In this document: positions 1 through 64,000 of the stretch, one piece after another
Position numbering within the stretch: the stretch's first letter is position 1
How the letters are laid out: each line of letters starts with the position of its first letter
Source of the DNA: a virus
Lineage: Duplodnaviria > Heunggongvirae > Uroviricota > Caudoviricetes
Reading direction: 5' to 3' (one strand)
Virus record (IMG/VR): IMGVR_UViG_3300014205_000186
Coordinates: 1-64,000 of that record
Length of the DNA: 64,000 nt
The notes under the pieces: generated by a model
Told to the model about the DNA's origin: nothing
Databases searched by the model: none
Seen by the model: only the letters and a program-made list of their open reading frames with translations
Translations under genes and position numbers: made by a program

Positions 1-2
1 AA

Positions 3-131
3 GGATGGAATGAGAAAGTTCTACCAATAAGTCCTGATCCAGCCCTGGTAGTTAAATGGACTAAAAATTCAAACTGGAAGTGTTTAGCTATTTGGGGTCA
101 CGATGGTCCACTTATTGAGGAATTTGTGTAG
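3..131 (+). CDS. 3' end of a gene that begins upstream of the window (hypothetical protein)
   Basis: Open frame runs from the window edge to TAG at 129-131 in the same orientation as downstream genes. Confidence 0.3.
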   Translation, partial: GWNEKVLPISPDPALVVKWTKNSNWKCLAIWGHDGPLIEEFV

Positions 132-245
132 TGGGTGATAAAATTAAATATATTACTAATCTTATCTCTTTAGAAATAGAAAGACAAGATCATAATTTAC
201 AAAAGAAGAAAGATATCAATCGGCAAACTATTAGAAAGTTATTAA

Positions 246-434
246 ATGACTAATATAGAAAAAGAAGCTATGTTAAAAATATTTCCTGGTATTAATGAAG
301 ACAGTCAATGTTTTATTAAACCAGTAAAATCTAATGTAGATAGGTTTGGTTTATATTATAATGAAATTTGCATAGCTATTTTATCTAAAGACATGGAAAA
401 AGAATATAAAGATTATATAGAGAGTAAAAAATGA
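246..434 (+). CDS. hypothetical small protein
   Basis: 62-aa ORF; its stop overlaps the start of the next gene (ATGA). Confidence 0.4.
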   Translation: MTNIEKEAMLKIFPGINEDSQCFIKPVKSNVDRFGLYYNEICIAILSKDMEKEYKDYIESKK

Positions 435-1468
435 ATTATAAAGAAATACTAGAAAACGTACTTAAGAACGGTCAACCAAAACAAGCTGTTAGATTTGATT
501 CTAGTGGTAATCCTATTCCTGTTTCAAATGGTACAATAGGAACTTTTTGTGAAATATTCAGACACGATATGTCACAGGGGTTTCCTTTATCTACTTTACG
601 AAGATTACCTTATAAGTCAACTTGGGTAGAACTTGAAGGATTTATTAAGGGTATTACTGATAAGAAATGGTATAAGGAAAGGAATTGTCACTTTTGGGAT
701 GAATGGGCAAATCCAGTCAGAGTGAAAGAAAATCTAAAAAACGGTATTTATTTTAATGAAGATGACGGTTCTTGGCTTTCTACAAAAGAGATAGAATTAC
801 AGGTTCAATCAAGAACAAATGATCTTGGGCCTATTTATGGATATCAATGGAGAAATTTTGGAGAGCAATACGGGGAAGTTAATTGTGAACCGTTTATTGA
901 AGGTGGCTGTTGTCCCGCTACTGGAGAATATCAATCAATATATACTAATATAAATGGTATTGGATATTTTGGTCCGGATAATGGTTTTGATCAATTAAAA
1001 ACTATTGTAGATCGCCTTAAAACCAATCCATATGATCGTAGAATGTTATGCTCTGCTTGGAATCCTAATCAATTACATTTAATGGGACTTCCAGCTTGTC
1101 ATTATTCTTGGGGAGTTGTTGTTTACGGGAATAAATTAAATTTAAGTTGGAACCAGCGGAGTTGTGATCTTATACTTGGGGTTCCTCAAAATATAACTTC
1201 ATATGCTACTTTACAATTATTGCTATGTAAAGAATCTGGATTAGAACCAGGAGAATTAGTTGGTAAACTTGAAGACTGTCATATTTATGAAAATTTATTA
1301 CCTAAAGCTAAAGAGTTAGCTGAAAGAGAAGAAAACGAATTACCTACTGTAGAAATTCTTTCTAAAAAAGATGGAAGCTTTTCAATTTTTGATTGGGAAT
1401 ATACAGATATTAAACTTGACAATTATCAACATCAAGGTAAAATGGACATGGGATCGGTGACAGTATGA
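431..1468 (+). CDS. thyA: thymidylate synthase (ThyA family; possibly a dUMP hydroxymethylase-type homolog)
   Basis: ThyA motifs FPLSTLRR, DLGPIYGYQWR, LPACH (active-site Cys), RSCDLILGVPQNITSY with Asn as in dUMP-specific enzymes; long insertion between the YGxQWR motif and the folate-binding segment. Confidence 0.8.
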   Translation: MNYKEILENVLKNGQPKQAVRFDSSGNPIPVSNGTIGTFCEIFRHDMSQGFPLSTLRRLPYKSTWVELEGFIKGITDKKWYKERNCHFWDEWANPVRVKENLKNGIYFNEDDGSWLSTKEIELQVQSRTNDLGPIYGYQWRNFGEQYGEVNCEPFIEGGCCPATGEYQSIYTNINGIGYFGPDNGFDQLKTIVDRLKTNPYDRRMLCSAWNPNQLHLMGLPACHYSWGVVVYGNKLNLSWNQRSCDLILGVPQNITSYATLQLLLCKESGLEPGELVGKLEDCHIYENLLPKAKELAEREENELPTVEILSKKDGSFSIFDWEYTDIKLDNYQHQGKMDMGSVTV

Positions 1469-1884
1469 ATAAGTTTACACAGCATATACCTAATTATGTA
1501 GATACTTGTAGTAAATTACGTTTTGAGTTTACAGATCTTAAAGATCTTTGCGATAAGCTAAGCTTAGATAAAACAGAATTAGTTTATAATAATAACGCTA
1601 TAATGAGAATTTCTAAAGATGAAAAAGAATGGTATGTTTTAGGTTATACTAAAGAGAAAGTTGAGGGTATTCCTAAATGGCGTGGGGTAACACATAACGT
1701 AATAGAAATAGATAGCGTTCATGGTTATGGTAAAGAAGATTTCCAATATAAAAAGATTGGACAACCATTTCAAATTAGGGGCGATGAAATAGAATGGTAT
1801 TCGCATTGTAAAAATACTATTATAGGTGAATTAAAAGATGGTAGATGTTTTATAGGATTATTAGAATTTGAAAAAACTACTTGA
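1465..1884 (+). CDS. hypothetical protein
   Basis: 139-aa ORF, translationally coupled to neighbours. Confidence 0.5.
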   Translation: MNKFTQHIPNYVDTCSKLRFEFTDLKDLCDKLSLDKTELVYNNNAIMRISKDEKEWYVLGYTKEKVEGIPKWRGVTHNVIEIDSVHGYGKEDFQYKKIGQPFQIRGDEIEWYSHCKNTIIGELKDGRCFIGLLEFEKTT

Positions 1885-2110
1885 ACGAAAAATGGCAGAT
1901 TGTCAAATGCTTATTAATTTCTTTTCTAATATTCTACAATCAGATTGTGAAGAATTAAGAGAATGTGTAAGAGAAGATCTTGGTTATGAAAAATTTGAAG
2001 ATATTGATAAAGGTATAATGTTTTCAGATGATGCTAGAAACATTTATTGGAAATTAAATAGTCCTCATTCAAAAACTAGAAATTGGTTAATAGCAAGGAA
2101 TTGTAAATGA
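1868..2110 (+). CDS. hypothetical protein
   Basis: 80-aa ORF in an operon-like array. Confidence 0.4.
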   Translation: MKKLLERKMADCQMLINFFSNILQSDCEELRECVREDLGYEKFEDIDKGIMFSDDARNIYWKLNSPHSKTRNWLIARNCK

Positions 2111-2322
2111 ATATTACAGTAACAAATAAAAATGATGAAGTTCTTGGCGTTGGAGACGAAGTAGAATTTAAGGGTCAAGACTCCTATTTTAAGGGTACTA
2201 TTGTTAGTATCTTTACTAAGTTAGATGGTAAATCTGTAAGGTGTGTCGTTCAAGACGAAAGGGGATTACTTCTAATAAAACTACCGTCAAGTGCAATATT
2301 GATTAAAAATGAATCCGTATAA
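2107..2322 (+). CDS. hypothetical protein
   Basis: 71-aa ORF. Confidence 0.4.
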   Translation: MNITVTNKNDEVLGVGDEVEFKGQDSYFKGTIVSIFTKLDGKSVRCVVQDERGLLLIKLPSSAILIKNESV

Positions 2323-2472
2323 TTTTATAAAAGATTTTGATAATTGGTGGTATTGGCAAGTTTGTGTAATATATTGGAAAACCAGTGAATCTTGGGCTAC
2401 AGTAGTTGTTGCTAATAAAGAAAATTGGAAACCAGTTATTGATCCTTCTAGTGGAGGCTTAGTAAGAATTAA

Positions 2473-2652
2473 AAATGTGTAATAAAATAATTCGAAGAAA
2501 AACAGAAAAAACAGCTTGGTGTAGAGGTTGCCGTAAAGAAATGCAAAAAGGAACAGACATTGTTAATATACCAAGTTATGCAATTTTACTATGTTTAGAT
2601 TGTGCTAGATTAGTTGGAAATTTGTCTATTGATAATGAGAAAGATAATGAAT
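2473..2652 (+). CDS. small zinc-ribbon protein (CxxC...CxxC)
   Basis: 59-aa ORF MCNKIIRRKTEKTAWCRGC...LCLDCARL, below the ORF-track length cutoff. Confidence 0.3.
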
Positions 2653-2844
2653 AGCATGTTTACCTTATCAGAAGAACAAAATGAAAAAATAAAAGATTTT
2701 ATAGATAAAAATGTAAAATATTCTGGGGCTATTGGTGGACAATTTACTTGGAGTTTTACACCAACCAGTTTGGGAACGATTATTAAAATTACTGATCATA
2801 TTTCAAAAGAAGTTTTAGATGTTTCAAATTATGACGAATGGTAA
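2614..2844 (+). CDS. hypothetical protein
   Basis: 76-aa ORF. Confidence 0.35.
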   Translation: MEICLLIMRKIMNSMFTLSEEQNEKIKDFIDKNVKYSGAIGGQFTWSFTPTSLGTIIKITDHISKEVLDVSNYDEW

Positions 2845-3112
2845 TAATATTAGTAAAATCAGATATATTGTAGCTACACCAGACATAACACACTTTTATA
2901 AAATAACAGATTGGGAATCTGATATGACCGGATATGGCGGTAGTACAAGTACAGAATATGATTATAATCTTGTAGATGATATTAATTATGCTAGTATTTT
3001 TGATTATGATCCAACCCCTATAATGCAAAGATATGATAAGAAGTATTGGAAGCCCTTTATTGTTTTAAGGGTTGAAGAAACTATTACTAGAAAAATCTAC
3101 GAAACATACTAA
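2819..3112 (+). CDS. hypothetical protein
   Basis: 97-aa ORF. Confidence 0.4.
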   Translation: MFQIMTNGNNISKIRYIVATPDITHFYKITDWESDMTGYGGSTSTEYDYNLVDDINYASIFDYDPTPIMQRYDKKYWKPFIVLRVEETITRKIYETY

Positions 3113-3769
3113 ATGAACTATAAAATCATTCAAGACGAAGAAGAACTACTTAAGTTTATTAGTTGGCTTCCAAATAACACTGATCAACAAAAGTATTACA
3201 TTTCTTTAATGGCTCGCAAGAAGTATAACCCTATTATTCCTTCTGATAAGCAGTGCTTAAAAAGGGTAGTAAGTAATAAAAAAGATATTCTTTCTAAACT
3301 TGATCAGATGGAAACCAAGTTAGGAACTTACTGGATTAATACTGTTGAGGTTCCTAATGATGCTTTAGTAGTCTATATTTCAATAAATCCTAGAGACATA
3401 AGAAAAGCAGCTTTTAATACTGCTATTACTCTTATGAGGAAAATTGAGCAAGGATTAAGTCCAAATCCAAAATCTGTTGCCTTAGATGAAATTCAAAAAG
3501 CTGAAACAAGAAGATTTGTAACTTTCGATATAGATTCTAAAGAAGAGTTTCAAAAGAATAAATATAATTTAGTTGACATTCTTGGGTATGTAGGGTACAA
3601 TTACATAGAAACCAATGGTGGTTATCATTTAATAGTTGATCCTTCACAATGCGAAAAGAAAAGTTGGTATCAAGATTTACTAAAAACTTTTAAAGTTGAT
3701 CAAAAAGGCGACCTGTTATCAGCAATCCCTGGTTGTATTCAAGGTAATTTTATCCCGAGGTTTACATGA
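3113..3769 (+). CDS. hypothetical protein
   Basis: 218-aa ORF. Confidence 0.5.
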   Translation: MNYKIIQDEEELLKFISWLPNNTDQQKYYISLMARKKYNPIIPSDKQCLKRVVSNKKDILSKLDQMETKLGTYWINTVEVPNDALVVYISINPRDIRKAAFNTAITLMRKIEQGLSPNPKSVALDEIQKAETRRFVTFDIDSKEEFQKNKYNLVDILGYVGYNYIETNGGYHLIVDPSQCEKKSWYQDLLKTFKVDQKGDLLSAIPGCIQGNFIPRFT

Positions 3770-4137
3770 CATTAGAAGAAAAAATACAATTTATTATTGA
3801 TAATGATGGTTCTGAGCCAGGAGAATATTTTTATGGATTACAAAGATTTTTAGAAGCCGTTAGTCATGAAGATAAAGATTTCTTCAAGGCTCTACAGCCA
3901 ATAGTAGATCATTGGTATCAACTTCTTAAAGAAGATATCGAAAAAGAAAGATTATATAATTTATATCATTTTGAAGATTTACCAGATAATTGTCTTATTT
4001 ATACAGAAGAATCTCCAGAATTATTAATAAAGGTTATGGATAAACTGTTTAATCAATTGGGGCAAAATGTTCCTTTTCATCATAAACAACAATTTTTAAT
4101 CCATACTAATATTTATGCAAAAAATACATCAAAATGA
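3766..4137 (+). CDS. hypothetical protein
   Basis: 123-aa ORF, start overlaps preceding stop. Confidence 0.5.
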   Translation: MTLEEKIQFIIDNDGSEPGEYFYGLQRFLEAVSHEDKDFFKALQPIVDHWYQLLKEDIEKERLYNLYHFEDLPDNCLIYTEESPELLIKVMDKLFNQLGQNVPFHHKQQFLIHTNIYAKNTSK

Positions 4138-4148
4138 GGAACAAATAA

Positions 4149-4538
4149 ATGTTAAGAAGAAGTTTTACAGGGTTTTTATGTAGTTTACCATTTTTAGGAT
4201 TTACTAAAAAAGAAAATTGTACAATTGAAAGTATAAATAAAAAAATAAAAAATATTCATCTTTTAAAATATGATTTTTCAAAGGGTGGAAATAATGAAAT
4301 TAGAGTTTTTTCACAAGAAGATAAACAAGGAAAATTAGATATTTGGTTTATTGGTGATAAATCTGGGATGATCCCGCACAACTTTACTGTTTTTGTTAAA
4401 AATAGTTTATTTCCTAAAAATTTTCAACCTATGAATATTGGTAAATTAATAAAAGAACAAAATCCAAAAACTAAAATTTTAGTAAGACTAATTAAAGATT
4501 CTTCCACGAAAATTCAATATGATTTTATAGAGGTTTAA
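4149..4538 (+). CDS. hypothetical protein with hydrophobic N-terminus
   Basis: 129-aa ORF. Confidence 0.45.
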   Translation: MLRRSFTGFLCSLPFLGFTKKENCTIESINKKIKNIHLLKYDFSKGGNNEIRVFSQEDKQGKLDIWFIGDKSGMIPHNFTVFVKNSLFPKNFQPMNIGKLIKEQNPKTKILVRLIKDSSTKIQYDFIEV

Positions 4539-4808
4539 ATGATTATATTAAAACTAGTAGCATCAAGCTTAATGCTTTTATGTACAATTTTTGTTACAAG
4601 TATGTATTATACCGCTATTCAACCAGAGGTTTATACAAATCTAACTTTAGAGCAGTTTAAGAATCCGAATATTCAAACCGACACATCTTTAAGATTGCTA
4701 TCTGGAGTTGATTATTATTTAGCGTTACCATTTGTTGTTTGGTTTTTAGTTACTTTGTTTATTTTTAAGAAGGAATTTGTTAATTTATGTACAAGATTAT
4801 CCAAGTAG
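4539..4808 (+). CDS. small membrane protein
   Basis: 89 aa with two predicted TM helices. Confidence 0.4.
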   Translation: MIILKLVASSLMLLCTIFVTSMYYTAIQPEVYTNLTLEQFKNPNIQTDTSLRLLSGVDYYLALPFVVWFLVTLFIFKKEFVNLCTRLSK

Positions 4809-5881
4809 TAGTTGTTGGGCTATGTTTTTCTGGTTTAGGTTGTATCCGACCGTTTCATGAACCTCTTTTAGTAGATATTAATACTTCAGAAGTTGCTGTA
4901 TTAGTCGAAACAGTGAACGATAATGGTCAAGCTGTTATTGCTCCAAAAGATAAAGAAAATGAATCAGAATCAGACTTTTATGAAAACCGAGTGGTAAATG
5001 CTCGTAAAGTTGAAATTCCATATTATTGGAAGAGAACTAGTAGAGTTTGGATGTGGGATTCTTCAACTAATGGTAAATGGACTCCTGCGGCAAGATTAAT
5101 TATTATTGATACTCAACCAGAAACTAGAGAATGGAGTAATACCACAAAGAATCCTATTTGGGTAGAATCAAATGACTCTGTTGGGTTTAGTACCGGAATT
5201 AGTATTTCTGCAAGAATTCAAGATAGAGACGCTGCAATTAAGTTTCTTTCTAATTATCCTCCAAAAGATAATCGAGTAACAGAAACTCAAGGTGGTGATC
5301 CTTTTACTACAGAAGTAACATCCTTAAAGCAAATTATGGATCAAGAGGTTAGAACTAAGATTCAAGAAGTATTCTCTTATGAAGCTGCGGCTTATAATAT
5401 GGATGATCTTAGATCTAAGAAACAAGAAATTATGAATAAGATTAAGGAAGTAGTTATTCCATACTTTGTTGAAAGAGGTATAACAATTACCACGATTGGT
5501 CAATTTGGTGGTTTTGAATACGAAAACCCAGATATTCAAATAGCAATTAATAAAGTGTTTACTGCTCAACAAGATGAAGAAGTAGCTATTGCAGAATCTA
5601 AAGCAGCAGAACAACGTAAGGTTGCTATGAAATTAACTGGTGAAGGTGAAGCGGCTAAGATTTTAGAATCTCGAAAGGGTGAAGCTGAAGGTATTAAGTT
5701 AGTAGCTGACGCTAAGGCTTACGAATTAGAAAAGCTTAATCAAAATCCAGAAGCTTACTTAGCTCTTAAGGAATTAGAAGTCAAGAAGGCTGAAATTGAA
5801 AAGTGGAGTGGAATATTACCAACAATGATGTTTGGCGAATCTCCTATGATGATGCTTGATGTAAAAACTACTGAAAAGTAA
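4787..5881 (+). CDS. SPFH/band-7 (stomatin/prohibitin/HflC-like) membrane protein
   Basis: N-terminal TM helix; C-terminal SPFH-like segment ...ERGITITTIGQFGGFEYENPDIQIAINKVFTAQQDEEVAIAESKAAEQRKVAMKLTGEGEAAKI... with Ala/Glu-rich coiled coil. Confidence 0.65.
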   Translation: MYKIIQVVVVGLCFSGLGCIRPFHEPLLVDINTSEVAVLVETVNDNGQAVIAPKDKENESESDFYENRVVNARKVEIPYYWKRTSRVWMWDSSTNGKWTPAARLIIIDTQPETREWSNTTKNPIWVESNDSVGFSTGISISARIQDRDAAIKFLSNYPPKDNRVTETQGGDPFTTEVTSLKQIMDQEVRTKIQEVFSYEAAAYNMDDLRSKKQEIMNKIKEVVIPYFVERGITITTIGQFGGFEYENPDIQIAINKVFTAQQDEEVAIAESKAAEQRKVAMKLTGEGEAAKILESRKGEAEGIKLVADAKAYELEKLNQNPEAYLALKELEVKKAEIEKWSGILPTMMFGESPMMMLDVKTTEK

Positions 5882-6070
5882 TTTTTTGAGAGGTATTCCT
5901 ACCGTCTGCTATGGCCACAGATGACTATAAATAAGGTAGGAGATTGTCGAGACGGTTCAATTCCTCTACTTCTCACTTTGCGACATTAATATAATGGTAT
6001 TATTTCTAATTTCCAATTAGACTACAAGAGTCCGATTCTCTTATGTCGCACTACTTTAACAGGAGTTTTT
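5882..6070. other. GC-richer structured intergenic region (possible sRNA or regulatory RNA)
   Basis: Inverted repeats ACCGTCT/AGACGGT, CCTACC/GGTAGG, GCGACAT...ATGTCGC and AGAG/CTCT; T-loop-like GGTTCAATTCC; local GC rise inside an AT-rich genome. Confidence 0.3.
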
Positions 6071-6451
6071 ATGATTAGTATAATGTTTTTTGTTTTATGT
6101 TTAATCTGTGCGATTTTTATTTTCACGTTTCTTTCCATAGGTTACGACCTAACTAATTTTGCGGCCTTGGTTATGCTTATTGTTTCGTCACTTTTAATAG
6201 GTTATATAGTATGTGCTTGGAGGAATCACCCTTCTCCAATAAAAGTTACAGAAGAGAAAGTTGTTATTCTTAATAATAAAGCTATTACAGAAACCTGTTT
6301 AGAACTTAATAAAGAAATTGGTAAAAACCTAACGGGTGGACAAGTTGTATATAGAATAGAACAATTGCCATATTGGCATAGAGGTCTTTATTGGTTTAGT
6401 GAAAATCCAACATCGTATTCTTTGGAAAACCCAATTAAGGAATCTCAATGA
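6071..6451 (+). CDS. membrane protein, LPYWHRG-family paralog 1
   Basis: 2 TM helices; conserved C-terminus VVYRIEQLPYWHRGLYW shared with the ORF at 7209-7577. Confidence 0.5.
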   Translation: MISIMFFVLCLICAIFIFTFLSIGYDLTNFAALVMLIVSSLLIGYIVCAWRNHPSPIKVTEEKVVILNNKAITETCLELNKEIGKNLTGGQVVYRIEQLPYWHRGLYWFSENPTSYSLENPIKESQ

Positions 6452-6810
6452 GAATAATAGATGCTGGACACATGTATTCTTTAGATACTTATGATAGTGA
6501 TACTAAAGATAAGCAAGTAATAACGTTTATGAAAAGATATGGAGATAATTTTCCATTTAATCAAAATTCATATCCAGGAACAAACTGTCAAGAAGTTCTT
6601 AGAGTCCTAATTGATAGATGTGAATACCTATACAAACAAAAACCTTGCCTAGAAACAGAATCTATAATTGGACTATTAAAGACCTCTCTGTTATTATTTG
6701 AGAGTAGAGCGGCAAGGTTACATGGTTTAGCTTTAAATTTAGATAACAACACCTTAAACGATACTTGTAAAACCTGTGGCCATGTAGTTTGTGAGCATAA
6801 AAATGATTAA
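6448..6810 (+). CDS. hypothetical protein (C-terminal CxxC...CEH)
   Basis: 120-aa ORF. Confidence 0.45.
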   Translation: MRIIDAGHMYSLDTYDSDTKDKQVITFMKRYGDNFPFNQNSYPGTNCQEVLRVLIDRCEYLYKQKPCLETESIIGLLKTSLLLFESRAARLHGLALNLDNNTLNDTCKTCGHVVCEHKND

Positions 6811-6994
6811 ATTAATGTTCAGATGGTTCTTTTTAAGTATAGCTTTTATTTTTAATTTTATTTTTAGTCTTTTAGTACTGGTAATATTTTTACCAGTAGT
6901 TATTATTTTAATTCTCATCCAATGGTCTTTTTCAGATTTATCTTTTGTAGAAACGGTTAATAAAATTGAAAAAGAAGGAAGGTTTGACTTATGA
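6791..6994 (+). CDS. small membrane protein
   Basis: 67 aa, strongly hydrophobic. Confidence 0.4.
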   Translation: MSIKMIKLMFRWFFLSIAFIFNFIFSLLVLVIFLPVVIILILIQWSFSDLSFVETVNKIEKEGRFDL

Positions 6995-7206
6995 AGTTTT
7001 TAATGTTTCTGCTTCTATTAATGGTTTGCCCAGAATATATTATGATCGGAGTAGCTGTTGCCGCAATCTTTGAAGAAGAGGTTGATAATCTATATCCAAA
7101 TTGGTTTTCTAGTCCTAGTTTTTGGACCTACTTAAATAAGTTTGCTAGATTAATAATGCTTTGGCCGGTTACTTTAATTAAATTATCAGAAAAGATTAAG
7201 GTTTAG
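6991..7206 (+). CDS. small membrane protein
   Basis: 71 aa, hydrophobic. Confidence 0.4.
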   Translation: MKFLMFLLLLMVCPEYIMIGVAVAAIFEEEVDNLYPNWFSSPSFWTYLNKFARLIMLWPVTLIKLSEKIKV

Positions 7207-7208
7207 TT

Positions 7209-7577
7209 ATGATTAGTGCATGGGTTATTATTTTAGGTGTTATCTCAACTATTTCAGCAATATTAACTATAATACTTCTTTTACAAATGCGTAAAGAAAT
7301 GCTAATATCTTTTATAGTATTCCTTATAGCATTTCCATACTTAATCTTTATTAATCTTGATCATCCTGTAAAAATAGAAGTTTCTGAAGAAAAGGTTTTT
7401 ATAATTAGTAATAGAGCAGTAACAGAAAACTGTACTAGTATTAATAGCTTTTTTAATAAAAACTTTAAGGACGGCGACACTGTTTACAGAGTTGAAAAAC
7501 TTCCTTATTGGCATCGCGGAGCTTATTGGGTTCCAGAACATAAAATTACTTATTCTTTAGAAGACCCAAGGAAATAA
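7209..7577 (+). CDS. membrane protein, LPYWHRG-family paralog 2
   Basis: TM N-terminus; C-terminus TVYRVEKLPYWHRGAYW paralogous to 6071-6451. Confidence 0.5.
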   Translation: MISAWVIILGVISTISAILTIILLLQMRKEMLISFIVFLIAFPYLIFINLDHPVKIEVSEEKVFIISNRAVTENCTSINSFFNKNFKDGDTVYRVEKLPYWHRGAYWVPEHKITYSLEDPRK

Positions 7578-7578
7578 A

Positions 7579-8178
7579 ATGAAAGTTTACTTAGGACCAT
7601 ATAAAGACTGGTTTGGACCGTATCAATTAGCTGATTTCCTACAGTATGTTGGATTTTCAGAAGAAACCTGTCACAAAATTGGTGAAAGGCTTTCTAAAAC
7701 GTTTATAAATGATATTTGTGAATGGGTTAATTCTAAGAAAAAAAGAAAAGTTAAAGTTAAGATTCATGATTATGATACTTGGAATCTAGATCATACATTA
7801 TCTTTAATAATTTTACCAGCACTTCTTAAACTAAAAGAAGATAAAAGCGGTGTTCCGAATGTTTATAATGAAGATGTTCCAGATGATTTAAAATCTGATA
7901 GTGATGATTTTGAGAGCCTGAAAAGAAAATGGGACTATGTTTTAGATGAAATCATTTTTGCTTTTAATTCTCAAGAAGACGATTGGGAATCTCAATTTTG
8001 TTCTGGTGAAATAGATTTTTGCTTTGAAAAAATTAAAGGTAATGAAAAGTTTTTAGAATTAAAACATGGTAAGAATGATACTTTTAAAATAGACTTTGAA
8101 GGTAGAAGCTTATATCAAAAAAGAATAACTAATGGATTTATATTATTTGGAAAGTATTACGAAGCCTTATGGACTTAA
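7579..8178 (+). CDS. hypothetical protein
   Basis: 199-aa ORF. Confidence 0.5.
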   Translation: MKVYLGPYKDWFGPYQLADFLQYVGFSEETCHKIGERLSKTFINDICEWVNSKKKRKVKVKIHDYDTWNLDHTLSLIILPALLKLKEDKSGVPNVYNEDVPDDLKSDSDDFESLKRKWDYVLDEIIFAFNSQEDDWESQFCSGEIDFCFEKIKGNEKFLELKHGKNDTFKIDFEGRSLYQKRITNGFILFGKYYEALWT

Positions 8179-8294
8179 AAATTAATCCTTTTGAACCACC
8201 CAATACAGAAGGATCAGAATCTGATTATTCAGTATTAGTAGCTGTAAGTCTAGCTATTATAATAGGTGTTTTTATAATTATTTCAGGATAAAAT

Positions 8295-9041
8295 ATGTGG
8301 ATTATACAAGAAAAATTTTGCAATGACGAAAAACCTCTAATAAAAGCCTTAAAGGATAATCATATTAACTGTATGATTTCAAATACTTGGGCTGTTTGTG
8401 ATCCTAAAAAGGTAATCCTAAGAGGTTCCATAGACTTTATTCAACTGTTTGAAAAGGGTAATAATAAAAAGTTTGGTTTAACCCTTGAAAATTACGACTG
8501 TTCAAATTATTATCAGTATTTTACTTGCAGAATGCTTAATAAAGATTATATTATATTACCGTGGTGGAAGCTTAAACAACCAGAATTAATTTTTAAAGCC
8601 TTTCCAGACACGGAGAGGTTTTTTATTAGACCGAACAGTGGACGAAAGATATTCACTGGAACTACCCTGTCTAAAAAATGGTGGACTAAAGAATTAGATA
8701 TTATTCAAAGTCTTCCAAATTCTAGTATTAAACCTAATGATTTAATCTTAATCTCTTCTGAAAAAGAAATATTAGCTGAATATCGTTTAATAATGATTAA
8801 AGATAAACTAATAGATTACTCTAGATATCTTGGAGAATATCAAAGAGACGAAGAATTAGCTGTTTATTTTTGGTCTAAAAGTATTGATTATTTTCCGGAC
8901 TCGGTTTATACTATGGATATTGCCGTAACAAAAGACTCTTTCAAGCTTTTAGAGTTAAATAGTTTTGTCTCTGCTGGATTATATGATGTTGATTATAATA
9001 AAGTTGTAAGGGAAATAAATGATTATATTACGAATATTTAA
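8295..9041 (+). CDS. hypothetical protein (weak ATP-grasp-like C-terminus)
   Basis: 248-aa ORF; ...LLELNSFVSAGLYDVD... only loosely resembles ATP-grasp motifs. Confidence 0.4.
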   Translation: MWIIQEKFCNDEKPLIKALKDNHINCMISNTWAVCDPKKVILRGSIDFIQLFEKGNNKKFGLTLENYDCSNYYQYFTCRMLNKDYIILPWWKLKQPELIFKAFPDTERFFIRPNSGRKIFTGTTLSKKWWTKELDIIQSLPNSSIKPNDLILISSEKEILAEYRLIMIKDKLIDYSRYLGEYQRDEELAVYFWSKSIDYFPDSVYTMDIAVTKDSFKLLELNSFVSAGLYDVDYNKVVREINDYITNI

Positions 9042-9187
9042 ATTATTAATAATTTTATTTATGTGTCTACTTTGTTATAACATGATAGTAGAACTATTAA
9101 TATGTAATTTAAAGTTTGGTACAGCTTTAGCAGCTATTCTATTTACATTTGGTGGTTTTTTAGGTTGTATTCAAGAGATTATAAATA

Positions 9188-9766
9188 TTGATCTTAGGAA
9201 AATTTATGAATATATTCGTTCTTGATGAAAATATAGACAGTTGTGCTAAGTATCTTTGCAACGCTCATTTAAATAAATTAGTTGTAGAGCATGTTCAAAT
9301 GCTATCTAATTGTTATTCTCCAGAATCTCTATTAACCGCTCCTAAAACAAAAACAGATAGTATTAGAAAGTATTCGCATTACAATCATCCCGCGTCAATC
9401 TGGACTAGACAAACTTTAGGTAATTTTAAATGGTTGTGGAATTATACAGAAGCTATCTTAGACGAAAGAAGATTTAGAGGATTTAACGAACATTTTTCTG
9501 AAATATTTACAGAATGGATATATGACAGAAAACCTGATAACATTGTTAATATTAACTCAGAAGAATTAACACCTTTTGTTTTATGTATGCCCGATCAATA
9601 TAAACAAAAAGATCCTGTTGAATCATATCGCCAATACTATATCAATGATAAACAGTATAATAAAGCTGGTAAATGGATGTTAAAATATACTAACAGAGAA
9701 TGCCCAGAATGGTTTCCAGAAGAGTTAAAGCAAAAAATTCGCCTTTTAAACACCCTTTCTATTTAG
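9188..9766 (+). CDS. hypothetical protein
   Basis: 192-aa ORF; N-terminus MNIFVLDENIDSCAKYLCNAHL. Confidence 0.45.
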   Translation: MILGKFMNIFVLDENIDSCAKYLCNAHLNKLVVEHVQMLSNCYSPESLLTAPKTKTDSIRKYSHYNHPASIWTRQTLGNFKWLWNYTEAILDERRFRGFNEHFSEIFTEWIYDRKPDNIVNINSEELTPFVLCMPDQYKQKDPVESYRQYYINDKQYNKAGKWMLKYTNRECPEWFPEELKQKIRLLNTLSI

Positions 9767-10587
9767 CTGATACAATGCACAATTATTTTTTTCCAGAAGA
9801 ATTCTATCCGCCAGTCTCTAACGACTATGGTTTAAGATGCTCTCAGGGCCTCCAGATTGCCTCTAAAATGAACGCAATGTTCTTAGGGGTAGTTCGAGAC
9901 GCCCAACCAGCTTTAGAGCGAAATTTAGTGGTTCTAGATCATTTAAGAGGGTTCTTTAATTCTTCCTCTGTTTTCATTTACGAAAATAATAGTTCTGATA
10001 ATTCTAAAGAAATTTTAGACAACTACGCAAAAACGCACTATAGTACTGTATTTAGTACTGAAACGTTAGACACTCGTAAGCTCTCTGACAAGTCTCTTGA
10101 AAGAAGAGTTAATATGGCTTATGCTAGGAATAAATACTTAGAGTATGCTAAAAGAAAGTATAAAACGGGTTATAAGTTAGATGTTATTATTGTTCTTGAT
10201 TTAGATATAATTGGTGGATATTCCTATACGGGTTTACTTAATTCTTTAAATTATTTTTGTAATTATACTTGTGTAGGTAGTAATTCTATCTATTATCAGG
10301 ATAAAACCCGTCTTCAATATGATACTTGGGCATATAAAGATTCCTTTAATAAATCTGAAGAAGATAAAAACTTAATGGTATTTCATAGGGGTGAAAGTCC
10401 TTTTGAAGTAGGTTCCTGTTTTGGCGGGCTAATGATTTATCCTTCAAGTATCTTAAAGCATGATATTAAGTATGAATCATGGGACTGTGACCATATTACT
10501 CTTCATAAACAATTAAAAGATTTAGGTTATAGTATCTTATTAAATCCTTCTCAAATAGTTCTTTATTCGGATCATTATTATGTTTGA
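9700..10587 (+). CDS. putative GT-A fold glycosyltransferase
   Basis: IYENNSSDNSKEIL (GT-A nucleotide-binding-like) and LDLD (DxD-like). Confidence 0.35.
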   Translation: MPRMVSRRVKAKNSPFKHPFYLADTMHNYFFPEEFYPPVSNDYGLRCSQGLQIASKMNAMFLGVVRDAQPALERNLVVLDHLRGFFNSSSVFIYENNSSDNSKEILDNYAKTHYSTVFSTETLDTRKLSDKSLERRVNMAYARNKYLEYAKRKYKTGYKLDVIIVLDLDIIGGYSYTGLLNSLNYFCNYTCVGSNSIYYQDKTRLQYDTWAYKDSFNKSEEDKNLMVFHRGESPFEVGSCFGGLMIYPSSILKHDIKYESWDCDHITLHKQLKDLGYSILLNPSQIVLYSDHYYV

Positions 10588-11464
10588 TAAAATTAGAGTT
10601 ATAATACCTACTCATAACCCCTTATATCTTAAAGAAACATTAACAGCTTTACATCATCAAAACGATAATAATTTTACTGTATTAGTAGTAGAAAACCCAA
10701 CAAAAACTTTCAATGTAGAGCATATATCAGAATATTATATGTTTGAACATATTACTTCTCCTTTAGGTGCTAATAATGCTAGAAACACTGGTATTAATTT
10801 TATTGATTCTCCGGAAGATATTATAATAGCTTTATTAGATGATGATTGTGTTCCAGATAGAGACTGGATTAGAAATATTAGAGAATCATTTAACAACGAT
10901 ACTAAATTAGCGTGTTTAGGTGGTAGAGTTACTTTAAGTACAGACAAAAACCTAACAGCTTTACAATCGCAATACTTAACCAAAATTAATTGGGGAAATA
11001 CTAATCTTTATAGAGAATTACAACCGGGAGAATATATAGCTTCTTGTAATTTAGCTTTTAAAAAATCTGTTTATAATAAAGTTGGCGGGTTTAATGCTAA
11101 TTTAGGATACTTTGGTAAAGATAACTTTATCCCAAACGACGAAGTACTCTTTATAAGAGACTGTGCTAATCATGGTAAGGTCTGTTATAATGATAACATG
11201 AGAGTTCTTCATTTGATTGATGATAGAGTTAATAATAAGTTTTTCTTAAAGAGGGCTTATGGTCAAGGTTATGCTAATATTCTTCTTGAAAGAGAACAGG
11301 GTATAACCGGAAATTGTCATCTTGAAAAGATTTACTATTCTGAGGAAAACACAAAAGATATTGACTTACAAATAGCCAAGCATATAGGAATGTTACACGC
11401 AATTAAAGGGGTAGAGCCATCAAATCAATTTTACTCACTGCTGGAAGAACTGGTTCAAATCTAA
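10580..11464 (+). CDS. family 2 glycosyltransferase
   Basis: RVIIPTHNPLYLKETLTALHHQ...FTVLVVENPT...GANNARNTGINF...ALLDDDCVPDRDW: typical GT2 layout. Confidence 0.7.
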   Translation: MFDKIRVIIPTHNPLYLKETLTALHHQNDNNFTVLVVENPTKTFNVEHISEYYMFEHITSPLGANNARNTGINFIDSPEDIIIALLDDDCVPDRDWIRNIRESFNNDTKLACLGGRVTLSTDKNLTALQSQYLTKINWGNTNLYRELQPGEYIASCNLAFKKSVYNKVGGFNANLGYFGKDNFIPNDEVLFIRDCANHGKVCYNDNMRVLHLIDDRVNNKFFLKRAYGQGYANILLEREQGITGNCHLEKIYYSEENTKDIDLQIAKHIGMLHAIKGVEPSNQFYSLLEELVQI

Positions 11465-11739
11465 TAATAGAGTCCTATATTCAAGCTGGGGCTAATATTG
11501 CTAGTGAACCACTAAACAAAAAATATAATAATTACGAAAGTATTATCGGTTATAAACCCAATCTTATACTTGAAGATAATACTGAAAAGTTAAGAATTAT
11601 AAATAAAACACTAGAGAATTATGATTTATGTAAGATTCTCTATTGTCAATCTAACCTAGAACTAATAAAAGAACTTCAAAAAAGATATAAAATATTACTT
11701 TTAGTAAGAAACGTATTTGATGTAGCTATTTCTTTTAGA

Positions 11740-12075
11740 ATGGCTGAAATACTTCAAAAATGGCATAATCTTGGGGAACCACCAATAACCCCAAAAGAAA
11801 AAGTTATTGTTAGCCCCATCGAGTTTACTAATTATGTTTCTTATTTACTTGAAAATACACTTCAATACTCTAAGTTAAAGATTAGAAAAATATATTTTTA
11901 CGAAGATATTATAAATTACTGGGATTTATTTGTTTCAGATTTTTCTTATGAGGTTGGCTTCGAAGGTAAAGTTGAACAGAAAATAAGAAAGAATCCGGAA
12001 AAACCAAAAGATTTTATTGAAAACTATCAAGAATTAAGAGATATTTATGATAAATTTTACTCAAGATTGGTTTAG
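11740..12075 (+). CDS. hypothetical protein
   Basis: 111-aa ORF. Confidence 0.4.
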   Translation: MAEILQKWHNLGEPPITPKEKVIVSPIEFTNYVSYLLENTLQYSKLKIRKIYFYEDIINYWDLFVSDFSYEVGFEGKVEQKIRKNPEKPKDFIENYQELRDIYDKFYSRLV

Positions 12076-12550
12076 TCACAACATCCCTCTTTTCGAAAAA
12101 TTCCTAAAACCTCTTAAAGATTTAAGAATTTTAGAGATAGGGTCTTTTGAGGGTCGTTCAGCTTTATGGATGATTCAAAATCTCAATCCTAAAAAATTAG
12201 TTCTAGTAGACCCTGGACAAGAAAGTAATATTGTATTAAAATTAAATCTTTCTGGTTTGGATTATACCCTAATTGAGAAACCTAATAATGAAGCTTGGAG
12301 AGATTATATTTTTGAAGAGTTTGATTTTGTTTATGTTGACGGAAGTCATTCTAGTAAAAATTGTTACTTTGATATGATTTTGGGCTGGACAGTTCTTAAA
12401 TCTGGTGGTATAATGGCTATAGATGATTATGCTTGGCCTTTACAGAGCGAAGATCAAACCAGTCCAAAAGAGGCCGTTGATCTATTCTTACAGAGAAAAG
12501 ACTATGTTTTGCTACATAAGAATTACCAAGTTTGGCTTATGAAAAAATAG
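12047..12550 (+). CDS. class I SAM-dependent methyltransferase (TylF/MycF-like O-methyltransferase family)
   Basis: LRILEIGSFEGRSALWM...LVLVDP...FDFVYVDGSHSSKNCYFDMILGWTVLKSGGIMAIDDY. Confidence 0.6.
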   Translation: MINFTQDWFSHNIPLFEKFLKPLKDLRILEIGSFEGRSALWMIQNLNPKKLVLVDPGQESNIVLKLNLSGLDYTLIEKPNNEAWRDYIFEEFDFVYVDGSHSSKNCYFDMILGWTVLKSGGIMAIDDYAWPLQSEDQTSPKEAVDLFLQRKDYVLLHKNYQVWLMKK

Positions 12551-12855
12551 GAGTGATTATGAAACATTTATCTGATTCAGAAGAAATAGAATTTTACAGA
12601 CAAGAATCTTTAAGAAGATTACCAGCTATTTACGGAGATCTTCTAGACGATGTTAAAAAGCAGTTTAATACTGAATTCGGTAGACATGAAGCTCTTGATA
12701 GATCTTTTATGATTAGTTCAAATATTCAAGATTTTTTAACAGATCATCCTTATATTGTTTTTAGACCAGAATGTTATAAACTAGCTTTTCAAGCTAATGA
12801 GTTAATGATGGAATTATATCAGGTTATCGGTAGAAGTGACTTTAATCAGGAATAA
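12532..12855 (+). CDS. hypothetical protein
   Basis: 107-aa ORF. Confidence 0.4.
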   Translation: MAYEKIGVIMKHLSDSEEIEFYRQESLRRLPAIYGDLLDDVKKQFNTEFGRHEALDRSFMISSNIQDFLTDHPYIVFRPECYKLAFQANELMMELYQVIGRSDFNQE

Positions 12856-12858
12856 AAT

Positions 12859-13233
12859 ATGCCAAAAGTAAAACTATTTAGAGTTTATAATACCGGTGGG
12901 TATGAATATGATAATCAAGATGGTATTTTACAACAGTTATCAACAGGATGGCAAGAGATAACTCAAGAAGAGTTAAATTTTCTTACTTCTCCAGAAATGT
13001 ATAAGATGTTTACTGGAAAAAACTATTATATGAATGTTGTTGTTTATGAAGATAAAACAGAAGATATTCCTGTTATGATTGATTCTGTTAAAGAATATAT
13101 AAAGTCTTATAAAGATAAGAAGGAAAAAGAAAAACTTGATAAGCTAAAAAAACAAGAAGAAATTAAAGCTAAAAAAGAAGCTAAAGAAATAGAAAAAGCT
13201 AAAAAGCTTCTTGAAGAAAAGGGTCTATTATAG
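12859..13233 (+). CDS. hypothetical protein with Lys/Glu-rich coiled-coil tail
   Basis: 124 aa; C-terminus KEKEKLDKLKKQEEIKAKKEAKEIEKAKKLLEEKG. Confidence 0.45.
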   Translation: MPKVKLFRVYNTGGYEYDNQDGILQQLSTGWQEITQEELNFLTSPEMYKMFTGKNYYMNVVVYEDKTEDIPVMIDSVKEYIKSYKDKKEKEKLDKLKKQEEIKAKKEAKEIEKAKKLLEEKGLL

Positions 13234-14249
13234 TGTTTATATCAGCCCCAATCAATAGTTTAAGTTACGGTCTAGTATCTCAAAACATACTAGATAATCT
13301 TTCTAACTATAAACTAAAACCTCTTGGTCAATTTGATTCAGCTCAATATAGTAGGTTTATTCCGAAACTTATAAATTATACTGAAGATTTAGATCTAACA
13401 AAGCCTTCTCTTAAAATATTCCATGAAAACCTTTTATTCGATCATATAGGTAAGGGTACTAGAATAGGTTTTCCAATCTTCGAAAGAAATGAATTTACTC
13501 CCGAACATGTTTGGAATTTAAAGCATCAAGATTTGGTTCTAGTGTGTTCTAAATGGGCTAAGGAATTAGTAGAACCAATTAATCCTAATGTTATGGTTTG
13601 CCCTTTAGGTGTTAGTGAAAACTTTAAACCTGGTTATATTCCTAATAATCAAGATAAAGTTATTTTTTATACTCAAGGTAAAAGAGAAGTTAGAAAGGGT
13701 CATAACTATCTTCATAAGGTTTTCCATAAAGCTTTTCAGAATAATAATGATGTAGAATTATGGATGTTTACTCATAACTACTTTGACACACCTGAACAAA
13801 CAAGATCATTCCAGTCTGAATACAAATCTCTATTAGGTAATAAAGTTAAATTCTTTCCTAGATTATCAGAACAGGAAATGATAAACTGGCTTCATAAAAC
13901 AGATTGCGGAATCTTCTTAAGTCGTGCAGAAGGATGGAATATGCCACTTTCTGAAGCTTTAGCAATGGGTAAACAAGTAATAGCTACTTATTATTCTGGT
14001 CATACTGAATACTTAAAGAATGGTATTAATCCTGTTGAGTTTGAACCAGCTATTGACGATAAATGGTTTCATGGAGAATTTACTTGGATGAAAATTGAAA
14101 GTAATGAAGAAGAAATAGTTACCTTATTAAGGGAGAAATACGAATATTGCAAAAATAATAAAGGTCCAGACCCAAAGAGTACAAATCTAGTTAAGAATTA
14201 CACTTGGAAGAACACAGCGGAGATTATAAATGGACTACGCGGATTGTGA
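13233..14249 (+). CDS. GT-B glycosyltransferase (GT1/GT4-like)
   Basis: FLSRAEGWNMPLSEALAMGKQVIATYYSGHTEYL matches the E-x7-E GT4 motif. Confidence 0.6.
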   Translation: MFISAPINSLSYGLVSQNILDNLSNYKLKPLGQFDSAQYSRFIPKLINYTEDLDLTKPSLKIFHENLLFDHIGKGTRIGFPIFERNEFTPEHVWNLKHQDLVLVCSKWAKELVEPINPNVMVCPLGVSENFKPGYIPNNQDKVIFYTQGKREVRKGHNYLHKVFHKAFQNNNDVELWMFTHNYFDTPEQTRSFQSEYKSLLGNKVKFFPRLSEQEMINWLHKTDCGIFLSRAEGWNMPLSEALAMGKQVIATYYSGHTEYLKNGINPVEFEPAIDDKWFHGEFTWMKIESNEEEIVTLLREKYEYCKNNKGPDPKSTNLVKNYTWKNTAEIINGLRGL

Positions 14250-14694
14250 AAAAATGGCTAAAATAGTTTTATTAAGTAGTCGTCAAAAACTAACTGATGA
14301 AAATATTGGTATTGTTATTGATTTTATTTTAAGGGCTAACCATAAGTATAACCCAAATATTGGTAATGAATATGGGTTTAGAAAGATGTATATTGGGTTT
14401 GCTCTAAAAAGTATTAAAACTCTTAAAAAGAAGCGTTATAAAGATAAGTTAATATATATTAATGATTATAATGATCTAGATCAAAAGGGGTCATACAAAG
14501 ATTTTAGTTCTAATATTTTTTGGGAAGATTTGAAGAAAAAATTGACACCGAAAGAATATGCTGTTATATTTAGTAGGATTAGCCAGTCAAAGACTCTAAG
14601 AGAGATAGCTAAAGAGCAAAATTTTAGCATAGAAACAGCAAGAAATTATATAAAATCTGCCAACAGAAAGATAAAAATATGGTACGCTTCTTAA
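14230..14694 (+). CDS. HTH protein resembling sigma-70 region 4
   Basis: C-terminal TLREIAKEQNFSIETARNYIKSANRKIK. Confidence 0.35.
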   Translation: MDYADCEKMAKIVLLSSRQKLTDENIGIVIDFILRANHKYNPNIGNEYGFRKMYIGFALKSIKTLKKKRYKDKLIYINDYNDLDQKGSYKDFSSNIFWEDLKKKLTPKEYAVIFSRISQSKTLREIAKEQNFSIETARNYIKSANRKIKIWYAS

Positions 14695-14990
14695 AAACCT
14701 TCTTTAAAAGAAAGAGGTATATAAAAATCTCTTATTTTGGTAAGTTTGGGGTTGAAATAGATACTAATTTTACTGATGATGAAGTTCAAGAATTTCTCTA
14801 TTCAATATATACAGATCAAGTTATCAACGATATTATGGACCATTTAAAGGTTTATAAAGAGGATCAATACGCAAGAGTTGTTAAATTCTTAGAAGAAAGA
14901 GCTAAACAGGCTCAAGAAGAAATGGAAGAAGAAGACAATGGCCCAATTGTAGGAGTATTAAGTGAAAACAATAATATGGGAAGATCTTAA
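14679..14990 (+). CDS. hypothetical protein
   Basis: 103-aa ORF. Confidence 0.4.
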   Translation: MVRFLKTFFKRKRYIKISYFGKFGVEIDTNFTDDEVQEFLYSIYTDQVINDIMDHLKVYKEDQYARVVKFLEERAKQAQEEMEEEDNGPIVGVLSENNNMGRS

Positions 14991-15522
14991 TATAGAAACA
15001 AATATTCTTACTGGACTTACTGAAGAAATTGAAGAATATATCTCAGATTCTACAGATGACGAAGAGGAAATGAGTTCAGAACAGATAATTACAACTCCTT
15101 TCGGAATCTATAATGTTAAGGATTTCTTTAATCCAATGCGGCAATATAGATGGAATATGGGTCATGCCAACTTTGATATTACTAAAGATGTTTTAAATAT
15201 TCTTGTTAAAGTTCCTGGAATAGAAAAGATAGTAGTTCTTTCTAGATATAGATTCTTAATTGCTTTTGGTAAGGCTTTTATGGCTAATTCTGTTAAAAAT
15301 GATATTTATAAAAATCTTGGTGCATCACAACCATTATCAGACGAAGTTTTACATAAGAAGAAGGCTTTAGAATCTATTTATGAAAAATGGGCAATATATT
15401 ACCTATCAGAAAAAGACTGGGATTGTGCTGACGAAGAAAATTATGAAGAAAAGATAAAAGAGTTTAGAGATAGACAACAAACAGAAAACGGAATAGTTAT
15501 AACGCATGAAACCGATATTTGA
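14962..15522 (+). CDS. hypothetical protein
   Basis: 186-aa ORF, acidic N-terminus. Confidence 0.45.
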   Translation: MKTIIWEDLNIETNILTGLTEEIEEYISDSTDDEEEMSSEQIITTPFGIYNVKDFFNPMRQYRWNMGHANFDITKDVLNILVKVPGIEKIVVLSRYRFLIAFGKAFMANSVKNDIYKNLGASQPLSDEVLHKKKALESIYEKWAIYYLSEKDWDCADEENYEEKIKEFRDRQQTENGIVITHETDI

Positions 15523-15955
15523 AGAAGAACTTAAAAAACCTAAAAATATTAAGATATTAAATTATCTGAGTAGATTGCGAGGTTTAGATAAAGACGAGAT
15601 AGAGCAGTTAAAGCTAATTACTCTTTGGAAAAGTATTAATAGTTTTAATGAAGAAAAGGGTTGCTTATTTTCTACGCATCTGTATAATACTTGTAGATAT
15701 ACCTTTCTGGACTTCTTCAAAAAAAAGCAAATTAAAACAGTTGACAATATTGATATTGCAAAGTATAATAGTGACAACATCATTGATGAACTTCCACTTC
15801 TTTATAAAACTATAATAGAAGATAGATTTGTTTATAAATTTACAATGATAGAAATGTCAGGTAAGTATAAATTACAAAGGTGGCAACTAAAGATTTTAAT
15901 TCAAGATAGTATTGATTTTCTAAAAAAAGAACTTGACAAAAGAAGGGCTAGCTAG
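15506..15955 (+). CDS. sigma-factor-like protein (sigma-70 region 2-like)
   Basis: DEIEQLKLITLWKSINSFNEEKGCLFSTHLYNTCRYTFLDFFKK resembles sigma region 2.1-2.4. Confidence 0.45.
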   Translation: MKPIFEEELKKPKNIKILNYLSRLRGLDKDEIEQLKLITLWKSINSFNEEKGCLFSTHLYNTCRYTFLDFFKKKQIKTVDNIDIAKYNSDNIIDELPLLYKTIIEDRFVYKFTMIEMSGKYKLQRWQLKILIQDSIDFLKKELDKRRAS

Positions 15956-16187
15956 TATAATGTATTATGTTCTAACAGAGAAAAGATCAGCAGTTTTTGG
16001 TGAAGGTTATTGGCACAGAATTATTGGTCCTCATGGAATGTTATTTCAAGCTTATCTTAATGAGAGTGAAGCTAATAATGTTTGTTTAGGATTAAATCAA
16101 GTTAAGAGAATTAGTGATAGAGATCTTGCTATTATTAGATCAAAAACAGAAGAAAAAAGACTAGAAAAGATTGCTAACAAATCATAA
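15933..16187 (+). CDS. hypothetical protein
   Basis: 84-aa ORF. Confidence 0.4.
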   Translation: MTKEGLASIMYYVLTEKRSAVFGEGYWHRIIGPHGMLFQAYLNESEANNVCLGLNQVKRISDRDLAIIRSKTEEKRLEKIANKS

Positions 16188-16281
16188 AAAGATTTTGACG
16201 GATTGGACTAAAGGTTATGTCGCTAGCCCTTCAAGCTGGAGAAAACGGATCGTTACCGTTATTCGTTATTAAAAAATTTAC

Positions 16282-16309
16282 TTGACAAATAAATTAACTG
16301 TGTTATAAT
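16282..16309 (+). promoter_or_regulatory. sigma70-type promoter with extended -10 (TTGACA-16nt-TGnTATAAT)
   Basis: TTGACA at 16282-16287 and TGTTATAAT at 16301-16309; preceded by hairpin AACGG(ATCGTTA)CCGTT and followed by a strong RBS TAGGAGAAAAAGT before the ATG at 16393. Confidence 0.6.
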
Positions 16310-16392
16310 AATAAAAAATCACAATCAGCAAATTAAACAAAAAATTATCCATTTTTTAAACGTGATTTGGTAATTTAACTAGGAGAAAAAGT

Positions 16393-18057
16393 ATGTTTTC
16401 AGCAAAGCAAAGTTCCTTATTAGAAAAGAATCCAAAAGTTCTGGCTAAAGCTAAGAATCAATTTCTTTTTGGCACCGCGAAAGAATCCGCAAAGACCTTA
16501 AGTGGAAATGGGAGTTTAAAATTTTCTGATTCCGGTTCAGAATGGGTTAACCAATTTACTAAGTTGGGAACATTCAAGACTCCAAGAAAATATACTGAAA
16601 TTGTTAGTGATTGTGAAACCTTATGGGCTTTAGATAAAGAATTATGCGTTAAGTTTATTCTTTATATTAGAATGATTAGTCGAAAGACCGATTTAGTTTT
16701 CTTAAATATTAAAACTACAGAAGCTCAAAGTGGAGCAGAACTAAAATATGAAGGTATTATGAGAATGGTTTGGTTGTCTCAAAAGGCACCAGATGTTTTC
16801 TGGAAAAATATTGGATTATTTATCTCTGCCGGATCTTGTAAAGATATTGTTTCTATGTTAAGATATGACCTTGTTTATCATAACTGGGATAATAAGATTT
16901 TAGATTGGGCTAGGTTTGGTAATTTAATTAAGTCTTTATTGGAAAACCCTGCTTCAGTAAACTTAATGAAGAAATATTTACCGCAAATTAAGCCTAATAA
17001 TAAGTGTACTACTGTTGAATCACAAGCTAATAATATTATTGCTAAGTGGATTTGTTCAAGTCTTTTTGGATCTAAGAATGGTTCAACTACGTATAAGCAA
17101 TACAGAAAGTTAAAGACTTCCGGAACTGCTCACGAATGGCAAAAACTTATTTCTCAACAAAAGTTTGACAGAATTGATTTTACTAAGATTCATGGTCGGG
17201 CTTTGAATTTACTTGTTAAGAGCAAGTTTTTAAAGAATCATAACTTACAAAATGTTTATTCTACTTGGATTGATAAACAAAAGACTGTAAAGTATACAGG
17301 ATTTGTTCATGAATTACTTTGTGAATTAGATTCAAACCGGGATTCTAATTTTGAAAAGACTGTCGATAAGCAATTTTTAGAACTTGTTGAAAAGGTTAAA
17401 AATGGAGAAGAAAACTTTACTAAGCTAATTGTTGTAAGAGATACTTCTGGTTCTATGAGTTCAACCGCTACTGGAACGAAGTTTTCTTGTTATAATATTG
17501 CGAAGGCTTTAGCATTATATTTTTCAGAGTTTTTAACTGGACAATTTTCTAATCATTGGATAGAATTTAATAGTAGTGCTAAGTTACATGTTTGGAAGGG
17601 TTCTGGAGCAGTAGCAAAATGGAGAAGCGATAAATCAGGTTTTGTTGGTTCAACTAACTTTCAATCTGTTGTTGATTTGTTTTGTAATATGAAAAGAAAG
17701 GGTGTTCCTGAAGAGGATTTTCCACAGGGTATTTTATGTATTAGCGATGGAGAATTCAATCCAGCACAATTAGGTAAAACAAATGTTGAAGCTGCTAGAG
17801 ATCGTTTAGCCTTAGCTGGATTTTCAAAGGAATATCAAGATAATTTCAAAATAATTCTTTGGAATCTTCAAAGTGGTTATTATGGTGTCGGAACAGGTTG
17901 TAAGTTTGAAACTTTTGGTGATGTTAAAAACGTATTTTATATGTCTGGTTATTCAGCTTCTAATGTTAAGTTTTTATTGAATCAAAAGGTAGAAACTGCT
18001 GAAGACCTGTTTAATACAGCTATGTCACAGGAATTGTTAAATTTAGTTAATGTTTAA
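16393..18057 (+). CDS. vWA/MIDAS-containing protein (TROVE/Ro60-like or DUF2828-like possibility)
   Basis: IVVRDTSGSMSS MIDAS motif near residue 345 of 554; strongest promoter and RBS in the window. Confidence 0.55.
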   Translation: MFSAKQSSLLEKNPKVLAKAKNQFLFGTAKESAKTLSGNGSLKFSDSGSEWVNQFTKLGTFKTPRKYTEIVSDCETLWALDKELCVKFILYIRMISRKTDLVFLNIKTTEAQSGAELKYEGIMRMVWLSQKAPDVFWKNIGLFISAGSCKDIVSMLRYDLVYHNWDNKILDWARFGNLIKSLLENPASVNLMKKYLPQIKPNNKCTTVESQANNIIAKWICSSLFGSKNGSTTYKQYRKLKTSGTAHEWQKLISQQKFDRIDFTKIHGRALNLLVKSKFLKNHNLQNVYSTWIDKQKTVKYTGFVHELLCELDSNRDSNFEKTVDKQFLELVEKVKNGEENFTKLIVVRDTSGSMSSTATGTKFSCYNIAKALALYFSEFLTGQFSNHWIEFNSSAKLHVWKGSGAVAKWRSDKSGFVGSTNFQSVVDLFCNMKRKGVPEEDFPQGILCISDGEFNPAQLGKTNVEAARDRLALAGFSKEYQDNFKIILWNLQSGYYGVGTGCKFETFGDVKNVFYMSGYSASNVKFLLNQKVETAEDLFNTAMSQELLNLVNV

Positions 18058-18074
18058 TTTTTAAAGGGGCTTTT

Positions 18075-18647
18075 ATGAAGAGTTTTATTTTTACTTGTTT
18101 ATTTTTATTGTTAGGAACAACGTTATACGCTCAAACAGAGGAAGAATCACAGGATGCTAGAACTGTTGCAATGGGAGCATTTTATAGCGCGAGTGAATCT
18201 GCACAAGCAGTAATTGAAAGATCTGAAACGGCGGAATCACTAAAAGATCAAATAGTGCAACTTATATCAGATTTGCAAGTAGCTGCACAAGCCCATCCAG
18301 AGTATAGTAACCCAACATTTCAGGCAAATTTAGCATCTTATCTTGCTGATGCAGAAGAATTATATATTATAATTAATATAAAGAGAGACGCCGGTGCTAC
18401 AAAAATGGCTAGTGGTATTAGTTTAATAGAAGACGCTGATGACGCTGCGTGTGCTTATGATTGGGTAAACTCTTATAATTATGCGATAGAAGCAAGACCA
18501 TTATTAGACGCCAACATTTTTGATCCAGAACATGGCGCTAAGCAACTTTTTGATCACGCTGTAACTAATTTAAATGAGTATATTGATATACTTGATACAT
18601 TATATTGTATAATTTATGGTGAGTTGTATGTTGTAAACAATTTATAA
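18075..18647 (+). CDS. secreted protein
   Basis: N-terminal signal peptide MKSFIFTCLFLLLGTTLYAQ. Confidence 0.5.
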   Translation: MKSFIFTCLFLLLGTTLYAQTEEESQDARTVAMGAFYSASESAQAVIERSETAESLKDQIVQLISDLQVAAQAHPEYSNPTFQANLASYLADAEELYIIINIKRDAGATKMASGISLIEDADDAACAYDWVNSYNYAIEARPLLDANIFDPEHGAKQLFDHAVTNLNEYIDILDTLYCIIYGELYVVNNL

Positions 18648-18685
18648 AATAATCCATCTAAGATATATTTTTATCGAAAATTTTA

Positions 18686-18714
18686 TTGACTTTATAACAA
18701 GTTAGCGTTATAAT
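18686..18714 (+). promoter_or_regulatory. sigma70-type promoter (TTGACT-17nt-TATAAT)
   Basis: TTGACT at 18686-18691, 17-nt spacer, TATAAT at 18709-18714; lies immediately upstream of a tRNA-like gene. Confidence 0.6.
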
Positions 18715-18760
18715 AAAAGCGTAGATAAGAACGAAATTTATAATCTTACTCGGATTATTA

Positions 18761-18831
18761 CGGGATGTAGCTCAATTGGTAGAGCATTGTCTGTACTACA
18801 AAGGTTTCATGTTCGAATCGTGACATTCCGG
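18761..18831 (+). tRNA. tRNA-like gene, anticodon GUA (Tyr-like), imperfect anticodon stem
   Basis: Acceptor CGGGATG/CATTCCG, D-arm GCTC-AATTGGTA-GAGC, T-arm TCATG-TTCGAAT-CGTGA; anticodon stem has only 4 bp plus a mismatch, position 26 is missing and position 37 is C. Confidence 0.4.
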
Positions 18832-18842
18832 CTTTTTAATTT

Positions 18843-19208
18843 TTGATGGAGACTATAATGTTAAGAAGAAACGCTATTATAGCACTTATAACCCTACCTT
18901 TTATATCTAAAGTGGTTCAAGCAAAAGGTGAATTTCTTATAGATAAAAAAGATCTAGAAAAACTAGAACTAGAATCTCATGAAGATTTTCTTAAGGCTTG
19001 TAAATTAGGAAAAGTAATTAATAGACGTTTTAGAATTACTAAAACTGTAAAATTTGAAAATTGGTATGTTAAGAACTGTTTCTTTGAAATTGATGATTTT
19101 AAAGGATGTGCTTTTCATTTAGATGGGTTTAATTATCCCAACGGATATTTTTCTTATAATTTTGTAAAAATTCGAAACTTATTAGAAACTGGTTGTTATA
19201 AGTATTAA
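18843..19208 (+). CDS. secreted protein
   Basis: Signal peptide MMETIMLRRNAIIALITLPFISKVVQA. Confidence 0.5.
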   Translation: MMETIMLRRNAIIALITLPFISKVVQAKGEFLIDKKDLEKLELESHEDFLKACKLGKVINRRFRITKTVKFENWYVKNCFFEIDDFKGCAFHLDGFNYPNGYFSYNFVKIRNLLETGCYKY

Positions 19209-19277
19209 AACTCATAGATACAACACCGCTAGTATTTATGATTTATTTTGCGGTAATTTTTTCGGAGATAGAACCCG

Positions 19278-19430
19278 ATGAATATTGAAAAACTGGTTCC
19301 AATGTTAGAGAACATGATTGAAAAAGCTGCTAGTGCTGAAAAATCAGATGATGCTCTTAAGTTTTCACAAGCTGCTTGTAATGCGGCTAATGCTATGGCT
19401 CAAATAAAACATGTTGAGTCTACAGATTAG
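19278..19430 (+). CDS. small hypothetical protein (50 aa)
   Basis: MNIEKLVPMLENMIEKAASAEK... with RBS GGAGATAGAACCCG upstream; below the ORF-track cutoff. Confidence 0.3.
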   Translation: MNIEKLVPMLENMIEKAASAEKSDDALKFSQAACNAANAMAQIKHVESTD

Positions 19431-19514
19431 GTTTAATGTTTTAGCTTTCTTCGAAAATTGAATAACAATAATACTGAAAAGTAGCGTGGTTGATAACAAC
19501 AGTCGAAGATTTTT

Positions 19515-19587
19515 TGGGTTGTAGCACAATTGGTCGTGCATCGGATTGTTAATCCGGCGGTTTCAGGTTCGAACCCTGACTTCCCAG
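19515..19587 (+). tRNA. tRNA-Asn (GUU)
   Basis: D-arm GCAC-AATTGGTC-GTGC, anticodon arm TCGGA-TTGTTAA-TCCGG, T-arm TCAGG-TTCGAAC-CCTGA; acceptor TGGGTTG/CTTCCCA has two U-U mismatches; no encoded CCA. Confidence 0.55.
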
Positions 19588-19608
19588 CTTGTAGTTTAGG
19601 AAATACAA

Positions 19609-19785
19609 ATGAGATATTTAATTACTTTCGAGGCTGGATTATCATGTAGACATTCTTGTTCTAGAAGGTTTACTAAAGAAATAATCACTAATGATATTTC
19701 TCAATGGTATTCTGATAAAGAATATTTAAATTGGTATCATGATGCTGATTGGTGTACAATTTTAATGATTTATAAATTGGAATAA
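19609..19785 (+). CDS. small hypothetical protein (58 aa, Cys/Trp-containing)
   Basis: ORF immediately after tRNA-Asn with RBS AGGAAA. Confidence 0.3.
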   Translation: MRYLITFEAGLSCRHSCSRRFTKEIITNDISQWYSDKEYLNWYHDADWCTILMIYKLE

Positions 19786-19849
19786 TTATAACAAATACAG
19801 AAATAGTTACAGCAAAATAAATAAAAATGCTTTTTTTGGTAAAAGAAGG

Positions 19850-19868
19850 TTCTGGTTCGATTCCAGAA
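19850..19868 (+). other. orphan tRNA T-arm-like hairpin (possible tRNA remnant)
   Basis: TTCTGG-TTCGATT-CCAGAA with a T-loop consensus, but no matching acceptor or D-arm found nearby. Confidence 0.3.
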
Positions 19869-19930
19869 TACTGATCAAAATCTGGTGAACAAAGATCAAA
19901 ATTAAACTATTTCGTTTTTAAGGATTTATT

Positions 19931-20176
19931 ATGTCAGACCTTACTTGGAAATCAGATCTTTTTTGGGACAATGGAAACAAATTAGAAATAAGGAATAGTA
20001 CTTCTAGTAAACTACTTTCGGTCAATTATACCGGAAAAGAAGTTTTTCATGTTGATAAAGACGGGAATATTATTAGAGACGATGTTGATATTACTAACAA
20101 TGATAAAGAACTTGCAAAGTGTTTAATAGATTATTTAAGAATTTATCATAAGTTAAATATTAATAGGGAAATCTAG
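19931..20176 (+). CDS. hypothetical protein
   Basis: 81-aa ORF. Confidence 0.45.
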   Translation: MSDLTWKSDLFWDNGNKLEIRNSTSSKLLSVNYTGKEVFHVDKDGNIIRDDVDITNNDKELAKCLIDYLRIYHKLNINREI

Positions 20177-20345
20177 CTGGCGGTAGGTAAGATCTTAGAA
20201 AGTTTCATAAGCTTTTTTAATCTGGAGCGTTACCAGAGCGAGCTACTATTTAGTAAATAAACAGTGACAAACGAAGAAGCTACCTACGACGTGGCTCTAA
20301 TACCAAAGAGAACTGCTAAGTAAGAACGGTGTGCTATTTCTGGAA
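20165..20345. other. structured, GC-richer intergenic region between convergent genes
   Basis: 7-bp helix GTAGGTA/TACCTAC enclosing about 100 nt with hairpin TCTGG-AGCGTTA-CCAGA and repeat GAGCTAC/GAAGCTAC. Confidence 0.25.
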
Positions 20346-20349
20346 TTTA

Positions 20350-20958
20350 CTAAATATTTTTATTTTTTAAAACATCTTCACATAATTTATAAAAGTCTTC
20401 TAATAACATATTATTTTTAGCTTGATTAGCTTCCCTACAAGTCAAACCACAATTTTCAATAGAATTATCACCACCCCTAGAAATAGGAATTATATGATCT
20501 AAATGATATGATCTTCCATTTGATAGATTAATATCACGACCAGTAAGATAACACTTGGGATTATTACCAATCTTTTTTATAAAGTCGTTATAATTAAACA
20601 TAGATTTAATTCCCGTTTTTCTAGTATTTCTTTTAAATTGTTCAATTTTTTTAGATAATATTTTTTTAAGTTTATTTCCAGCACATTTAATATCCGTTTT
20701 ATTTTTTTGTTTTTTTAAAGTAAAACTGTTAATTTTTACAATTAAAGGATTGTTTTTTCTATTTTTTCTAGTTCTATTAAGATTTTTATCCTTTTGCCCA
20801 TTAGCACAGTGATAACAAATAGTTCCTTTTGAACATTTTAAAATTATAACAATTTCACCATAAGTCAATCCGCTATTTCGTAGTTCGAGTATTTTTGGAC
20901 CTAAATTTTTATTCATTGAATTGAACCTCCTATAATATAAATACTCTTTTTTCACCAA
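20350..20958 (-). CDS. HNH homing-type endonuclease
   Basis: C-terminal HNH motif SYHLDHIIPISRGGDNSIENCGLTCREANQAKNN; N-terminal HTH-like segment; only convincing - strand gene, embedded in the tRNA region. Confidence 0.7.
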   Translation of the reverse strand: MVKKEYLYYRRFNSMNKNLGPKILELRNSGLTYGEIVIILKCSKGTICYHCANGQKDKNLNRTRKNRKNNPLIVKINSFTLKKQKNKTDIKCAGNKLKKILSKKIEQFKRNTRKTGIKSMFNYNDFIKKIGNNPKCYLTGRDINLSNGRSYHLDHIIPISRGGDNSIENCGLTCREANQAKNNMLLEDFYKLCEDVLKNKNI

Positions 20959-21105
20959 AAGGTTTCAACCCAGCAAATATAAAATATCAATGTTTATGAT
21001 TAAAACGAAACCTGATAAGAATAATTTCTGCAACTCAAAAAATCTTTGCTTTAAAAGAAAAAAATTATTCTGATAGAAGCTTATTCAGCAATTTAATTAT
21101 CCATT

Positions 21106-21190
21106 CTAAGGAAGTAATCTAGGTTCAAATCCTAGCTAGGGTGCTTATGTATGTTTAATACCCTGGTAGTTTAATGGTAAAACTCTTAAA
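21106..21190 (+). tRNA. apparent circularly permuted tRNA gene A (3' half upstream of 5' half)
   Basis: T-arm CTAGG-TTCAAAT-CCTAG plus 3' acceptor CTAGGGT and discriminator G at 21118-21142; 17-nt spacer; then 5' acceptor ACCCTGG at 21159-21165 (7/7 pairs including one G-U), U8 A9, D-arm GTTT-AATGGTA-AAAC. Confidence 0.35.
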
Positions 21191-21273
21191 ACAAGCTTCG
21201 ATAAGATTTCATACTGCAAACCAAATATAACAACAAACGATTAATTTGTAACGTTAAAAATGAAATCTGTATA

Positions 21274-21396
21274 TAATCCCATTCAGCACAGACACAAATA
21301 AAGAACTTTTAGTTGCAGGTTCGAGTCCTGCCCTTCCCTCTTTAAATTTTTCGGGGAGGTAGCCCAATTGGCAGAGGCGAAAGTAAAAAACGGGAT
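21274..21396 (+). tRNA. apparent circularly permuted tRNA gene B (3' half upstream of 5' half)
   Basis: 3' half 21304-21338: anticodon-stem strand ACTTT, variable TAGTT, T-arm GCAGG-TTCGAGT-CCTGC, acceptor CCTTCCC; 13-nt spacer; 5' half 21352-21383: GGGGAGG (7/7 pairs), TA, D-arm GCC-CAATTGGCAGA-GGC, anticodon-stem strand AAAGT; flanking leader/trailer helix AATCCC (21274-79)/GGGATT (21391-96). Confidence 0.4.
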
Positions 21397-21416
21397 TAGT
21401 TTTAGTTTAATTTGCT

Positions 21417-22514
21417 TTGAAAGAAGAAATAATGAAATTTGATACGCTTTATAAGACTGATTCGAAAGATAAAATTAGAGAATGGAATGTTGAGGTTATT
21501 AATTTACTAGATCATGCAGTAATTGTTGTTACTCATGGTGCTAAAAATGGACAGATGCAAAGAAAAATAACAGAGGTTTGGGAAGGCAAAAATATTGGTA
21601 AGAAAAACGAAACAAATTTTTTAGAACAAGCTATTCTTGAAGCAAAATCAAAATGGTCAAAACAATGTGATAAAGGATATTCTCTAACAGGAGAAAAAAT
21701 CTTTATTCCAATGAAAGCTAAAAAATTTAGAGAGCATCCTAAAAAGGTTGTTTATCCATGTATTTCACAAAGAAAATATGATGGGTTTAGAACTACGTTA
21801 CATTGGTACGAACAATTTGCTGCTGTTGTAGCACTATCTTACAATGGAAAAATTTGGAAAACCGTAGACCATATTAATAAATGCGTTTATGACTTTCTTA
21901 AAAAGAACCCGCACTTAATTTTAGATGGAGAAATTTTTACTACAGAAATTAGCTTTAACAAGATTTGTTCTTCTATCAAAAGAGGCGAAGCAAATGAAGA
22001 AAGCTTAAAAGCGGAATTTCATTGTTATGACATTTTTAATAAAAACGATACAAGTTTATCATACTCTGAAAGAATGAAATTAATTCCAAGCCTTCCTAAA
22101 CCATTTGTAAAAGTAGAATCTTATCTTTGTGCTTCTGAAGAAGAAATATTTAAAAAACATAATGAGTTTGTCCAAGCTAAATATGAAGGGTCAATTATAA
22201 GAAACCTTCATGGCAAATATGAAACAGGAGCAAAGTCTTCTGATATGTTTAAGTTAAAAGATTTTGAAGACTCTGAATATAGAATTATTAATAAAAAACT
22301 TGATAAAAATAATGAATGTGTCTTTGTTTTATTAGACGAAGAGATAAATGAAGAATTTGAATGTAAGCCAGAAGGAACTCACGAAGAAAGACTTGCTTAT
22401 TACGAAGAAGATAATATTGGTCAAATGTTAACAGTTAGATTTCCAGAGTTAACTGAACGTGGCGTTCCTAGGTTCCCTGTTGGAGTTGGAATTAGACCAG
22501 AAGGAGATCTTTAA
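21417..22514 (+). CDS. ATP-dependent DNA ligase
   Basis: Motif I KYDGFR (KxDG), motif III ILDGEIF, motif IV EGSIIRN, motif V MFKLKDF. Confidence 0.8.
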   Translation: MKEEIMKFDTLYKTDSKDKIREWNVEVINLLDHAVIVVTHGAKNGQMQRKITEVWEGKNIGKKNETNFLEQAILEAKSKWSKQCDKGYSLTGEKIFIPMKAKKFREHPKKVVYPCISQRKYDGFRTTLHWYEQFAAVVALSYNGKIWKTVDHINKCVYDFLKKNPHLILDGEIFTTEISFNKICSSIKRGEANEESLKAEFHCYDIFNKNDTSLSYSERMKLIPSLPKPFVKVESYLCASEEEIFKKHNEFVQAKYEGSIIRNLHGKYETGAKSSDMFKLKDFEDSEYRIINKKLDKNNECVFVLLDEEINEEFECKPEGTHEERLAYYEEDNIGQMLTVRFPELTERGVPRFPVGVGIRPEGDL

Positions 22515-22774
22515 TGTTTTTTAAAATGTTTGACGGCGATATTGTTGATACGACTTTTATAAAGTGTGTTACTCCTATTAAAATAATTAAGGAAAAGTCT
22601 TCTATAAAATATATATTCTATATCTACTATAAAGATAACGGAAAACATTATTATCAAATAGAAATTTCTTTAGACAATATTATAAAGTGTATTGATCATA
22701 TTGAATTTTCTGAAGAATTTATTAAGTTTAAAGAAAATCATAGCAATTTAATGAAAAGGCTATTAAATGAATAA
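22514..22774 (+). CDS. hypothetical protein
   Basis: 86-aa ORF. Confidence 0.4.
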   Translation: MFFKMFDGDIVDTTFIKCVTPIKIIKEKSSIKYIFYIYYKDNGKHYYQIEISLDNIIKCIDHIEFSEEFIKFKENHSNLMKRLLNE

Positions 22775-23063
22775 AGAAAAGTATCTATTTACTTGTTTAC
22801 AAGAAGAATGTGCTGAACTCTCTCAAAGAGCCGCTAAAATAGTTAGATTTGGTTTAAAAGAGAAACAACCGGGGCAAGATAAAGATAATTTTGAAAGACT
22901 TATAGAAGAATTTCGTGATTTAATGGGTGTCGCTAAATATATAGACAGAATTTATGGTAAACTTCTAGATACTAATAATGAAGTATCTGATACCGTAAAT
23001 CAGAAAATTATTAAGCTTGATAAGTATATGGATTACTCTAGGGAAATTGGAGAGCTTGATTAA
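22767..23063 (+). CDS. small MazG-like all-alpha NTP pyrophosphohydrolase (tentative)
   Basis: LQEECAELSQRAAKI...FERLIEEFRDLMGVA resembles the MazG EExxE...D helix pair. Confidence 0.35.
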   Translation: MNKEKYLFTCLQEECAELSQRAAKIVRFGLKEKQPGQDKDNFERLIEEFRDLMGVAKYIDRIYGKLLDTNNEVSDTVNQKIIKLDKYMDYSREIGELD

Positions 23064-23293
23064 TGTTATCAGAAATTATAATGGGGTCAACATTAATTTT
23101 CGGATTTTTATTTTACGGAATAATGTTAATAACATGCTCTCTTTCTGTTTCAGATAAAACTTTCTTAAGTAAAGAAGAAACTATTAATAGGAATAAAGAA
23201 ATAAGTTTTGGAATAAAAATCTCATTAATACTTTTAGTTTTATTGATATTATCGGCTTCTGTTCCTTTTATTCTACGTCAATATAATATGTAA
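23063..23293 (+). CDS. small membrane protein
   Basis: 76 aa with two TM helices. Confidence 0.4.
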   Translation: MLSEIIMGSTLIFGFLFYGIMLITCSLSVSDKTFLSKEETINRNKEISFGIKISLILLVLLILSASVPFILRQYNM

Positions 23294-23315
23294 ATATATT
23301 TTGTTAGGAATTTAA

Positions 23316-23537
23316 ATGTCTCAAAAAGCACAGGTTATAATAGATCGTTGTAATTTTAGTGGTGTAAAATTTGATAAAGCAGCGGTAGACGCAGTACAAA
23401 GAATAGCTGATGGACTAGTAATTAATGCGGAAGCCCTGAAACAATTAGCATGGGTATTAACCGCTTCTAATGTTAAAATTGAAACACTTGTTAAAGTTGT
23501 TTGTAGTGAAGAAAATTTAGAGGAAACAGATGATTGA
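23316..23537 (+). CDS. hypothetical protein
   Basis: 73-aa ORF. Confidence 0.4.
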   Translation: MSQKAQVIIDRCNFSGVKFDKAAVDAVQRIADGLVINAEALKQLAWVLTASNVKIETLVKVVCSEENLEETDD

Positions 23538-23961
23538 GCAAATGAAAGAAGAAATTGTAAAAGCAACTAAGCAAAGAGACGATGTTAAGAAAAACATTCT
23601 CAAATTAGTTGTTTCTGAAGTACAAACTAGAGAAGCTAGGCAAAATAAGCCAATTACTCAAAAAGAGTTTGAAGGAATACTTAAGCTTTTTATAAAGAAT
23701 AACAACGAAATAATGTTCTATTCTAAAAATTCTAAAAATTCTATGAAATTAATGCAAGAAAATGCTATATTATCTTTATGGTTACCTCGCCAAGTTTCAG
23801 GAAAAGAACTTCAATCAATTGTTTCCGTTTTTACAGATAAGATTAAATCTTCAGATAATACTGGTCAAGCTATTGGTCTTGTTATTAAGGGTTTAACTGG
23901 GAATTATTCTTTTGACAATAAAGAGATTAAGAGTATAATAGAGCAGATTAGAAATGAATAA
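23530..23961 (+). CDS. hypothetical protein
   Basis: 143-aa ORF. Confidence 0.45.
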   Translation: MIEQMKEEIVKATKQRDDVKKNILKLVVSEVQTREARQNKPITQKEFEGILKLFIKNNNEIMFYSKNSKNSMKLMQENAILSLWLPRQVSGKELQSIVSVFTDKIKSSDNTGQAIGLVIKGLTGNYSFDNKEIKSIIEQIRNE

Positions 23962-23987
23962 TCTTAGAATTTTTAAAGGATGTTTGA

Positions 23988-24242
23988 ATGCTTATATCTA
24001 TTGCAACAGGATATTATTTTTGGATATTTTTAGTATTAAGTATATTAATTGGATTTTATGCATCAGTATATTTATCAATTTTTCTTACTAAAAATACTAA
24101 TGAAGACGAAGTTTTAATTGCTTTTCGTGCTTTTATACTATGTTTAGTAATATTTTTCATGTGGCCATTTATATTATCAGGTTTAATAATCTTTGCCCCG
24201 TTCTTAATTAGTGCTTACATAATAAGAAAACATATTAAATAA
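23988..24242 (+). CDS. small membrane protein
   Basis: 84 aa, hydrophobic. Confidence 0.4.
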   Translation: MLISIATGYYFWIFLVLSILIGFYASVYLSIFLTKNTNEDEVLIAFRAFILCLVIFFMWPFILSGLIIFAPFLISAYIIRKHIK

Positions 24243-24346
24243 TGAAAATCGAAATCAGACACTAAATATCTGAAACAGAAGAAGAAATATATTTCTTTGA
24301 TATTAATAATAGTATAAATTATAAAGGAATATATTTTTCTAATAGA

Positions 24347-24660
24347 AATGATGCCAACGATGTTTTTGGATATGATTGGGATAAATACAATAAAGATGAA
24401 GAAGACGAAATAAGTAATTTATATAGCAAATATGATTTAGATCCAGATGACTATGATTTTGTCTATAATAAAAATTATCACTTTGAAGATGAATTAAATA
24501 GTATTCAAAATAAATATAATCCGACTTGTAATAAAACAATTAATGGTAAGAGTTATCTTCACGGAACTTTTGGTGGACATAGAGAACATCCTTTAAAAAT
24601 TAGTAAAGAACAGATTATTGAAGCAGTTATTGAAAAAATTAAAACAATGGAAATTAAATG
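24347..24660 (+). pseudogene. coding-like open frame without an ATG start (non-canonical start, frameshifted gene or pseudogene)
   Basis: About 104 sense codons (NDANDVFGYDWDKYNKDEEDEISNLY...HREHPLKISKEQIIEAVIEKIKTMEIK) ending in ATGA overlap with the next gene; the only upstream ATG lies in the +1 frame. Confidence 0.25.
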
Positions 24661-26112
24661 AAAAAACTTAAAAAATCAGAACTACCAGATAACCATTCAT
24701 TTAATGACTTTAAGTCTTTTGGTCCACCTGCTATAAGAGACGGAGAATTTACAGGAACTAAAGTAGCAGATTTTGGATGTTTCGATAACCAAGGCCGCGA
24801 TAGTAATAAATATTATCACGCAGCTATTTGTCAGTCTACTATAAATAATAAATGGTTTGTGTATGTCCAATTTGGTCGTACTGGAAATTCTAAATATGAT
24901 TTTCAATTTTTTGATTGTGATTCTGAACAAGACGCTCAAAAAGCGTATGAGAAACAATGTCATTCTAAAAACGACAAAAGGGGTGAGTGGTATCAGCATC
25001 CACAATTAGGTAAAATCTTAAGAGCTAAAGCTGGAAAAGATTGTTACTTAACTAGGTCTTTTGCTAGTAGAATATCAGCTTTACCAGATGTAGCTAGAAT
25101 ATCTACTAAGAAAATGGTTAAATCTTCGCAATTTGATCCACAAACAGAAACTTTACTTAGAGATTTACAAACCGGAACAGTATCTTATACAAAAAACAAA
25201 TTTTCTTCAGGTATAATTCCTGATTTAGATTCTATTAATCAAGCTAGAACAATTCTTTCTTTAGCAGCTAAAACTAAAAAAGATGACGAACTTACAGAAT
25301 TAACAAAGATTCTTTATAGTAAAATCCCTAAATCTACTTATATAGGTGAAAAAGTAGAATTATCTTCTGAAAATATTAAATCTTGGTATGATGACCTAGA
25401 CGCTTTTGAATCAGCTTTCTCTTCGTTAGAAGACGGATTTGAAAACGTATCTATTAAATACTTATTAAAATATATTGACAAATCAAACCAGTTGTGGTAT
25501 AATATAGAAAGATTAGTGCAGTCTTCAACAAGAGATAGACACGCATATATTCCTGGAAAAATCAAAATTGAACATATTTGGGAGATTACTAATGTTCCTA
25601 AATCGTTTTTAGATGAACAGGAAAGAATTGCTAAAGAGTTTAAAGGAATTGGTTTCCCGTTAATTTTTCAGCCAGAAAGAACAGAATTAGAGAAAAGGTC
25701 GAATTGTCAGCTACTAATACACGGTTCTCGTAGTTGCAATATTGGAGGTATTATTTCTACTGGTTTTAGACTTCCTAAAGATTTAAGCGGAGTAGCTATT
25801 AATGGGGCAAATTTAGGACCAGGAGCGTATCATGCTTCAGATTATAAAAAGTCTGCTGGTTATTGTTCTATTAAAAATGGTTATTGGTCTAGTGGTTCTG
25901 GATCTATTTCTAATAGAAAAGCTTTTATATTTTTAAATGATGTTATTCTTGGTAATCCACACGTTGTAAGTAGACCGCAGGGATTTAATAAACCGCCAGT
26001 AGGCTATCATAGTGTTATAGCAGATACTAAAGGAAGCTTTCAAAATGAAGAATTTGTTGTTTTTTCAGTAGAGCGTTTTTATCCTAGGTTTTTAATAGAA
26101 TTCGATCTTTAG
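24658..26112 (+). CDS. PARP-like ADP-ribosyltransferase (WGR domain + PARP catalytic domain)
   Basis: WGR-like KWFVYVQFGRTGNSKYDFQFFDCDSEQDAQKAYEKQ; catalytic H-Y-E elements LLIHGSRS, GPGAYHASD, NEEFVVFSVERFYPRFLIEF. Confidence 0.7.
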   Translation: MKKLKKSELPDNHSFNDFKSFGPPAIRDGEFTGTKVADFGCFDNQGRDSNKYYHAAICQSTINNKWFVYVQFGRTGNSKYDFQFFDCDSEQDAQKAYEKQCHSKNDKRGEWYQHPQLGKILRAKAGKDCYLTRSFASRISALPDVARISTKKMVKSSQFDPQTETLLRDLQTGTVSYTKNKFSSGIIPDLDSINQARTILSLAAKTKKDDELTELTKILYSKIPKSTYIGEKVELSSENIKSWYDDLDAFESAFSSLEDGFENVSIKYLLKYIDKSNQLWYNIERLVQSSTRDRHAYIPGKIKIEHIWEITNVPKSFLDEQERIAKEFKGIGFPLIFQPERTELEKRSNCQLLIHGSRSCNIGGIISTGFRLPKDLSGVAINGANLGPGAYHASDYKKSAGYCSIKNGYWSSGSGSISNRKAFIFLNDVILGNPHVVSRPQGFNKPPVGYHSVIADTKGSFQNEEFVVFSVERFYPRFLIEFDL

Positions 26113-26120
26113 GAGAATTT

Positions 26121-27257
26121 ATGTTTGATGATAATGTTTATGTTAAGTTTACAGGAAATAAAGAGAGATATAAGAAAAGGGCTGAAGAATTGGGTTATAA
26201 GTTTTTTGCTGATGTAACCCTGGAAGATAAAGGAATTTTAATTTTATGGAGTAAAGCTAGGTCTTTAGGAGATCAAAGAAATTATTCTTTTATTAAAGAG
26301 CAAAATAAAGATCTTTGTAAGTTATTTGGTTTTCATATTACACCTATATCGGAAGAAGAATTTTTCGGTCATAAGAGGTATAAAGAAATTGTTAAAATTA
26401 GAGTTGTTGGTGATAAACAAAGATATGTTGATAGAGCAAAAGCTTTAGGATATACTCCTATTAATCGAATTCACGCGCAATGTCCTGAATATTTGATATT
26501 ATATTTAAATGATCAATTTAATGCTGTAAATTATAATCCGTCGTCTTATAAGTTGGTTTCACAAGAAGAATTTTTTGGAGTTACTATGTTAGAAAAATTA
26601 GATTTGAGAGTTTTGTCAGTTTTGGTCAATTTAACCTGTGAGACATTAAATTCGTTTAGTGCTTACGATGTTACCTGCTTATTAAGAAGTAGATTACCAA
26701 ACTTTAATATTCTTCATGAGGATGTTAGAGATCTTGTTGTAAAGTATGCTTTTGTAAATAATCTACAAACTAAAGATAACGGGGCTTATTTAGTCTATAC
26801 TAATCCTGTAAAGATTAATTTTCAGCCAGCGTATTCAAATAGCCCAGTAATGACTACCGGAACAACATCTGGTACAGTCAATTCTCCATTTTTAGTAAAT
26901 GCTAATAGTTTTGTTACTAAGCTAAATAATTTAAATCAAACAATTGTTCAGAAAGCCGTTCAATCAAAACTAGACGCACTTTTAAAAGAAAAGCAATCAA
27001 AGTCTGTTTCAGGAACAGTTAAGCCTTTACAATCTGAAGGTAGACTTAATTTAACAAATCTAGTTAAAGAATATTTTCCTGGTTTTCAACGGGTTTACGT
27101 AACAAGACAACCTAATAATATTTTAATTACAACTAATCCCTATAAGAATAGTTCAGTACTAGTAGTTGATCCAGAGCTAAGAATTAGAACCGGATTTAAG
27201 ACGAACAGTGTTAATATTAAGGTTGAATCAGGAAAGGTAGAAATTACACCATGTTAA
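26121..27257 (+). CDS. hypothetical protein with N-terminal internal repeat
   Basis: Repeats VKFTGNKERYKKRAEELGYKF and VKIRVVGDKQRYVDRAKALGYTP. Confidence 0.5.
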   Translation: MFDDNVYVKFTGNKERYKKRAEELGYKFFADVTLEDKGILILWSKARSLGDQRNYSFIKEQNKDLCKLFGFHITPISEEEFFGHKRYKEIVKIRVVGDKQRYVDRAKALGYTPINRIHAQCPEYLILYLNDQFNAVNYNPSSYKLVSQEEFFGVTMLEKLDLRVLSVLVNLTCETLNSFSAYDVTCLLRSRLPNFNILHEDVRDLVVKYAFVNNLQTKDNGAYLVYTNPVKINFQPAYSNSPVMTTGTTSGTVNSPFLVNANSFVTKLNNLNQTIVQKAVQSKLDALLKEKQSKSVSGTVKPLQSEGRLNLTNLVKEYFPGFQRVYVTRQPNNILITTNPYKNSSVLVVDPELRIRTGFKTNSVNIKVESGKVEITPC

Positions 27258-27499
27258 AGTATTTATTTGTTCTTTTGTTATTTACTGGTTGTACAGATGC
27301 TTATACTGCTCAATGGCAAAGTATTGCTGCTGAACATAAAATAGAGCTATATTCTGGTGGAGAACTAGTAAAAGAATGGACTTCTACTGGTAAGGTTTTA
27401 TCAGAAGAAAATTCTGATGGTTATTATTTTAAAGATAAAATTACTGGGAAATTAGTAAGAGTTACTGGGGATTTAGTTATTACACCAGAAGGAAATTAA
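27251..27499 (+). CDS. putative lipoprotein
   Basis: MLKYLFVLLLFTGC signal peptide with lipobox-like LFTGC. Confidence 0.45.
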   Translation: MLKYLFVLLLFTGCTDAYTAQWQSIAAEHKIELYSGGELVKEWTSTGKVLSEENSDGYYFKDKITGKLVRVTGDLVITPEGN

Positions 27500-27501
27500 T
27501 T

Positions 27502-27909
27502 ATGTTTGGATGGTTTAAAAAGAAAAAGAAATCTAGTACAGTACCACAAAAACAACAGGTATCTTTATCAAGTTTTCCACCGCTTAAAAGATCTGAAAGC
27601 GTATCGCAACAACAAATTACATCTACAGACGATGGATTATTAACATCAATGGCTCTTGGATACGCACTAGATGACGGTATTATTGGTGGATTAATTGGTG
27701 GAAATCTTGCTGGTGGAATTATTGGAGATTCTTTAAATACAGATGAAGAAAAGAAATTAGATCAAGAACCACCAGAAGTTTCACAATCAGATAATAACGA
27801 TAGCCATTCATCTAGTAGTTACGAATCATCTAGTAGTTATGATGATAGTAGTAGTTCTTATGATTCTGGATCAAGTTATGATTCTGGGTCTAGCTCTTGG
27901 TCCGATTAA
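27502..27909 (+). CDS. low-complexity Gly/Ser/Tyr-rich protein
   Basis: IGGLIGGNLAGGIIGD and SSSYESSSSYDDSSSSYDSGSSYDSGSSSWSD. Confidence 0.4.
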   Translation: MFGWFKKKKKSSTVPQKQQVSLSSFPPLKRSESVSQQQITSTDDGLLTSMALGYALDDGIIGGLIGGNLAGGIIGDSLNTDEEKKLDQEPPEVSQSDNNDSHSSSSYESSSSYDDSSSSYDSGSSYDSGSSSWSD

Positions 27910-27948
27910 TTTGAAAATACAGTTAAAGATTTACTATAGAAAGAAAAA

Positions 27949-28275
27949 ATGAGAAGTTTTAATTTATGGGTTGGTTCTGGAAGATTAACAAGAGATATCG
28001 AATTACAGTATACTTCTACTGGTAAAGCTATTGGAAAAGGTGCTATAGCTGTAAACAGAAAACAAGGAGATACTGAAAAAACTTTATTTCTAGATTTTGA
28101 TGTTTGGGAAAAAGCTGCTGAAATTCTTACTGAGCATACCAAGAAAGGTTCTAATTTATTATTAAAGGGTAGATTAGATATGGACACTTGGGAAAAAGAC
28201 GGTAAGAAAGGCTCTAAAATATATTTAGTAGTAGAGGATTTTCAGTTTTTAGACAAGAAAGAAAAAGATGAATAA
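27949..28275 (+). CDS. ssb: single-stranded DNA-binding protein (OB-fold SSB)
   Basis: MRSFNLWVGSGRLTRDIELQYTSTGKAIGKGAIAVNR...LLLKGRLDMDTWEKDGKKGSKIYLVV: SSB-like pattern with acidic tail. Confidence 0.65.
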   Translation: MRSFNLWVGSGRLTRDIELQYTSTGKAIGKGAIAVNRKQGDTEKTLFLDFDVWEKAAEILTEHTKKGSNLLLKGRLDMDTWEKDGKKGSKIYLVVEDFQFLDKKEKDE

Positions 28276-28906
28276 TAATAAATCACATTTATGCGTAGTA
28301 ATGGATAGAAGCGGTTCTATGTCAAATATCGCAAAAGACATGGAAGGCGGGCTTAATAGCTTTATTAAAGAACAAAAAGAACTTCCTGGAGAATTAACAG
28401 TAAGTTTTTATAGATTTGATGATTTTTGTGAAAGAGTTATAGATTTTATTCCTGTTAAAATGGTAGGAGAATTAAAGCTGGAACCTAGAAATATGACAGC
28501 TTTAAATGATGCTATTGGAAAAGCTGTTAAAGAAACAGGAGAAGCATTAGCAAAAATGAAGGAAGAAGATAGACCAGCACTTGTCACAATAATGATTATC
28601 ACAGATGGTGGTGAAAATTCTTCTAGAGAATATACTGCTGAAATGGTAAAACAAATGGTTACCGAACAAGAAACTAAATATAATTGGAAGTTTACTTATC
28701 TAGGGGCTAATCAGGATTCTTTTAGTGTTGCTAGTAACTATGGAATTAATTTAACAGGCGTATCAAATTATGCAGTAGCTAATTCAGAAAAAGTATGGCA
28801 TGATTATAATAATAAAATGCTTAGAGCAAGAAGTGTAAGTGCTTCTGGCGGAAACGCAAGTATGGCTTATAGCGGAGTTGAAAGAGACGCATTAGAAGCG
28901 GAATAA
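28268..28906 (+). CDS. vWA (von Willebrand factor A) domain protein
   Basis: MIDAS motif CVVMDRSGSMSN plus vWA-like ITDGGENSS. Confidence 0.7.
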   Translation: MNNNKSHLCVVMDRSGSMSNIAKDMEGGLNSFIKEQKELPGELTVSFYRFDDFCERVIDFIPVKMVGELKLEPRNMTALNDAIGKAVKETGEALAKMKEEDRPALVTIMIITDGGENSSREYTAEMVKQMVTEQETKYNWKFTYLGANQDSFSVASNYGINLTGVSNYAVANSEKVWHDYNNKMLRARSVSASGGNASMAYSGVERDALEAE

Positions 28907-28968
28907 TATTAACGTTCTCAAAAGAGATTTTATTTTACATTACTTTAAACAATTAAGAAAAATTAAAA

Positions 28969-30111
28969 ATGCAACAGAAAAATAATGGATTTACTTTAGT
29001 GGAATTATTGGTTGTAATAGCTATTATTGGAATTTTAGTAGGATTACTATTACCAGCAGTACAAGCCGCTAGAGAAGCAGCAAGGCGAATGCAATGTTCA
29101 AATAACTTAAAACAAATAGGATTAGGTGTTCATAATTTTGAATCATCTTATAAGAAAACTCCATCAGCAGGACAATGTGGTTCAACTGGTTCTACAACAA
29201 CTCCTTATATGATTCATTCAACAGCTACTCAGTTATTACCATATATTGAACAAACAAGTATTTATAATTTATTTGATCATAATACTATACCATTTACTTT
29301 ATATGGTGCCACAAAGGTTGGAAATAATTATGTTTCATCAACTGGTTGTGTGTTACACCCAAATGCTAAAGGTTTAGCTTATGACGATCCTAATCATCCA
29401 AACGGACAAGTAGCAGCAAAAAGTCATATTTCAACATTTGTTTGTCCAACAACTCCGTTAGGTAAAGAGGGAAGAGATCCTTCTGGATATGGTGGATGGG
29501 ATTATATGTTTATTGACCTAACAGATATTATGGAAAATCAAACAAGTCCGCTTTTTGGAACTAGAACAACTCCTGTTGGAGGTACTTTATGGACTTCTCA
29601 AGTAAAAAAGGGAATGCTAACTTGTGATAATACTGGTTTTGGATCTGTTACAGATGGTTTAAGTAATACAATTTTATGTGTTGAAGACGCTGGTAGAGCC
29701 GCTCCTGGAGTTGCAACTTTTGGCGCTCTATCATCTAGAAAAACACCTGTTCCAAATCCAGTAGATATGATTCAAATGATTAATGGTAGTCATGGTAGAA
29801 GAATGCACGCTTGGGCTGATGCTGACGCTGTTACAAATGGTTTTAGCGGTCCTAGTAATTCTACTGGAAATAAAGCCGCAAAAGTAAACAATAGTAAATT
29901 ACCTATTGGTGGACCACCAGAATGCAGATGGAGTTTAAATAATTGCGGGCCTAATGATGAACCTTTTAGTTTTCATAACGGTGGTATTAATTGTGTTATG
30001 GGAGACGGTGCAGTTAAATTTATTGCAGATTCAGTAGACGCTATTTCTTTAAAGTGGACTGTATCTGGTTCTGATGGAAATATTGTAGATATAGATAAGG
30101 TTATTAATTAA
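28969..30111 (+). CDS. DUF1559 protein with prepilin-type N-terminal cleavage/methylation domain (Planctomycetes-type pseudopilin-like)
   Basis: N-terminus [51 protein letters not shown]; C-terminus [24 protein letters not shown]; both are hallmark DUF1559 signatures. Confidence 0.8.
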
Positions 30112-30365
30112 TGATTGTTAAAACCCTTTGTGGTATACTACTTAATCTTTTAATATTTTCTGTTGGGATTAATATATATTTATTTTTCCCTTATCAGGCA
30201 GCTATGTTAGAAAACGCTTCGTTAAAAGAAAGCTTATTTAGTGTTAAAAGGTATAATACTCTATTATTAATTGATAACACATACTATGAAGAAGAAAATT
30301 TAAGATTAAAAGAAGAAATTCTTACTATAGAGAAATATGTTAGTGTTTTAGACTGGAGTAAATAA
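30111..30365 (+). CDS. small membrane protein
   Basis: 84 aa with an N-terminal TM helix. Confidence 0.4.
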   Translation: MIVKTLCGILLNLLIFSVGINIYLFFPYQAAMLENASLKESLFSVKRYNTLLLIDNTYYEEENLRLKEEILTIEKYVSVLDWSK

Positions 30366-30907
30366 TGTTTGTCCTAGCTGATCTAGACGGGGTACTAGTT
30401 TCCTTTACGGGTGGTTGTGAAAAGATATTTCCGAATTATGCCAAAGATCATAAACCGTTAAATGATATGATAGCCCATTTAGATACTACTCCTAAAGCTT
30501 TTTGGGATGTTATAGATTCTTATGGAGAAGAGTTTTGGGCTAATCTAGAACCAGAACCTTGGGCTAATGAATTAATAGATATAATTAAGTTTTATGATAG
30601 AGATTTTATGATTTTAACCTCTCCAAGTAGATCGCATTATGCTGCTTCTGGTAAGGTTTTATGGCTTCAAAAGTTTTTTCATAAGAAATTTTCCAATTAT
30701 ATTATTACTCCAGCTAAAAATAAACAGTTATTAGCTAATAAAAAATCTGTACTAATAGATGATAATGATAGGAATTGTGAACAGTTTCGTTCTAGATTGG
30801 GTTATACAGTGTTATTTCCAAGAATCTGGAATCAAAATCACGAATTAGAAGATCAGAAAATAGAGTATACCAAGAAACATTTAGATTTGATTAGTAAATA
30901 TATTTAA
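30365..30907 (+). CDS. HAD-superfamily 5'(3')-deoxyribonucleotidase-like protein
   Basis: N-terminal LADLDGVLVSF resembles the DMDGVLxDF motif of 5'(3')-deoxyribonucleotidases. Confidence 0.5.
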   Translation: MFVLADLDGVLVSFTGGCEKIFPNYAKDHKPLNDMIAHLDTTPKAFWDVIDSYGEEFWANLEPEPWANELIDIIKFYDRDFMILTSPSRSHYAASGKVLWLQKFFHKKFSNYIITPAKNKQLLANKKSVLIDDNDRNCEQFRSRLGYTVLFPRIWNQNHELEDQKIEYTKKHLDLISKYI

Positions 30908-30936
30908 AGAGTATTTATTAATGTCTCTTTTAAAGG

Positions 30937-31470
30937 ATGTTAATGTCTATTACACTTACTATAGTAATATGTATACTTATTGCAGATTTTCTAACCGGTT
31001 TGTTTCATTGGGTACAAGAAGTTTATTGCGATGAAGAATATCCAATTATTGGCAACGCGATATGTAAACACAATCTAGATCATCATAAAGATCCAACTTT
31101 AATGGTTAGTATGAGTGGTATTATTACAACAAACTGGCAATCTATGAGTTTGGCAATGTTTGTTTGCTTATTATTTTGGATTTTTGGGATGTTTCATTGG
31201 TCGGTTTTACTTACGTTGATATTAACAGGGTTTGGTAATCAGGTTCATTTATGGAATCATCAAGCAAAAAGCGGTTATTTGGTACAGTTTTTAAAAGATT
31301 CCGGTCTAATCCAATCTCAAAAGCAGCATAGTCAGCATCATATCCCGCCATATAAAAGATGTTATTGTGTTCTTATTAACTTTAACAATGCTGTTTTAGA
31401 TAGAATATATTTTTGGAGAGGTTTAGAAAAAGTTATTGAAAAAGTTTTAGGAATTAAGACGAAAAGGTAG
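30937..31470 (+). CDS. integral membrane protein with histidine-box motifs (desaturase/hydroxylase-like)
   Basis: Multiple TM helices; His clusters HNLDHHKD, HLWNHQ and HSQHH. Confidence 0.4.
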   Translation: MLMSITLTIVICILIADFLTGLFHWVQEVYCDEEYPIIGNAICKHNLDHHKDPTLMVSMSGIITTNWQSMSLAMFVCLLFWIFGMFHWSVLLTLILTGFGNQVHLWNHQAKSGYLVQFLKDSGLIQSQKQHSQHHIPPYKRCYCVLINFNNAVLDRIYFWRGLEKVIEKVLGIKTKR

Positions 31471-31473
31471 ATA

Positions 31474-31950
31474 ATGAATAAAGATTTAACTAAAGAGAGC
31501 AATCCAAAAGACGCTATTGGAATTAAAAAAGTACCATTTTCTTGTGTTCCTGCTAATGTTATTGGTGAAATAGCTTTAGGTCTTATGGAGGGTGCTAGAA
31601 AATATCGTAGACATAATTATAGGGCTGTTGGAGTTAGAGGAAGCGTATATTATGACGCTGCACTTCGACATTTAATGGCTTGGTGGGAAGGTGAAGATAT
31701 TGATAAAGATAGCGGAATGTCTCATATATCTAAAGCATTATCTTGTTTAACTGTTTTAAGAGACTCAATGATGAACGATAATTGGACAGATGATAGACCT
31801 CCAAAAGTTCTTAATCAAGATTGGGTTAAAAATTTAAACGAAAAAGCAGCAGAGATTATAGAAAAATATCCAGAGGGATTAGAAGCTTATACAGAAATTA
31901 AAGACGGTAAAAATATTAAAGAAAGTCTTGAATTTCCTCCCGTCTCTTAG
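31474..31950 (+). CDS. DUF5664-like protein (dATP/dGTP diphosphohydrolase N-terminal-domain family)
   Basis: YYDAALRHLMAWWEGEDIDKDSGMSHISKALSCLTVL matches the phage DUF5664 pattern as recalled from memory. Confidence 0.45.
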   Translation: MNKDLTKESNPKDAIGIKKVPFSCVPANVIGEIALGLMEGARKYRRHNYRAVGVRGSVYYDAALRHLMAWWEGEDIDKDSGMSHISKALSCLTVLRDSMMNDNWTDDRPPKVLNQDWVKNLNEKAAEIIEKYPEGLEAYTEIKDGKNIKESLEFPPVS

Positions 31951-31980
31951 TATAATACATATGTTCACTTCACTTGTTTT

Positions 31981-32199
31981 TTGAAAGGGTTTTTTATGCG
32001 TTGGGAAGTTATTGTACCGATTTTATCAAGCGATCTATTGGCATTTGTTAATAGAGAGCTTTCTGCCAAGAATCTTTATAAGTCAGCGGTTTCAAAGGGT
32101 ATTGGTCCTGAGCTAAGACCATTAGTTAGAGCTGGTGCTGATAGAGGTCGTCGAATTGCTAGAGAGGCTTTACGAAGAAGAAACTTGTTATCTGTTTAA
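31981..32199 (+). CDS. small Arg-rich protein
   Basis: 72 aa; C-terminus RAGADRGRRIAREALRRRNLL; followed by a terminator-like hairpin. Confidence 0.4.
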   Translation: MKGFFMRWEVIVPILSSDLLAFVNRELSAKNLYKSAVSKGIGPELRPLVRAGADRGRRIAREALRRRNLLSV

Positions 32200-33082
32200 T
32201 TCAATAGACTGTGGCCCTCAACGAGGGCCTTCTAGTCTTTCTAGAATATTAGCTCAACAAAAATCTTTTTCAAAAGAACTAGCAATGTTAAACTTTCTTA
32301 TTTTCTCTAAAGACAGGGCTTGTCAATTAGACTTGCTCTTAAGAGGAATTAAACTTCTATTTCAACCAAACTATTCTAATAATTTTAATGTAAGTGTTTT
32401 ACATACATATTCAGAAAATCATAAAGATTCGTATGAAAATTGTAAAATAGAACATCCTAATATTAATTGGATACATGAAAATAGTTTTGAAGTACAAACT
32501 AAACAAATTATTGAGTCATTCCAATATACTTGTTTATTAACTGATGACACGGTATTTTTTAGAAAATTTTCTTTATTAGTCCCACCAAAACATAACGAGT
32601 GTTTCTCTTGGAGACTTGGATATAATACCGTAATTCAAAATCACGTAAATCAGGTATATCAACCTTTACTTGTTCCAGATTACTATTCTGATAATATTAT
32701 TTCCTGGAATCCAAATAGATATCCCGAATGGTTTAATTATGGGTATCCATTTTCTTTTGATGGACATGTTTATTTTTCTAAAACTTTATTAGATATAATT
32801 AAAGATAAAACTTTTAATAGTACTAATGTTTTAGAAGGGATTCTACATTCTTATAGATCAAATATTAGTAAAATTACATCAAATGTTCATAGTTCCTGTG
32901 TTAATGTTCCATGTAATAATATTAGTGGATTAACAGCTTATGGATCAAAACATGAATATGACATGAATTTTCTAAAAAACACTTATATGTCTGGGAAAAG
33001 AATAAGATTTGATTCATTTGATAAACCAATTAGAGGATGCCATCAAGAATTCGAATTTAACTTTTACTCTATAGGGGGATAA
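32135..33082 (+). CDS. hypothetical protein (true start probably the ATG at 32294)
   Basis: The 315-aa ORF as listed overlaps the preceding ORF and the terminator hairpin; internal start MLNFLIF at 32294 gives a cleaner gene. Confidence 0.5.
   Translation: MLIEVVELLERLYEEETCYLFNSIDCGPQRGPSSLSRILAQQKSFSKELAMLNFLIFSKDRACQLDLLLRGIKLLFQPNYSNNFNVSVLHTYSENHKDSYENCKIEHPNINWIHENSFEVQTKQIIESFQYTCLLTDDTVFFRKFSLLVPPKHNECFSWRLGYNTVIQNHVNQVYQPLLVPDYYSDNIISWNPNRYPEWFNYGYPFSFDGHVYFSKTLLDIIKDKTFNSTNVLEGILHSYRSNISKITSNVHSSCVNVPCNNISGLTAYGSKHEYDMNFLKNTYMSGKRIRFDSFDKPIRGCHQEFEFNFYSIGG
32213..32245 (+). terminator. rho-independent terminator candidate
   Basis: GGCCCTC-AAC-GAGGGCC GC-rich 7-bp hairpin followed by TTCTAGTCTTTCTAG. 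Confidence 0.45.
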
Positions 33083-33856
33083 ATGTATAAAGGCTATTAT
33101 GATCTCTCTGGAAAATACTGGTATGATCTAAAATATAATGCTAATAAACGAGGATTATCTTTTTGTCCAGATTTAACTATAGAATATGCTTGGGAACTTT
33201 TTTTAAAACAAAATAAGAAATGTGCTTTGTCTGGGTTAGATATAGCACTTTATCCAGATATTAAAACTAGAAATACTGCTTCGTTAGATCGAAAAGACAA
33301 TACAAAAGGATATTCAAAAGATAATATTCAGTGGCTACACAAGTCTGTTAATAATCTAAAGTATAAAATGTCTAACGAAGAGACTATTGAAGTATGTCGT
33401 AAAATATTCTTTAATGATTTAGCTATAAGACGCCCAGATTGGCCTGAATATTTTATTAATGTGGCTAAACTTGTTTCAACAAGATCAAGAGATCCAAGTT
33501 CAAAATGTGGGTGTGTTTTTACAGATAGTCAATATAGAATTATTAGTACTGGGTATAATGGAAATTTCCAAGGCGTAGATGATACAGTGTTTTCTTGGGA
33601 AAGACCGGATAAGTATTTTACCGTAGTTCACTCGGAAATGAACGCTTTAATATTTGCTAAAAGAGATTTACAAGGTTGTTACGCTTTTATAACTGGGATA
33701 CCATGTAGTAATTGTTGTAAGCATATGCTTCAAGCGGGTATAGTTAAAATATATTATGGAAATCTTACACCAAAAATGTGTGACGAAAAGGACGCTGTAA
33801 TTGTTAGGAATCTTTGTTCAATTAAAAACGTAGAATTAATCAAGATAGATATATAA
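33083..33856 (+). CDS. fusion protein: degenerate HNH_3-like domain (N-terminal) + dCMP deaminase (C-terminal)
   Basis: N-terminus ...KKCALSGLDIALYPDIKTRNTASLDRKDNTKGYSKDNIQWLHKSVNNLK (HNH_3-like, Arg replaces His); C-terminus HSEMNAL...PCSNCCKHMLQAGI (CDA/dCMP deaminase zinc motifs HxE, PCxxC). Confidence 0.7.
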   Translation: MYKGYYDLSGKYWYDLKYNANKRGLSFCPDLTIEYAWELFLKQNKKCALSGLDIALYPDIKTRNTASLDRKDNTKGYSKDNIQWLHKSVNNLKYKMSNEETIEVCRKIFFNDLAIRRPDWPEYFINVAKLVSTRSRDPSSKCGCVFTDSQYRIISTGYNGNFQGVDDTVFSWERPDKYFTVVHSEMNALIFAKRDLQGCYAFITGIPCSNCCKHMLQAGIVKIYYGNLTPKMCDEKDAVIVRNLCSIKNVELIKIDI

Positions 33857-33860
33857 CAAG

Positions 33861-36800
33861 ATGTATACATACGAAGAAGCATTAAATAACAGTATTAAAT
33901 ATTTTAATGGAAATGAATTATCAGCAAAAGTATTTTTAGATAAATATGCGTTAAGAGATAGTAATAATAAGATTCTGGAAGATACTCCAGATAAAATGCA
34001 TAGAAGATTAGCTAAAGAATTTGCTAGAATAGAAAAAAATAAGTTTGAAAAGCCACTGAACGAAGAAGAAATATATACTTTATTTAAAAATTTTTCTCAT
34101 ATAATTCCTCAAGGTTCTCCATGTTTTGCTATAGGTAATAACTATCAAATAGCTAGTGCTAGTAATTGTTTTGTTTTAGAGTCTCCGGAAGATAGTTATG
34201 GCGGGATTTGTAAAACTGATGAAGAATTAGTCCAAATATCTAAAAGGCGTGGTGGTGTCGGTATAGACTTATCTAAATTAAGACCAAAAGGATCAGCCAC
34301 AAATAATTCTTCTAGATCATCTACCGGAATAAAATCTTGGATGACTAGATATTCAAATAGTATTAGAGAAGTTGGTCAATCTGGTCGTCGTGGCGCACTT
34401 ATGTTAACAGTTAGCGTTCATCATCCAGATATACTTGATTTTATTACTGCTAAAAATAACGGAATAGATATTACAGGGGCAAATATTTCTGTTAGATTAA
34501 CAGATGAATTTTTAAAAGCTGTAGAAAATAATAAAGAATATGAACTAAGGTTTCCAGTTGATTCTAAAAATGTTGTTAAAACAATTTCCGCAAACGAAAT
34601 ATGGAATTTAATTATTGATAACGCTTGGTCTAGAGCAGAACCAGGAATATTATTTTGGGATAACATATTAAAAGAATCTATTCCAGATTGTTACGAAGAA
34701 TATAAAACTATTAGTACGAACCCATCCTTAAGAAAAGGAACGTTGATTTTAACTAGTGAAGGACCAAGAAGAATTGAAACTTTAGAAAATTCTGAATTTC
34801 AAGTCTATAATTTAAACCATTCTTATTCTAAGGCTGTTTGTAAATTATCAGGAAAAAATCAAGAATTATACGAAGTAGAACTATCAAGTTGTTTTAAGTA
34901 TTATGCCACAAAAGAACATAGATGGGCAACTAATAATGGAGAAAAAACAACTTTAGAATTGTTACCCGGTGATAAAATTCCAATCCTTAAAAAGGACAAA
35001 GTTTTTAATGGTAATTTAGGAACAAGAGAAGACGGATTTTTAATAGGTTGGTTTTTAGGTGATGGATGGTTAACTGTTAGAAAAGATAACAATAAAAATC
35101 AATATGGATTTATAATTTCAGAAAAAGATAAAAATAGTAAAATTGGTGATATTATTTTATCTAAATTAAGACAAATAGGATTCAATGGCGAATGGATAGA
35201 AAGAAGTAGAGAAAATGCAATTTGGTATGAAATTAATACACAAAATAGTAAACTAGAAGATTATTTTAATTTATTTTATAATCCATGTAAAAATAAAGGT
35301 ATATCAAAAGAACTATTAGAAAAATCTTCCGAAGAATTTATAAAAGGTTTAGTTGATGGATATTTATCTTCAGATGGAAGTATTGATGAAAAAAGACAAA
35401 AAATAACTTTTGTATCAAAAAATAAAAAACTTTTAGAAGATTTTTCTGAAATTTTTGGTTTTTATGGAATTAGAAGTTCGATTAGATCTTCAGAATCTAA
35501 ATCTAGTTTTCCTAATGGTAAAAATTATAATAAAAAATATAAAAGAAACGATCTATATATATCCGATTCAGACTCAATAAAGCATTTTCAAAAATTGTTT
35601 AATTTATCATTAGATTATAAAGAAGAAAAATTAAGAAAAATGCTTGTTAGAAAATCTAATAATATAAATTACGTAAAAGTAAAAAATGTTAATAAAACAG
35701 ATCTAAAAGAAGACGTTTGGGATATTACCGTTAATGATAATAATAATTGTTTTAGTTTAAGTCATTGTATAACCCATAATTGTGGAGAAATTACTCTTAG
35801 TGCTAATGATAGTTGTCGTTTATTAGTTATTAATTTAATGAATTTTGTTAGATATCCATTTGATTCTAATGCATATTTTGATTTTATGGAATTTTATCAA
35901 TCTGCTCAAATAGCACAAAGATTAATGGATGATATTGTTGATTTAGAATTAGAAAAAATAGATACTATAATTCAAAAGATAAAAAAAGATCCAGAAGATA
36001 TTCTTTTAAAAAGAACAGAATTAAATTTATGGCAAAATATTGAAAGGGCTTGTGAATTTGGTAGAAGAACAGGTTTGGGGATTACTGCTTTAGGTGATAC
36101 TATTGCAGCTTGTGGTATTAAATATGGTTCTGATGAAAGTATAGAATTTACAGAAAAGGTTTATAAAACTTTAAAATTTGGCTCTTATAGATCTTCCGTA
36201 GATATGTCTAAAGAGCTTGGGTCATTTCCAGCTTGGAATTGGGAAAACGAAAAAAATAATCCTTTTCTATTAAGAATTAAAAATGAATTTCTATATTTAG
36301 CCCAAGAAGATTTATTTGAAGTACCTTTTCCATATGATTCATTATTAAACGGAGAAGATTTATATAACGATATAGCTAAATATGGTCGTAGAAATATAGC
36401 TAATTTAACTACTGCTCCAGTTGGTTCTTTATCTATTCTAGCATCGTATTTAATTTCCTTAAAAAGATTATTTAATACTACATCTGGAATAGAACCTTTA
36501 TATAGCTGGAAACCGTTTACTAAACGTAAAAAGGGAAACCCTGGTGATAATGATTTTAGAACCGATTTTATAGATCAAAGTGGGGATCATTGGATGGATT
36601 TTGATGTTTTTCATAGCGGTATTACAGCTTTTTTAAATAAAAATCCTGGTTCAACTGTAGAAGATTCTCCTTATTATGGTGGAAGCGCAGAAGAAATAGT
36701 TTGGACACAAAGAGTTAAATTACAAGCCGCCGCTCAAAAACACGTAGATCATAGTATTTCTAGTACTGTTAATTTACCCGAAAATGTTTCTAAAGAAGAA

Positions 36801-37397
36801 GTCGATAAAATATATCGAGAAGCATGGAAAAGTGGGTGTAAAGGGATTACAGTATATAGAGACGGTTGTAGAACCGGGGTCTTAATTAAAAAAGAAGAAA
36901 AACTTGCTTTAACTAATGCTACAAAAAGACCAAAATCATTATCTTGTGATATTTATAACATTTCGGTAACTAATAATAAATATACTGTTGTTGTTGGTTT
37001 ACTTAACGGAAATCCTTACGAAGTATTTTGTGTAGCTAATTTTATTGATAAACATAAACATGGAGAACTTGTTAAGGCTGGTAAAGGGAAATATGTTATT
37101 AAGACAACAGACGGAGAGTTAGAATTATCAGATTATTTAGAAGATGATACTCAAAATGCTCTATTAAGAATGGTTTCTACAAGTTTAAGACATGGTGCTA
37201 GTATTAAGTTTGTGATAGAACAGTTACAGAAAACTAAAGGTGATCTAACTAGTTTTACTAAGTGTGTTGCTAGAGCGCTTAAAAAGTATATTCAAGATGG
37301 TGATGGTTCTAGTGAGAAGTGCGAATGTGGAAATCAGCTTATCTATCAAGAAGGCTGTTTAACTTGTAAAAGTTGTGGCTATAGCAAATGTAATTAA
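33861..37397 (+). CDS. nrdJ: class II (adenosylcobalamin-type, NrdJ-like) ribonucleotide reductase interrupted by an intein
   Basis: Extein motif TNP|CGEITL split by a 352-aa insertion; C-terminal Zn ribbon CECGN...CLTCKSCGY; RNR-like conserved blocks. Confidence 0.8.
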   Translation: MYTYEEALNNSIKYFNGNELSAKVFLDKYALRDSNNKILEDTPDKMHRRLAKEFARIEKNKFEKPLNEEEIYTLFKNFSHIIPQGSPCFAIGNNYQIASASNCFVLESPEDSYGGICKTDEELVQISKRRGGVGIDLSKLRPKGSATNNSSRSSTGIKSWMTRYSNSIREVGQSGRRGALMLTVSVHHPDILDFITAKNNGIDITGANISVRLTDEFLKAVENNKEYELRFPVDSKNVVKTISANEIWNLIIDNAWSRAEPGILFWDNILKESIPDCYEEYKTISTNPSLRKGTLILTSEGPRRIETLENSEFQVYNLNHSYSKAVCKLSGKNQELYEVELSSCFKYYATKEHRWATNNGEKTTLELLPGDKIPILKKDKVFNGNLGTREDGFLIGWFLGDGWLTVRKDNNKNQYGFIISEKDKNSKIGDIILSKLRQIGFNGEWIERSRENAIWYEINTQNSKLEDYFNLFYNPCKNKGISKELLEKSSEEFIKGLVDGYLSSDGSIDEKRQKITFVSKNKKLLEDFSEIFGFYGIRSSIRSSESKSSFPNGKNYNKKYKRNDLYISDSDSIKHFQKLFNLSLDYKEEKLRKMLVRKSNNINYVKVKNVNKTDLKEDVWDITVNDNNNCFSLSHCITHNCGEITLSANDSCRLLVINLMNFVRYPFDSNAYFDFMEFYQSAQIAQRLMDDIVDLELEKIDTIIQKIKKDPEDILLKRTELNLWQNIERACEFGRRTGLGITALGDTIAACGIKYGSDESIEFTEKVYKTLKFGSYRSSVDMSKELGSFPAWNWENEKNNPFLLRIKNEFLYLAQEDLFEVPFPYDSLLNGEDLYNDIAKYGRRNIANLTTAPVGSLSILASYLISLKRLFNTTSGIEPLYSWKPFTKRKKGNPGDNDFRTDFIDQSGDHWMDFDVFHSGITAFLNKNPGSTVEDSPYYGGSAEEIVWTQRVKLQAAAQKHVDHSISSTVNLPENVSKEEVDKIYREAWKSGCKGITVYRDGCRTGVLIKKEEKLALTNATKRPKSLSCDIYNISVTNNKYTVVVGLLNGNPYEVFCVANFIDKHKHGELVKAGKGKYVIKTTDGELELSDYLEDDTQNALLRMVSTSLRHGASIKFVIEQLQKTKGDLTSFTKCVARALKKYIQDGDGSSEKCECGNQLIYQEGCLTCKSCGYSKCN
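34725..35780 (+). mobile_element. LAGLIDADG-type intein inside the RNR gene (352 aa)
   Basis: Begins with Ser after TNP, ends ...SHCITHN followed by Cys+1; two LAGLIDADG motifs GWFLGDGWL and LVDGYLSSDGS. Confidence 0.75.
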
Positions 37398-37776
37398 TGA
37401 GGAAATAATGAATTTTAAAGAATATCAAAATCAAGCAAAAACAACGGCTATTTACTTAAATAAAGTTAAAGAAAAATATCCAGAATTACCAGAACCAGTT
37501 TTAAAAATATTAGGAATATCATATGTTGCTAATGGTTTAGGAGAATCTGGAGAAATTCAAGGTAAAGTTAAAAAACTTATTAGAGATTGTGGTGGCGAAA
37601 TTTCACAAGATAAAATTAAGGAAATATCTGGAGAAATTGGAGACGTATTATGGTATTTATCTTTATTATGTGAAGAATTAGGAATTTCTTTACAAGATGT
37701 AGCTCAAGAAAATCTAGATAAATTATTTTCAAGAAAAGAACGGGGAGTTTTACAAGGATCTGGCGATAACAGGTAA
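37375..37776 (+). CDS. mazG: MazG-like nucleoside triphosphate pyrophosphohydrolase
   Basis: GLGESGEIQGKVKK...GEIGDVLWYLSLLCEELGISLQDVAQENLDKLFSRKERG: canonical MazG pattern. Confidence 0.75.
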   Translation: MAIANVINEEIMNFKEYQNQAKTTAIYLNKVKEKYPELPEPVLKILGISYVANGLGESGEIQGKVKKLIRDCGGEISQDKIKEISGEIGDVLWYLSLLCEELGISLQDVAQENLDKLFSRKERGVLQGSGDNR

Positions 37777-38472
37777 ATGACTCTTAAACGAAAGAAACAA
37801 GAAATGGCTAAAAGAAAACCAGCATTAGAAAAAGCATCTAGATTAATGGTTGAGGATTTTGAGCCGAGAACGGAAAATCAGGAAAACTATGTAATTTCAA
37901 TGTCTCAGAACGAAATTACTATTTGTGTTGGTCCTCCTGGTTGCGGTAAAACATTTTGTAGTGTAGGACTAGCTTGTAGTTATTTATGCGACGGAAGAGT
38001 AGATGAATTAATTTTTAGTAGACCAATTGTTGGTTGCGGTAAAGGAATCGGAACGTTACCAGGAACATTATGGGAGAAAACAGAAGTTTACTTCGTTCCT
38101 ATTATAGATTGCTTAGAATTTTTTCTTGGTAAAGATCAATATAGAAGTTTTTTATTAAACAATACTATTAAATTTATACCATTAGAATTAATGAGAGGAA
38201 TGTCTATTAAAAATACGTTTCTTGTTTTAGACGAAAGTAATAACGCTGATACTTCTCAGTTAAAAATGCTTTTATCAAGATTAGACGTTGGGTCTAAATT
38301 TGTTTTAAATGGAGACTATAAGCAATCTGATTTAAAAAACTGTGATTTTAGAGATTGCGTTAATAAACTAAGAGAAAAAAATATTAAAAACTTAGGTTTC
38401 TGTGAATTAACTGAAGAAGATAATCAGAGAAGACCTATTATTAATAGTATTATGAGAGCTTTAGAGGAATAG
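37777..38472 (+). CDS. phoH: PhoH-like ATPase
   Basis: Walker A VGPPGCGKTF; FLVLDESNNADTSQLKMLLSRLDVGSKFVLNGDYKQSDL matches the PhoH C-terminal motif. Confidence 0.75.
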   Translation: MTLKRKKQEMAKRKPALEKASRLMVEDFEPRTENQENYVISMSQNEITICVGPPGCGKTFCSVGLACSYLCDGRVDELIFSRPIVGCGKGIGTLPGTLWEKTEVYFVPIIDCLEFFLGKDQYRSFLLNNTIKFIPLELMRGMSIKNTFLVLDESNNADTSQLKMLLSRLDVGSKFVLNGDYKQSDLKNCDFRDCVNKLREKNIKNLGFCELTEEDNQRRPIINSIMRALEE

Positions 38473-38473
38473 T

Positions 38474-38911
38474 ATGCGTTTAATAGTAGCGGGATCAAGG
38501 GCTTGTACAGATTATAATATTGTTCGAGAAGCCATAGAACTAGGATTAAAAGAACTAGATATAACCCCTTCGATAATTTTGTCGGGGGACGCGGCTGGAG
38601 TGGATCGCTTAGGAGAGAAATACGCAAAAGAACATGGAATTAATTGTGTAAAATATCTACCAAAATGGAAAGACGTAGCTAATAAACCAGCTTCAGAAAT
38701 TAAATCTAATAAGTTTGGAAAGTATTGGGTTAAAGCTGGTTTTGAAAGAAATCAGAAAATGGCAGATGAAGCAGATGCTTTAATAGCTATTGATCTAGGA
38801 ACTAACGGAACAAATGATATGATTGCTAGAGCTAAAAAAGCTGGACTTAAAGTATATATTTATTGCCCAGATGAAGATGAATGCTTTGGGTTTAACTTTT
38901 GGGATGACTAA
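38474..38911 (+). CDS. DUF2493-like SLOG-superfamily protein
   Basis: MRLIVAGSRACTDYNIVREAIELGL...ILSGDAAGVDRLGEKYAKEHGI. Confidence 0.5.
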   Translation: MRLIVAGSRACTDYNIVREAIELGLKELDITPSIILSGDAAGVDRLGEKYAKEHGINCVKYLPKWKDVANKPASEIKSNKFGKYWVKAGFERNQKMADEADALIAIDLGTNGTNDMIARAKKAGLKVYIYCPDEDECFGFNFWDD

Positions 38912-39606
38912 TGAATATTAAAATAACTAAAGAAGAAGCTCAAGAATTATTTAAAAGAGAAATCATTAGAGAAACTATTGGTTCTCATTTATATGGTTCT
39001 AATAATGAAAATTCTGACACGGATATTTTAGTATTATATCAAGCGTTTAATAAAGATATTAATCAAATGTTTCAAATAAGGCATCAATTCCAGTGGGATG
39101 ATAATGAAAATAATATAGATTATATCTTCTCTACATATGAACAATTTTCTATAAACATATTTTCTGGAGAATCTACAATTAATGCTGACGTAGTATTATT
39201 TACTGATCTTATATGTGAAAATAAAGAAGATAGGTTAAAATCTTGTAGAACATACAATATTATTAAGGCTTATTTAGGATTTGCTAAAAGAGATATTAAA
39301 TATAATAGAAGCAATAGTAAATATAAGCATATTGTTCGGGGTTTATATACCGCTTCTTGTTTATTAAATAATAAAATGCCTTTATTGGAAAATATAAGAC
39401 AAATTTCTATTGATCAATTTTCTAAAACTAACGAAGAATTAAAAGCTTGGCAAGACGAACTTAGATTAAAATGTAATCAGTTATATGAAAAGGATCAATT
39501 AAAAATGTATCCAGAAGATATATTTACCGAAGCTGATAATGTACATCCTTTACAAACCAAATTAATACAATCTTGTAACACGAAAGAATTTAAATATGGT
39601 AACTAG
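38911..39606 (+). CDS. putative nucleotidyltransferase (Pol-beta superfamily fold)
   Basis: HLYGSNNENSDTDILVLY (GS...DxD) motif. Confidence 0.4.
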   Translation: MNIKITKEEAQELFKREIIRETIGSHLYGSNNENSDTDILVLYQAFNKDINQMFQIRHQFQWDDNENNIDYIFSTYEQFSINIFSGESTINADVVLFTDLICENKEDRLKSCRTYNIIKAYLGFAKRDIKYNRSNSKYKHIVRGLYTASCLLNNKMPLLENIRQISIDQFSKTNEELKAWQDELRLKCNQLYEKDQLKMYPEDIFTEADNVHPLQTKLIQSCNTKEFKYGN

Positions 39607-40003
39607 ATTATATTACTGTAAAAATTGCGAACACGAATTCGAAACAGTACAACCAATGAACGAGGAACTTAAAACCAAGTGTCCTAAATGTAAAAAGCAA
39701 AAATTAATACAGGATTTATCTGGAAGTTTTCACGGTTCAGTGATACAGTACAATACTGTTGGTAGTATAGCCGAGAAAAACACAAGAGAATTAGGTACTT
39801 ATGGAAGACAGGCTAAAGAGAAAGCTATTTTAGATAAAGAAGAATCTATTAAAGTAAATAGAGAAAATAAACTAAGAGAAGCCGGGATAGAGCCTATTAA
39901 AAGAAGTAATAAAAAATTAGATCTTCCTCCAGACAAAGTATTACTCAGTATGGATAGAGGCGATCAACAAGCTATTCAAAGATATATTTACGAAGGAAAA
40001 TAA
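39596..40003 (+). CDS. FmdB-like zinc-ribbon protein
   Basis: YYCKNCEHEFE...CPKCKK. Confidence 0.4.
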   Translation: MVTRLYYCKNCEHEFETVQPMNEELKTKCPKCKKQKLIQDLSGSFHGSVIQYNTVGSIAEKNTRELGTYGRQAKEKAILDKEESIKVNRENKLREAGIEPIKRSNKKLDLPPDKVLLSMDRGDQQAIQRYIYEGK

Positions 40004-40206
40004 TGTATAAAGCTATTATAGATCTAAGAATAGAGGTTCATCAATTTAAAGACGGGGTTTGTTCTGGTATGATAGTTCCAGAATCAGAAATGAATGATTA
40101 CGGCTTAAAAAATAATATTTTAGTATCTTTTGAAGGTGCTACAAAAAATGACTGTTTGACAAAATTAAAAGATTGGATTAAAAATGTCGATAAAAATCAC
40201 CCATAA
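40003..40206 (+). CDS. hypothetical protein
   Basis: 67-aa ORF. Confidence 0.4.
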   Translation: MYKAIIDLRIEVHQFKDGVCSGMIVPESEMNDYGLKNNILVSFEGATKNDCLTKLKDWIKNVDKNHP

Positions 40207-40477
40207 AGAACAATTAAAAGAATATCAAGAGCCACTAGAAACAATTAAAAAAGATGTTTGTTGTGCTATGTGCGAAAAGGTTATAGCTAGAACGGTTCAA
40301 ATTAAAGATATTCCAGACAAGAAACAGTATAGGTTTAATTGCCCAAGCTGTGGCGGGAAATCATTTATTACAGAATTTCTTTATAAAGCATTCTTAGAAC
40401 CAGTTAATAGTAAAATTCACAATATTACAGAGGAGAACGGGGTATGGCTAGTGCATCTAAAAAACGGGGTCAGTTAA
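40184..40477 (+). CDS. hypothetical zinc-ribbon protein
   Basis: CCAMCEK...CPSCGG. Confidence 0.4.
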   Translation: MSIKITHKEQLKEYQEPLETIKKDVCCAMCEKVIARTVQIKDIPDKKQYRFNCPSCGGKSFITEFLYKAFLEPVNSKIHNITEENGVWLVHLKNGVS

Positions 40478-40767
40478 ACGATCAAGAAAAGCTTTATATT
40501 GCTGAGCACTTTCTAAAAGATACAATAGAAAATATTTCTCAAGAATTAAACAGAACAAGTTTAGCTGTTACAAATTATATAGCAAAACTTAAACATACTA
40601 CTAAAGAAGACTTACAAAAACAAGAAGAACAACAAAAAGAGAGTCTTTTACCAAAACCTAAACCCAAGAGTGTAATGGATAGTAAAAATGCGGCTACTCA
40701 AATGACTCAAGAATCTTCTTCTATTCCTTTTAGAACCAAAAAATATCAAAGCCCATTTAAAACATGA
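40444..40767 (+). CDS. hypothetical protein
   Basis: 107-aa ORF. Confidence 0.4.
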   Translation: MASASKKRGQLNDQEKLYIAEHFLKDTIENISQELNRTSLAVTNYIAKLKHTTKEDLQKQEEQQKESLLPKPKPKSVMDSKNAATQMTQESSSIPFRTKKYQSPFKT

Positions 40768-41156
40768 ACACATTCTTATTAGAAAATTCTATATGGAAAG
40801 TTAAACTATCTAATGATGAAGAAATTATATCAGATAATCAATATATAGATTCTCAAAGCGATTGGCAAAGACTAAAGCAATATTGCTTAGATAATAATCT
40901 ACATATAGAAAAAATGCAAATTGCTTTTAGAGATCACGTTATTGATTTACCTCAAAACAAACATTATTTCTTTAGAAGAATGTCTCTATGTAGATTTGGA
41001 AAGACTAATAGAGACTCTGATACATATGAATATTTTGTTGTTGGATCTACAAACGATCCTTTATTTGTTCACTTAAAGATGTATTTAGTTCCAGAATTAA
41101 GTCCTTTAGAAGAAGAGGATAGGGTTCTTGAAGAATCAGAACCGTCATTAATATGA
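40764..41156 (+). CDS. hypothetical protein
   Basis: 130-aa ORF. Confidence 0.45.
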   Translation: MNTFLLENSIWKVKLSNDEEIISDNQYIDSQSDWQRLKQYCLDNNLHIEKMQIAFRDHVIDLPQNKHYFFRRMSLCRFGKTNRDSDTYEYFVVGSTNDPLFVHLKMYLVPELSPLEEEDRVLEESEPSLI

Positions 41157-41584
41157 GAAACAAGAAAGAGATTAACGGAAGATTTACTTATAAGTCTTTA
41201 TTTACCGGTGAATATGTAATGCCACATCAATGGGTAGCAGAAATATTAGTCCAACGTAAAGCAGATAGAGATAAGTTTGTTCTTCCTGATAGATTTTGGT
41301 TGGGACATGATGAATATTCTAAAGAGTTTTCTAAGCAGGTTCAACAAGCAGCTAAACTTATTAAGAAATATTCTGAAGAAGCTGTTCTTAGTTTTATTAA
41401 GAATAATCCTTGGAAATTCTCTTTATTCACTAAGGAAAACATAGAAAATATTCAAAAAGAACAGTATATTATAGACAATAGGCAAGTTAAGGAAGTCGAA
41501 GTTCAAGATGCTTTCGAGTTTCTTAATAGAAAATCAAATAAAAAGTCGCTTTTAGGTAGATTAAATGGCAAAAAAGAAAAGTAG
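41153..41584 (+). CDS. hypothetical protein
   Basis: 143-aa ORF. Confidence 0.45.
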   Translation: MRNKKEINGRFTYKSLFTGEYVMPHQWVAEILVQRKADRDKFVLPDRFWLGHDEYSKEFSKQVQQAAKLIKKYSEEAVLSFIKNNPWKFSLFTKENIENIQKEQYIIDNRQVKEVEVQDAFEFLNRKSNKKSLLGRLNGKKEK

Positions 41585-42596
41585 TGAAGATGGTAATGTA
41601 TTAGTTTCCGCTAATAGAAAAAGTTTAGAAAAAGATTTTGGTGATATTTTCATTGATCCACAATCTATTATGGATAAAAAGTTAGATATATTTTCTTTAG
41701 GACCAAAATTAAATATAGCTTTATCTGGCGGGCTTCCAAGTGGAAGTTGGGGAATTATTTCTGGATTATCGGGAATTGGAAAATCTAGTGCTGCTTTACA
41801 GATTTGTGCCCAAGCTCAAAAAGAAGAGTTTGGTTCTAGGAAATGTTATTATTTTGATGTAGAGCATAGATTAGAAAAGAAAAATTTATCTGGTATTCCT
41901 GGATTAAGTCTTGAAAAAGATAAACTTGAAGTAATTTCTTCGACAAGAGGTAATATTTTAACTGCTGAAAAAGTATTAACTATTGCTGAAAGACTTTTAA
42001 AAGATGAGCCAAGAATTATTCTTGTTATAGACTCGTCCTCTTCTTTGTGTACGGCTAAAGAATATGATGGTGAAATTAGCGCTGTTGGTCGAAATGAAGG
42101 ACCAAAGTTACTCGCTCAATTTACTAGAAAACTAAACGGAGTAGTTCCAGTTCAAGATTCTTTAGTTATTATTATTCAACATTTAATAGCTAATACTTCT
42201 GGATATGGTTCTCCTTGGCTAGAAGATGGTGGTAATAAAATTGCTTATCAATCTAATTTTAAACTTAGAGGTGTTTCTTTTAAAAAATGGGAGCAGGGAG
42301 AAAAGCAAATTGGACAAGTTAATAATTGGCATGTTATCAAAAGCGCTTTGGGTCAACCTAATGCAAAAGTAGAAAGTTATTTAAGATTTGGTTGCGGAAT
42401 TGATTCTGTTTGGGAATTAATAGAATTAGCTTGTGATGTTGGATTAATAACAAAAGGTGGGGCTTGGTTTAATCTAGACTTTTTAGATGCTCCAGAAAAA
42501 TTACAAGGACAACAAAATGTTTGGGATTATCTCAATACTAATCTAGATCAGCTTAAACTATTAGATAAAAAAGTAAAAGAGTTTTATGCTAGTTAA
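41565..42596 (+). CDS. uvsX: RecA-family recombinase (UvsX-like)
   Basis: PKLNIALSGGLPSGSWGIISGLSGIGKSSAALQ parallels T4 UvsX PMMNIALSG...AGPSKSFKS and the RecA Walker A. Confidence 0.7.
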   Translation: MAKKKSSEDGNVLVSANRKSLEKDFGDIFIDPQSIMDKKLDIFSLGPKLNIALSGGLPSGSWGIISGLSGIGKSSAALQICAQAQKEEFGSRKCYYFDVEHRLEKKNLSGIPGLSLEKDKLEVISSTRGNILTAEKVLTIAERLLKDEPRIILVIDSSSSLCTAKEYDGEISAVGRNEGPKLLAQFTRKLNGVVPVQDSLVIIIQHLIANTSGYGSPWLEDGGNKIAYQSNFKLRGVSFKKWEQGEKQIGQVNNWHVIKSALGQPNAKVESYLRFGCGIDSVWELIELACDVGLITKGGAWFNLDFLDAPEKLQGQQNVWDYLNTNLDQLKLLDKKVKEFYAS

Positions 42597-42987
42597 AGGT
42601 TTTGATAATAGAGAATATAAACTTAAATTAAATACTAAACAAAGAGAAAGCTGTTCAAAAGGTCATTTAAGAGCTAGACTTCTTCTTAAAGAGTTTTTCC
42701 CGCATGATATTATTTATGAAGAAATTACTCTATTAGGTAGTAAAAAATTTAATAAAAACTGTTTATATGCTGATTTTTTAATTCCTTCTCATAGAGTTCT
42801 TGTTGAAGTTCATGGTAAACAACATTATAATAAGACGTTCTTCCATGATAGTAAGTTGAGTTTTATACAATCAAAATCAAACGATTCAAGAAAAATTGAA
42901 TGGTGTGAACTAAATAACATTTCATACATAGAATTGCCAGACGGAGAATCTGATGAGCAGTGGAAACTTAGAATTAACAATAGATGA
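42586..42987 (+). CDS. hypothetical protein
   Basis: 133-aa ORF. Confidence 0.45.
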   Translation: MLVKGFDNREYKLKLNTKQRESCSKGHLRARLLLKEFFPHDIIYEEITLLGSKKFNKNCLYADFLIPSHRVLVEVHGKQHYNKTFFHDSKLSFIQSKSNDSRKIEWCELNNISYIELPDGESDEQWKLRINNR

Positions 42988-43447
42988 AAAGATTAAAAAA
43001 TATGAAAACGAACTTGACGATATTATTGAAAAAATTGGAATATCTCTTTATAAGGATGAAGCTTCTATTGAGGCTTTAAAATTATCTTATAGCCAGTTAA
43101 GAGATATGGACCAAAGAGAATGTTGTATTCTTGCTTATGGATTACAACAATATGCGATATATATACAATCTATTACAAATAGGTTAAATAGCGTATCTTA
43201 TTGGATTAATGAGTCTCTTAATAAAATAGTCGGAAAATATGCCAAAAGCTATGGTAATGACTATACTAAATTTGAAGAGAAAAAAGCTGCTATTATAGCC
43301 GAAAACGAAGCGGCAAATTATTTAATGTCTCTTTTGATTAAATCTTCCGGAAAAAATAAAGAGCTTTACGGGATATCTGCCAAAATATTAAATATGGCCA
43401 CAACATTACTTGAAATATCTAAGTCTAAGAGGGTAAATAATGGATAA
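42953..43447 (+). CDS. hypothetical protein
   Basis: 164-aa ORF. Confidence 0.45.
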   Translation: MSSGNLELTIDEKIKKYENELDDIIEKIGISLYKDEASIEALKLSYSQLRDMDQRECCILAYGLQQYAIYIQSITNRLNSVSYWINESLNKIVGKYAKSYGNDYTKFEEKKAAIIAENEAANYLMSLLIKSSGKNKELYGISAKILNMATTLLEISKSKRVNNG

Positions 43448-43940
43448 TGATAAAATTAATCTTTTAAGAGAATTACTATCTGATGACGATGTTAGAGAAA
43501 CGTTAAAAAAGATTTTATTAGAAGACCGTCCTAAAAAAGCGGTTAAAAAGAAAACTGTAACAAGCCCAAAGACTAAAGTAAAAGCAGTAGTTAAAAAGAC
43601 TACTACTAGAAAACCAAGAGTTAAGAAGCAGGAAGAACAAGAAAATTTTAAAACTAACAAGGTTGATAAATACTCAAAAGATTATGGAAGAAGTCACTTT
43701 GTTGATAATTTAACAGAAGCTCTTGAAGAAGAAGTTGAAGGTAAAAAAATAAATTTAATAGCAGAAAGTAAGAAGTTATCTAAGATAGCTAAAAAGAAAC
43801 CAAAGCAGATTAGACCTAAAAAGACTTTAAGTAAATTAAAATGTACTCAGTGTAATAAACACTTTTTTGGTGTAGGTGGATATTTGTGTGATAATTGTTT
43901 GAAAGGTAAAAACCCAGAGGATAAATTTAATGCTGAGTGA
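43440..43940 (+). CDS. basic Lys-rich protein with C-terminal zinc ribbon (probable DNA-binding)
   Basis: KKAVKKKTVTSPKTKVKAVVKKTTTRKPRVKK; CTQCNKHF...CDNC. Confidence 0.45.
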   Translation: MDNDKINLLRELLSDDDVRETLKKILLEDRPKKAVKKKTVTSPKTKVKAVVKKTTTRKPRVKKQEEQENFKTNKVDKYSKDYGRSHFVDNLTEALEEEVEGKKINLIAESKKLSKIAKKKPKQIRPKKTLSKLKCTQCNKHFFGVGGYLCDNCLKGKNPEDKFNAE

Positions 43941-46326
43941 TAAAGGTTGTGAAAGAGCTGTTTTATCTGGAATTTGTCAATATGGAGCAGAAGGATTTTT
44001 TGAAGTAAATGATATTTTGGATTCTTCTGTCTTTACAGATATTTCTAATCAGATTATTTTTTCTTGTTTAGAATATTTATTTGCCGCAGATATTAAGAAA
44101 GTAGATATTCCAGGTATCTTTTCTGCTGCGAATTCTTTAAAGTTCGAAAAACAAATTTGTGAGTCTAAGCAAAACCAAGAGTTTATTAGGTCGCTTTTTA
44201 ACTTCCCTATAGAGCTATCTAACTTGCGTTCTTACGCGATCAAAATAGTAAACCTATCCATAGCTAGAAACGCCCAAGGGAAGCTACAGAAGGCTTACAG
44301 AGAGCTTGAAGGGGTCACAGGAGACGAAGATACAGATAAGATAATAGAAATAACAGAATCTCCTTATTCAGAATTAATGAGAGAGCTTGTTAGGACAGAA
44401 GATGGCGGAGATATTGGTGAAGATATTGAAGAATATGTTAAAAATAAATTTGATAATCCAGTTAAAAATGTAGGTATACCTTCTCCTTTTCCTATATTTA
44501 ATAGTGTTATTGGTGATGGATTAAGAACAGGTGTACATTTAGTCGCGGCAAGATTGAAAGCTCTTAGATATGGTTCTAAAGTTTATACTAAAACTGGACC
44601 TATTAATATAGAAGATTGTAAAATTGGCCAAGAAATAGCTACTCCAACGGGTTTTGCTAAAATTGATGGGGTTCAAGATTTTCAAAACAAAGATATTTAT
44701 AGAGTTTATTTTAAAGATGGTGATTATGTAGATTGTTGTGAGGATCATATCTGGAGCGTAACTAAAGCTCATGATAGAAAAAAAAGAGAAGTATTAAAAA
44801 CAACAAAAGAATTAATAAATTACGGTATTTATAAAAATGGAAAAAAAAATAATAGATACTACTGGAATATTAAAATGCCAGAACCAGTATTATTTGAAGA
44901 TAAAAGTGTTCCAATAGACCCATATATACTAGGCTGTTTAATTGGTGATGGTTCTTTTAGAAATTCTATAACTTTGAGCGGTAATGATAAAGAAATTTTT
45001 GATTATTTTTATGAAAATCTTAAAGAATATAAAATAAAGGTTGAAAAATCTAATTGTGGATGTATTAGAATAAATAGTTTTCAAAATAAAATTAGAGAAG
45101 TTGGTCTTTATAAAGTAAAAGCTAGGTATAAATTTATACCAAAACAATATATTTATAATAATATAGAAACTAGATTAGAGATTCTTAGAGGATTGATGGA
45201 CACAGATGGTACTTGTGTGGTAAATCCAAGATCTAAAAATTCTAGATCTATATTTGGTACAACTTCTATTCAATTAGCAAAAGATATTAAAGAAATAGTT
45301 TGTTCTTTAGGAGGATTATGTAGTATTAAAAGGGTTAACCAAATATATAAAGGAAAACCATATTTATCATACAGTTGTGAAATAAGACTGGAAAACTTTA
45401 ATGTTTTTAAATTAAAAAGAAAAGCAGATAGAGTAACTGGTAGATTTTATAAAGTTAAAAGAATTATTTCCAAAATAGAAAAAGTTGGAGTTGATAATAC
45501 TAGGTGCATTAAAGTAAACTGTCCAAACGAGCTATTTTTAACAGATAATTATATAGTTACTCATAATACTGGAAAAAGCACCTTTGCTAAAGAAGTTGGG
45601 ATTCATGTTGCTAAAAATCTTAAAATACCAGTATTATTCATTGATAGCGAAATGAGTACAGAAGAACAAAAAGATAGAATCTTAGCAAGTATTGCAGAAT
45701 TAGATATTAGAAAAGTTGAAAAGGGCGGCTTATCACAAGCAGAAAAGGATAAATTAATCTATTCGGCTAAAGAACTGAAAAATATACCGTTTAAACATGA
45801 AAAAATAGCCGGGAAACCATTCAAAGAAGTTTTATCATTAATAAGACGCTGGATTAATCACAAGGTTGGTTATGGAGACGACGGTAAAGCTAATCCACAT
45901 CTTGTTATATATGATTATTTTAAACTAATGGATGTGGGAGATTTAAAAAATGCACAAGAATACCAATTAATGGGCTTTCAAATAGCTGCTTTACATGATT
46001 TTTGTACCGAAAATAATACGCCAGTTCTTTCGTTTGTACAAATTAATAGAGATGGAATTAATAAAGAATCAACAGATGTTATTGCTCAATCTGACAGATT
46101 AGGCTGGAATGCTATATCTTTAAGTATTTGGAAAAGAAAAACCCCAGAAGAAATTGGTCAAAATCCCAAAGCTGGTACGCACAAATTAGTTCCTTTAGAA
46201 GGTCGTTTTATGTCTAAACTTGATCCTGGAGATTATATTAATTATTATTTTGATGAAGCCAAATCTAAAATTACAGAGTTAAAAACAAGGTTTCAAAGTG
46301 AATCAGCAGATTTCGGACAAAATTGA
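43930..46326 (+). CDS. dnaB: DnaB-like replicative helicase interrupted by an intein in the P-loop
   Basis: Exteins ...GVHLVAARLK + TGKSTFAKEVG reconstitute a DnaB Walker A (AARPSMGKTTF-like); downstream DnaB-like IDSEMSTEEQ. Confidence 0.75.
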   Translation: MLSDKGCERAVLSGICQYGAEGFFEVNDILDSSVFTDISNQIIFSCLEYLFAADIKKVDIPGIFSAANSLKFEKQICESKQNQEFIRSLFNFPIELSNLRSYAIKIVNLSIARNAQGKLQKAYRELEGVTGDEDTDKIIEITESPYSELMRELVRTEDGGDIGEDIEEYVKNKFDNPVKNVGIPSPFPIFNSVIGDGLRTGVHLVAARLKALRYGSKVYTKTGPINIEDCKIGQEIATPTGFAKIDGVQDFQNKDIYRVYFKDGDYVDCCEDHIWSVTKAHDRKKREVLKTTKELINYGIYKNGKKNNRYYWNIKMPEPVLFEDKSVPIDPYILGCLIGDGSFRNSITLSGNDKEIFDYFYENLKEYKIKVEKSNCGCIRINSFQNKIREVGLYKVKARYKFIPKQYIYNNIETRLEILRGLMDTDGTCVVNPRSKNSRSIFGTTSIQLAKDIKEIVCSLGGLCSIKRVNQIYKGKPYLSYSCEIRLENFNVFKLKRKADRVTGRFYKVKRIISKIEKVGVDNTRCIKVNCPNELFLTDNYIVTHNTGKSTFAKEVGIHVAKNLKIPVLFIDSEMSTEEQKDRILASIAELDIRKVEKGGLSQAEKDKLIYSAKELKNIPFKHEKIAGKPFKEVLSLIRRWINHKVGYGDDGKANPHLVIYDYFKLMDVGDLKNAQEYQLMGFQIAALHDFCTENNTPVLSFVQINRDGINKESTDVIAQSDRLGWNAISLSIWKRKTPEEIGQNPKAGTHKLVPLEGRFMSKLDPGDYINYYFDEAKSKITELKTRFQSESADFGQN
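44560..45567 (+). mobile_element. LAGLIDADG-type intein in the helicase (N-terminal boundary ambiguous: Ala at 44560 or Cys at 44617)
   Basis: Hint block A-like ALRYGSKVYTKTGPINIED / CKIGQEIATPTGFAKIDGV; block B DHIWSV; LAGLIDADG LGCLIGDGSF and LRGLMDTDGT; ends IVTHN then Thr+1. Confidence 0.65.
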
Positions 46327-47290
46327 GGAAATATTTAATAAATTAGGTATTGATTACAGTGTAAGAGAAAATAGCTTATGTTTTAGTTGCCCAATTCATG
46401 GTAGTTCGTCAAATTCTGCTTTTGTTTATAATCAGTCAGATATTTACCCGCCAAATTGGAAGTGTTATACTAGAAATTGTCACGAAGAATATGGTTCTAG
46501 TCTAGTTGGTCTATTAAAAGGTATACTTAAAACAGATTATAATGGCTGTGTAAACTGGTTAAAAGATTTAGATATTAAGCCTGGACTTAATCAAAATAAC
46601 ACATTTGTTCAATCTACAAAGTTAATTACTTATAAAAGATATAGACCAGAATATAAGATACCAATTAGTGAAATTCAATATGTTAGACCAAAGTTTTATT
46701 TAGAGAGAGGTTTTAAAGAAAGCACGTTAAAACATTTTGGAATAAGCTATTGTAATATAAGAAACAATCCTTTCTTTGGATATATTACAGTTCCAATTTT
46801 TAATGATGACAAAAAATCTATTGCCGGATTTATTGGAAGGAATCCTAATCCAAAATGCTTAATATGTAAGAAATATCACAAAGAAAACGATCCATGCTCA
46901 AAAAATGGTATAAAATGGAAAAATACAAAGGGGTTTCATAATAACTCCTTTTTTTATAACTTATGGAATGCTAAAGAGTATATTAAGAAATCAAAAGAGG
47001 TAGTTCTAGTTGAAGGTGCAGCAGATGTTTGGAGATTATTTGAAGCTGGTGTAAATAATGTTTTAGGGATGTTTGGAACATCTATCACAATGGATCAAAA
47101 GGTTATTCTAGAAACACTACCTATTTTAACTATTAAATTATTTTTAGATAATGATGAAGCAGGTAGATCAGCAAGTATTAAACTTAAAAAATACTTAGAG
47201 AGATTTTATAAAGTGCAAATTATTAACCATTCAAAACAACCATCAGAGTGTAGTGCTTCAGAGATCATTAATTTATTGAAAAGTAGGTAA
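46298..47290 (+). CDS. dnaG: DnaG-type DNA primase
   Basis: Zinc-binding motif CFSCPIHGSSSNSAFVY (CPxH...); TOPRIM-like VVLVEGAADVWRLFEAG. Confidence 0.7.
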   Translation: MNQQISDKIEEIFNKLGIDYSVRENSLCFSCPIHGSSSNSAFVYNQSDIYPPNWKCYTRNCHEEYGSSLVGLLKGILKTDYNGCVNWLKDLDIKPGLNQNNTFVQSTKLITYKRYRPEYKIPISEIQYVRPKFYLERGFKESTLKHFGISYCNIRNNPFFGYITVPIFNDDKKSIAGFIGRNPNPKCLICKKYHKENDPCSKNGIKWKNTKGFHNNSFFYNLWNAKEYIKKSKEVVLVEGAADVWRLFEAGVNNVLGMFGTSITMDQKVILETLPILTIKLFLDNDEAGRSASIKLKKYLERFYKVQIINHSKQPSECSASEIINLLKSR

Positions 47291-47293
47291 AAT

Positions 47294-48388
47294 ATGGATA
47301 TATCGTTTTTAAGATCTTCTTCTATTGGAACATGGGAGGGTTACTGTCAGCATAAATATTTCATGGTATATGTTTTAGGAATGGAAGATCCATCTAATAT
47401 TAAGACAGAAGTTGGAACAGTTGTTCATGCTGTTTTAGAAATATTAGCTGGAATGAAAAAATCTTATCAAGATACTAGGAAATATGAATTTGAACATGCC
47501 GCTGGTTTATTTAAGTGTAAACCAACCCTTTTTATGAAACCGTATACATTAACTAATGAAGAAGTTGATTTAATCAATAAAAGTAGAAAAAATAAAGATA
47601 CTTATAAAGATCAGAATATTGTAGAATATGGACATAAAAGATACGGAATAGAAAATGTAGAAAATATATTAAGTCATGTTTACAAATATTATAGTGAAAG
47701 AAGTAGGCATGATTGGGGAAATATAGAATACAGAAATTGTCTAAATTTTACTTGGATGACTCTTGACTGGCAAAATGGAGAATTTGATACTAGAAAACGT
47801 AATATTATATATCCAGAATTACCTTTTAATATTGAAATTAAACAACCTTGGGCTAAATTACCAAATGGAGACTATTTAAGAATTAAAGGAACTATCGACT
47901 TAGTAACCGAAATAGATAAAGGGGTTATAGAATGTATAGATTATAAAACTGGGGCTAGATATGATTGGGGAAAAGGAAAAGAAAAAACCTACGAAGATTT
48001 AATGGAAGATCCTCAACTTATGCTTTATTACTATGCTTTAAGAAAATCTTTACCTGAATATGAAGCTGTTATGCTTTCAATATTTTTTATCAGAAATGGC
48101 GGGCCTTTTACTTTAGCTTTTGACGATTCAATCCTAGAAAAAGTTGAAAATAATCTTAGAAAAAACTTTGAAGAAATAAGAGATTGCCAAAAGCCTAAAT
48201 TAAGAGATCCTACTTATAAAGAATTTCAATGTAAGACACTTTGCGGTTTCTTTAAACAAAAAGTAGAAAATTCTTGTGTTTGTGACTATATTAGTAATGA
48301 AATCAAGGTGTACGGTATTGATGTGGCATCTAAAAGAAATAGAGTTAAGGGGTTTGAAGTTGGTAAATATAATCAACCAGGAGCATAA
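47294..48388 (+). CDS. PD-(D/E)xK nuclease (Cas4/RecB-like exonuclease family with C-terminal Cys cluster)
   Basis: GTIDLVTE...ECIDYKTG (D...ExK) and FQCKTLCGFF...CVCD. Confidence 0.6.
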   Translation: MDISFLRSSSIGTWEGYCQHKYFMVYVLGMEDPSNIKTEVGTVVHAVLEILAGMKKSYQDTRKYEFEHAAGLFKCKPTLFMKPYTLTNEEVDLINKSRKNKDTYKDQNIVEYGHKRYGIENVENILSHVYKYYSERSRHDWGNIEYRNCLNFTWMTLDWQNGEFDTRKRNIIYPELPFNIEIKQPWAKLPNGDYLRIKGTIDLVTEIDKGVIECIDYKTGARYDWGKGKEKTYEDLMEDPQLMLYYYALRKSLPEYEAVMLSIFFIRNGGPFTLAFDDSILEKVENNLRKNFEEIRDCQKPKLRDPTYKEFQCKTLCGFFKQKVENSCVCDYISNEIKVYGIDVASKRNRVKGFEVGKYNQPGA

Positions 48389-48390
48389 AT

Positions 48391-49425
48391 ATGAAATTTA
48401 TCTCTCTATACAAAAACATATTAACAAAACAATTTTTAGAACATGAATATATAGTTAAAAGAAGATCTATTATAAATATAGCAAATGAAATAAATTGTAG
48501 TACAAATACTATATATGCGTATTTAAGAAAATATGGTATAGAAGTAGAAAAAAGAAACGGCGAAATAAAACCTGGTCAAAAATTTAACAAACTAACAGCT
48601 ATAAAAGTTGTATCAAAAAGTAAAAATGGTACGTTTATATGGGAATGTTTATGTGATTGTGGTAATATTTCTAAAGTTAGAACATGTCAATTAAAAAATA
48701 ATACAACAAAAAGTTGCGGATGTATTTGCGGAAAGTCGCACGCAAATTGGTCTGGATACAAAGATATAAGCGGTAATTTCTTTTCTGGAGTTAAATCATC
48801 TGCTAAAACAAGAAATATTAATTTTAATATAACAATAGAAGATATTTGGAATTTATATCTAAATCAAAATAAAAAATGTTACTTATCAAATATTGAAATT
48901 CATTTTAATCAATATAAAGAAACTGCGTCGGTAGATAGAATTAATAGTTTATTAGATTATAATATTAATAATATAGCAATATGTCACAAAGATATTAATA
49001 AAATCAAAGCTTCTTTTTTAATAGAGGATTTTATAAAATATTGTAGATTAATAAGTTGTTTTAATAGTAAATTTAAGGCTATAGAAATAGATTTTAATTT
49101 ATCTAAGAGTTATTTTAAAGATTTGAAATATAACGCTAAAAGAAGAGGTAAAGATTTTTATATTAGTATTGAGGATATTGGAATAATATTTAAAAAGCAA
49201 GGTGGAGTATGTGCTTTAACAGGATTAGAATTAACATTTCCAACTAATTCAAAAGACTATAGAAATAGAATTCATAATTTTTCAGTAGATAGAATAGATA
49301 ATAAATTAGGATATTATATTAATAATATTCAAATTGTTCATAAGCTAATAAACCAATCAAGGAAAGATCTAGAAATAGATTATTATAAAGAATTATGTCA
49401 GAAAATCAGTCTATCAAACAATTAA
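48391..49425 (+). CDS. protein with N-terminal Cys cluster and two tandem degenerate HNH_3-like domains
   Basis: WECLCDCGNISKVRTCQLKNNTTKSCGC; repeats ...CYLSNIEIHF...SVDRINSLLDYNINNIAICHKDINKIK and ...CALTGLELTF...SVDRIDNKLGYYINNIQIVHKLINQSRK. Confidence 0.5.
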   Translation: MKFISLYKNILTKQFLEHEYIVKRRSIINIANEINCSTNTIYAYLRKYGIEVEKRNGEIKPGQKFNKLTAIKVVSKSKNGTFIWECLCDCGNISKVRTCQLKNNTTKSCGCICGKSHANWSGYKDISGNFFSGVKSSAKTRNINFNITIEDIWNLYLNQNKKCYLSNIEIHFNQYKETASVDRINSLLDYNINNIAICHKDINKIKASFLIEDFIKYCRLISCFNSKFKAIEIDFNLSKSYFKDLKYNAKRRGKDFYISIEDIGIIFKKQGGVCALTGLELTFPTNSKDYRNRIHNFSVDRIDNKLGYYINNIQIVHKLINQSRKDLEIDYYKELCQKISLSNN

Positions 49426-51212
49426 ATTGGGTTCCTTTCCATATACATTCGACATACTCGATTTTAGATGGTATTATTAAGCCAGATAAACTTGCTAAAA
49501 GATGTAAAGAACTTGGATATAAACACTGTATGATAACAGATCATGGCAGCGTATCTGGTTTTATTAAATTTGCTACCGCAATGAAAAAAGAAGGTATTAT
49601 TCCGATTTTAGGAACAGAATTCTACTTATCTTATAAAGATTCTACTATTCAAGATGCCGATAATAGAAAACTTTTTCATATGGTTGTTTGTGCTAAAAAT
49701 AAAGCTTCTTGGACCAATCTTGTAAAAGCTATATCAGAAAGTAATAGAAAAGAGAATTTTTATTATAAGCCAAGACTGGATACTGAAAAATTAGCTAATA
49801 TTATTGGTGATTCTTGTTATATTTTCTCTGGTCATCCAGGATCATATTTGTGGGATTTTAAAACAGAAAACGAAATTATTACCGGAATAGAGTATTTAAA
49901 GGGTTTGTTTGGTAATAATCTTTATTTAGAACTACAAAGGTTTATTAGAGATTCAGAAGTAGATTCTCATATTAACCTTCTTAAATCTGCTGGAGAAAAG
50001 ACTAATACCCCGGCGATAGCTTGTATAGATGCTCATTATACTAATCAAGAAGATGTTAATTTACACAGAATAGTTTTATGTTCTAATCTACATAAGACTC
50101 TTCCTCAAATCAATAGAATGAAATCTGGAGATAAACCAATGGGAGTTTTCTTTGAAAAAGATTACTTCTATGTTCCTTCTTTAGATGAATTAAAGGATTT
50201 TGGCCATTCTGATGAAGAACTAGACATGTCTTCAATTACCAGTAATATTGAAAGCTTTGATTTACAAGAACAGCCAAGATTACCAAAATTCGTTGATGAC
50301 GAAGAAGAATATTTTAGAGAACGCTGTAGAGAAGGGTTTAAGGCTAAAAGAACTGTTTTATGGGATTCTAAGTATGTTGATAGAGTTAAATATGAACTAG
50401 ATGTTTTAACAGAAGCTAAATTATCTGGATATTTTCTTATTGTTTCTGATTATATTAACTGGGCAAAAAATAAGGGAATTCTTGTTGGTCCAGCTAGAGG
50501 TTCTAGTTTAGGTAGCTTAGTTTGCTATCTTTTAAATATAACCTCGATAGATCCTCTACCATATAATTTAGATTTTGAAAGATTCTATAATAGCTCAAGA
50601 AATACAAAAGATAACATTTCTCTTCCAGATATAGATACAGATTTTCCAGCTAATCTTAGAGAACAAGTAATTGAGTATATTCGTAATAAATATGGTAAAG
50701 ATAGGGTTTGTCAAATTGCAACATTTGGTACTTTGAAAGGAAAAGCTGCTTTAAAAGAGGTTTTTAGAGTTTGTGAAGTATGTGACTTTGAAACCATGAA
50801 TACAATAACTAAGCCAATGCCTAATGAGGCTGATATTGCAGATGAATTAGAGGAACAGGGAGAAGAATCAATTATTTCATGGTGTTTAAGAAATCAGCCA
50901 AAAATGTTTCAAGATTATTGTTATATCGAAAACGATGAACTAAAAGGTGAATATGCTCAATATTTTGAAATAGCTATTGAACTAGAAGGTATTCATAAAT
51001 CCCAAGGTAAACATGCTGCTGGATTAATCGTATCAAGAGATCCACTAGCAGATATTTCACCATTAATTTATGATAAATCTGGAGAAGCTATTGTCGCTTT
51101 AGATAAAAAAGATGCTGAAAAAATAGGTCTTGTTAAGTTTGACATATTAGGACTTTCTTGTTTGGATAAGCTAATGAGTGTTAATAATTTATTAAGAACC
51201 GGAAAAATATGA
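49395..51212 (+). CDS. dnaE: DNA polymerase III alpha (DnaE) fragment 1: PHP domain to start of palm
   Basis: NWVPFHIHSTYSILDG...MITDHGSVSGF (PHP); ends ...GLVKFDILGLSCLDKL where E. coli DnaE has FDFLGLKTLT. Confidence 0.8.
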   Translation: MSENQSIKQLNWVPFHIHSTYSILDGIIKPDKLAKRCKELGYKHCMITDHGSVSGFIKFATAMKKEGIIPILGTEFYLSYKDSTIQDADNRKLFHMVVCAKNKASWTNLVKAISESNRKENFYYKPRLDTEKLANIIGDSCYIFSGHPGSYLWDFKTENEIITGIEYLKGLFGNNLYLELQRFIRDSEVDSHINLLKSAGEKTNTPAIACIDAHYTNQEDVNLHRIVLCSNLHKTLPQINRMKSGDKPMGVFFEKDYFYVPSLDELKDFGHSDEELDMSSITSNIESFDLQEQPRLPKFVDDEEEYFRERCREGFKAKRTVLWDSKYVDRVKYELDVLTEAKLSGYFLIVSDYINWAKNKGILVGPARGSSLGSLVCYLLNITSIDPLPYNLDFERFYNSSRNTKDNISLPDIDTDFPANLREQVIEYIRNKYGKDRVCQIATFGTLKGKAALKEVFRVCEVCDFETMNTITKPMPNEADIADELEEQGEESIISWCLRNQPKMFQDYCYIENDELKGEYAQYFEIAIELEGIHKSQGKHAAGLIVSRDPLADISPLIYDKSGEAIVALDKKDAEKIGLVKFDILGLSCLDKLMSVNNLLRTGKI

Positions 51213-51862
51213 GAAAAGCTACCCAGTCTCAAATAGAAACATTTCATGAGTTTAATATTTTATTAGACACTAGAGAAATATTTCTTCATGGTCAAGATAC
51301 AGAAGATTCTGGAACAGATCATAGAATGGCTGCTGGTTTTATTAAAAATCTTAGAATACTTGAAAGATCAAATGAACCAATAATAATTCATCAACACAAT
51401 ATTGGAGGCTCTTGGGATTCTGGAATGGCTATATATGACGCGATTAAATATAGTCCTTGTAGATTTATTTTTATTTGTTATGGCATCGCGGCATCTATGG
51501 GTTCTATTATTCCTCAATCTGTATTAGATAAAGGGTATAGGGTTAGTATGCCAAATTGCGATTGGCTGATCCATGAAGGAGATTTATATTTAGATGGTAT
51601 TTATACACAGGTTAAATCAAATCTAGATTATATGAATATTAATAAACACGCTATGTACGAGATATATACCGATTGTTGTTGTGGAGGTATATTTTTCGAA
51701 ACATATTCTAGATCTAAAGTTAAAGCTTTTTTAAAGAGAAAAATAAGAGAAAAAACCGATTGGTGCTTTGGATCTAAAGAGGCATTAGAATATGGTTTTG
51801 TTGATGGAATTTTGGGTGAAGAAGAATTTAAAAATATTAAAACAATTTTAGAGAGCTTATAA
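51209..51862 (+). CDS. ClpP-like serine protease
   Basis: GGSWDSGMAIYDAIKYSPC...YGIAASMGSII...CDWLIHEG parallels the ClpP Ser-His motif segments. Confidence 0.6.
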   Translation: MRKATQSQIETFHEFNILLDTREIFLHGQDTEDSGTDHRMAAGFIKNLRILERSNEPIIIHQHNIGGSWDSGMAIYDAIKYSPCRFIFICYGIAASMGSIIPQSVLDKGYRVSMPNCDWLIHEGDLYLDGIYTQVKSNLDYMNINKHAMYEIYTDCCCGGIFFETYSRSKVKAFLKRKIREKTDWCFGSKEALEYGFVDGILGEEEFKNIKTILESL

Positions 51863-51961
51863 TGGAAAGTAAAATACATGGATATATTTATTTAATTACT
51901 AAAATATTTAAAACTTTAGAAGATGCAATAAAATTTAAAACAAATATAGACAAGGAAAACA

Positions 51962-52624
51962 ATGCCAATACATAATTCAACTTATTTAATGTATGATTTT
52001 GAAACGGGTTCAAGAAATCCGTATACTACACAAGCTATTCAAATAGCAGCTATAGCAATAGAACCAAGAAGTCTAGAAGTTGTTCCAGGAAGTGAATTTG
52101 AATCTTTAATTAAACCAGAGTTTGACGAAATTAAATGTAAAGAGCTTGAAATTGACATGTTAGAGGATCAGGCTTTAGCCGTTAATGGTAAAACTAGAGA
52201 AGAATTAGCAGAAGCACCGCAATTAAAAGTTGTTTGGAAATCTTTTACGCAATATTGTATGAACTATAATCCATCTGGAAAGAAATGGACAGCACCTTGT
52301 TTGGTTGGTTTTAATAATATAGGTTTTGATAATGTAATTCTTAATAGAATGGCTAAACAATATGGTCCCTGGGATTCCGAACGAGAACAATGTAATCTAT
52401 TTAACCCGATTATTAAGCTAGATTTAATGCAGATGCTATTACCGTGGTTTGAATCAGAATATAATTTAAAAACTATCAGTATGGATAATATGAGAGATTT
52501 TCTAGGTATGTCTAAAGAGGGTGGCCACGATGCTTTACAAGACGTTCGTGATCAAGCTGAAATATTCATAAAAACTATGAAATTAACAAGAAAATGTTCT
52601 AAGGTAGTAACGTGGAAAAAATAA
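51962..52624 (+). CDS. DnaQ-like 3'-5' exonuclease (DEDDh)
   Basis: Exo I MYDFETGS, Exo II GFNNIGFDNVIL, Exo III GGHDALQDVRD. Confidence 0.7.
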   Translation: MPIHNSTYLMYDFETGSRNPYTTQAIQIAAIAIEPRSLEVVPGSEFESLIKPEFDEIKCKELEIDMLEDQALAVNGKTREELAEAPQLKVVWKSFTQYCMNYNPSGKKWTAPCLVGFNNIGFDNVILNRMAKQYGPWDSEREQCNLFNPIIKLDLMQMLLPWFESEYNLKTISMDNMRDFLGMSKEGGHDALQDVRDQAEIFIKTMKLTRKCSKVVTWKK

Positions 52625-53166
52625 ATTTAACAAATAAAAAATTTGGAAGAATAACGGCTTTATATCCCACTGAAGAAAGAAAATATAGAGCTATTGTATG
52701 GCAATGTAAATGTGATTGCGGAAATTATATTAATGTAACTATACAATCATTAAAAAGCGGTAATACAAAAAGCTGTGGATGTTCTAGATATAAATATAAT
52801 TATAAAGAAGAAAAATTATTAAAGTATTTTACATCTTTGGATTTTTCTGCGAAAAGAAGAAAAATAGAATTTAAAATTACTTTAGATGACATATATAAAC
52901 AATGGTATGACCAAAACGGATTATGTAATTATACTAATATAAAATTAAAACTACCATATGAAAAAGATGAATTTACCGGATCAATTGATAGAATTAATAG
53001 TTCTATTGGATATACTAAAAATAATATACAATGGATTTTAAAAGAAATTAATTTTATGAAAGGTAATATGTCTGAAAGTAAATTTAAAACTATTTGTAGA
53101 CTAGTATCAAATGGTGAAAATAATGTTTTTAATTTTTGGGAGTCTTACGAAAACGAGTTGAGATAA
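52612..53166 (+). CDS. protein with N-terminal Cys cluster and degenerate HNH_3-like domain
   Basis: WQCKCDCGNYINVTIQSLKSGNTKSCGCS; ...GLCNYTNIKL...SIDRINSSIGYTKNNIQWILKEINFMK. Confidence 0.5.
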   Translation: MEKINLTNKKFGRITALYPTEERKYRAIVWQCKCDCGNYINVTIQSLKSGNTKSCGCSRYKYNYKEEKLLKYFTSLDFSAKRRKIEFKITLDDIYKQWYDQNGLCNYTNIKLKLPYEKDEFTGSIDRINSSIGYTKNNIQWILKEINFMKGNMSESKFKTICRLVSNGENNVFNFWESYENELR

Positions 53167-53384
53167 TGTTTTTTAAAAAGCAAAAAGAAAAAGAGAGCAA
53201 GTATACTGAAGGTTTTAATGCTGCGTATTATTCACATAGTAATAGTAAAAACCCGTACAACTATCTTAAAGAAGAAAAAGAGCATAGAGAATGGTTTACT
53301 GGATATACGGACGGTATTAATGCTACAAATATTATGATGAATAAAAGTATTTTTAATTATAGCAACCCAAAATGTAGTGGATAA
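53136..53384 (+). CDS. hypothetical protein
   Basis: 82-aa ORF. Confidence 0.35.
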   Translation: MGVLRKRVEIMFFKKQKEKESKYTEGFNAAYYSHSNSKNPYNYLKEEKEHREWFTGYTDGINATNIMMNKSIFNYSNPKCSG

Positions 53385-53386
53385 AA

Positions 53387-53734
53387 ATGATTATTAGAAC
53401 TGATAGTATAAAAGAAATTAGTAATATTATATGTGATAATATTCTAATAAAAGATAAAACAGTAATTATTATTGATAGTAAACCAATTATAGATCTTATT
53501 ACAAAAGATGTTTTATTACATATAGAAAAATATTATTTAGATATCAATATAAGAATATCAGACCTAGATTTTAAACAAATAGGTGAATTCATTTTAATGG
53601 GTATTATTGACGGTTCTCGTATTAGAGGTTTAAGGGCTAAAAATATTATCATATATAATTATGAAATTTTGAAAGAAAAATACAAAGATCATATTGAAAA
53701 TATTATTAATGGTTATAATGCTATTAGTGAGTAG
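53387..53734 (+). CDS. hypothetical protein
   Basis: 115-aa ORF. Confidence 0.4.
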   Translation: MIIRTDSIKEISNIICDNILIKDKTVIIIDSKPIIDLITKDVLLHIEKYYLDINIRISDLDFKQIGEFILMGIIDGSRIRGLRAKNIIIYNYEILKEKYKDHIENIINGYNAISE

Positions 53735-53760
53735 AAATAAATTATTAAATAGGATGAAAA

Positions 53761-54654
53761 ATGTATTATAAGTTTGCTTGCGGCTGTAAATTTAAACAGC
53801 TTGATAGTGTTGTAAAAGATTGCGATGGATTACCATCTATTGAGCTTGATTATTATAATTTACCAGAATGCCCAAACGTTTGGCCAATGTTAGCTACTGG
53901 TAAAACTAAGGGGGTATTTCAATTAGAAAAATCTCTCGGTAAACACTGGTGCAAAGAATTATACCCAGAGAATATTCATCACTTAGCTGCTTTGGCAAGT
54001 ATACTACGTCCTGGGATATTAGAAAGTATTGTAGATGATAAGAGTTTAACACAGCATTATTGCGATAATAAGAACCATAGACAAGAAGTTATTCCTATGC
54101 ATCCAGCTTTAGAAAAGATTCTTGAAGATACTCAACAAATTATTATCTTTCAAGAACAAATTCTATTAATAGCTAAAGAGATAGCTGGTTTTACTGGTGT
54201 TGAAGCCGATACTTTAAGAAGAGGTATTGGTCATAAAGATGCCAAAGTTGTTTTTGAAATGGAAAAGAAATTTATTGATGGTTCTGTTAGGGTTGGAAAA
54301 ATAACGGAACAAGACGCCAAAAATATATTTGATATTATTAAAAAATCTGCCAGGTACAGTTTTAATGCGTGCTTAAGTCCAGAAACAGTTGTAGAAACTA
54401 AAAGCGGATATAAAACTATTGAAGAACTTAACATTGGAGAATTTATAAAAGCCCCAAACAAAAATATTGAAGAATTTATTGAAGTTACCAATAAAATAGA
54501 GCAAGGTACACAAGAAGTTTATGAGATTACATTAGAATCTGGTAAAACAATAGAATGTACAATAGACCATAAATTCTTATGTGAAGATGGTTCTATTATT
54601 CCACTTTGGCAAATTATAGAAGAAAATAAAAAAATTATTTGTGAAAACGAATAA
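53761..54654 (+). CDS. dnaE: DnaE fragment 2 (palm/fingers segment) fused to the N-terminal half of a split intein
   Basis: ...GKTKGVFQLEKS...ALASILRPG... (DnaE) ends ...SARYSFNA then intein N CLSPETVVETKSGYKTIEEL...TIDHKFL, stop after about 94 intein residues. Confidence 0.8.
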   Translation: MYYKFACGCKFKQLDSVVKDCDGLPSIELDYYNLPECPNVWPMLATGKTKGVFQLEKSLGKHWCKELYPENIHHLAALASILRPGILESIVDDKSLTQHYCDNKNHRQEVIPMHPALEKILEDTQQIIIFQEQILLIAKEIAGFTGVEADTLRRGIGHKDAKVVFEMEKKFIDGSVRVGKITEQDAKNIFDIIKKSARYSFNACLSPETVVETKSGYKTIEELNIGEFIKAPNKNIEEFIEVTNKIEQGTQEVYEITLESGKTIECTIDHKFLCEDGSIIPLWQIIEENKKIICENE

Positions 54655-55699
54655 AAAGAGTATTTATTAGTATGAGACTTACTAATAAAGGGCATTCTAT
54701 GGATTACGATATTAAAAAAGAAGAATGGCATAATTGTAAACTGTGCAACAAAAAAATAGAAGATTTAGCAAAAATATTTGGCGGATCAAATGTATATTAT
54801 ACAAAAGTTTTTATAAAACATTTAAAAGAAGATCATAATATCTCAAAAGAAGAATATTTTGAAAAATTTACCAAAAGACCTATTTGTAAATGTAATATAT
54901 GTAATAAAAACGTAGATATAAAAACTCGCGGATCAAAATTTTCTTGGAAAGAATATAAATGCGGAAGATTTAAAGGTATAATGGAATGGTCAGAAAAGGC
55001 TAAAGAAACTAGGAAAGGTAAAAATAATCCAATGTATGGGGCGACCCCTTGGAATAAAGGATTAGATAATTCTGACCAAAGAATAAAAGCTATTGCTGAT
55101 AAAAGAAGGGGAATAAAAACAAGTAAAGAAACTAAGAAAAAACAAAAAGAATCAGCTTTAAAAAGAATAGTTCATGGACATACTGGTAAAAAACATTCGG
55201 AGGAAACTAAGAACTTCTTAAGAAAAAATACTTTAAGGCTTATTAAAGAGGGAAAACTTTGCGGAACAACTAAAACAAAGCCACATTTAGAGTTTGAAAA
55301 AATATTAATTAAAAACCATATTAAATATGAAGAAGAAAAAATTGTAAGTTATTGGTCTTTTGATTTTTATTTAGTTGATTATAATGTTTATATTGAGGTT
55401 GATGGAGACTATTGGCACTCTAATCCAAAAACATATCCAAATGGACCAAAAACAAAATCTCAAAAAATAAATTATGCTAGAGACTTATCGAAAAATAAAT
55501 ATTGCATTAAAAATAATTTAACCCTATATAGATATTGGGAATGCGATATTTTAAACAGTATTGATAAAATTGAAAAGGAATTATTGTGCAAGCTGAAAAA
55601 ATTATAAATATTAAACATATTGGTAAAAAAAGAACTGTTGATATTACTGTAAATAGCGACTCTCATATATTTTATGGTAATGGTATAGCAACCTCAAAT
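54370..55699 (+). mobile_element. naturally split intein with intervening free-standing endonuclease gene (fractured-gene arrangement)
   Basis: Int-N 54370-54651 (Cys1, block B T..H); endonuclease ORF 54672-55607; Int-C 55586-55699 (...RTVDITVNSDSHIFYGNGIATSN then Ser+1 of the SHAYAYG extein). Confidence 0.7.
54672..55607 (+). CDS. free-standing homing-type endonuclease: NUMOD-repeat DNA-binding region + Vsr/DUF559-like PD-(D/E)xK nuclease domain
   Basis: NUMOD-like repeats GKNNPMYGATPWNKGL, GIKTSKETKKK, HGHTGKKHSEETK; C-terminus FDFYLVDYNVYIEVDGDYWHSNPKTY...LTLYRYWECD (Vsr/DUF559-like). Confidence 0.65.
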   Translation: MRLTNKGHSMDYDIKKEEWHNCKLCNKKIEDLAKIFGGSNVYYTKVFIKHLKEDHNISKEEYFEKFTKRPICKCNICNKNVDIKTRGSKFSWKEYKCGRFKGIMEWSEKAKETRKGKNNPMYGATPWNKGLDNSDQRIKAIADKRRGIKTSKETKKKQKESALKRIVHGHTGKKHSEETKNFLRKNTLRLIKEGKLCGTTKTKPHLEFEKILIKNHIKYEEEKIVSYWSFDFYLVDYNVYIEVDGDYWHSNPKTYPNGPKTKSQKINYARDLSKNKYCIKNNLTLYRYWECDILNSIDKIEKELLCKLKKL

Positions 55700-56731
55700 A
55701 GTCATGCTTATGCTTATGGTACTATTGGTTATTGGACAGCATTTGCTAAAAACCATTTTCCATTACATTTTTACGCGGCTTATATAGCTCATGCTAAAGA
55801 TAAACAAGATCCAAAAGAAGAAATTAAAGAGCTTGTAGATGATGCTAGAAACTTTGGGGTAGAAATTGTTCCTCCGCATGTTAGTTCTCTAAAAAATAAT
55901 AGAAGTGGCGATGTTACAATTGAAGATCAAAAAATACTATTTGGTATCATTGATATTAAGGGCATAGGACAAAAACAAATAGAAAAACTATATGATTCTA
56001 TTCAAGAAAAAGAAAAGGTTTTAAATAAGGATATTAAGAAATGGTCTTGGAATGATTTTCTTTTTAACGCTAATGTGAGTTCTACAGTTGTAAATAACTT
56101 AATATTAGTTGGAGCAACTCCAGGTGGTGTACCTCGCAAACAAAAAGCATATGAATACTCTATCTTCCAAAATTTAACAGAAAGAGAATTTAACTGGTTT
56201 GCCGAACACTATCAAGAATATGAAAACTTTGCTGATTCTTTGGAAAAATATTCTACTATAGAAAGAAAAGAGGGCGGACCTTCAAATGTTAAAAGAAAAG
56301 CTTTTATAGAAGATTCTGCAAAAAGCCTTAAAAATTCTCCATATTCAACAAAAGATCATCCAGACTGGATTGTAGCTAATGAAAGAGAATATATTGGAAT
56401 TCCTATAACCTATTCTTCTACAGAAAACAAAATGGTTAATACAGGAATGACCTGTGCTGACTTTTTAGGTGGTAAAAGAGGAAAAATAAACATTTTAGTA
56501 GAAATATCTTCATTTAAAGAGTATACTATTAAAAAGGGACAGAATGCTGGCTTGTTAATGTGTGTTCTTGAATTAAAAGATTCAACAGAATCAATTACCG
56601 GAATTATGTTTCATGAAGACTATAAGGAAAATCAAGAGTATTTATTTGATGGTAATGTTGTTTTAGTTGCCGGATTTAGAAGTAAAAAAGATCCTAATTG
56701 TTTAATTATTAATAAGGTAGAACAAGTATGA
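55586..56731 (+). CDS. dnaE: C-terminal half of the split intein fused to DnaE fragment 3
   Basis: After ...ATSN the extein SHAYAYGTIGYWTAFAKNHFPLHFYAAYIAH matches DnaE [22 protein letters not shown]... Confidence 0.8.
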   Translation: MQAEKIINIKHIGKKRTVDITVNSDSHIFYGNGIATSNSHAYAYGTIGYWTAFAKNHFPLHFYAAYIAHAKDKQDPKEEIKELVDDARNFGVEIVPPHVSSLKNNRSGDVTIEDQKILFGIIDIKGIGQKQIEKLYDSIQEKEKVLNKDIKKWSWNDFLFNANVSSTVVNNLILVGATPGGVPRKQKAYEYSIFQNLTEREFNWFAEHYQEYENFADSLEKYSTIERKEGGPSNVKRKAFIEDSAKSLKNSPYSTKDHPDWIVANEREYIGIPITYSSTENKMVNTGMTCADFLGGKRGKINILVEISSFKEYTIKKGQNAGLLMCVLELKDSTESITGIMFHEDYKENQEYLFDGNVVLVAGFRSKKDPNCLIINKVEQV

Positions 56732-57003
56732 AATGTTATGGAATTTTTAAGTTTGCTGAAAGACCAAGGCTAAAAAGCTATGGTAATACTGTTAAAAGCG
56801 AGTTTGACTTATATTATACTAGTAAAAGAGCAGATAATAATATTGATAAGATTTATTTACCATTCGAATGCTGGGACTCTGCTGCTGAATATATTGTAAA
56901 TAATTGTATTGAGGGAGATAGTATATATATAGAATCCTCCCCTAAAGTTGCTGGACACGAAATTATATTCAGAATCAATACATTTAAGGTTTTCAATGTT
57001 TAA
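56728..57003 (+). CDS. hypothetical protein
   Basis: 91-aa ORF. Confidence 0.4.
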   Translation: MKCYGIFKFAERPRLKSYGNTVKSEFDLYYTSKRADNNIDKIYLPFECWDSAAEYIVNNCIEGDSIYIESSPKVAGHEIIFRINTFKVFNV

Positions 57004-57202
57004 CGATAAAAAATCAATAGACTTTCTTTATTATTTAGCTTGTTTAAATGAGGACGAGCTTAAAAGAGATAAAGAATCATTTTATAAACTTAAAAGTGAA
57101 TTAAACACAGATTATAAAGAGGTTTTTCATTATATCTATGGAGACATTTTTAGACTAAGTAAAAGAGCGGAAATTATATATAAGAAAGTCTTAGAAAAAT
57201 GA
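56948..57202 (+). CDS. hypothetical protein
   Basis: 84-aa ORF. Confidence 0.35.
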   Translation: MLDTKLYSESIHLRFSMFNDKKSIDFLYYLACLNEDELKRDKESFYKLKSELNTDYKEVFHYIYGDIFRLSKRAEIIYKKVLEK

Positions 57203-58755
57203 AAGTATTACTTGTTGGGGAATTTTCTGGAATATCAACAGGATATGGTAAAATCACAAAAGAATTAGCTTCTAGATTACATAATGATGGTTATGAGATA
57301 GCTGAATTAGCTACATTTTGTCATAAAGATGATCCAAAAATAAAAGAAATACCTTGGAAGATTTATCCTAATCTGCCTTCTACAGAAGAAGAAAACAGAG
57401 AATATCAAAGTAATCCACAAAATAGTAATGGTAAATGGATATTTGAAAAGGTTCTTTTAGACTTTAAACCTAATTATGTTTTTGGAAATGGAGATCCATT
57501 CTTTTATGAATATCAATATCATTCTCCTTTTAGAAAATTCTTTAATTGGATTATTGCTGCTCCTGTAGATGGTATTCCTCAACACAACCAATGGATTCAG
57601 TTTTTTAAAGATGCTGATGGATTAATGTCTTATACAGATTGGGGTAAAGAAGTATTAGAAAATTACGGATTAAAGGTTGACGGGGTTTTTTCACCAGTCG
57701 CTTCTTGTGATTTTTTCCCTATTAATAAGGAAGAAATAGAGAAATTTAAGAAAATGTTAGGTTTCGGTGGCAAGAAAATTATTGGCACTATAATGAGAAA
57801 CCAACCAAGAAAACTATTTGATCCTCTTTTCTCTACTTTTGCAGAATACTTAAAATCTTTTCCAGATACTCTTTTATATTGTCATACAACTTATCCTGAT
57901 GCTGGATGGGATATTCCAGAACTATTAATTAAACACAAAATAATTAATAAGGTTTTGTTTACTTACAAGTGTCAAAATTGTCAAGAAAGTTATCCAGCCT
58001 ATTTTCAAGATCTTAAATCTACGTGTCCTTTTTGTAAACAATTGACAGCAAGAATGCCAGATGGACAAAGTTCTGTTAATGATCAAACCTTAAATAAAAT
58101 TATTAATCTTTTTGATGTTTATGTTCAGCTAGCTAGTAGAGAAGGTTTAGGTATTCCACAAGTAGAAGCTTGTTCTTGCGACGTTCCAGTTATTACTATG
58201 AACTATGCTGGAATGACAGATATAGCACAAAAAATAGGAACACCAGTTAAAATTAAAGAGTTTTATTTAAGCTATCCAATGAATATGATGGAAGCTTTAC
58301 CAGATCGGGAAGATTTATTTAAAGTTATTAAAGAAACAATTAATCAAGAGAAAACTGGTAAAAATAGAGCTAAATATGAGAAACATTATGAGTCTTGGGA
58401 TAAAAGCTATAACGTTTTCTCGAAAATTCTTAAATCACTTCCGGTTAAGTCTTGGGAAAAAGTTAGTGTGATACCTCCAGTAGAATATATTAATGAAAAC
58501 GTTTCTAATGAAGACTATGTTAAATATCTTATTTTACATGTTCTAAGACAGCCAGAGTTAATTGGATCTTATTCAATGACTAGATTAATTAATGATTTAA
58601 ATTCTGGAATTACTTTCGGTGGTATTTGTGGAAATTATTTTACAGAGTCTATCGAACAAAGAAATTATGCCCCGTTTACTAGAGAAAATGCTTATAATAT
58701 TTGTTCTAATAAGAAAAACTTTGATAATTATTGGCTAAGCAAAGTAAATGAATAA
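57199..58755 (+). CDS. GT-B glycosyltransferase (GT1/GT4-like) with inserted zinc ribbon
   Basis: ASREGLGIPQVEACSCDVPVITMNYAGM (E-x7-E); CQNCQES...CPFCKQ. Confidence 0.55.
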   Translation: MKVLLVGEFSGISTGYGKITKELASRLHNDGYEIAELATFCHKDDPKIKEIPWKIYPNLPSTEEENREYQSNPQNSNGKWIFEKVLLDFKPNYVFGNGDPFFYEYQYHSPFRKFFNWIIAAPVDGIPQHNQWIQFFKDADGLMSYTDWGKEVLENYGLKVDGVFSPVASCDFFPINKEEIEKFKKMLGFGGKKIIGTIMRNQPRKLFDPLFSTFAEYLKSFPDTLLYCHTTYPDAGWDIPELLIKHKIINKVLFTYKCQNCQESYPAYFQDLKSTCPFCKQLTARMPDGQSSVNDQTLNKIINLFDVYVQLASREGLGIPQVEACSCDVPVITMNYAGMTDIAQKIGTPVKIKEFYLSYPMNMMEALPDREDLFKVIKETINQEKTGKNRAKYEKHYESWDKSYNVFSKILKSLPVKSWEKVSVIPPVEYINENVSNEDYVKYLILHVLRQPELIGSYSMTRLINDLNSGITFGGICGNYFTESIEQRNYAPFTRENAYNICSNKKNFDNYWLSKVNE

Positions 58756-58960
58756 GTGTATTTTTTGCGATGAAGTACTTGAAAATATTTCTCCTCAAGA
58801 TAATTATCAACCATATGAAGGTGGAGAAGTAAAATTTATTTTCACTTTTGGTTCTACTAAGTTCGATAAATGTTTTGGTAATACTGTATATCGCGGCGTT
58901 ATATGTGATCACTGTGCGAGTAAATTTGTTAATAAAATGAAAGAGGAATTATATGAATAA
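58748..58960 (+). CDS. small zinc-ribbon protein
   Basis: CIFCDE...CDHCA. Confidence 0.4.
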   Translation: MNKCIFCDEVLENISPQDNYQPYEGGEVKFIFTFGSTKFDKCFGNTVYRGVICDHCASKFVNKMKEELYE

Positions 58961-59513
58961 TTTAGATAATACAAGAGAAATTTATAAAGAAGAAGCTTAT
59001 AATGAAATTTTTAATAAGGGTTATGAAGAATACTATAGCAACATATTAACAAAATTTCATTTTAATAGTACTGAATTTAGTAATAACGAAAATAATATCA
59101 GAACTACTTGTACTTTTCAAGAAAAACATTACAAAGAAAAAAGATGGGATATTGTAAATAGATGTCTAGAAATTTTAAAACTTTCTGCTAATGTAAAAAT
59201 AGAAGATAAAATTTCAGATTTAATTAATTGGGATTTAGAACCTACTAAGTTTTACCATATTACCGATTCTGTTCTTTATTCAAACGAGTCGTTTAGTACT
59301 AATATGTGTAAAGAAGAAATATGTATGCTAAAAGTAATGGATTTAGAACAAAAATATGATAAAAATATTGGTATACAAATTTTAAATTTAGATGTTAAAG
59401 TTTCAGAAAAGGGTAAAATTTTACCATTAAAATGTGATCCTGGAATTATGGGATTAAGCCTAGATCTATTTTTTGAAATTAAACACTTTGCCTATAAGAT
59501 TGTTTATCTATGA
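58953..59513 (+). CDS. hypothetical protein
   Basis: 186-aa ORF. Confidence 0.45.
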   Translation: MNNLDNTREIYKEEAYNEIFNKGYEEYYSNILTKFHFNSTEFSNNENNIRTTCTFQEKHYKEKRWDIVNRCLEILKLSANVKIEDKISDLINWDLEPTKFYHITDSVLYSNESFSTNMCKEEICMLKVMDLEQKYDKNIGIQILNLDVKVSEKGKILPLKCDPGIMGLSLDLFFEIKHFAYKIVYL

Positions 59514-60559
59514 AAATCTTATACATATCTCACTCAAAAGAACAATCTGGCTACGGTAGATATTGTCGAGAATATCTTAAAGCTTTAAAAACAACTAATT
59601 TAGAAATATCTTCTTTAGCTATTACTTTAGGTAAAGCTTTAAACATAGTTGATGAAACAGAAAAAGTAAGCCTTAGTAGTCCCGACATAGTAGTGCAAAA
59701 TATTTTACCTCACTTTATGTCTAAAGGAAATGTAAAATCAGTTGGGACAGCAATCTTAGAAAGTAAAGACGTAAAATATAACTACTGGAATCAACACTTA
59801 CAAATGCTAGATCAGGTAATATATCCGCATAATACATTAGGTTTATTTGATAATGAAGTAAGTATTCCAACAGCTATTAACTTAAACAAGAAAAATGTAC
59901 CGGGATTAAATATAGAAGAAGCTAATGGAACTTTCAAATTTTACTGGATCGGTGAACTTAGTAAAAGAAAAAACTTATCTGGATTAATCAAGGCTTATTA
60001 CAACACATTTAATTGTTCTGAGCCTGTTTCACTTATTATTAAGGCTCATACTTCCGGATTTAATGCTAGTGAAGGTAAAAATCAAGTTGTAGAGCTAATT
60101 AACACTATAGCTAATGGAATGAAGCTTTATCAAGATCCTAAAGAATATCCCAGAATCATAGTTTTAACAGAGTTTTTTGATGACGATAAGATTTTAGGGT
60201 TACATAATTACGGAGATTGCTTTTTATCATCTTCTCATGGAGAAAGTATTAATTATCCAATGTTAGATGCTATGAATTTTAATAATAGCGTAATATCTAC
60301 TACTACATTTGCTACAGAATACTATATGAATTATGGAAATATTGAATTAGTTGCTTCTGACGAATTAGAACCTTGTTTTGGGCAAGTTGAATCTTTTAAC
60401 TGGTATCAATCTTCTTTAGAATCTTGGCCAAGCTTTAATCATAAGCAATTCTGTGAGAAAATGAGAAAAGTTTATGAAAATAGACCAAAGCAAAATAATG
60501 ATCTTTCTGGATTGGATTATTCTACTGTTGGTAAAATTATTAAGGAAAAACTGTTATAA
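59510..60559 (+). CDS. GT-B glycosyltransferase (GT1/GT4-like)
   Basis: FLSSSHGESINYPMLDAMNFNNSVISTT resembles the GT4 C-terminal motif. Confidence 0.5.
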   Translation: MKILYISHSKEQSGYGRYCREYLKALKTTNLEISSLAITLGKALNIVDETEKVSLSSPDIVVQNILPHFMSKGNVKSVGTAILESKDVKYNYWNQHLQMLDQVIYPHNTLGLFDNEVSIPTAINLNKKNVPGLNIEEANGTFKFYWIGELSKRKNLSGLIKAYYNTFNCSEPVSLIIKAHTSGFNASEGKNQVVELINTIANGMKLYQDPKEYPRIIVLTEFFDDDKILGLHNYGDCFLSSSHGESINYPMLDAMNFNNSVISTTTFATEYYMNYGNIELVASDELEPCFGQVESFNWYQSSLESWPSFNHKQFCEKMRKVYENRPKQNNDLSGLDYSTVGKIIKEKLL

Positions 60560-61533
60560 TGCAGAATATATTTAATATACTAGAAGATAGACAATTTAAT
60601 ATTCTCACTGTATGTGCTCATGAAAGATGGGCTTCTGGTTTGTCTGATGTAAATGCTAATTTTTACTTATATAAGAAGTCTCCACACATTAAAACTTGGA
60701 ACGAAGATTTTGCTCCGCTACCTAAAAACTACTACTTATTACCAGAACAGTATTTTCCAGAAGGTATTATTTTTGATTTTGTTTTAAGCCAACATAAATT
60801 TGGATGCTTTCAAGAACTTGCTCCAATGGCTAGAAAGAATAAGCTTCCGCTATTGTCGATTGAACATACTCTACCTATGAACTGGCCAAAGAATCATTTT
60901 AATCAGATTAAAGCTATGAGAGGCGATATAAATATCTTTATTGGAGACAAACAGGCTAAAGAATGGGGAGAACCTACTCCGTATTTAATTAGACATTGTG
61001 TAGATACTGATATGTTTTACCCACAAGAAAAAAGAAACAATCACATTCTTACTGTTGTAAATGACTACCCAGGAAGAGGAGATATTTTAGGATTTAAACA
61101 ATATTTAGATGTAACAAAAGATTTACCGGTGTTTCCAGTTGGAGATTCTCCTGGTTTTTCTAAAGCTGCTCAAAATATAGATGAGTTAAGTAATTTTTAT
61201 AGATCCTCTAGAATATTCTTAAATACTTCTATCCGTAGTCCTATTCCTTGCGTATTATTAGAAGCTTTATCATCAGGATGTGCATGTGTATCTACTAATA
61301 ATTGTGAAATACCATATTATATTGAACATGGAGTGAATGGTTTATTAGCTAACTCTGACCAAGAAATGCGTAAATATCTTGAAACGCTTTTAAAAGATGA
61401 AGATTTGGCTATGTTTCTTGGAGCAAATGCTAGAAAAACAATATTAGAAAAGTGCTCTAAAAAAGACTATACTACTAAATGGGATAACTTATTTAACAAA
61501 CTAAGAAAGAAACAGTTAAGAAATGAAAACTAA
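60559..61533 (+). CDS. GT-B glycosyltransferase (GT1/GT4-like)
   Basis: RIFLNTSIRSPIPCVLLEALSSGCACVSTNNCEIPYYIEHGVNGLL. Confidence 0.55.
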   Translation: MQNIFNILEDRQFNILTVCAHERWASGLSDVNANFYLYKKSPHIKTWNEDFAPLPKNYYLLPEQYFPEGIIFDFVLSQHKFGCFQELAPMARKNKLPLLSIEHTLPMNWPKNHFNQIKAMRGDINIFIGDKQAKEWGEPTPYLIRHCVDTDMFYPQEKRNNHILTVVNDYPGRGDILGFKQYLDVTKDLPVFPVGDSPGFSKAAQNIDELSNFYRSSRIFLNTSIRSPIPCVLLEALSSGCACVSTNNCEIPYYIEHGVNGLLANSDQEMRKYLETLLKDEDLAMFLGANARKTILEKCSKKDYTTKWDNLFNKLRKKQLRNEN

Positions 61534-61930
61534 ACTTGTAAAATCCGAACTAGATAGTTTTGTTGGATATAATAATATTAACTACACTAAGTTATCTGAA
61601 ATAAATAACCATTCTTGCTTTGAGTTATATATTGATGACGGAATATTAAAAATGATTCCAAACGAACTGTTTAGTAATTTTATTAAGGCTTGTTGTAGCA
61701 AAATAAGATTAAACGGAATGTTAATACTAACAGGGGTAGATATTATGAATATTTCCCTTTCATATATACATAAATATATTGATGAAAAGTATTTATCTAG
61801 TTGTCTTTCTGGATCTCTTGGGTTTTACAACTGTAAAGTAGTAGAAGAAGAGATTAAGAAAAACGGTTTAAAAATTCATTCAATGTCTATTTCTGACGGT
61901 GTTTTTGTTGTAAGGGGAATTCGTGGCTAA
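61523..61930 (+). CDS. putative SAM methyltransferase-like protein (truncated class I fold)
   Basis: CFELYIDDGILKMIPNELFSNFIKACCSKIRLNGMLIL resembles MTase post-motif II region. Confidence 0.3.
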   Translation: MKTKLVKSELDSFVGYNNINYTKLSEINNHSCFELYIDDGILKMIPNELFSNFIKACCSKIRLNGMLILTGVDIMNISLSYIHKYIDEKYLSSCLSGSLGFYNCKVVEEEIKKNGLKIHSMSISDGVFVVRGIRG

Positions 61931-62630
61931 TATTAAAACAAGTTGTGAAAAGTGTGTTTTTAGAGTAAATGATAATTCGGGAAAACAAAACAGTTGCTCT
62001 TTAGGTAGACTTTCTAAATTTCTTAATAGAGAAGAAGCTAGAGAAGAAAAAGATTATTATCTTATAGATAGATTTTGTAATACTTGTCGAGATAAAGACT
62101 ACACAGAAGAATCTATTTTAAAAGAAGTAGAAATATCTTGTACTTTTATTGTTTATGGCTTAAACGATTACTGGATAACCTTAAAAAGTATCCTAAAACA
62201 GAAAATTAAACCAAAAGCCGTTTTTATTGTTTTCTACGACCAACAAATGTTTAATAGAGAAAAATTTAAAGAGTTTCAAGAGTTATATAAAAACGAAGAA
62301 ATTCCATTAATCTTTAAAAGATGGTTCGAGCCAACTACATATTTAAAAATGATTGATGAAGTTGTTACTAAATGTAAAACACAATTTTATATCCCAATTA
62401 ATGGCGAAATTGATAAAAACTTTATTAAAAATATGAATCAGAGAATAAATTATGATATGATTCCAACAAATGCTTATTTTACACAAGACTCTATATTTAA
62501 TGCTTTAATATCTTGTTCTTTACATAGAATGGTTTATGGCAATCGTCAAGATCCACTTTTTGAAAAACTTAAAGAATTAGTTAAAGATAAACCAGAAAAA
62601 GAGAAATCAACAATAGTATGGTCACAGTAA
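61923..62630 (+). CDS. hypothetical protein (possible glycosyltransferase-like)
   Basis: 235-aa ORF inside the GT cluster. Confidence 0.4.
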   Translation: MANIKTSCEKCVFRVNDNSGKQNSCSLGRLSKFLNREEAREEKDYYLIDRFCNTCRDKDYTEESILKEVEISCTFIVYGLNDYWITLKSILKQKIKPKAVFIVFYDQQMFNREKFKEFQELYKNEEIPLIFKRWFEPTTYLKMIDEVVTKCKTQFYIPINGEIDKNFIKNMNQRINYDMIPTNAYFTQDSIFNALISCSLHRMVYGNRQDPLFEKLKELVKDKPEKEKSTIVWSQ

Positions 62631-63328
62631 TAATAGCTCACAAAGACTATAACGATTATTTAAAATCAGCAGTAAATAGTTGTATAACCCAAACTATTCC
62701 TGTTAATTATGTTGTTATTGATGATGGTTCAAAAGAGCCTCCAGAGCCACCAGATTGGCCTATAACAAAAGATGGCGACTATAGGGTGTATGAACTAGAT
62801 TCTAATAAGTTTATCTATTTAAAAGAATCTGTAGGGCCTTCAATGGCTAGAAACGTTGGAATATTAGAATCTTGGGCTTACAGCACTCACTTTCAAATAT
62901 TAGATGCTGATGATTATATGCTTCCTAATAAATGCGAAGTATTACTTAAAAATTTCGATAACAATACAGGAATAGTTTATGCTGATTACTTTATAGAATC
63001 TGATGAAATAAGGAAAATGGAGTTTAAAATTCCATATACTCAACAAGAATTAATACAGCATTGTATAGTACATTCAGGAAGTATGTTTTGTAAAAAAGTT
63101 TTACAGATGGTTTGTGAAAATAATTGTTTTTATGATCCACAACTCAGGGTAGCCGAAGATTATGATCTATTTCTAAGATGTTCTGAAAAGATGATGATTA
63201 AACATGTTCCTGAATTCCTTACAGTTGTTAGAGAACACACCTTAAATTCAACCCATTCTGTTCAAAATAATATATGGCAATCGTGTTTGTCAAGAGTACA
63301 CCAAAAGAGACACATAAGAAATGCGTAA
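62618..63328 (+). CDS. family 2 glycosyltransferase
   Basis: VTVIIAHKDYNDYLKSAVNSCITQTIPVNYVVIDDGSKEP; DxD ILDADDYM. Confidence 0.65.
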   Translation: MVTVIIAHKDYNDYLKSAVNSCITQTIPVNYVVIDDGSKEPPEPPDWPITKDGDYRVYELDSNKFIYLKESVGPSMARNVGILESWAYSTHFQILDADDYMLPNKCEVLLKNFDNNTGIVYADYFIESDEIRKMEFKIPYTQQELIQHCIVHSGSMFCKKVLQMVCENNCFYDPQLRVAEDYDLFLRCSEKMMIKHVPEFLTVVREHTLNSTHSVQNNIWQSCLSRVHQKRHIRNA

Positions 63329-63884
63329 TATTAGTTTTATTATTATAGCACCTATGTTAGGATATAAGAGGGGTTATAAAAAGTTTACAGATATTGACAA
63401 ATTACAAGAAACAATAGAAAAAATTCGCTCATCTTTTACCTACCCAGACATAGTTGTTGTAACAGGACTTTATAATAACGAATATCTAGCAGCTAAAAAT
63501 AATTTCAGAATTATAGAAAATCAACTTCCGTTTGATACTGGTGAGATAGAACAAATAAGAATAGCTTTAAATAATATTATAAATAAAAAGATAGTAATAC
63601 TAAAGCAGGAATGCCAATTTACTTGTGATTCTATTAAGAAGGGGATAAGATCTTATAAAAAATTTGTAATTCGCGGAGAAAACATTCAAAATCCAGGAAT
63701 GATTATTCAAGACGGTTTAGTAAATAATATTTCTTTTGGTTTAAAAAACAGTTTCGGAGACATGTTATATATCAATAATCAAGAAGAAATAAAAGATTTT
63801 ATCGAGAAGCCACATAATAGAAATAAAAAGTTACACGAATTAGTCAACTATTTAATTAATATAGAACCAGTAAGGATATTATGA
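63321..63884 (+). CDS. hypothetical protein (possible nucleotidyltransferase-like, weak)
   Basis: 187-aa ORF; ISFIIIAPMLGYKRG. Confidence 0.4.
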   Translation: MRNISFIIIAPMLGYKRGYKKFTDIDKLQETIEKIRSSFTYPDIVVVTGLYNNEYLAAKNNFRIIENQLPFDTGEIEQIRIALNNIINKKIVILKQECQFTCDSIKKGIRSYKKFVIRGENIQNPGMIIQDGLVNNISFGLKNSFGDMLYINNQEEIKDFIEKPHNRNKKLHELVNYLINIEPVRIL

Positions 63885-64000
63885 AAATTGTAATAGCAGA
63901 TGATTGTCCAGGTGGTGCTCATAGCTGGCAAAGAAAGTCAATGGCAAAAGCATTTGTTTATTGTGGTCACGAAGTTGTTATTTGGGATATTAATAAGAAA
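63884..64000 (+). CDS. 5' part of a gene continuing beyond the window
   Basis: MKIVIADDCPGGAHSWQRKSMAKAFVYCGHEVVIWDINKK... runs open to the window edge. Confidence 0.4.

What the first reader, a model, noticed from the sequence alone, without database searches (positions are those of the whole stretch)
21100..21400. Two adjacent apparent circularly permuted tRNA genes (3' half encoded upstream of the 5' half)
Element B: ACTTT-TAGTT-GCAGG-TTCGAGT-CCTGC-CCTTCCC-T (T-arm plus 3' acceptor) is followed after 13 nt by GGGGAGG-TA-GCC...GGC-G-AAAGT. GGGGAGG pairs 7/7 with CCTTCCC (one G-U), and AAAGT pairs perfectly with the upstream ACTTT. The two halves thus form a complete acceptor stem, D-arm, anticodon stem and T-arm only if the RNA is read in permuted order. 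A leader/trailer helix AATCCC/GGGATT flanks the unit, as expected for BHB-type processing of permuted pre-tRNAs. Element A shows the same layout: T-arm CTAGG-TTCAAAT-CCTAG plus CTAGGGT, a 17-nt spacer, then ACCCTGG-TA-GTTT-AATGGTA-AAAC, with a 7/7 acceptor and flanking AAGCTT/AAGCTT pairing. Permuted tRNAs are known from a red alga, some green algae and an archaeon. They are not known from phage, as far as I am aware. I could not derive the anticodons cleanly, which keeps confidence moderate.
Basis: seen in the sequence. Interest (0 to 1): 0.8.

Follow-up and report, generated by a model that had tools for sequence, protein, structure and literature searches.

The report
Phage Y-RNA-like tRNA mimics, not permuted tRNAs
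The two "back-to-front tRNAs" are real, but they are the tRNA-mimicking inserts of two small RNAs in a tandem array that most likely partners with a phage protein shaped like the Ro60 autoantigen. This is a divergent, undescribed version of the known Ro60/Y-RNA system, not a new way of encoding tRNAs.

Summary
At 21076-21199 (A) and 21274-21398 (B) a T-arm and 3' acceptor strand precede the 5' acceptor strand and D-arm, enclosed by an outer helix.

The interpretation as circularly permuted tRNA genes with BHB processing is not supported. This order (T-arm, loop-closed acceptor stem, D-arm) is the known tRNA-like domain of bacterial and phage YrlA-type Y RNAs.

- **Array:** A and B are units 3 and 5 of a five-unit head-to-tail array (20960-21398) with GATA linkers. 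Each unit has a 7-9-bp terminal stem followed by an ACAGCAA-type motif. Units 1, 2 and 4 carry no tRNA-like insert.
- **Family membership:** Covariance models built only from other phages find B (72.8 bits), A (51.3), U2 (54.2), U4 (31.0) and U1 (26.6).
- **Conservation:** 80 tRNA-like and 144 simple units occur in 77 of 87 loci. All lie on the strand of, and a median of about 0.7 kb from, a 554-aa DUF2828/DUF7788 gene (window 16393-18057).
- **Structure:** Covariation is strong (acceptor stem 96% paired), but there is no conserved anticodon loop.

This is a new variant of a known kind: a divergent Ro-like protein, a new RNA motif and multi-unit arrays. Binding and function are inferred.

The parts
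16282..16309 (+). Consensus sigma-70 promoter (TTGACA, 16 nt, TGnTATAAT) driving unit U0 and the Ro-like gene
   Evidence: 12/12 match with TG-extended -10. It ends about 7 nt before the first base of U0.
16316..16368 (+). Unit U0: simple Y-like unit (stem AAAUCAC.., motif AUCAGCAAAUU) forming the 5' leader of the Ro-like mRNA
   Evidence: Model R2 31.6 bits, E 6e-6 locally. Sequence. Followed by AGGAG and the ATG at 16393.
16393..18057 (+). Ro60-like protein (554 aa; DUF2828/DUF7788; helical ring plus vWA domain with complete MIDAS motif), the proposed protein partner
19800..19913 (+). Isolated unit with canonical UUACAGCAAAAU motif, 9-bp terminal stem and a T-arm-only insert
   Evidence: Unit finder. 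R2 partial hit 20 bits. The MFE fold recovers the terminal stem and T-arm, z -2.76. Sequence.
20960..21013 (+). Array unit U1 (simple): AGGUUUC...GAAACCU, motif CCCAGCAAAU
   Evidence: R2 26.6 bits, E 9e-5 locally. Unit finder.
21018..21071 (+). Array unit U2 (simple): AGAAUAAUU...AAUUAUUCU, motif UCUGCAAC
   Evidence: R2 54.2 bits, E 3e-10.
21076..21199 (+). Weak inner stem (about 3-4 bp; its register differs between ARAGORN and model R1). T-arm 21119-21135. Acceptor stem 21136-21142 / 21160-21166, closed by G73 plus a 16-nt loop. D-arm 21169-21183.
   Evidence: R1 51.3 bits, E 1e-9, full model. MFE fold. Parse.
21204..21268 (+). Array unit U4 (simple): AGAUUUCAU...AUGAAAUCU, motif ACUGCAAA
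   Evidence: R2 31.0 bits, E 9e-5 over the whole window; 31.1 bits, E 8e-6 locally.
21274..21398 (+). Inner stem ACUUU/AAAGU. T-arm 21315-21331. Acceptor stem 21332-21338 / 21353-21359, closed by U73 plus a 13-nt loop. D-arm 21362-21378.
   Evidence: R1 72.8 bits, E 1e-14. Rfam YrlA 28.5 bits, E 4e-4, over model positions 23-85. MFE fold.

Best explanation
A and B are two members of a tandem array of small Y-RNA-like non-coding RNAs. They most likely serve a phage-encoded, structurally Ro60-like protein (DUF2828/DUF7788, window 16393-18057).

Each unit is closed by a 7-9-bp helix between its 5' and 3' ends. The 5' strand of that helix is followed at once by a single-stranded A-C-A-G-C-A-A-(A)-U motif. 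Together these are proposed to be the protein-binding site, in the position that the terminal stem and CGAA bulge occupy in classical Y RNAs.

The rest of each unit is a variable 'effector' module. In A and B it is a tRNA-like domain: inner stem, variable region, T-arm, 7-bp acceptor stem closed by a loop, U8-A9, and D-arm. This can fold into a tRNA L-shape without an anticodon loop.

The units are probably transcribed as a precursor and separated at the 4-nt GAUA linkers. A and B have 13-16-nt closing loops, N73 and C74, so they may additionally be cut by RNase P and receive CCA, as M. smegmatis YrlA does.

By analogy with Ro60/Y RNA/PNPase particles, including the Thermus phage phiLo system, the RNP would redirect or block host RNA-decay, tRNA-processing or repair enzymes during infection.

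Shown here: architecture, family membership, covariation, strand and neighbourhood linkage to the protein, and the protein's fold.

Inferred: protein-RNA binding, processing sites, partners and biological role.
For: 1. YrlA signal. Rfam YrlA is the best hit over B. Full-length YrlA matches lie in the homologous arrays of relatives: L002 43.9 bits, L001 33.4 bits, L006 39.4 bits, and Enterococcus phage phiSHEF16 47.4 bits. Chen et al. 2014 (PMC4201824) describe exactly this T-arm / acceptor-like stem-loop / D-arm order in Y RNAs next to Ro60 in more than 250 bacteria and phages.

2. Independent models. Models seeded without window sequences find A, B, U1, U2, U4 and U0.

3. Distribution. There are 80 tRNA-like hits and 144 simple hits, all 224 on the strand of the Ro-like gene. 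77 of 87 loci have at least one hit, at a median distance of about 0.7 kb.

4. Covariation. T-arm 98.9% paired, acceptor stem 96.1% with compensatory changes at all 7 pairs, D-arm 93.8%, inner stem 73.3%. Slid controls give 39-46%, and 0 of 500 shuffles reach the observed percentage of paired cells or covariation score.

5. Terminal stem. It is 94.9% paired against 30-45% when slid. In a non-circular flank-permutation test, a helix of at least 7 bp is present in 91% of hits against 10% with permuted partners.

6. Motif logo over 214 array units: A .82, C .98, A .92, G, C, A, A .99, A .64, U .70. GATA linkers occur 89 times.

8. Linkage across great distance. The pairing holds in a cultured cyanophage (five-unit array starting 8 nt after the stop codon), in Listeria phage LP-064 (protein 24% identical, three ACAGCAA units just upstream, RtcB ligase 1.3 kb away), in Enterococcus phiSHEF16 (R1 hits of 64 and 61 bits upstream) and in a Felixounavirus.

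9. Co-transcription. In the window a 12/12 promoter drives a unit plus the Ro-like ORF as one transcript.

10. Precedent. Thermus phage phiLo Ro60 binds phage Yrl RNAs, and with a Yrl RNA and host PNPase it formed a ternary complex in vitro (PMC12135203).
Against: - No experiment shows that the protein binds these RNAs or that the RNAs are expressed.
- The protein is not detectably related to Ro60 by sequence. Pfam TROVE is not hit, and a family profile against PDB sequences finds nothing. The fold match has TM 0.4-0.5 and about 10% identity.
- The classical Ro60-binding motif GNCGAAN0-1G is replaced by ACAGCAA.
- Rfam YrlA scores (28-47 bits) are all below the gathering score of 69.
- In the window the array lies 2.9 kb from the gene, not adjacent to it. 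Four of the five array motifs deviate from the consensus.
- No promoter was found directly upstream of the array.
- The window encodes no PNPase, RtcB or RNA ligase among the ORFs scanned.
- Positions corresponding to tRNA 37-38 keep an R-A bias (81% and 84%). The tRNA ancestry is therefore recent enough that some decoding-related role cannot be formally excluded.
Confidence: 0.8

Rival explanations
1. True circularly permuted tRNA genes. The transcript is cut and ligated at the leader/trailer junction to give a circular intermediate. The acceptor-end spacer is then removed, yielding functional decoding tRNAs (for example Trp-CCA from A).
For: The permuted layout is real. The acceptor stems are 7 bp and are followed by a discriminator. 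A has A1-U72 and G73, as bacterial tRNA-Trp does (own knowledge). Positions 37-38 show an R-A bias across the family. RtcB and RNA ligases are encoded near the homologous locus in Listeria phage LP-064.
Against: There is no BHB geometry, and the host context is bacterial. U33 is present in only 49% of members and Y32 in 57%. The ARAGORN call survives 200 of 200 scrambles of the putative anticodon region. The inner stem is only 73% paired, and its two outer pairs about 58%. Eighteen relatives have closing loops of 3-8 nt. The same scaffold carries non-tRNA inserts in 144 units. The window has no RNA ligase among the ORFs scanned. The Rfam tRNA model does not score the locus beyond a spurious 17.8-bit hit spanning A's 5' half and B's 3' half.
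Confidence: 0.03
2. The scaffolded tRNA-like RNAs act independently of the Ro-like protein. They could be tRNA decoys or sponges for host anticodon nucleases and other tRNA-targeting defences, or for tRNA-modifying enzymes. In that case the terminal stem and ACAGCAA motif would serve only processing or stability.
For: The arrays sit inside phage tRNA gene clusters in all lineages examined. The tRNA-like modules vary in acceptor sequence and even in topology (normal-order inserts in L028, L044 and L051), as expected for a panel of mimics. In the window the array is 2.9 kb from the protein gene.
Against: Most units (133 of 214 in arrays) have no tRNA-like insert yet keep the stem and motif. The motif-bearing units track the DUF2828 gene across phages whose proteins are only 24% identical, and they are co-transcribed with it in the window. 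Nothing excludes both roles operating together.
Confidence: 0.12
3. Degenerate remnants of tRNA genes, broken by insertion of the adjacent HNH homing endonuclease or by recombination, with no function.
For: An HNH endonuclease gene ends next to the array (20350-20958). The window motifs are less canonical than the family consensus.
Against: Eighty homologous units in 56 loci keep all four helices through hundreds of compensatory changes (574 cells). Most of these loci show no HNH gene nearby. Both halves always occur in the same order inside a conserved scaffold.
Confidence: 0.01
4. Two-piece (permuted) tmRNA-like genes, which also encode the 3' acceptor/T-arm piece upstream of the 5' piece.
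For: There are weak partial hits to permuted tmRNA models over the homologous unit in L002 (beta_tmRNA 26.8 bits, tmRNA_permuted 18.1 bits).
Against: Those scores are far below the gathering thresholds (84 and 47). ARAGORN finds no tmRNA. The units are only about 125 nt, with no pseudoknots or tag reading frame. A full D-stem is present, unlike in tmRNA. Related phages carry separate bona fide tmRNAs (L032, L086).
Confidence: 0.01

Closest known systems
YrlA-type bacterial/phage Y RNAs with Ro60 (Rsr); Rfam RF02553; Chen et al. 2014 (PMC4201824); Thermus phage phiLo Ro60-Yrl (PMC12135203)
   Same: - A small RNA closed by a 5'/3' terminal stem.
- A conserved single-stranded motif next to the 5' strand of that stem.
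- An internal tRNA-like domain in the order T-arm, loop-closed acceptor-like stem, D-arm. The near-invariant D-arm sequence GCUCAGUUGGUAGAGC matches.
- Encoded beside, and on the strand of, a ring-plus-vWA protein with a Ro60 fold.
- Several different Y RNAs per locus.
- Located near tRNA and RNA-repair genes.
   Different: - The protein belongs to DUF2828/DUF7788, not Pfam TROVE. It is related to Ro60 only at the fold level.
- The motif is ACAGCAA(AU) instead of GNCGAAN0-1G.
- Units form head-to-tail arrays of up to 9 with fixed GAUA linkers.
- Most units lack the tRNA-like domain.
- Acceptor stems are a full 7 bp in most members.
- Rfam scores are below the gathering threshold.
Circularly permuted tRNA genes (Cyanidioschyzon merolae, some green algae, Thermofilum pendens; own knowledge of Soma et al. 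2007 and Chan et al. 2011)
   Same: The 3' half (T-arm and 3' acceptor strand) is encoded upstream of the 5' half (5' acceptor strand and D-arm). A short intervening sequence joins the acceptor ends, and leader and trailer pair with each other.
   Different: There is no BHB motif, no conserved anticodon loop and no splicing endonuclease context. The break lies at 31/32 with 30-40 extra nucleotides. The scaffold is shared with non-tRNA units and is linked to a Ro-like protein.
Dictyostelium Class I RNAs (Rfam RF01414; PMC7919456)
   Same: The simple units are 50-65 nt with a short terminal stem joining the 5' and 3' ends. A conserved motif containing (UU)ACAGCAA follows the 5' strand directly, the interior is variable, and U-G follows the stem. 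Rfam scores are 20-39 bits (the authors used 25 bits or more plus a stem as their candidate criterion).
   Different: All scores are below the Rfam gathering score of 41.5. The context is phage arrays rather than dispersed eukaryotic genes with a DUSE promoter. The only named direct binder in Dictyostelium is an RRM protein (Rnp1A). Whether Dictyostelia encode a DUF2828 protein could not be tested here. The resemblance may be convergent or due to chance.
Two-piece (permuted) tmRNA
   Same: Permuted order of the tRNA-like acceptor and T-arm pieces.
   Different: No mRNA-like domain or pseudoknots. A full D-arm is present. The units are far shorter. No model reaches its threshold.

Membership tests
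YrlA / bacterial Y RNA (RF02553) | tRNA-like domain in the order T-arm, acceptor-like stem-loop, D-arm, enclosed by a stem | tested here: met
   cmscan aligns B to YrlA model positions 23-85. The R1 structure is supported by covariation: T-arm 98.9%, acceptor stem 96.1%, D-arm 93.8% paired.
YrlA / bacterial Y RNA (RF02553) | Terminal helix formed by the 5' and 3' ends | tested here: met
   7-bp helices in A and B. Family-wide, a helix of at least 7 bp occurs in 91% against 10% with permuted flanks. 94.9% paired with compensatory changes.
YrlA / bacterial Y RNA (RF02553) | Conserved GNCGAAN0-1G (CGAA) Ro60-binding motif beside the terminal stem | tested here: not met
   The equivalent position holds A-C-A-G-C-A-A-(A)-U (logo). 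B contains GGCGAAAG, but within the D-stem/inner stem, where the family consensus is not CGAA.
YrlA / bacterial Y RNA (RF02553) | Reaches Rfam's gathering score (69 bits) | tested here: not met
   B scores 28.5 bits and A gives no hit. Relatives score 29-47 bits.
YrlA / bacterial Y RNA (RF02553) | Encoded next to a Ro60/Rsr orthologue | tested here: inconclusive
YrlA / bacterial Y RNA (RF02553) | Bound by Ro60 in vivo | not testable with these tools
   Needs immunoprecipitation or EMSA.
Circularly permuted tRNA gene | 3' half upstream of 5' half, with acceptor ends joined by an intervening sequence | tested here: met
   Sequence layout.
Circularly permuted tRNA gene | Bulge-helix-bulge motif (3-nt bulge, 4-bp helix, 3-nt bulge) formed by leader and trailer at the junction | tested here: not met
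   The helix is 7-9 bp. In A and B the flanking single strands are 24 nt on one side and 4-7 nt on the other.
Circularly permuted tRNA gene | Complete anticodon stem-loop (5-bp stem, Y32, U33, R37) after joining | tested here: not met
   U33 is present in 49% and Y32 in 57%, against 91% and 95% in real tRNAs. The inner stem is 73% paired. ARAGORN's anticodon call is insensitive to scrambling.
Circularly permuted tRNA gene | Host has a tRNA-splicing endonuclease (archaeal/eukaryotic) | not testable with these tools
   The host is unknown. All indicators are bacterial: sigma-70 promoters, a Shine-Dalgarno site, a cyanophage relative.
Ro60 / TROVE protein | Ring of helical repeats plus C-terminal vWA domain with MIDAS motif | tested here: met
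Ro60 / TROVE protein | Sequence membership in Pfam TROVE | tested here: not met
   Only DUF7788 is hit, even at E<=10. A profile against PDB sequences finds no Ro60.
Dictyostelium Class I RNA (RF01414) | Reaches Rfam's gathering score (41.5 bits), with terminal stem and 11-nt motif | tested here: not met
   Window units score 25-26 bits. The best relative scores 39.3 bits (L083). The stem and the ACAGCAA core are present.

The most novel reading that the evidence does not exclude
DUF2828/DUF7788 proteins are present in hundreds of cultured phages (Felix-O1-like, Listeria P100-like, Enterococcus, Campylobacter, cyanophages) and, according to Pfam, in eukaryotes. They could be a second, unrecognised branch of the Ro60 family with its own class of partner RNAs. 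Those RNAs would be defined by a terminal stem plus an ACAGCAA motif and encoded as programmable arrays whose inserts, including tRNA mimics, select different targets. In the boldest version, the Dictyostelium Class I RNAs share the same stem-plus-(UU)ACAGCAA architecture and are currently thought unique to social amoebae. They would then be the eukaryotic members of this RNA class, which would point to a Ro-like partner and function for them.
Probability: 0.3. Interest if true: 0.8.

Novelty: new variant of a known kind. Interest (0 to 1): 0.55.

Why it matters
- It removes an apparent exception. Phage genomes here do not encode permuted tRNAs, and the report shows how such calls arise from Y-RNA tRNA mimics.
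- It assigns a probable role to a large domain-of-unknown-function family. DUF2828/DUF7788 has more than 2000 homologues in the protein search and occurs in 328 GenBank phages, yet no functional literature was found.
- It defines a previously unannotated RNA family: 224 units in 77 loci, absent from Rfam 15. The family has a sharp motif and a modular array organisation.
- Members occur in cultured phages of Listeria, Enterococcus, E. coli and a cyanobacterium. Binding, processing (RNase P/CCA) and infection phenotypes are therefore directly testable.
- It extends the Ro60/Y-RNA paradigm of RNA quality control, PNPase tethering and tRNA mimicry to a much wider set of viruses.

Tried and rejected
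1. Standard tRNA detection gave nothing at the locus (ARAGORN, Rfam tRNA).
2. ARAGORN on the in-silico rejoined halves calls them only with an intron allowed. The scramble control shows the call is uninformative.
3. blastn of the locus against GenBank phages found no nucleotide relatives, only a ligase fragment.
4. Sequence search of the 554-aa protein and of its family profile against PDB sequences found no Ro60. Only the fold comparison worked.
The taxonomic spread of the fold, including Dictyostelium, could therefore not be checked.
6. MAFFT alignments of whole units left the 3' strands ragged. I modelled the core (R1) and the linker-anchored short units (R2) separately, and tested the terminal stem of tRNA-like units by flank permutation.
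7. My naive stem-plus-motif finder has a high single-unit background (897 on the plus strand, 552 on the minus strand, 427 in shuffled sequence). Only arrays and covariance-model hits were used as evidence.
8. The promoter scan around the array shows no excess and no convincing promoter directly upstream of 20960.
9. Other readings were considered and rejected. Permuted tmRNA fails on sub-threshold scores and the lack of a tag. A CRISPR-like or retron-like array fails because only a 7-9-nt motif is shared and there is no cas or RT gene. Hammerhead or other self-cleaving ribozymes are not supported, because no Rfam ribozyme hit appears even at E<=10.
10. The paper listing the four Class I RNA-associated proteins (Avesson 2011) is not in the library.
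Full report
**1. The observation**

Element B reads as follows:
- UAAUCCC, then AUUCAGCAC plus 16 nt.
- ACUUU, then UAGUU.
- GCAGG-UUCGAGU-CCUGC (T-arm).
- CCUUCCC, then U, then a 13-nt loop, then GGGGAGG.
- UA, the D-arm, G, AAAGU, AAAAAAC, and GGGAUUA.

Element A has the same plan:
- Terminal helix GAAGCUU/AAGCUUC.
- T-arm CUAGG-UUCAAAU-CCUAG.
- Acceptor stem CUAGGGU/ACCCUGG, closed by G plus 16 nt.
- D-arm GUUU-AAUGGUA-AAAC.

Both acceptor stems pair 7/7 with one G-U. ARAGORN and the Rfam tRNA model at its gathering threshold find three to four ordinary tRNAs elsewhere in the window but nothing here.

**2. First test of the permuted-tRNA idea**

I rejoined the halves in tRNA order. ARAGORN rejects them as plain tRNAs. 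It accepts them only with an 'intron' of 31-36 nt placed 5' of the anticodon loop, calling Trp(cca) for A and Phe(aaa) for B.

This is not evidence for a tRNA. After scrambling the entire region between the two strands of the inner stem, ARAGORN still called a tRNA in 200 of 200 trials for each element, with arbitrary anticodons. The program is responding only to the acceptor, D- and T-arms.

**3. The lead: Y RNA**

A permissive Rfam scan gave YrlA ('Y RNA-like', RF02553) as the best hit over B. It scored 28.5 bits (E 4e-4) and aligned to model positions 23-85. Those positions are an enclosing stem, T-arm, loop-closed stem and D-arm.

Chen et al. 2014 (PMC4201824) showed that bacterial and phage Y RNAs encoded next to Ro60 contain just such a tRNA-like domain. 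[quoted passage not shown] They also showed that M. smegmatis YrlA, which has a 7-bp 'acceptor', is cleaved by RNase P and receives CCA in vivo.

The 'permuted' order is therefore a known property of a known RNA class, including in phages.

**4. A Ro60-like protein is encoded 2.9 kb upstream**

- ORF 16393-18057 (554 aa) hits only Pfam DUF7788. It also hits phrog_850, annotated 'RNA-binding protein', over its full length at 4e-34.
- It has more than 2000 homologues, all unnamed or labelled DUF2828.
- An AlphaFold model built from a 41-sequence alignment is confident (pLDDT 83.7, pTM 0.83).
- Foldseek against the PDB returns Ro60 as the three best hits, each aligned over nearly the full length (E 2e-6 to 9e-6). 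All other hits cover only the vWA domain.
- The MIDAS residues D350-x-S-x-S354, T421 and D452 are invariant in the family.
- Sequence methods do not see the relationship. Pfam TROVE is not hit, and a family profile against PDB sequences finds no Ro60.
- The protein is therefore a Ro60 structural homologue from a different sequence family.

**5. A and B are two units of an array**

Relatives of the protein gene were fetched from assemblies and IMG/VR, giving 82 loci. In L001 the region downstream of the gene is a run of at least 7 units. Each unit has this plan:
- A 5' strand of 7-9 nt.
- The motif (U)ACAGCAAAU.
- A variable insert.
- The complementary 3' strand, followed by GAUA.

The window obeys the same grammar:
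- U1 20960-21013.
- U2 21018-21071.
- U3 (= A) 21076-21199.
- U4 21204-21268.
- U5 (= B) 21274-21398.
- The linkers are GATA, GATA, GATA and GTATA.

Two more units lie outside the array:
- One at 19800-19913 has a canonical UUACAGCAAAAU motif and a T-arm-only insert.
- One at 16316-16368 sits between a 12/12 TG-extended sigma-70 promoter (16282-16309) and the ribosome-binding site of the Ro-like ORF. A Y-like unit is thus the 5' leader of the Ro-like mRNA.

**6. Formal family tests**

*Model R1.* This covers the span from the motif to the inner stem (21 base pairs) and was seeded with 11 units from other phages. In the window it finds B at 72.8 bits and A at 51.3 bits. Across the window plus 82 loci it finds 80 hits at E<=1e-3, all on the strand of the Ro-like gene.

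Pair counts on that alignment:

| Helix | Cells paired |
|---|---|
| T-arm | 98.9% |
| Acceptor stem | 96.1% (both-sided changes at all 7 pairs) |
| D-arm | 93.8% |
| Inner stem | 73.3% |
| Slid controls | 39-46% |

None of 500 shuffles reached the observed percentage of paired cells or covariation score.

The terminal helix was not part of R1, so I tested it separately. A helix of at least 7 bp forms between a hit's own flanks in 91% of cases, against 10% when the flanks are permuted between hits.

*Model R2.* This models the short units, with the GATA linkers as anchors, and was seeded with 14 units. In the window it finds U2 (54.2 bits), U0 (31.6), U4 (31.0) and U1 (26.6). Elsewhere it finds 144 hits, all on the gene's strand. 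Their terminal stem is 94.9% paired, against 30-45% when slid.

*Linkage.* 77 of 87 loci have at least one hit, at a median of about 0.7 kb from the gene.

*Motif.* The logo over 214 array units is A .82, C .98, A .92, G, C, A, A .99, A .64, U .70. Units begin with AG in 144 of the 214. The linker is GATA in 89 cases.

**7. Why these are not decoding tRNAs**

- Across 76 distinct R1 members, the 7 nt preceding the inner stem have T at 'position 33' in 49% and a pyrimidine at '32' in 57%. In 419 real tRNAs from the same loci the figures are 91% and 95%.
- An R-A bias at '37-38' (81% and 84%) looks like a trace of tRNA ancestry.
- The inner stem is short and variable.
- Of the 40 parsed relatives with a perfect 7/7 acceptor stem, 18 close it with a loop of only 3-8 nt.
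- The outer helix does not have BHB geometry.
- The context is bacterial.
- The same scaffold carries inserts with no tRNA features. A few units carry tRNA-like modules in normal order (L028, L044, L051).
- The long-loop subclass, to which A and B belong, has C at the base after the discriminator in 18 of 22 members, against 1 of 18 in short-loop members. This fits RNase P and CCA-type processing of the acceptor end as documented for M. smegmatis YrlA. That step is inference.

**8. Breadth**

tblastn finds the protein in 328 GenBank phages.
- The closest is Leptolyngbya phage Lbo-JY46 (45% identity). It has an unannotated five-unit array starting 8 nt after the stop codon.
- Listeria phage LP-064 (24% identity) has three ACAGCAA units directly upstream of its 'DUF2828' gene. 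It also has an RtcB-like ligase 1.3 kb downstream and a putative RNA ligase about 4.1 kb downstream.
- Enterococcus phage phiSHEF16 has R1 hits of 63.7 and 60.9 bits directly upstream of its gene.
- A Felixounavirus has one hit of 37.3 bits.
- In all of these the locus lies within the phage tRNA cluster.
- This persistence across very distant phages is the strongest, though still indirect, argument that the protein and the RNA scaffold work together.

**9. Mechanism and comparison with what is known**

The closest known system is Ro60 with YrlA-type Y RNAs, including the phage cases. Those are mycobacteriophages, CcrColossus, Bacillus phage G, and Thermus phage phiLo. In phiLo, Ro60 binds two Yrl RNAs through a CGAA bulge and, with a Yrl RNA and host PNPase, formed a ternary (RYPER-like) complex in vitro (PMC12135203).

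The present system works like that one in layout, but it fails three membership criteria:
- The CGAA motif is absent.
- The Rfam gathering score is not reached.
- The protein is not a TROVE family member by sequence.

It also differs in its array organisation. I therefore file it as a new variant of a known kind.

No paper in the searchable library links DUF2828/DUF7788 to Ro60 or describes these RNAs. That library is incomplete, so prior description elsewhere cannot be excluded.

**10. A resemblance noted but not established**

The simple units score 20-39 bits on Rfam's Dictyostelium Class I RNA model, whose gathering score is 41.5. They share its defining architecture: a short terminal stem and a motif containing (UU)ACAGCAA directly after the 5' strand (PMC7919456). 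Class I RNAs are reported to be unique to Dictyostelia.

I could not test whether Dictyostelia encode a DUF2828 protein, because AFDB was unavailable. This remains a lead only.

**11. Verdict**

Confidence is about 0.8 for this identity. Confidence is lower for the specific function, which rests on analogy.

Noticed in passing
window 20960-21071, 21204-21268; L083 6923-7274; many loci: The simple (non-tRNA-like) units share the architecture and core motif of Dictyostelium Class I RNAs: a terminal stem followed by (UU)ACAGCAA. They score 20-39 bits on RF01414, whose gathering score is 41.5. Class I RNAs are reported as unique to social amoebae.
   Followed up: partly
L028 9989-10102; L044 2935-3050; L051 4528-4642: Some scaffold units carry a tRNA-like insert in NORMAL order (D-arm, anticodon arm with a 7-nt loop, T-arm) instead of the permuted order. 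The scaffold therefore hosts tRNA-derived modules in more than one topology.
   Followed up: no
window 24658-26112: A 484-aa protein with WGR and PARP catalytic domains (poly/mono-ADP-ribosyltransferase-like). It is conserved next to the ligase and YqeY genes in relative L001.
   Followed up: no
window 23530-23961 (also L001 6158-6601, L002 103-543): A YqeY/GatB-C-terminal-like ORF, a domain type associated with tRNA binding, recurs near the Ro-like gene in related phages.
   Followed up: no
window 33861-37397 and 43930-46326: The ribonucleotide reductase large subunit and the DnaB-like helicase both appear to be interrupted by inteins with LAGLIDADG endonuclease domains.
   Followed up: no
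window 28969-30111: A protein with a DUF1559 domain and a prepilin-type N-terminal methylation motif. To my knowledge this family is greatly expanded in Planctomycetota, so it is a possible host hint. The closest cultured phage relative infects a cyanobacterium.
   Followed up: no
L001 17966-18039; L002 9704-9779: Related phages encode tRNAs with a CUA anticodon (ARAGORN labels them 'tRNA-Pyl'). These are amber-suppressor-like tRNAs and could indicate stop-codon reassignment or suppression.
   Followed up: no
L084 (Listeria phage LP-064) 3297-3848, 7681-8892, 10452-11338: A ROOL-like large RNA (87.4 bits, just under the gathering score of 99.1) lies about 1 kb upstream of the DUF2828 gene. An RtcB-like ligase and a putative RNA ligase lie downstream. 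Together this looks like an RNA-repair neighbourhood resembling the bacterial rsr-yrl-rtcBA operon.
   Followed up: partly
L032 9922-10281; L086 911-1261; L076 13812-14539: Phage-encoded tmRNAs lie next to the arrays (in L032 starting about 110 nt after the last unit). Two group I introns occur in L076.
   Followed up: no
window 15933-15961, 16282-16309, 18686-18714: There are two perfect (12/12) and one 11/12 sigma-70 consensus promoters on the + strand. They lie upstream of tRNA-Glu, of the U0 unit plus Ro-like gene, and of tRNA-Tyr. They are likely strong host-RNA-polymerase promoters.
   Followed up: partly
window 5980-6050 and 16196-16269: The two tRNA finders disagree. Only Rfam reports a tRNA at 5980-6050 (58.9 bits). 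Only ARAGORN reports tRNA-Glu at 16196-16269.
   Followed up: no
window 20350-20958 (- strand): The listed HNH endonuclease ORF starts at a TTG at 20958, abutting the array. A better start is probably the ATG at 20916, which is preceded by AGGAGG. That would leave a TATAAT box (20931-20936) on the + strand just upstream of the array.
   Followed up: no

Follow-up and report, generated by a model that had tools for sequence, protein, structure and literature searches.

The analysed stretch of DNA (64,000 nucleotides, hereafter the window) comes from an uncultured phage with a genome of at least 179 kb and covers the part concerned with replication and nucleotide metabolism. The GC content of the window is 29.5%, its genes lie nearly all on one strand, and they include a split DnaE, an RNR with an intein, DnaB, primase, RecA, ligase, ThyA, dCMP deaminase, ClpP, PhoH, MazG and tRNAs. 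The phage is apparently lytic. The window contains a DUF1559 gene with a GC content of 35.2%, surrounded by auxiliary and nucleotide genes (NT5C, a lipid desaturase, dGTP diphosphohydrolase, dCMP deaminase, RNR, MazG and PhoH). A 179,427-bp ENA contig (ERZ27247358 k141_634020), which agrees with the window at 99.99% identity, carries this gene too, with its ATG and leader intact. There a gene call of 370 aa had raised the suspicion of a lost leader, and proved to reflect only a different choice of start codon. The locus comprises the following features:

28268..28906, + strand: small VWA-like protein of 212 aa with a MIDAS-like DRSGSMS (Pfam VWA_2, E=3e-4, below the cut-off; phrog_7371, E=7e-55)
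28907..28968, + strand: AT-rich intergenic region of 62 nt, 5' of the DUF1559 gene (sequence and alignment)
28969..30111, + strand: DUF1559 / H-X9-DG prepilin-type (pseudopilin-like) gene (ORF, Pfam, identity to Pirellulaceae orthologs, dN/dS, AF2 model)
28969..28989, + strand: predicted class III (prepilin) leader MQQKNNG (sequence; N_methyl and TIGR02532 matches)
28990..29151, + strand: hydrophobic N-terminal segment and long alpha-1 helix, residues 8-61, typical of pilins and pseudopilins (AF2 model; PDB, PHROG and TIGR01710 matches)
29062..30039, + strand: globular domain of DUF1559 type, covering residues 32-357 and apparently an enlarged pilin-like head of alpha/beta architecture
29962..30024, + strand: C-terminal H-X9-DG motif region, H336 ... 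D346 G347 (TIGR04294)
30111..30365, + strand: small ORF of 84 aa, hydrophobic in an N-terminal segment; it overlaps the stop codon of the DUF1559 gene (ATGA)

The central gene is one ATG-initiated ORF of 380 aa, and it encodes a bona fide DUF1559 / prepilin-type / H-X9-DG protein, with matches beyond chance. The two segments by which the earlier note had recognised the family, residues 7-52 and 334-357, are both contained in its translation. The Pfam search that the note had proposed bears out this assignment: PF07596 (DUF1559/SBP_bac_10) matches residues 32-357 with 163.7 bits (gathering cut-off 23.3; E=1.1e-47), the alignment running over positions 1-266 of the 268 in the profile, and PF07963 (N_methyl) matches residues 4-28 (E=9e-9, 34.9 bits against 21.2). 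The NCBIfam models TIGR04294, for the H-X9-DG C-terminal domain (residues 332-352, 32.4 bits against 19), and TIGR02532, for the prepilin N-terminal domain (30.1 bits against 16.3), also score above their cut-offs. TIGR01710, the equivalog of about 134 residues for GspG, stays far below its cut-off (33.7 bits against 88.85, E=3e-8) and covers residues 7-69 only. The N-terminus has the features expected of a prepilin, namely a short basic leader with a terminal Gly, Phe+1, Glu+5 and a hydrophobic helix. Cleavage is predicted to occur after G7 (MQQKNNG/FTLVE), which would leave F8 as the new N-terminus and E12 at +5. F8 and E12 are invariant across 56 homologs, as are H336, D346 and G347 of the C-terminal motif, and the head contains the conserved cysteines C43, C70, C159, C319 and C326.

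The AF2 model of the protein (pLDDT 86.1, pTM 0.83) contains a helix at residues 10-61, and its fold matches include EpsG and PulG. Sequence matches in the PDB (geopilin, PilA and GspG) are confined to the N-terminal helix segment, and six pilin-like PHROG families match residues 1-64 only. No PHROG family covers the globular domain, no solved or viral structure gave a match covering the head, and BFVD holds no structure similar to the phage protein. The Pfam name SBP_bac_10 suggests a solute-binding protein; this identity was rejected, as the two-lobed fold of periplasmic binding proteins was not recognised and neither structure nor sequence supports it. PADLOC reported no known defence system for the gene or its neighbours.

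The intergenic region upstream contains TTTACATTACTTTA, which is conserved in the relative L016 and occurs in the window no more often than chance would predict (6 matches, 5.4 expected). Promoter or terminator signals that would mark the DUF1559 gene as a separate transcription unit did not emerge: a scan for consensus promoters gave no enrichment over shuffled sequences and the upstream motif does not recur. The VWA-like gene adjoins the DUF1559 gene in three of three phages, with the order flipped in L017. A functional partnership cannot be claimed from this adjacency, as the protein is a member of phrog_7371, a phage family that occurs widely and has no planctomycete specificity; its proteins have about 210 aa and many of them are named YegL-like. 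The downstream 84-aa ORF has no match in Pfam, PHROG or PADLOC, and tblastn finds no counterpart in L016 or L017. In the cellular orthologs, a gene for a CarboxypepD_reg-like lipoprotein lies downstream of the DUF1559 gene in 64 of 78 loci; the 84-aa ORF was rejected as the equivalent of this partner, because it lacks similarity by HMM and tblastn, has no lipobox and is missing from both of those contigs. The lipoprotein partner was found by neither HMM nor tblastn in the window or in any phage locus.

The DUF1559 gene is syntenic in three related phage contigs, whose copies are 78-88% identical and rank among the best-conserved genes of the region. Pairwise dS amounts to 0.67-0.87 and dN/dS to 0.11-0.20, which indicates long retention under selection. 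The gene is therefore old and maintained in this phage group under purifying selection. Its codon usage has followed the phage: GC3 is 0.131; the average for the phage is 0.18, and the median for the cellular copies is 0.564 (host range 0.48-0.91). All three copies keep 134 of the 140 alignment columns that are at least 90% conserved in the 78 cellular orthologs; each copy deviates at 4-6 conserved columns, within the cellular range of 0-9. Four changes at otherwise conserved positions are specific to the phages (T231L, H245A, S348A and G366S). The distance to the outgroup is 0.465 for the phage copies and 0.447 for the cellular sister clade, so that no acceleration of the rate is visible. A relative catalogued as viral in IMG/VR (L098), found by a scan of IMG/VR anchored on dCMP deaminase, is collinear with the window; its contig stops short of the DUF1559 position. 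An IMG/VR scan anchored on a PARP-like gene gave no relatives, and a metagenome scan anchored on the lipid desaturase gave distant relatives only, none of them with a DUF1559 gene.

As regards origin, the phage protein is 65-71% identical to a conserved Pirellulaceae ortholog group. The best 80 GTDB loci all belong to Planctomycetota, mostly to Pirellulaceae/Pirellula, at 57-71% identity. In the tree the three phage copies are monophyletic (100/100), sister to the cellular clade L018-L025 (77/100), and nest within the Pirellulaceae orthologs. The gene is very probably host-derived, through a single acquisition by the ancestor of the phage group from a Pirellulaceae bacterium, and was kept by selection since then. 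A member of the Pirellulaceae (Planctomycetota) is the likely host, as judged from the phylogeny of the DUF1559 gene alone. The earlier note had pointed to a host from the PVC group, and this one gene narrows the suggestion to a family. The note had also remarked on the contrast between an AT-rich phage and GC-rich Planctomycetes, and the contrast is real: the host lineages in question have a GC content of 50-70%, compared with 29.5% in the phage. Because of this gap of 20-25 points, host prediction based on composition would not support Pirellulaceae.

The note's author had not met a DUF1559 gene in a phage before. This holds for cultured phages and for the reference collections, as none of 50,697 GenBank phage records carries DUF1559 and the head domain is absent from PHROG and from BFVD. 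It does not hold for uncultured phages, since IMG/VR contains 14 DUF1559 loci that span at least three further uncultured phage lineages. One unrelated phage clade (34-38% GC), which carries an RNA ligase, a sigma factor and a virion protein, has a gene of the same DUF1559 subfamily that groups with a cellular protein encoded in an 8.9-Mb genome, each separation being supported at 100/100. According to this tree, the unrelated clade captured the same subfamily independently, from a different planctomycete lineage. Other DUF1559 paralogs occur on further phage-like contigs. Three of the IMG/VR contigs with DUF1559 have a host-like GC content (L006, 0.60; L013, 0.50; L015, 0.60) and could derive from a host or a prophage.

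The function of DUF1559 proteins is unknown (PMC10632474, PMC2754498). The gene is the sole prepilin-type gene in the window and the lipoprotein partner is missing, so the phage protein should depend on the host; moreover, a prepilin peptidase did not turn up among those ORFs of the window that were scanned. We tentatively propose, by analogy and at somewhat short of even chances, that the phage protein is a working stand-in subunit which is built in by the host machinery and provides exclusion of superinfecting or competing phages. As part of the gene block for replication and nucleotide metabolism, the gene would be expressed in the infected cell, the host prepilin peptidase would remove the 7-residue leader and methylate F8, and the hydrophobic N-terminal helix would anchor the product in the inner membrane. 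The type II secretion or type IV pilus-like machinery of the host could then assemble the phage subunit instead of, or beside, its own ortholog, and the subunit would work with the host-encoded lipoprotein partner that the phage left behind. The benefit may lie in the replaced subunit altering what other phages see on the fibre. As practically all host-conserved residues are retained, the product is expected to function as a subunit and not to be defective. Superinfection exclusion, which the earlier note had offered as one possible role, is plausible by analogy with prophage FimU, which is built into the pilus, leaves pilus function intact and blocks tip-binding phages; PilA-like genes are known from Xylella prophages and from four groups of virulent phages, and an exclusion role has been proposed for phage PilA homologs (PMC12952977). 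A wider form of the proposal, rather unlikely at present, is that DUF1559 proteins are subunits of a planctomycete surface fibre or crateriform apparatus used by phages as receptor or entry route, and that unrelated large AT-rich phages have repeatedly captured this ortholog, with at least two independent events for the subfamily and other paralogs in further lineages, as a replacement that excludes competitors. Against the exclusion reading stands the plain purifying selection on the three phage copies, with no acceleration and no sign of diversification. A housekeeping-type role would explain such selection no less well than exclusion would. Moreover, the cellular ortholog group is the best-conserved of the DUF1559 subfamilies encountered, with 55-71% identity when the Pirellulaceae set is compared with the group including Gemmataceae, and this unusual conservation would be more like that of a core pseudopilin of the GspG kind than that of an exposed receptor.

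A competing explanation, possible although somewhat doubtful, is that the gene serves for maintenance in the manner of psbA: the phage would supply a fully functional copy of a heavily used or short-lived envelope subunit, the secretion or uptake fibres of the host would stay in operation once host genes are shut off, and they would sustain nutrient or energy supply during a long infection of a slow-growing host, with no exclusion involved. The phage copy cannot be told from a normal ortholog in either the pattern of constraint or the rate, its dN/dS is low, and it sits among classic auxiliary and nucleotide genes. The conservation of the captured subfamily, and the convergence of two phage lineages on it, are in line with this explanation as well. 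DUF1559 is the largest paralog family in Planctopirus and has two essential members there (PMC10632474), and planctomycete fibres, for which a role in macromolecule uptake has been proposed, bind dextran (PMC5394234). However, no precedent was found for the upkeep of a pilus or secretion subunit by a phage, and a two-component function would still require host expression of the lipoprotein partner that the phage lacks.

The idea that the phage protein interferes with the host pilus or with type II secretion, also raised in the earlier note, is not favoured, because the phage copy looks like a working replacement and not like a poison or decoy. A dominant-negative protein would enter host assembly and shut down the fibre. 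In favour of this idea, the N-terminal assembly helix of the phage protein is near-identical to that of the host proteins, four phage-specific changes lie at otherwise conserved positions, and the shut-down of type IV pili by phages is known, with truncated PilA-like proteins of Pseudomonas phages suggested to act in this way (PMC12952977). Nevertheless, the N-terminal helix would suffice for such a purpose, yet the whole head of 350 residues is under purifying selection, all conserved cysteines and the H-X9-DG motif are intact among the retained columns, and there is neither truncation nor a faster rate nor a number of deviations beyond that of cellular orthologs. Such a poison is therefore improbable. 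A neutral passenger, or a gene that is not truly phage-encoded (recent host DNA, a chimeric assembly or a mistaken host contig), is extremely improbable and effectively refuted. In its favour, the window has no capsid, tail or terminase gene, and three DUF1559 contigs in IMG/VR are of host-like GC. However, the GC3 of the gene is as low as or below that of the other phage genes and far from that of the hosts, the same gene and neighbourhood recur in independent assemblies from different samples (L001, L148, L016 and L017), the synonymous divergence and low dN/dS point to long retention, the set of genes is one that large phages typically carry, and the collinear relative is catalogued as viral.

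Hardly any phages of Planctomycetes have been cultured, and large uncultured phages are usually left without a host assignment. DUF1559 is the largest paralog family of Planctomycetes, with 68-74 paralogs per genome, some of which are essential. A phage gene that falls within the Pirellulaceae branch of this phylum-restricted family offers a specific host assignment, open to testing, for this phage of 179 kb or more, even though the GC contents of phage and host differ by over 20 points. The convergence of unrelated phages on one conserved ortholog, kept intact and without its lipoprotein partner, singles out a DUF1559 member worth studying. If the phage protein replaces the host subunit, the strategy of replacing a host pilus subunit, demonstrated only recently, would extend to a new protein family and a new phylum. 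Should DUF1559 proteins prove to form a surface fibre that serves as phage receptor, the gene would be the first marker in sequence by which planctomycete phages can be tied to their hosts, and would give the first experimental access to DUF1559 function.

Four known systems bear comparison. Like the cellular DUF1559 proteins of Planctomycetota (PF07596, TIGR04294; 'DUF1559 family PulG-like putative transporter' at NCBI), the phage protein matches all three defining models full-length and keeps all invariant residues. It differs from them in being a single copy with fully ameliorated codon usage, a short 7-residue leader and no downstream lipoprotein gene. With GspG/PulG of type II secretion it shares the N-terminal 60-70 residues (leader, F+1, E+5 and hydrophobic helix), which are closer to GspG than to other pilins, whereas its head domain is about three times larger, unrelated in sequence and not encoded in a gsp operon. 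Like the auxiliary genes of large lytic phages (cyanophage psbA, phoH and mazG), the gene was captured from a host, nests in a host clade, has ameliorated to phage composition, is under purifying selection and stands in a non-structural context; its product is an envelope protein of structural or transport type, not a metabolic enzyme. The fourth comparison, and the nearest precedent, is with prophage FimU and the PilA-like phage proteins (Sztanko et al., Cell Rep 2026, PMC12952977). Those pilins have about 130-170 residues, while the DUF1559/H-X9-DG head has about 350, and their hosts are Pseudomonas or Xylella, while here the likely host is a planctomycete and the phage is large and apparently lytic. 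Prophage FimU copies are highly diverse owing to competition between phages, and the three copies compared here (78-88% identity, dN/dS 0.11-0.20) show no such diversity. Both cases, however, concern a phage-encoded relative of a prepilin-type fibre subunit of the host, which has retained what processing and assembly require and depends on the host machinery, substitution for the host subunit is predicted in both, and PilA-like examples are likewise found in virulent phages. The phage DUF1559 protein, nested in a host ortholog clade and with 134 of 140 conserved columns intact, is of this same kind, a phage homolog of a host fibre subunit that has kept its assembly determinants.

An ATG-initiated open reading frame at 28969..30111 (+) in the window encodes a DUF1559 protein of 380 aa, and its translation bears out both the position and the two protein strings reported in the earlier note. 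Both Pfam profiles expected there were matched above their curated cut-offs: PF07596 (DUF1559/SBP_bac_10; full-length match, E=1.1e-47, 163.7 bits against 23.3) and PF07963 (N_methyl; 34.9 bits against 21.2). The NCBIfam models TIGR02532 (prepilin N-terminus; 30.1 bits against a curated 16.3) and TIGR04294 (H-X9-DG C-terminal domain; 32.4 against 19) were matched above cut-off too. The leader, MQQKNNG, is followed by F8 (+1) and E12 (+5), and the H-X9-DG motif is formed by H336, D346 and G347; all five residues are invariant across 56 homologs. This is the sole prepilin-type N-terminus of the window. A 179,427-bp ENA contig, 99.99% identical to the window, bears the gene with start and leader intact; the leaderless version called there (370 aa) merely reflects an alternative start codon.

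The AlphaFold2 model built from 56 homologs is confident (pLDDT 86.1, pTM 0.83) and comprises a long N-terminal helix (residues 10-61) and then a large alpha/beta head. Foldseek found nothing significant for it in the PDB or among BFVD viral proteins, and the matches of a PDB profile search were confined to the N-terminal helix. The solute-binding short name in Pfam is unsupported, because no periplasmic solute-binding fold was found for the phage protein. The GspG model matches residues 7-69 alone, far under its cut-off, and one relative is currently named 'DUF1559 family PulG-like putative transporter' at NCBI. At E<=1e-10 the family comprises 58,630 cluster representatives; the narrow subfamily that includes the phage protein has 396 at E<=1e-30. 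Planctopirus limnophila has 68 DUF1559 paralogs, of which two are essential (PMC10632474), and Rhodopirellula baltica has 74 (PMC2754498); no function for DUF1559 is given in the literature found (PMC10632474, PMC2754498).

Among 5.8 billion proteins, the only two above 72% identity to the phage protein are P0001 (88%) and P0002 (78%), encoded on the related phage contigs L016 and L017. All further matches are 59-71% identical, many of them on contigs as long as 3.5 Mb. The best 80 loci from GTDB species representatives all belong to Planctomycetota (80/80; 57-71% identity, 49-70% GC), the great majority being Pirellulaceae, Pirellula or other Pirellulales MAGs along with two complete Pirellulaceae genomes. 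All trees were built by neighbour joining from corrected p-distances rather than by maximum likelihood. In the first (200 taxa, 325 columns, 100 bootstraps), the copies of the window, L016 and L017 were monophyletic (100/100) and sister to a cellular clade of Planctomycetia/Pirellulaceae MAGs, L018-L025 (77/100). Therefore, the gene is of host origin and was acquired once, from a Pirellulaceae lineage by the common ancestor of the three phages. Three distant marine relatives (TARA contigs L115-L117) have a desaturase, ThyA, ClpP, SSB and one glycosyltransferase in common with the window phage and have no DUF1559 gene up to 10 kb away from the desaturase, which makes the gene an accessory feature of the closely related subgroup.

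The window and the ~9-kb contigs L016 and L017 (29-30% GC) have a common gene order: PARP-like, SSB, VWA-like, DUF1559, NT5C, lipid desaturase, dGTP diphosphohydrolase and dCMP deaminase. The small VWA-like gene (phrog_7371) adjoins the DUF1559 gene in 3/3 phages, and is ~50% identical among them as against 78-88% for the DUF1559 gene:
window 28268-28906, VWA-like gene
L016 4114-4764, VWA-like gene
L017 3258-3908, VWA-like gene, here on the opposite side of the DUF1559 gene
The lipid desaturase (PF10520, E=1e-37; window 30937-31470), which may be a membrane-lipid auxiliary gene, keeps 75% identity in 3/3 phages; copies in L115-L117 are 37-38% identical, and further homologs are spread over many metagenome contigs that differ widely in GC. 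The PARP-like gene (24658-26112, 484 aa) encodes a PARP catalytic and a WGR domain and is 87% conserved in L016; PADLOC gives no match for it, and the 378-aa ORF after it has no family match.

The window is accepted as part of a large uncultured phage. Its GC content is 29.5% and nearly all ORFs lie on the same strand. It carries genes for replication (DnaE-type polymerase in pieces, DnaB, primase, RecA, ATP-dependent ligase, SSB) and nucleotide metabolism (ThyA, dCMP deaminase, NT5C, dGTP diphosphohydrolase, RNR large subunit with an intein and LAGLIDADG endonuclease), besides ClpP, RNase T, PhoH, MazG, HNH endonucleases, many glycosyltransferases and three to four tRNAs. No capsid or tail gene was found within the 64 kb. 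A close relative of 29% GC catalogued in IMG/VR, L098, is collinear with window 32-46 kb; the polymerase is <35% identical to the nearest isolate phages, and the phage genome measures at least 179 kb. The polymerase lies in at least three ORFs (49395-56731) and may represent a split intein or a fragmented enzyme:
49395-51212, DnaE N-terminal part
53761-54654, DnaE finger domain with a Hint/intein-like N-terminal fragment
55586-56731, DnaE C-terminal part
Between the pieces lie ClpP, an RNase T-like exonuclease, small ORFs and a Vsr-like endonuclease (54672-55607). The intein-bearing RNR subunit has 1178 aa (33861-37397), of which just 572 aa align with that of L098. The DnaB-like helicase (798 aa; 43930-46326) has an insert at ~residues 204-549, matching 'terminase' and primase PHROGs, that is probably another intein. 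Seven or more glycosyltransferase genes (GT2, GT4, CAP59-like) and an O-methyltransferase gene lie in two clusters (9700-14249 and 57199-63328). That count is unusually high for a phage replication region; the products may modify DNA or a surface glycan. A 554-aa 'RNA-binding protein' (16393-18057; phrog_850, E=4e-34) is flanked by tRNA genes (16196, 18761, 19515; another at 5980). A Rfam gathering-threshold scan for a Ro60/Y-RNA module gave tRNAs alone; the one at 16196 was called by ARAGORN only and that at 5980 by Rfam only.

A tblastn search of 50,697 GenBank phage records gave zero matches, no published report of a phage-encoded DUF1559 was found in the literature, and the six pilin-like families in PHROGs match residues 1-64 only. 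In IMG/VR, DUF1559 genes recur at 14 loci, none with flanking genes in common with the window. The suggestion that such a gene is new to phages thus holds for cultured phages and fails for uncultured ones. The loci are:
L002-L004 and L014, 34-38% GC, with virion structural protein, baseplate, RNA ligase and sigma factor
L007-L012, coding for thymidylate synthase and an endonuclease (32-33% GC)
L005, 173-kb contig of 40% GC, with T4-type RNA ligase
L006, L013 and L015, 50-60% GC, which could be host DNA
The nearest relative differs for each group. The copy on L004 falls in a large clade whose members are 66-93% identical and lie on contigs of 35% GC that reach 315 kb. The closest relative of clearly cellular origin is P0416 (66%), from a genome of 8.8-8.9 Mb and 57% GC; named matches at 55-57% are Gemmataceae. 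When the tree was refined (178 taxa, 361 columns), the two phage clades stood apart, each with its own cellular relatives (100/100). Therefore, from the roughly 70 paralogs of each genome, two unrelated phage lineages captured the same subfamily in separate events. In the second clade, the DUF1559 gene is immediately preceded by a DUF6428 gene in opposite orientation (L107/L108 9382-9840; L105 6037-6492), and in the nearest cellular genome one lies ~1.5 kb upstream of the ortholog within an ars-like cluster (ArsR, MIP, LMWPc), which may reflect joint capture or a functional link. The window also encodes an SPFH/Band-7 protein (4787-5881, 364 aa; PHROG name 'lipoprotein') with a 36% identical homolog at 16012-17010 of L006, a 229-kb contig of 60% GC that may be planctomycete or prophage DNA.

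In 64/78 cellular loci, a lipoprotein-like gene (~123 aa, weak CarboxypepD_reg similarity) follows the ortholog ~13 nt downstream on the same strand, an arrangement also present in an 8.9-Mb genome beyond the Pirellulaceae set. The cellular loci have no other conserved neighbour and no second DUF1559 paralog within 6 kb. The partner is absent from every phage locus, and the window ORFs scanned include no prepilin peptidase; therefore, the phage protein depends on the host for processing, for assembly and, where required, for the partner. It would work only in a cell with a matching system, which favours a planctomycete host. The phylogeny of this one gene supports the PVC-group host proposed in the earlier note, and the donor clade sharpens it to Pirellulaceae, although the present host may differ from the donor. 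K-mer host methods would disagree because of the GC gap of 20-25 points. The phage has nucleotide-synthesis genes of its own and tRNAs (Glu-TTC, Tyr-GTA, Asn-GTT) for amino acids with A/T-rich codons, as would be expected where the phage is AT-rich and its host richer in GC. The sole organism-named match of the VWA-like neighbour, the planctomycete Limnoglobus roseus, is a weak second hint.

The age of the gene in the phages and purifying selection on it are evident from its composition and divergence. Its GC3 (0.131) is at the low end for phage genes (mean 0.18, sd 0.03) and far below that of cellular orthologs (median 0.564, 0.478-0.908). Among the three copies that form the clade, dS is 0.67-0.87 and dN/dS 0.11-0.20, and the gene ranks among the best conserved of the region; that it is an artefact or neutral passenger is very improbable. 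Of the 140 columns conserved to 90% or more among 78 cellular orthologs, 134 carry the consensus residue in each of the three phage copies, and the copies jointly depart from it at only four (T231L, H245A, S348A, G366S). Deviations per copy (4-6) lie inside the cellular range (0-9), and the distance to the outgroup clade (0.465) is essentially equal to that of the cellular sister clade (0.447). The protein thus evolves as an ordinary ortholog would, which argues for a working protein and against a degenerate decoy. A poison subunit is therefore unlikely, and the interference considered earlier is less probable than functional replacement.

In the proposed mechanism, the host prepilin peptidase would cut after G7 and methylate F8, and type II secretion or type IV pilus-like machinery of the host would assemble it, replacing or joining the host ortholog. 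Subunit replacement giving exclusion is, tentatively, the explanation we rank first. A psbA-like maintenance role, which the conservation pattern fits at least as well, is possible and is ranked second. For subunit replacement, the closest analogue with experimental support is the prophage FimU system, in which the phage-encoded subunit is incorporated into pili without loss of their function and blocks phages that bind the tip; PilA-like genes are also known from Xylella prophages and from four virulent-phage groups (PMC12952977).

Follow-up and report, generated by a model that had tools for sequence, protein, structure and literature searches.

The window analysed here (64,000 nucleotides of the Caudoviricetes record IMGVR_UViG_3300014205_000186) carries the polymerase gene dnaE in pieces. 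The reading frame stops at 51212 and restarts at 53761, and the gap between the halves (51212/53761) holds five ORFs: a ClpP-like gene, a DEDDh exonuclease, an HNH-like endonuclease and two small ORFs. Further downstream, the second half is cut again by a split intein. The locus comprises the following features:

48391..49425, plus strand: HNH-like endonuclease gene, 344 aa, outside the polymerase; overlaps the dnaE-N start by 31 nt
49395..51212, plus strand: dnaE-N (fragment 1), 605 aa; PHP, palm, thumb and the first helix past the third catalytic Asp (Pfam, alignments)
51209..51862, plus strand: ClpP-like gene, variable passenger (Pfam CLP_protease, E 1.8e-24)
51962..52624, plus strand: DEDDh 3'-5' exonuclease, presumed proofreading subunit (Pfam RNase_T, E 2.5e-11)
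52612..53166, plus strand: free-standing HNH-like endonuclease gene, 184 aa (PHROG endonuclease/HNH families, E 6e-22 to 3e-15)
53166..53384, plus strand: small ORF of 72 aa, counted from its ATG at 53166 (orthologue in the related locus L001)
53387..53734, plus strand: 115-aa ORF (neither Pfam nor PHROG match)
53761..53883, plus strand: Cys-rich head of dnaE-C, an extra segment of ~26 residues, MYYKFACGCKFKQLDSVVKDCDGLPS, and the residues up to the invariant W41
53761..54369, plus strand: first extein of dnaE-C, 203 aa, start of the fingers (Pfam, Taq alignment)
54370..54654, plus strand: split-intein N-terminal half, beginning at C204 (CLSPETVVETK...) (Pfam, structure matches)
54672..55607, plus strand: homing-endonuclease-like gene, free-standing, flanked by the two intein halves (PHROG HNH/homing endonuclease, E 1e-14; weak Pfam Vsr)
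55586..55699, plus strand: split-intein C-terminal half of 38 aa, ending ...IATSN, then Ser (read from the sequence)
55700..56731, plus strand: second extein of dnaE-C; remaining fingers, helix-hairpin-helix region and OB fold (alignment, Pfam)

The product of dnaE-N matches the Pfam family PHP with residues 15-182 (E 4e-31) and covers the palm model DNA_pol3_alpha end to end with residues 305-586 (model 1-260/260, E 3e-74). The motifs HIH16-18, DIDTDF412-417 and KFDILG581-586 are present and all catalytic aspartates are intact. The protein, which ends in ...GLVKFDILGLSCLDKLMSVNNLLRTGKI*, aligns to residues 5-635 of Thermus aquaticus Pol III alpha (2hpi) and 5-563 of E. coli alpha; its tail corresponds to native DnaE sequence and contains a Cys588 that is not conserved. 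Fragment 2 takes up at Taq residue 635, and the junction is without missing residues: the ORF 53761-54654 matches the Pfam fingers model DNA_pol3_finger with residues 28-177 (E 3e-34), and the first extein aligns to Taq alpha 635-816. The sequence AGGA lies 8 nt upstream of its ATG. The break thus falls at about Taq residue 635, the boundary of palm and fingers, and not between PHP and palm as a first, sequence-only reading had labelled it, because fragment 1 consists of PHP and the complete palm/thumb and fragment 2 begins with the fingers. The catalytic core, which in a DnaE-type C-family polymerase lies on a single polypeptide, is here distributed over two.

Compared with contiguous DnaE, only about 25-30 residues are extra at the junction, and they belong to the Cys-rich head of dnaE-C. 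Among 20 C fragments C7, G8, C9, C37 and W41 are invariant, and AlphaFold2 predicted three beta strands in the head (residues 2-4, 10-18 and 25-28; pLDDT 84-89). The head also occurs in the related loci L011 and L012, and is absent from the contiguous relatives and from the split loci L003 and L013. As it is missing in these two split lineages, it cannot be a universal docking device.

The cut within dnaE-C follows a known arrangement. In the N-terminal intein half, the Pfam signals for Intein_splicing and Hint (residues 198-275) are both below the cut-off, and the DnaE split-intein structures 7qil, 4lx3 and 2keq are matched with E 4e-7 to 4e-6. The extein resumes at SHAYAY, residue 39 of the ORF with the C-terminal intein half, and this second extein aligns to Taq alpha 814-905. 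Its Pfam matches are at or below the cut-off (HHH_6 with 24.8 bits against 25.6, OB weak); we counted the fingers, helix-hairpin-helix and OB order of a DnaE-type polymerase as present. The spliced C subunit has 546 aa, as does the C gene of L006, which lacks an intein. Fingers motifs such as GVFQLE are invariant among the C fragments. Three DnaE loci in which a free-standing endonuclease gene accompanies a split intein are known from ocean metagenomes (Dassa et al. 2009, PMC2677866).

The presence of a DnaQ-like exonuclease inside the split polymerase locus was confirmed. The DEDDh gene matches the PHROG family 'DNA polymerase exonuclease subunit' (E 5e-17), and its best PDB match is the PolC-type exonuclease domain 2p1j (E 4e-6). 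The residues D12, E14, D123, H189 and D194 are invariant in six orthologues, and the motifs Exo I (DxE), Exo II (D) and Exo III (Hx4D) are all present. An orthologue of this gene is the only one found between the dnaE halves in every split locus examined (the window and nine others). Based on gene position and family membership, the exonuclease is most likely the proofreading subunit of the polymerase.

The remaining genes of the gap are variable. The ATG of the ClpP-like gene overlaps the dnaE-N stop as ATGA; the gene is found in the gap of L001 and L006 and is missing from L003, L007, L008, L011, L012 and L013. The 72-aa ORF has its orthologue in L001 at 11629-11847 (65% identity, dN/dS 0.32), while its Pfam match to RMF is sub-threshold (22.4 bits vs a cut-off of 27.9). 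The 115-aa ORF is not present in L001, where a 207-nt gap takes its place. The 184-aa HNH-like ORF gave no match in a Pfam search, and the 344-aa gene upstream of dnaE-N is its paralogue (BLASTP E 6e-29), the nuclease-like part being duplicated; in L006 and L007 a GIY-YIG gene occupies this upstream position.

Outside the window, we compared nine split loci from other samples (L001, L002, L003, L006, L007, L008, L011, L012 and L013) together with a set of fragment-1 homologues (n=269) made up of the best 120 of the 90%-identity clusters (44-90% identical) and of 50%-identity representatives. The same split point was seen in all nine loci, each with the gene order N, variable genes, exonuclease, variable genes, C; the shortest form, in L013, is N-exonuclease-C where stops and starts overlap. 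Each of the 120 best 90%-identity clusters is about 570-640 aa long, or longer with inteins but with the same end, and every dnaE-N tail that could be placed by motif stops 20-37 residues past KFDILG. Altogether, 259 of the 269 homologues are split at the same site, down to about 35% identity; four are truncated and six contiguous, the latter belonging to the same clade with 35-41% identity by BLASTP and 39-46% by HMMER. A break shared this widely is therefore far older than any current insertion, and the notion of a recent event is not supported. DnaE thus exists as two genes, without an intein at the break, in hundreds of uncultured phage relatives, and we found no prior description of this break in the literature. 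The genomes of the clade are about 150-200 kb in size.

Both halves are under purifying selection, with dN/dS values of 0.09-0.21 overall (dnaE-N: 0.14-0.21, first extein of dnaE-C: 0.09-0.18), and they diverge in step (N and C 82/82% identical to L001 and 72/71% to L006). Taken together with the distribution among the homologues, the break in dnaE is old and selected, and no recent accident.

How the break arose is a separate question. The sequence-only reading had blamed the HNH-like gene, in the manner of the Aeh1 nrdA/mobE 'genes-in-pieces', and such a recent insertion in this genome would fit an HNH-like gene in the gap, its paralogue just upstream of dnaE-N and the GIY-YIG and LAGLIDADG endonuclease genes in the gaps of relatives. 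However, the HNH-like gene is located 1.4 kb off the break, flanked by the exonuclease gene and the small ORF, and it is absent from the gaps of L001, L002, L006, L008, L011 and L013, all of which share the break. In L001, position 11629 is both the end of the exonuclease gene and the start of the small ORF, and the HNH-like gene here occupies exactly that site. The N fragments of the same-break relatives without the gene are about 81% (L001, L002), 72% (L006) and 46% (L008) identical to ours. As an insertion of later date that closer relatives lack, the HNH-like gene is not the cause of the split, and a break found in 259 of 269 homologues leaves a recent HNH-like insertion very improbable. 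A mobile insertion may still be the remote origin.

Another account, which we regard as possible but less likely than not, starts from the exonuclease: its intercalation between N and C would have founded, at the root of the clade, an obligate minimal replicase of three subunits, with the Cys-rich beta module as a later metal-binding clamp and the contiguous genes as secondary re-fusions. The form N-exonuclease-C, cited for this account, is still found in L013 and nearly so in L008. Neighbour-joining trees do not decide between one old split with re-fusions and repeated splits.

With regard to function, the two halves might no longer cooperate: dnaE-N could act alone as a PHP nuclease/pyrophosphatase or with a host factor, and dnaE-C could have another role. 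A separate polypeptide could in principle gain such a role, and nothing direct speaks for uncoupled halves. Against this, N and C are always found in one locus and diverge at equal rates, neither the catalytic residues of the polymerase in N nor the fingers motifs in C vary, and the examined part of the replication module contains no other replicative polymerase gene. We therefore hold uncoupling to be improbable.

Even less probable is a covalent rejoining of the halves, be it through recoding, an intron, an atypical split intein or an intein that escaped recognition, although a split intein lies 600 bp downstream in the same gene, inteins are common in the clade and the C head forms a small module rich in beta structure. 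A second intein would have been betrayed by Hint motifs; neither fragment 1 nor the head of fragment 2 has a Pfam Hint or intein match, so that the break stands as originally described, with a stop, a restart, five ORFs in between and no Hint at the junction. An Rfam scan of the window returned three tRNAs as the sole matches and no intron family. Furthermore, the N tail is native DnaE sequence without a conserved Cys588, the 20 C heads have no invariant Asn ahead of the conserved C37, and the 2.5-kb gap contains conserved, selected genes. The roughly 25-30 unaccounted junction residues are far too few for a Hint fold. Finally, misassembly, a frameshift or the decay of a polymerase gene in a phage using the host replicase can practically be dismissed. 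Single metagenomic contigs may contain errors, but ten loci from different samples and assemblers, the window included, share the same stop and restart. The dN/dS values and intact catalytic motifs also argue against these readings, and a 179,427-bp contig on record encodes the identical fragment-2 protein.

We consider it likely, on sequence and analogy, that the locus encodes a DnaE-type C-family replicase from two genes that assembles non-covalently, and that this form has been passed down through a large clade of uncultured phages. The dnaE-N gene encodes PHP, palm and thumb with the three catalytic aspartates and the helix after the third; fingers, helix-hairpin-helix region and OB fold come from dnaE-C. 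N and C would never be covalently joined; subunit association would bring the fingers down over the active site of the palm. The docking surface is probably formed by the helix LDKLMxVNNLL, conserved at the C terminus of dnaE-N, together with the Cys-rich beta module in most lineages. The exonuclease encoded between the two would most likely join as a third subunit for proofreading, and the common direction of the genes with their overlapping or close stops and starts suggests joint expression. In this genome, trans-splicing would in addition repair the split-intein cut in dnaE-C to give the 546-aa C subunit. Because dnaE is broken without an intein at 51212, the polymerase must here be built from three polypeptides, as had been proposed, with one junction closed by trans-splicing and the other left open. 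The ClpP-like, HNH-like and small ORFs would be passengers accumulated in the gap. Both the association of N with C, for which selection and precedent speak, and the polymerase activity are presumed.

Compared with the DnaE enzymes of T. aquaticus (2hpi) and E. coli (5fku), the phage proteins show the same domain order of PHP, palm, thumb, fingers, helix-hairpin-helix and OB, the same catalytic motifs and significant matches over the whole length. In contrast to bacterial and other phage DnaE, the phage form consists of two genes: the break lies just past the third catalytic Asp, an exonuclease gene separates the two, and the C part carries the extra Cys-rich head. In surveys of DnaE from cells, intein-split and frameshifted genes are the only such cases mentioned (PMC3919608). 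The junction at 54370-55699 has exactly the arrangement of the 'fractured genes' (PMC2677866), in which a Vsr-like/HNH endonuclease gene lies between intein halves; the junction 51212/53761 differs in having neither intein halves with their nucleophiles nor repair by splicing, and only the exonuclease is fixed in its gap.

For split phage replication enzymes, non-covalent reassembly has precedents in gene 43A/43B (Aeromonas phage 25) and nrdA (Aeh1), and the new terminal tails at the break of Aeh1 nrdA are needed for function (PMC2988022, PMC3045599). Like these T4-like 'genes-in-pieces' (43A/43B of phages 25 and 44RR, Aeh1 nrdA-a/nrdA-b), the dnaE locus specifies an essential replication enzyme as two polypeptides, here with presumed reassembly, has endonuclease genes in the gap and has a novel terminal tail in the form of the dnaE-C head. 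The combination of an endonuclease gene at the break with contiguous close relatives is not found here. Gene 43A/43B encodes a family B instead of a C-family polymerase, and the T4-like splits occur in few closely related phages with contiguous close relatives, whereas the dnaE split spans hundreds of lineages and always has a functional partner gene, the exonuclease, in its gap.

In this respect the locus recalls PolC of Firmicutes, which likewise has a DEDDh exonuclease within the linear order of a C-family polymerase and whose exonuclease domain type is the best solved match of the phage protein. The PolC exonuclease is a domain of the same chain, inside PHP, whereas in the phage the exonuclease has a gene of its own downstream of the palm, in a polymerase whose chain is broken. 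If intercalation of the exonuclease gene did found the split, the locus would be the gene-level counterpart of the exonuclease insertion in PolC.

The dnaE region belongs to a co-directional replication module in an AT-rich (~29% GC), phage-like genome.

Genes of the replication module in their order, and tRNA genes of the window
43930-46326, DnaB-type helicase with a probable intein
next, primase, then PD-(D/E)XK nuclease
48391-49425, HNH-like gene (344 aa)
49395-51212, dnaE part 1 (dnaE-N; fragment 1, 605 aa)
51209-51862, ClpP-like gene
51962-52624, DEDDh exonuclease
52612-53166, second HNH-like gene (184 aa)
53166-53384, small ORF, one of two at this place
53761-54654, dnaE part 2 (start of dnaE-C, N-intein half at its end; fragment 2)
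next, homing-endonuclease-like gene
55586-56731, dnaE part 3 (C-intein half at its start, then the rest of dnaE-C; fragment 3)
next, SSB-like region, then glycosyltransferases
5980-6050, plus strand, tRNA gene (Rfam)
18761-18831, plus strand, tRNA gene (Rfam)
19515-19587, plus strand, tRNA gene (Rfam)

Fragment 1 matched the Pfam PHP model and the full-length DNA_pol3_alpha palm/thumb model, and fragment 2 matched the fingers model. On the solved structure of Thermus aquaticus (Taq) Pol III alpha, fragment 1 ends and fragment 2 begins at residue 635, and fragment 3 picks up at residue 814; on E. coli alpha, fragments 1 and 2 align to residues 5-563 and 595-761. The meeting of both ends at Taq residue 635 indicates that no polymerase sequence is lost at the junction (51212/53761). 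The sequence-only reading had rightly recognized that dnaE is broken by a stop with a later restart and that three polypeptides are needed with one junction left open; the break recurs in loci from independent samples. It had placed the break between PHP and palm, but the actual site is the palm-to-fingers transition, one helix past the third catalytic aspartate (KFDILG, residues 581-586). The dnaE-N stop and the ClpP-like start overlap as ATGA, and an AGGA lies 8 nt 5' of the fragment 2 ATG. Promoter and terminator scans stayed at background level and gave no information. The dnaE part 2 protein is also on record, in identical form, from a 179,427-bp contig.

The best reading of this locus is a non-covalently assembled two-subunit replicase of the C family, the function of which we infer from selection on its genes and from the precedent of other split enzymes. 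The dnaE-N and dnaE-C products would associate without a covalent link, the DEDDh exonuclease would be a likely third subunit, and all genes of the locus would probably be co-expressed from the single co-directional, tightly packed cluster. In the window genome, trans-splicing would restore the C subunit first.

In dnaE-N, dN/dS ranged over 0.14-0.21, and in dnaE-C, measured for its head and fingers part, over 0.09-0.18; with dS near saturation, these figures are rough. The N and C halves have diverged in parallel (82% and 82% identical to the related locus L001, 72% and 71% to L006), and the window's C subunit, once spliced, is 546 aa long, exactly like the C gene of L006, which lacks an intein. 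Taken together, low dN/dS, matched divergence and equal C length indicate that both halves are functional genes sharing one history. That the halves serve separate functions is unlikely, as they are co-located, co-diverge and retain intact catalytic and fingers motifs.

Covalent rejoining of the halves is very unlikely. A Hint signal was found in the two fragments only at residues 198-275 of fragment 2, where it represents the downstream split intein. Compared with contiguous relatives, the split form has ~25-30 extra residues, mainly a ~26-residue head of dnaE-C (MYYKFACGCKFKQLDSVVKDCDGLPS...); the unaccounted residues are too few for a Hint fold, and candidate nucleophiles are not conserved. 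The Rfam scan detected no introns in the window and matched only the three tRNAs. C7, G8, C9, C37 and W41 of dnaE-C are invariant across 20 C fragments, and AlphaFold2, run on a shallow alignment, predicted three short beta strands within head residues 2-28 (pLDDT 84-89). The Cys motif also occurs in L011 and L012 and is absent from L003 and L013, which makes the Cys head a common, not a universal, sequence feature of split forms. No Cys or His of dnaE-N turned out to be conserved in split forms alone, as would be expected of a residue that shares a metal site with the C head.

Inteins, some of them putative, occupy other sites too. Close relatives differ in the site of the dnaE-C split intein: it follows ...RYSFNA and precedes SHAYAY in the window (53761-56731), and it lies 16 residues later, after ...WTAYSK, in L001 (12054-15009). 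L003 has a full-size intein at a third site in the fingers domain, and dnaE-C of L006, L007 and L008 has none. The DnaB-type helicase ORF of the window is 798 aa long versus 461-487 aa in L006-L009; this excess (~320 aa) and a LAGLIDADG-looking stretch (ILGCLIGDGSF) make a full intein with homing endonuclease probable. In the ribonucleotide reductase large-subunit ORF (33861-37397, 1178 aa), PHROG matches fall into two blocks (residues 22-235 and 641-1177), a pattern suggestive of a ~400-aa insert such as an intein.

The idea of a recent, endonuclease-made break is contradicted by the distribution of the split form. Among 269 homologues, collected as 90%-identity clusters and by an exhaustive search of 50%-identity representatives, 259 are split at the same place, six are contiguous and four truncated. 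The top 120 matches to fragment 1 among the 90%-identity clusters span 90% to 44% identity; they are ~570-640 aa long and consist of PHP and palm only, apart from four longer members that bear inteins and share the end point. All C-terminal tails that could be placed by motif end 20-37 residues past KFDILG, with a conserved LDK(L/I)Mx(V/I)xxLL. Judged by these homologues, the break is a character of the whole clade and not local to the window. A DNA-level search of GenBank phages found no relative and a protein-level search only DnaE at <=34% identity, which leaves the clade, by this measure, with no cultured or deposited member. A scan of bacteria and archaea, one genome per species, gave no match >41% identity and no hint of a host. 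Independent contigs with the same break, together with selection on the halves, exclude an artefact or a pseudogene.

Gap contents between dnaE-N (N) and dnaE-C (C) in related loci, with identity to fragment 1
L001 (81%): N, GIY-YIG, ClpP, 88 aa, LAGLIDADG, exonuclease, small ORF, C
L002 (81%): N tail and C head same as L001
L006 (72%): N, ClpP, exonuclease, two ORFs, C
L007 (56%): N, two ORFs, exonuclease, GIY-YIG, C
L008 (46%): N, 62 aa, exonuclease, C
L003 (43%): N, cytosine methyltransferase-like, MazG-like, 142 aa, exonuclease, C (labels read from translations)
L011: N, three ORFs, exonuclease, C
L012: N, 152 aa, UDG, 239 aa, exonuclease, 88 aa, R2K, 86 aa, C
L013: N, exonuclease, C; stops and starts overlap

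The HNH-like gene in the gap, which the earlier reading had suggested as the mobile insertion behind the split, matched PHROG endonuclease/HNH families and no Pfam model. Its paralogue, the 344-aa ORF directly 5' of dnaE-N, contains the nuclease-like C-terminal region of the gap gene twice. The gap gene itself sits exactly between the exonuclease stop and the small-ORF ATG, two genes that abut in L001. Because it is missing from the gap of six relatives with the same break (L001, L002, L006, L008, L011 and L013), its distribution marks it as a late, free-standing endonuclease insertion into a gap already open and not as the cause of the split. In other relatives the gap has taken up GIY-YIG or LAGLIDADG genes. 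Since L006 and L007 carry an opposite-strand GIY-YIG gene at the position of the 344-aa ORF, this comparison makes the intergenic site upstream of dnaE-N another hot spot of mobile endonuclease genes. The locus cleanly illustrates how a gap opened in an essential gene turns into a landing pad for such genes and other passengers.

The exonuclease is the sole gene constant in the gap across the split loci examined; six aligned copies are orthologous, with invariant DEDDh residues. The window copy shares only 55% identity with the L001 and L006 copies, and these two share 78% with one another, whereas the flanking dnaE halves are closer (82% and 72%, respectively); this gene may have been exchanged or may evolve faster. 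The ClpP-like gene inside the replication module is kept in L001 and L006 (dN/dS 0.34-0.40) and absent from more distant relatives; its motifs GIAASMG and LIHEG look like the sites of two ClpP catalytic-triad residues, Ser and His.

The six contiguous proteins (P0132, P0141, P0151, P0153, P0172 and P0251) are unbroken at the junction and lack the Cys head; their identities are 35-41% by BLASTP and 39-46% by HMMER. L010 has an orthologous exonuclease (37% identity, E 3e-42) two genes 5' of its contiguous dnaE. In L009, a 239-aa ORF was the single upstream candidate compared and proved not to be the exonuclease, and no called gene of the locus matched RNase_T. In neighbour-joining trees with nine outgroups, split and contiguous forms together were monophyletic in 39 of 40 bootstrap replicates; with one or nine outgroups, the contiguous six fell into two small groups within the clade, and split forms alone were monophyletic in 0/50 and 0/40 replicates. 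The tree base is star-like and the method crude; the topology slightly favours an old split followed by re-fusions.

Other phage DnaE proteins also appear in pieces. A distant one in L005 (10004-13991; 34% identity) is encoded in three ORFs (391, 454 and 343 aa), broken at positions other than those of the clade; its gaps of 150-270 nt may be introns or other breaks. In the Bacillus phages Edson, WH1 and Jayan, DnaE matches fall into two pieces or two annotated genes. Among Pseudomonas phage records in GenBank, 302 match fragment 1 and only 9 the fingers fragment, which may reflect weaker fingers conservation or DnaE homologues in which the fingers are lacking or diverged.

To our knowledge, C-family replicases are regarded as single-chain catalytic subunits, and the natural splits recorded for them are intein-mediated and mended by splicing. 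On the evidence of its homologues, the locus adds a C-family member to the naturally split replication enzymes of phages. Its split is ancient and widespread and has a putative proofreading exonuclease gene in the gap. Palm and fingers on separate chains have been selected in hundreds of phage lineages, and this persistence suggests that a C-family active site can be assembled from two subunits. The system offers structural biologists a natural case for studying fingers closure and subunit docking. Annotators of viral metagenomes should take from it that a ~600-aa "DNA polymerase III alpha" gene is neither a truncated gene nor a pseudogene.

An intein-less palm/fingers split of DnaE was not found in the open-access literature, including PMC2677866 and the cellular DnaE surveys PMC3919608 and PMC12926913, which yielded intein-based or unrelated cases only. 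A DnaE split intein with endonuclease, as at the downstream junction, is known from ocean metagenomes (PMC2677866). Precedents for the reassembly of split enzymes are the family-B polymerase of Aeromonas phage 25, the halves of which (genes 43A/43B) co-purify and are active (PMC2988022), and the split NrdA of Aeh1, in which new tails at the break are required (PMC3045599).
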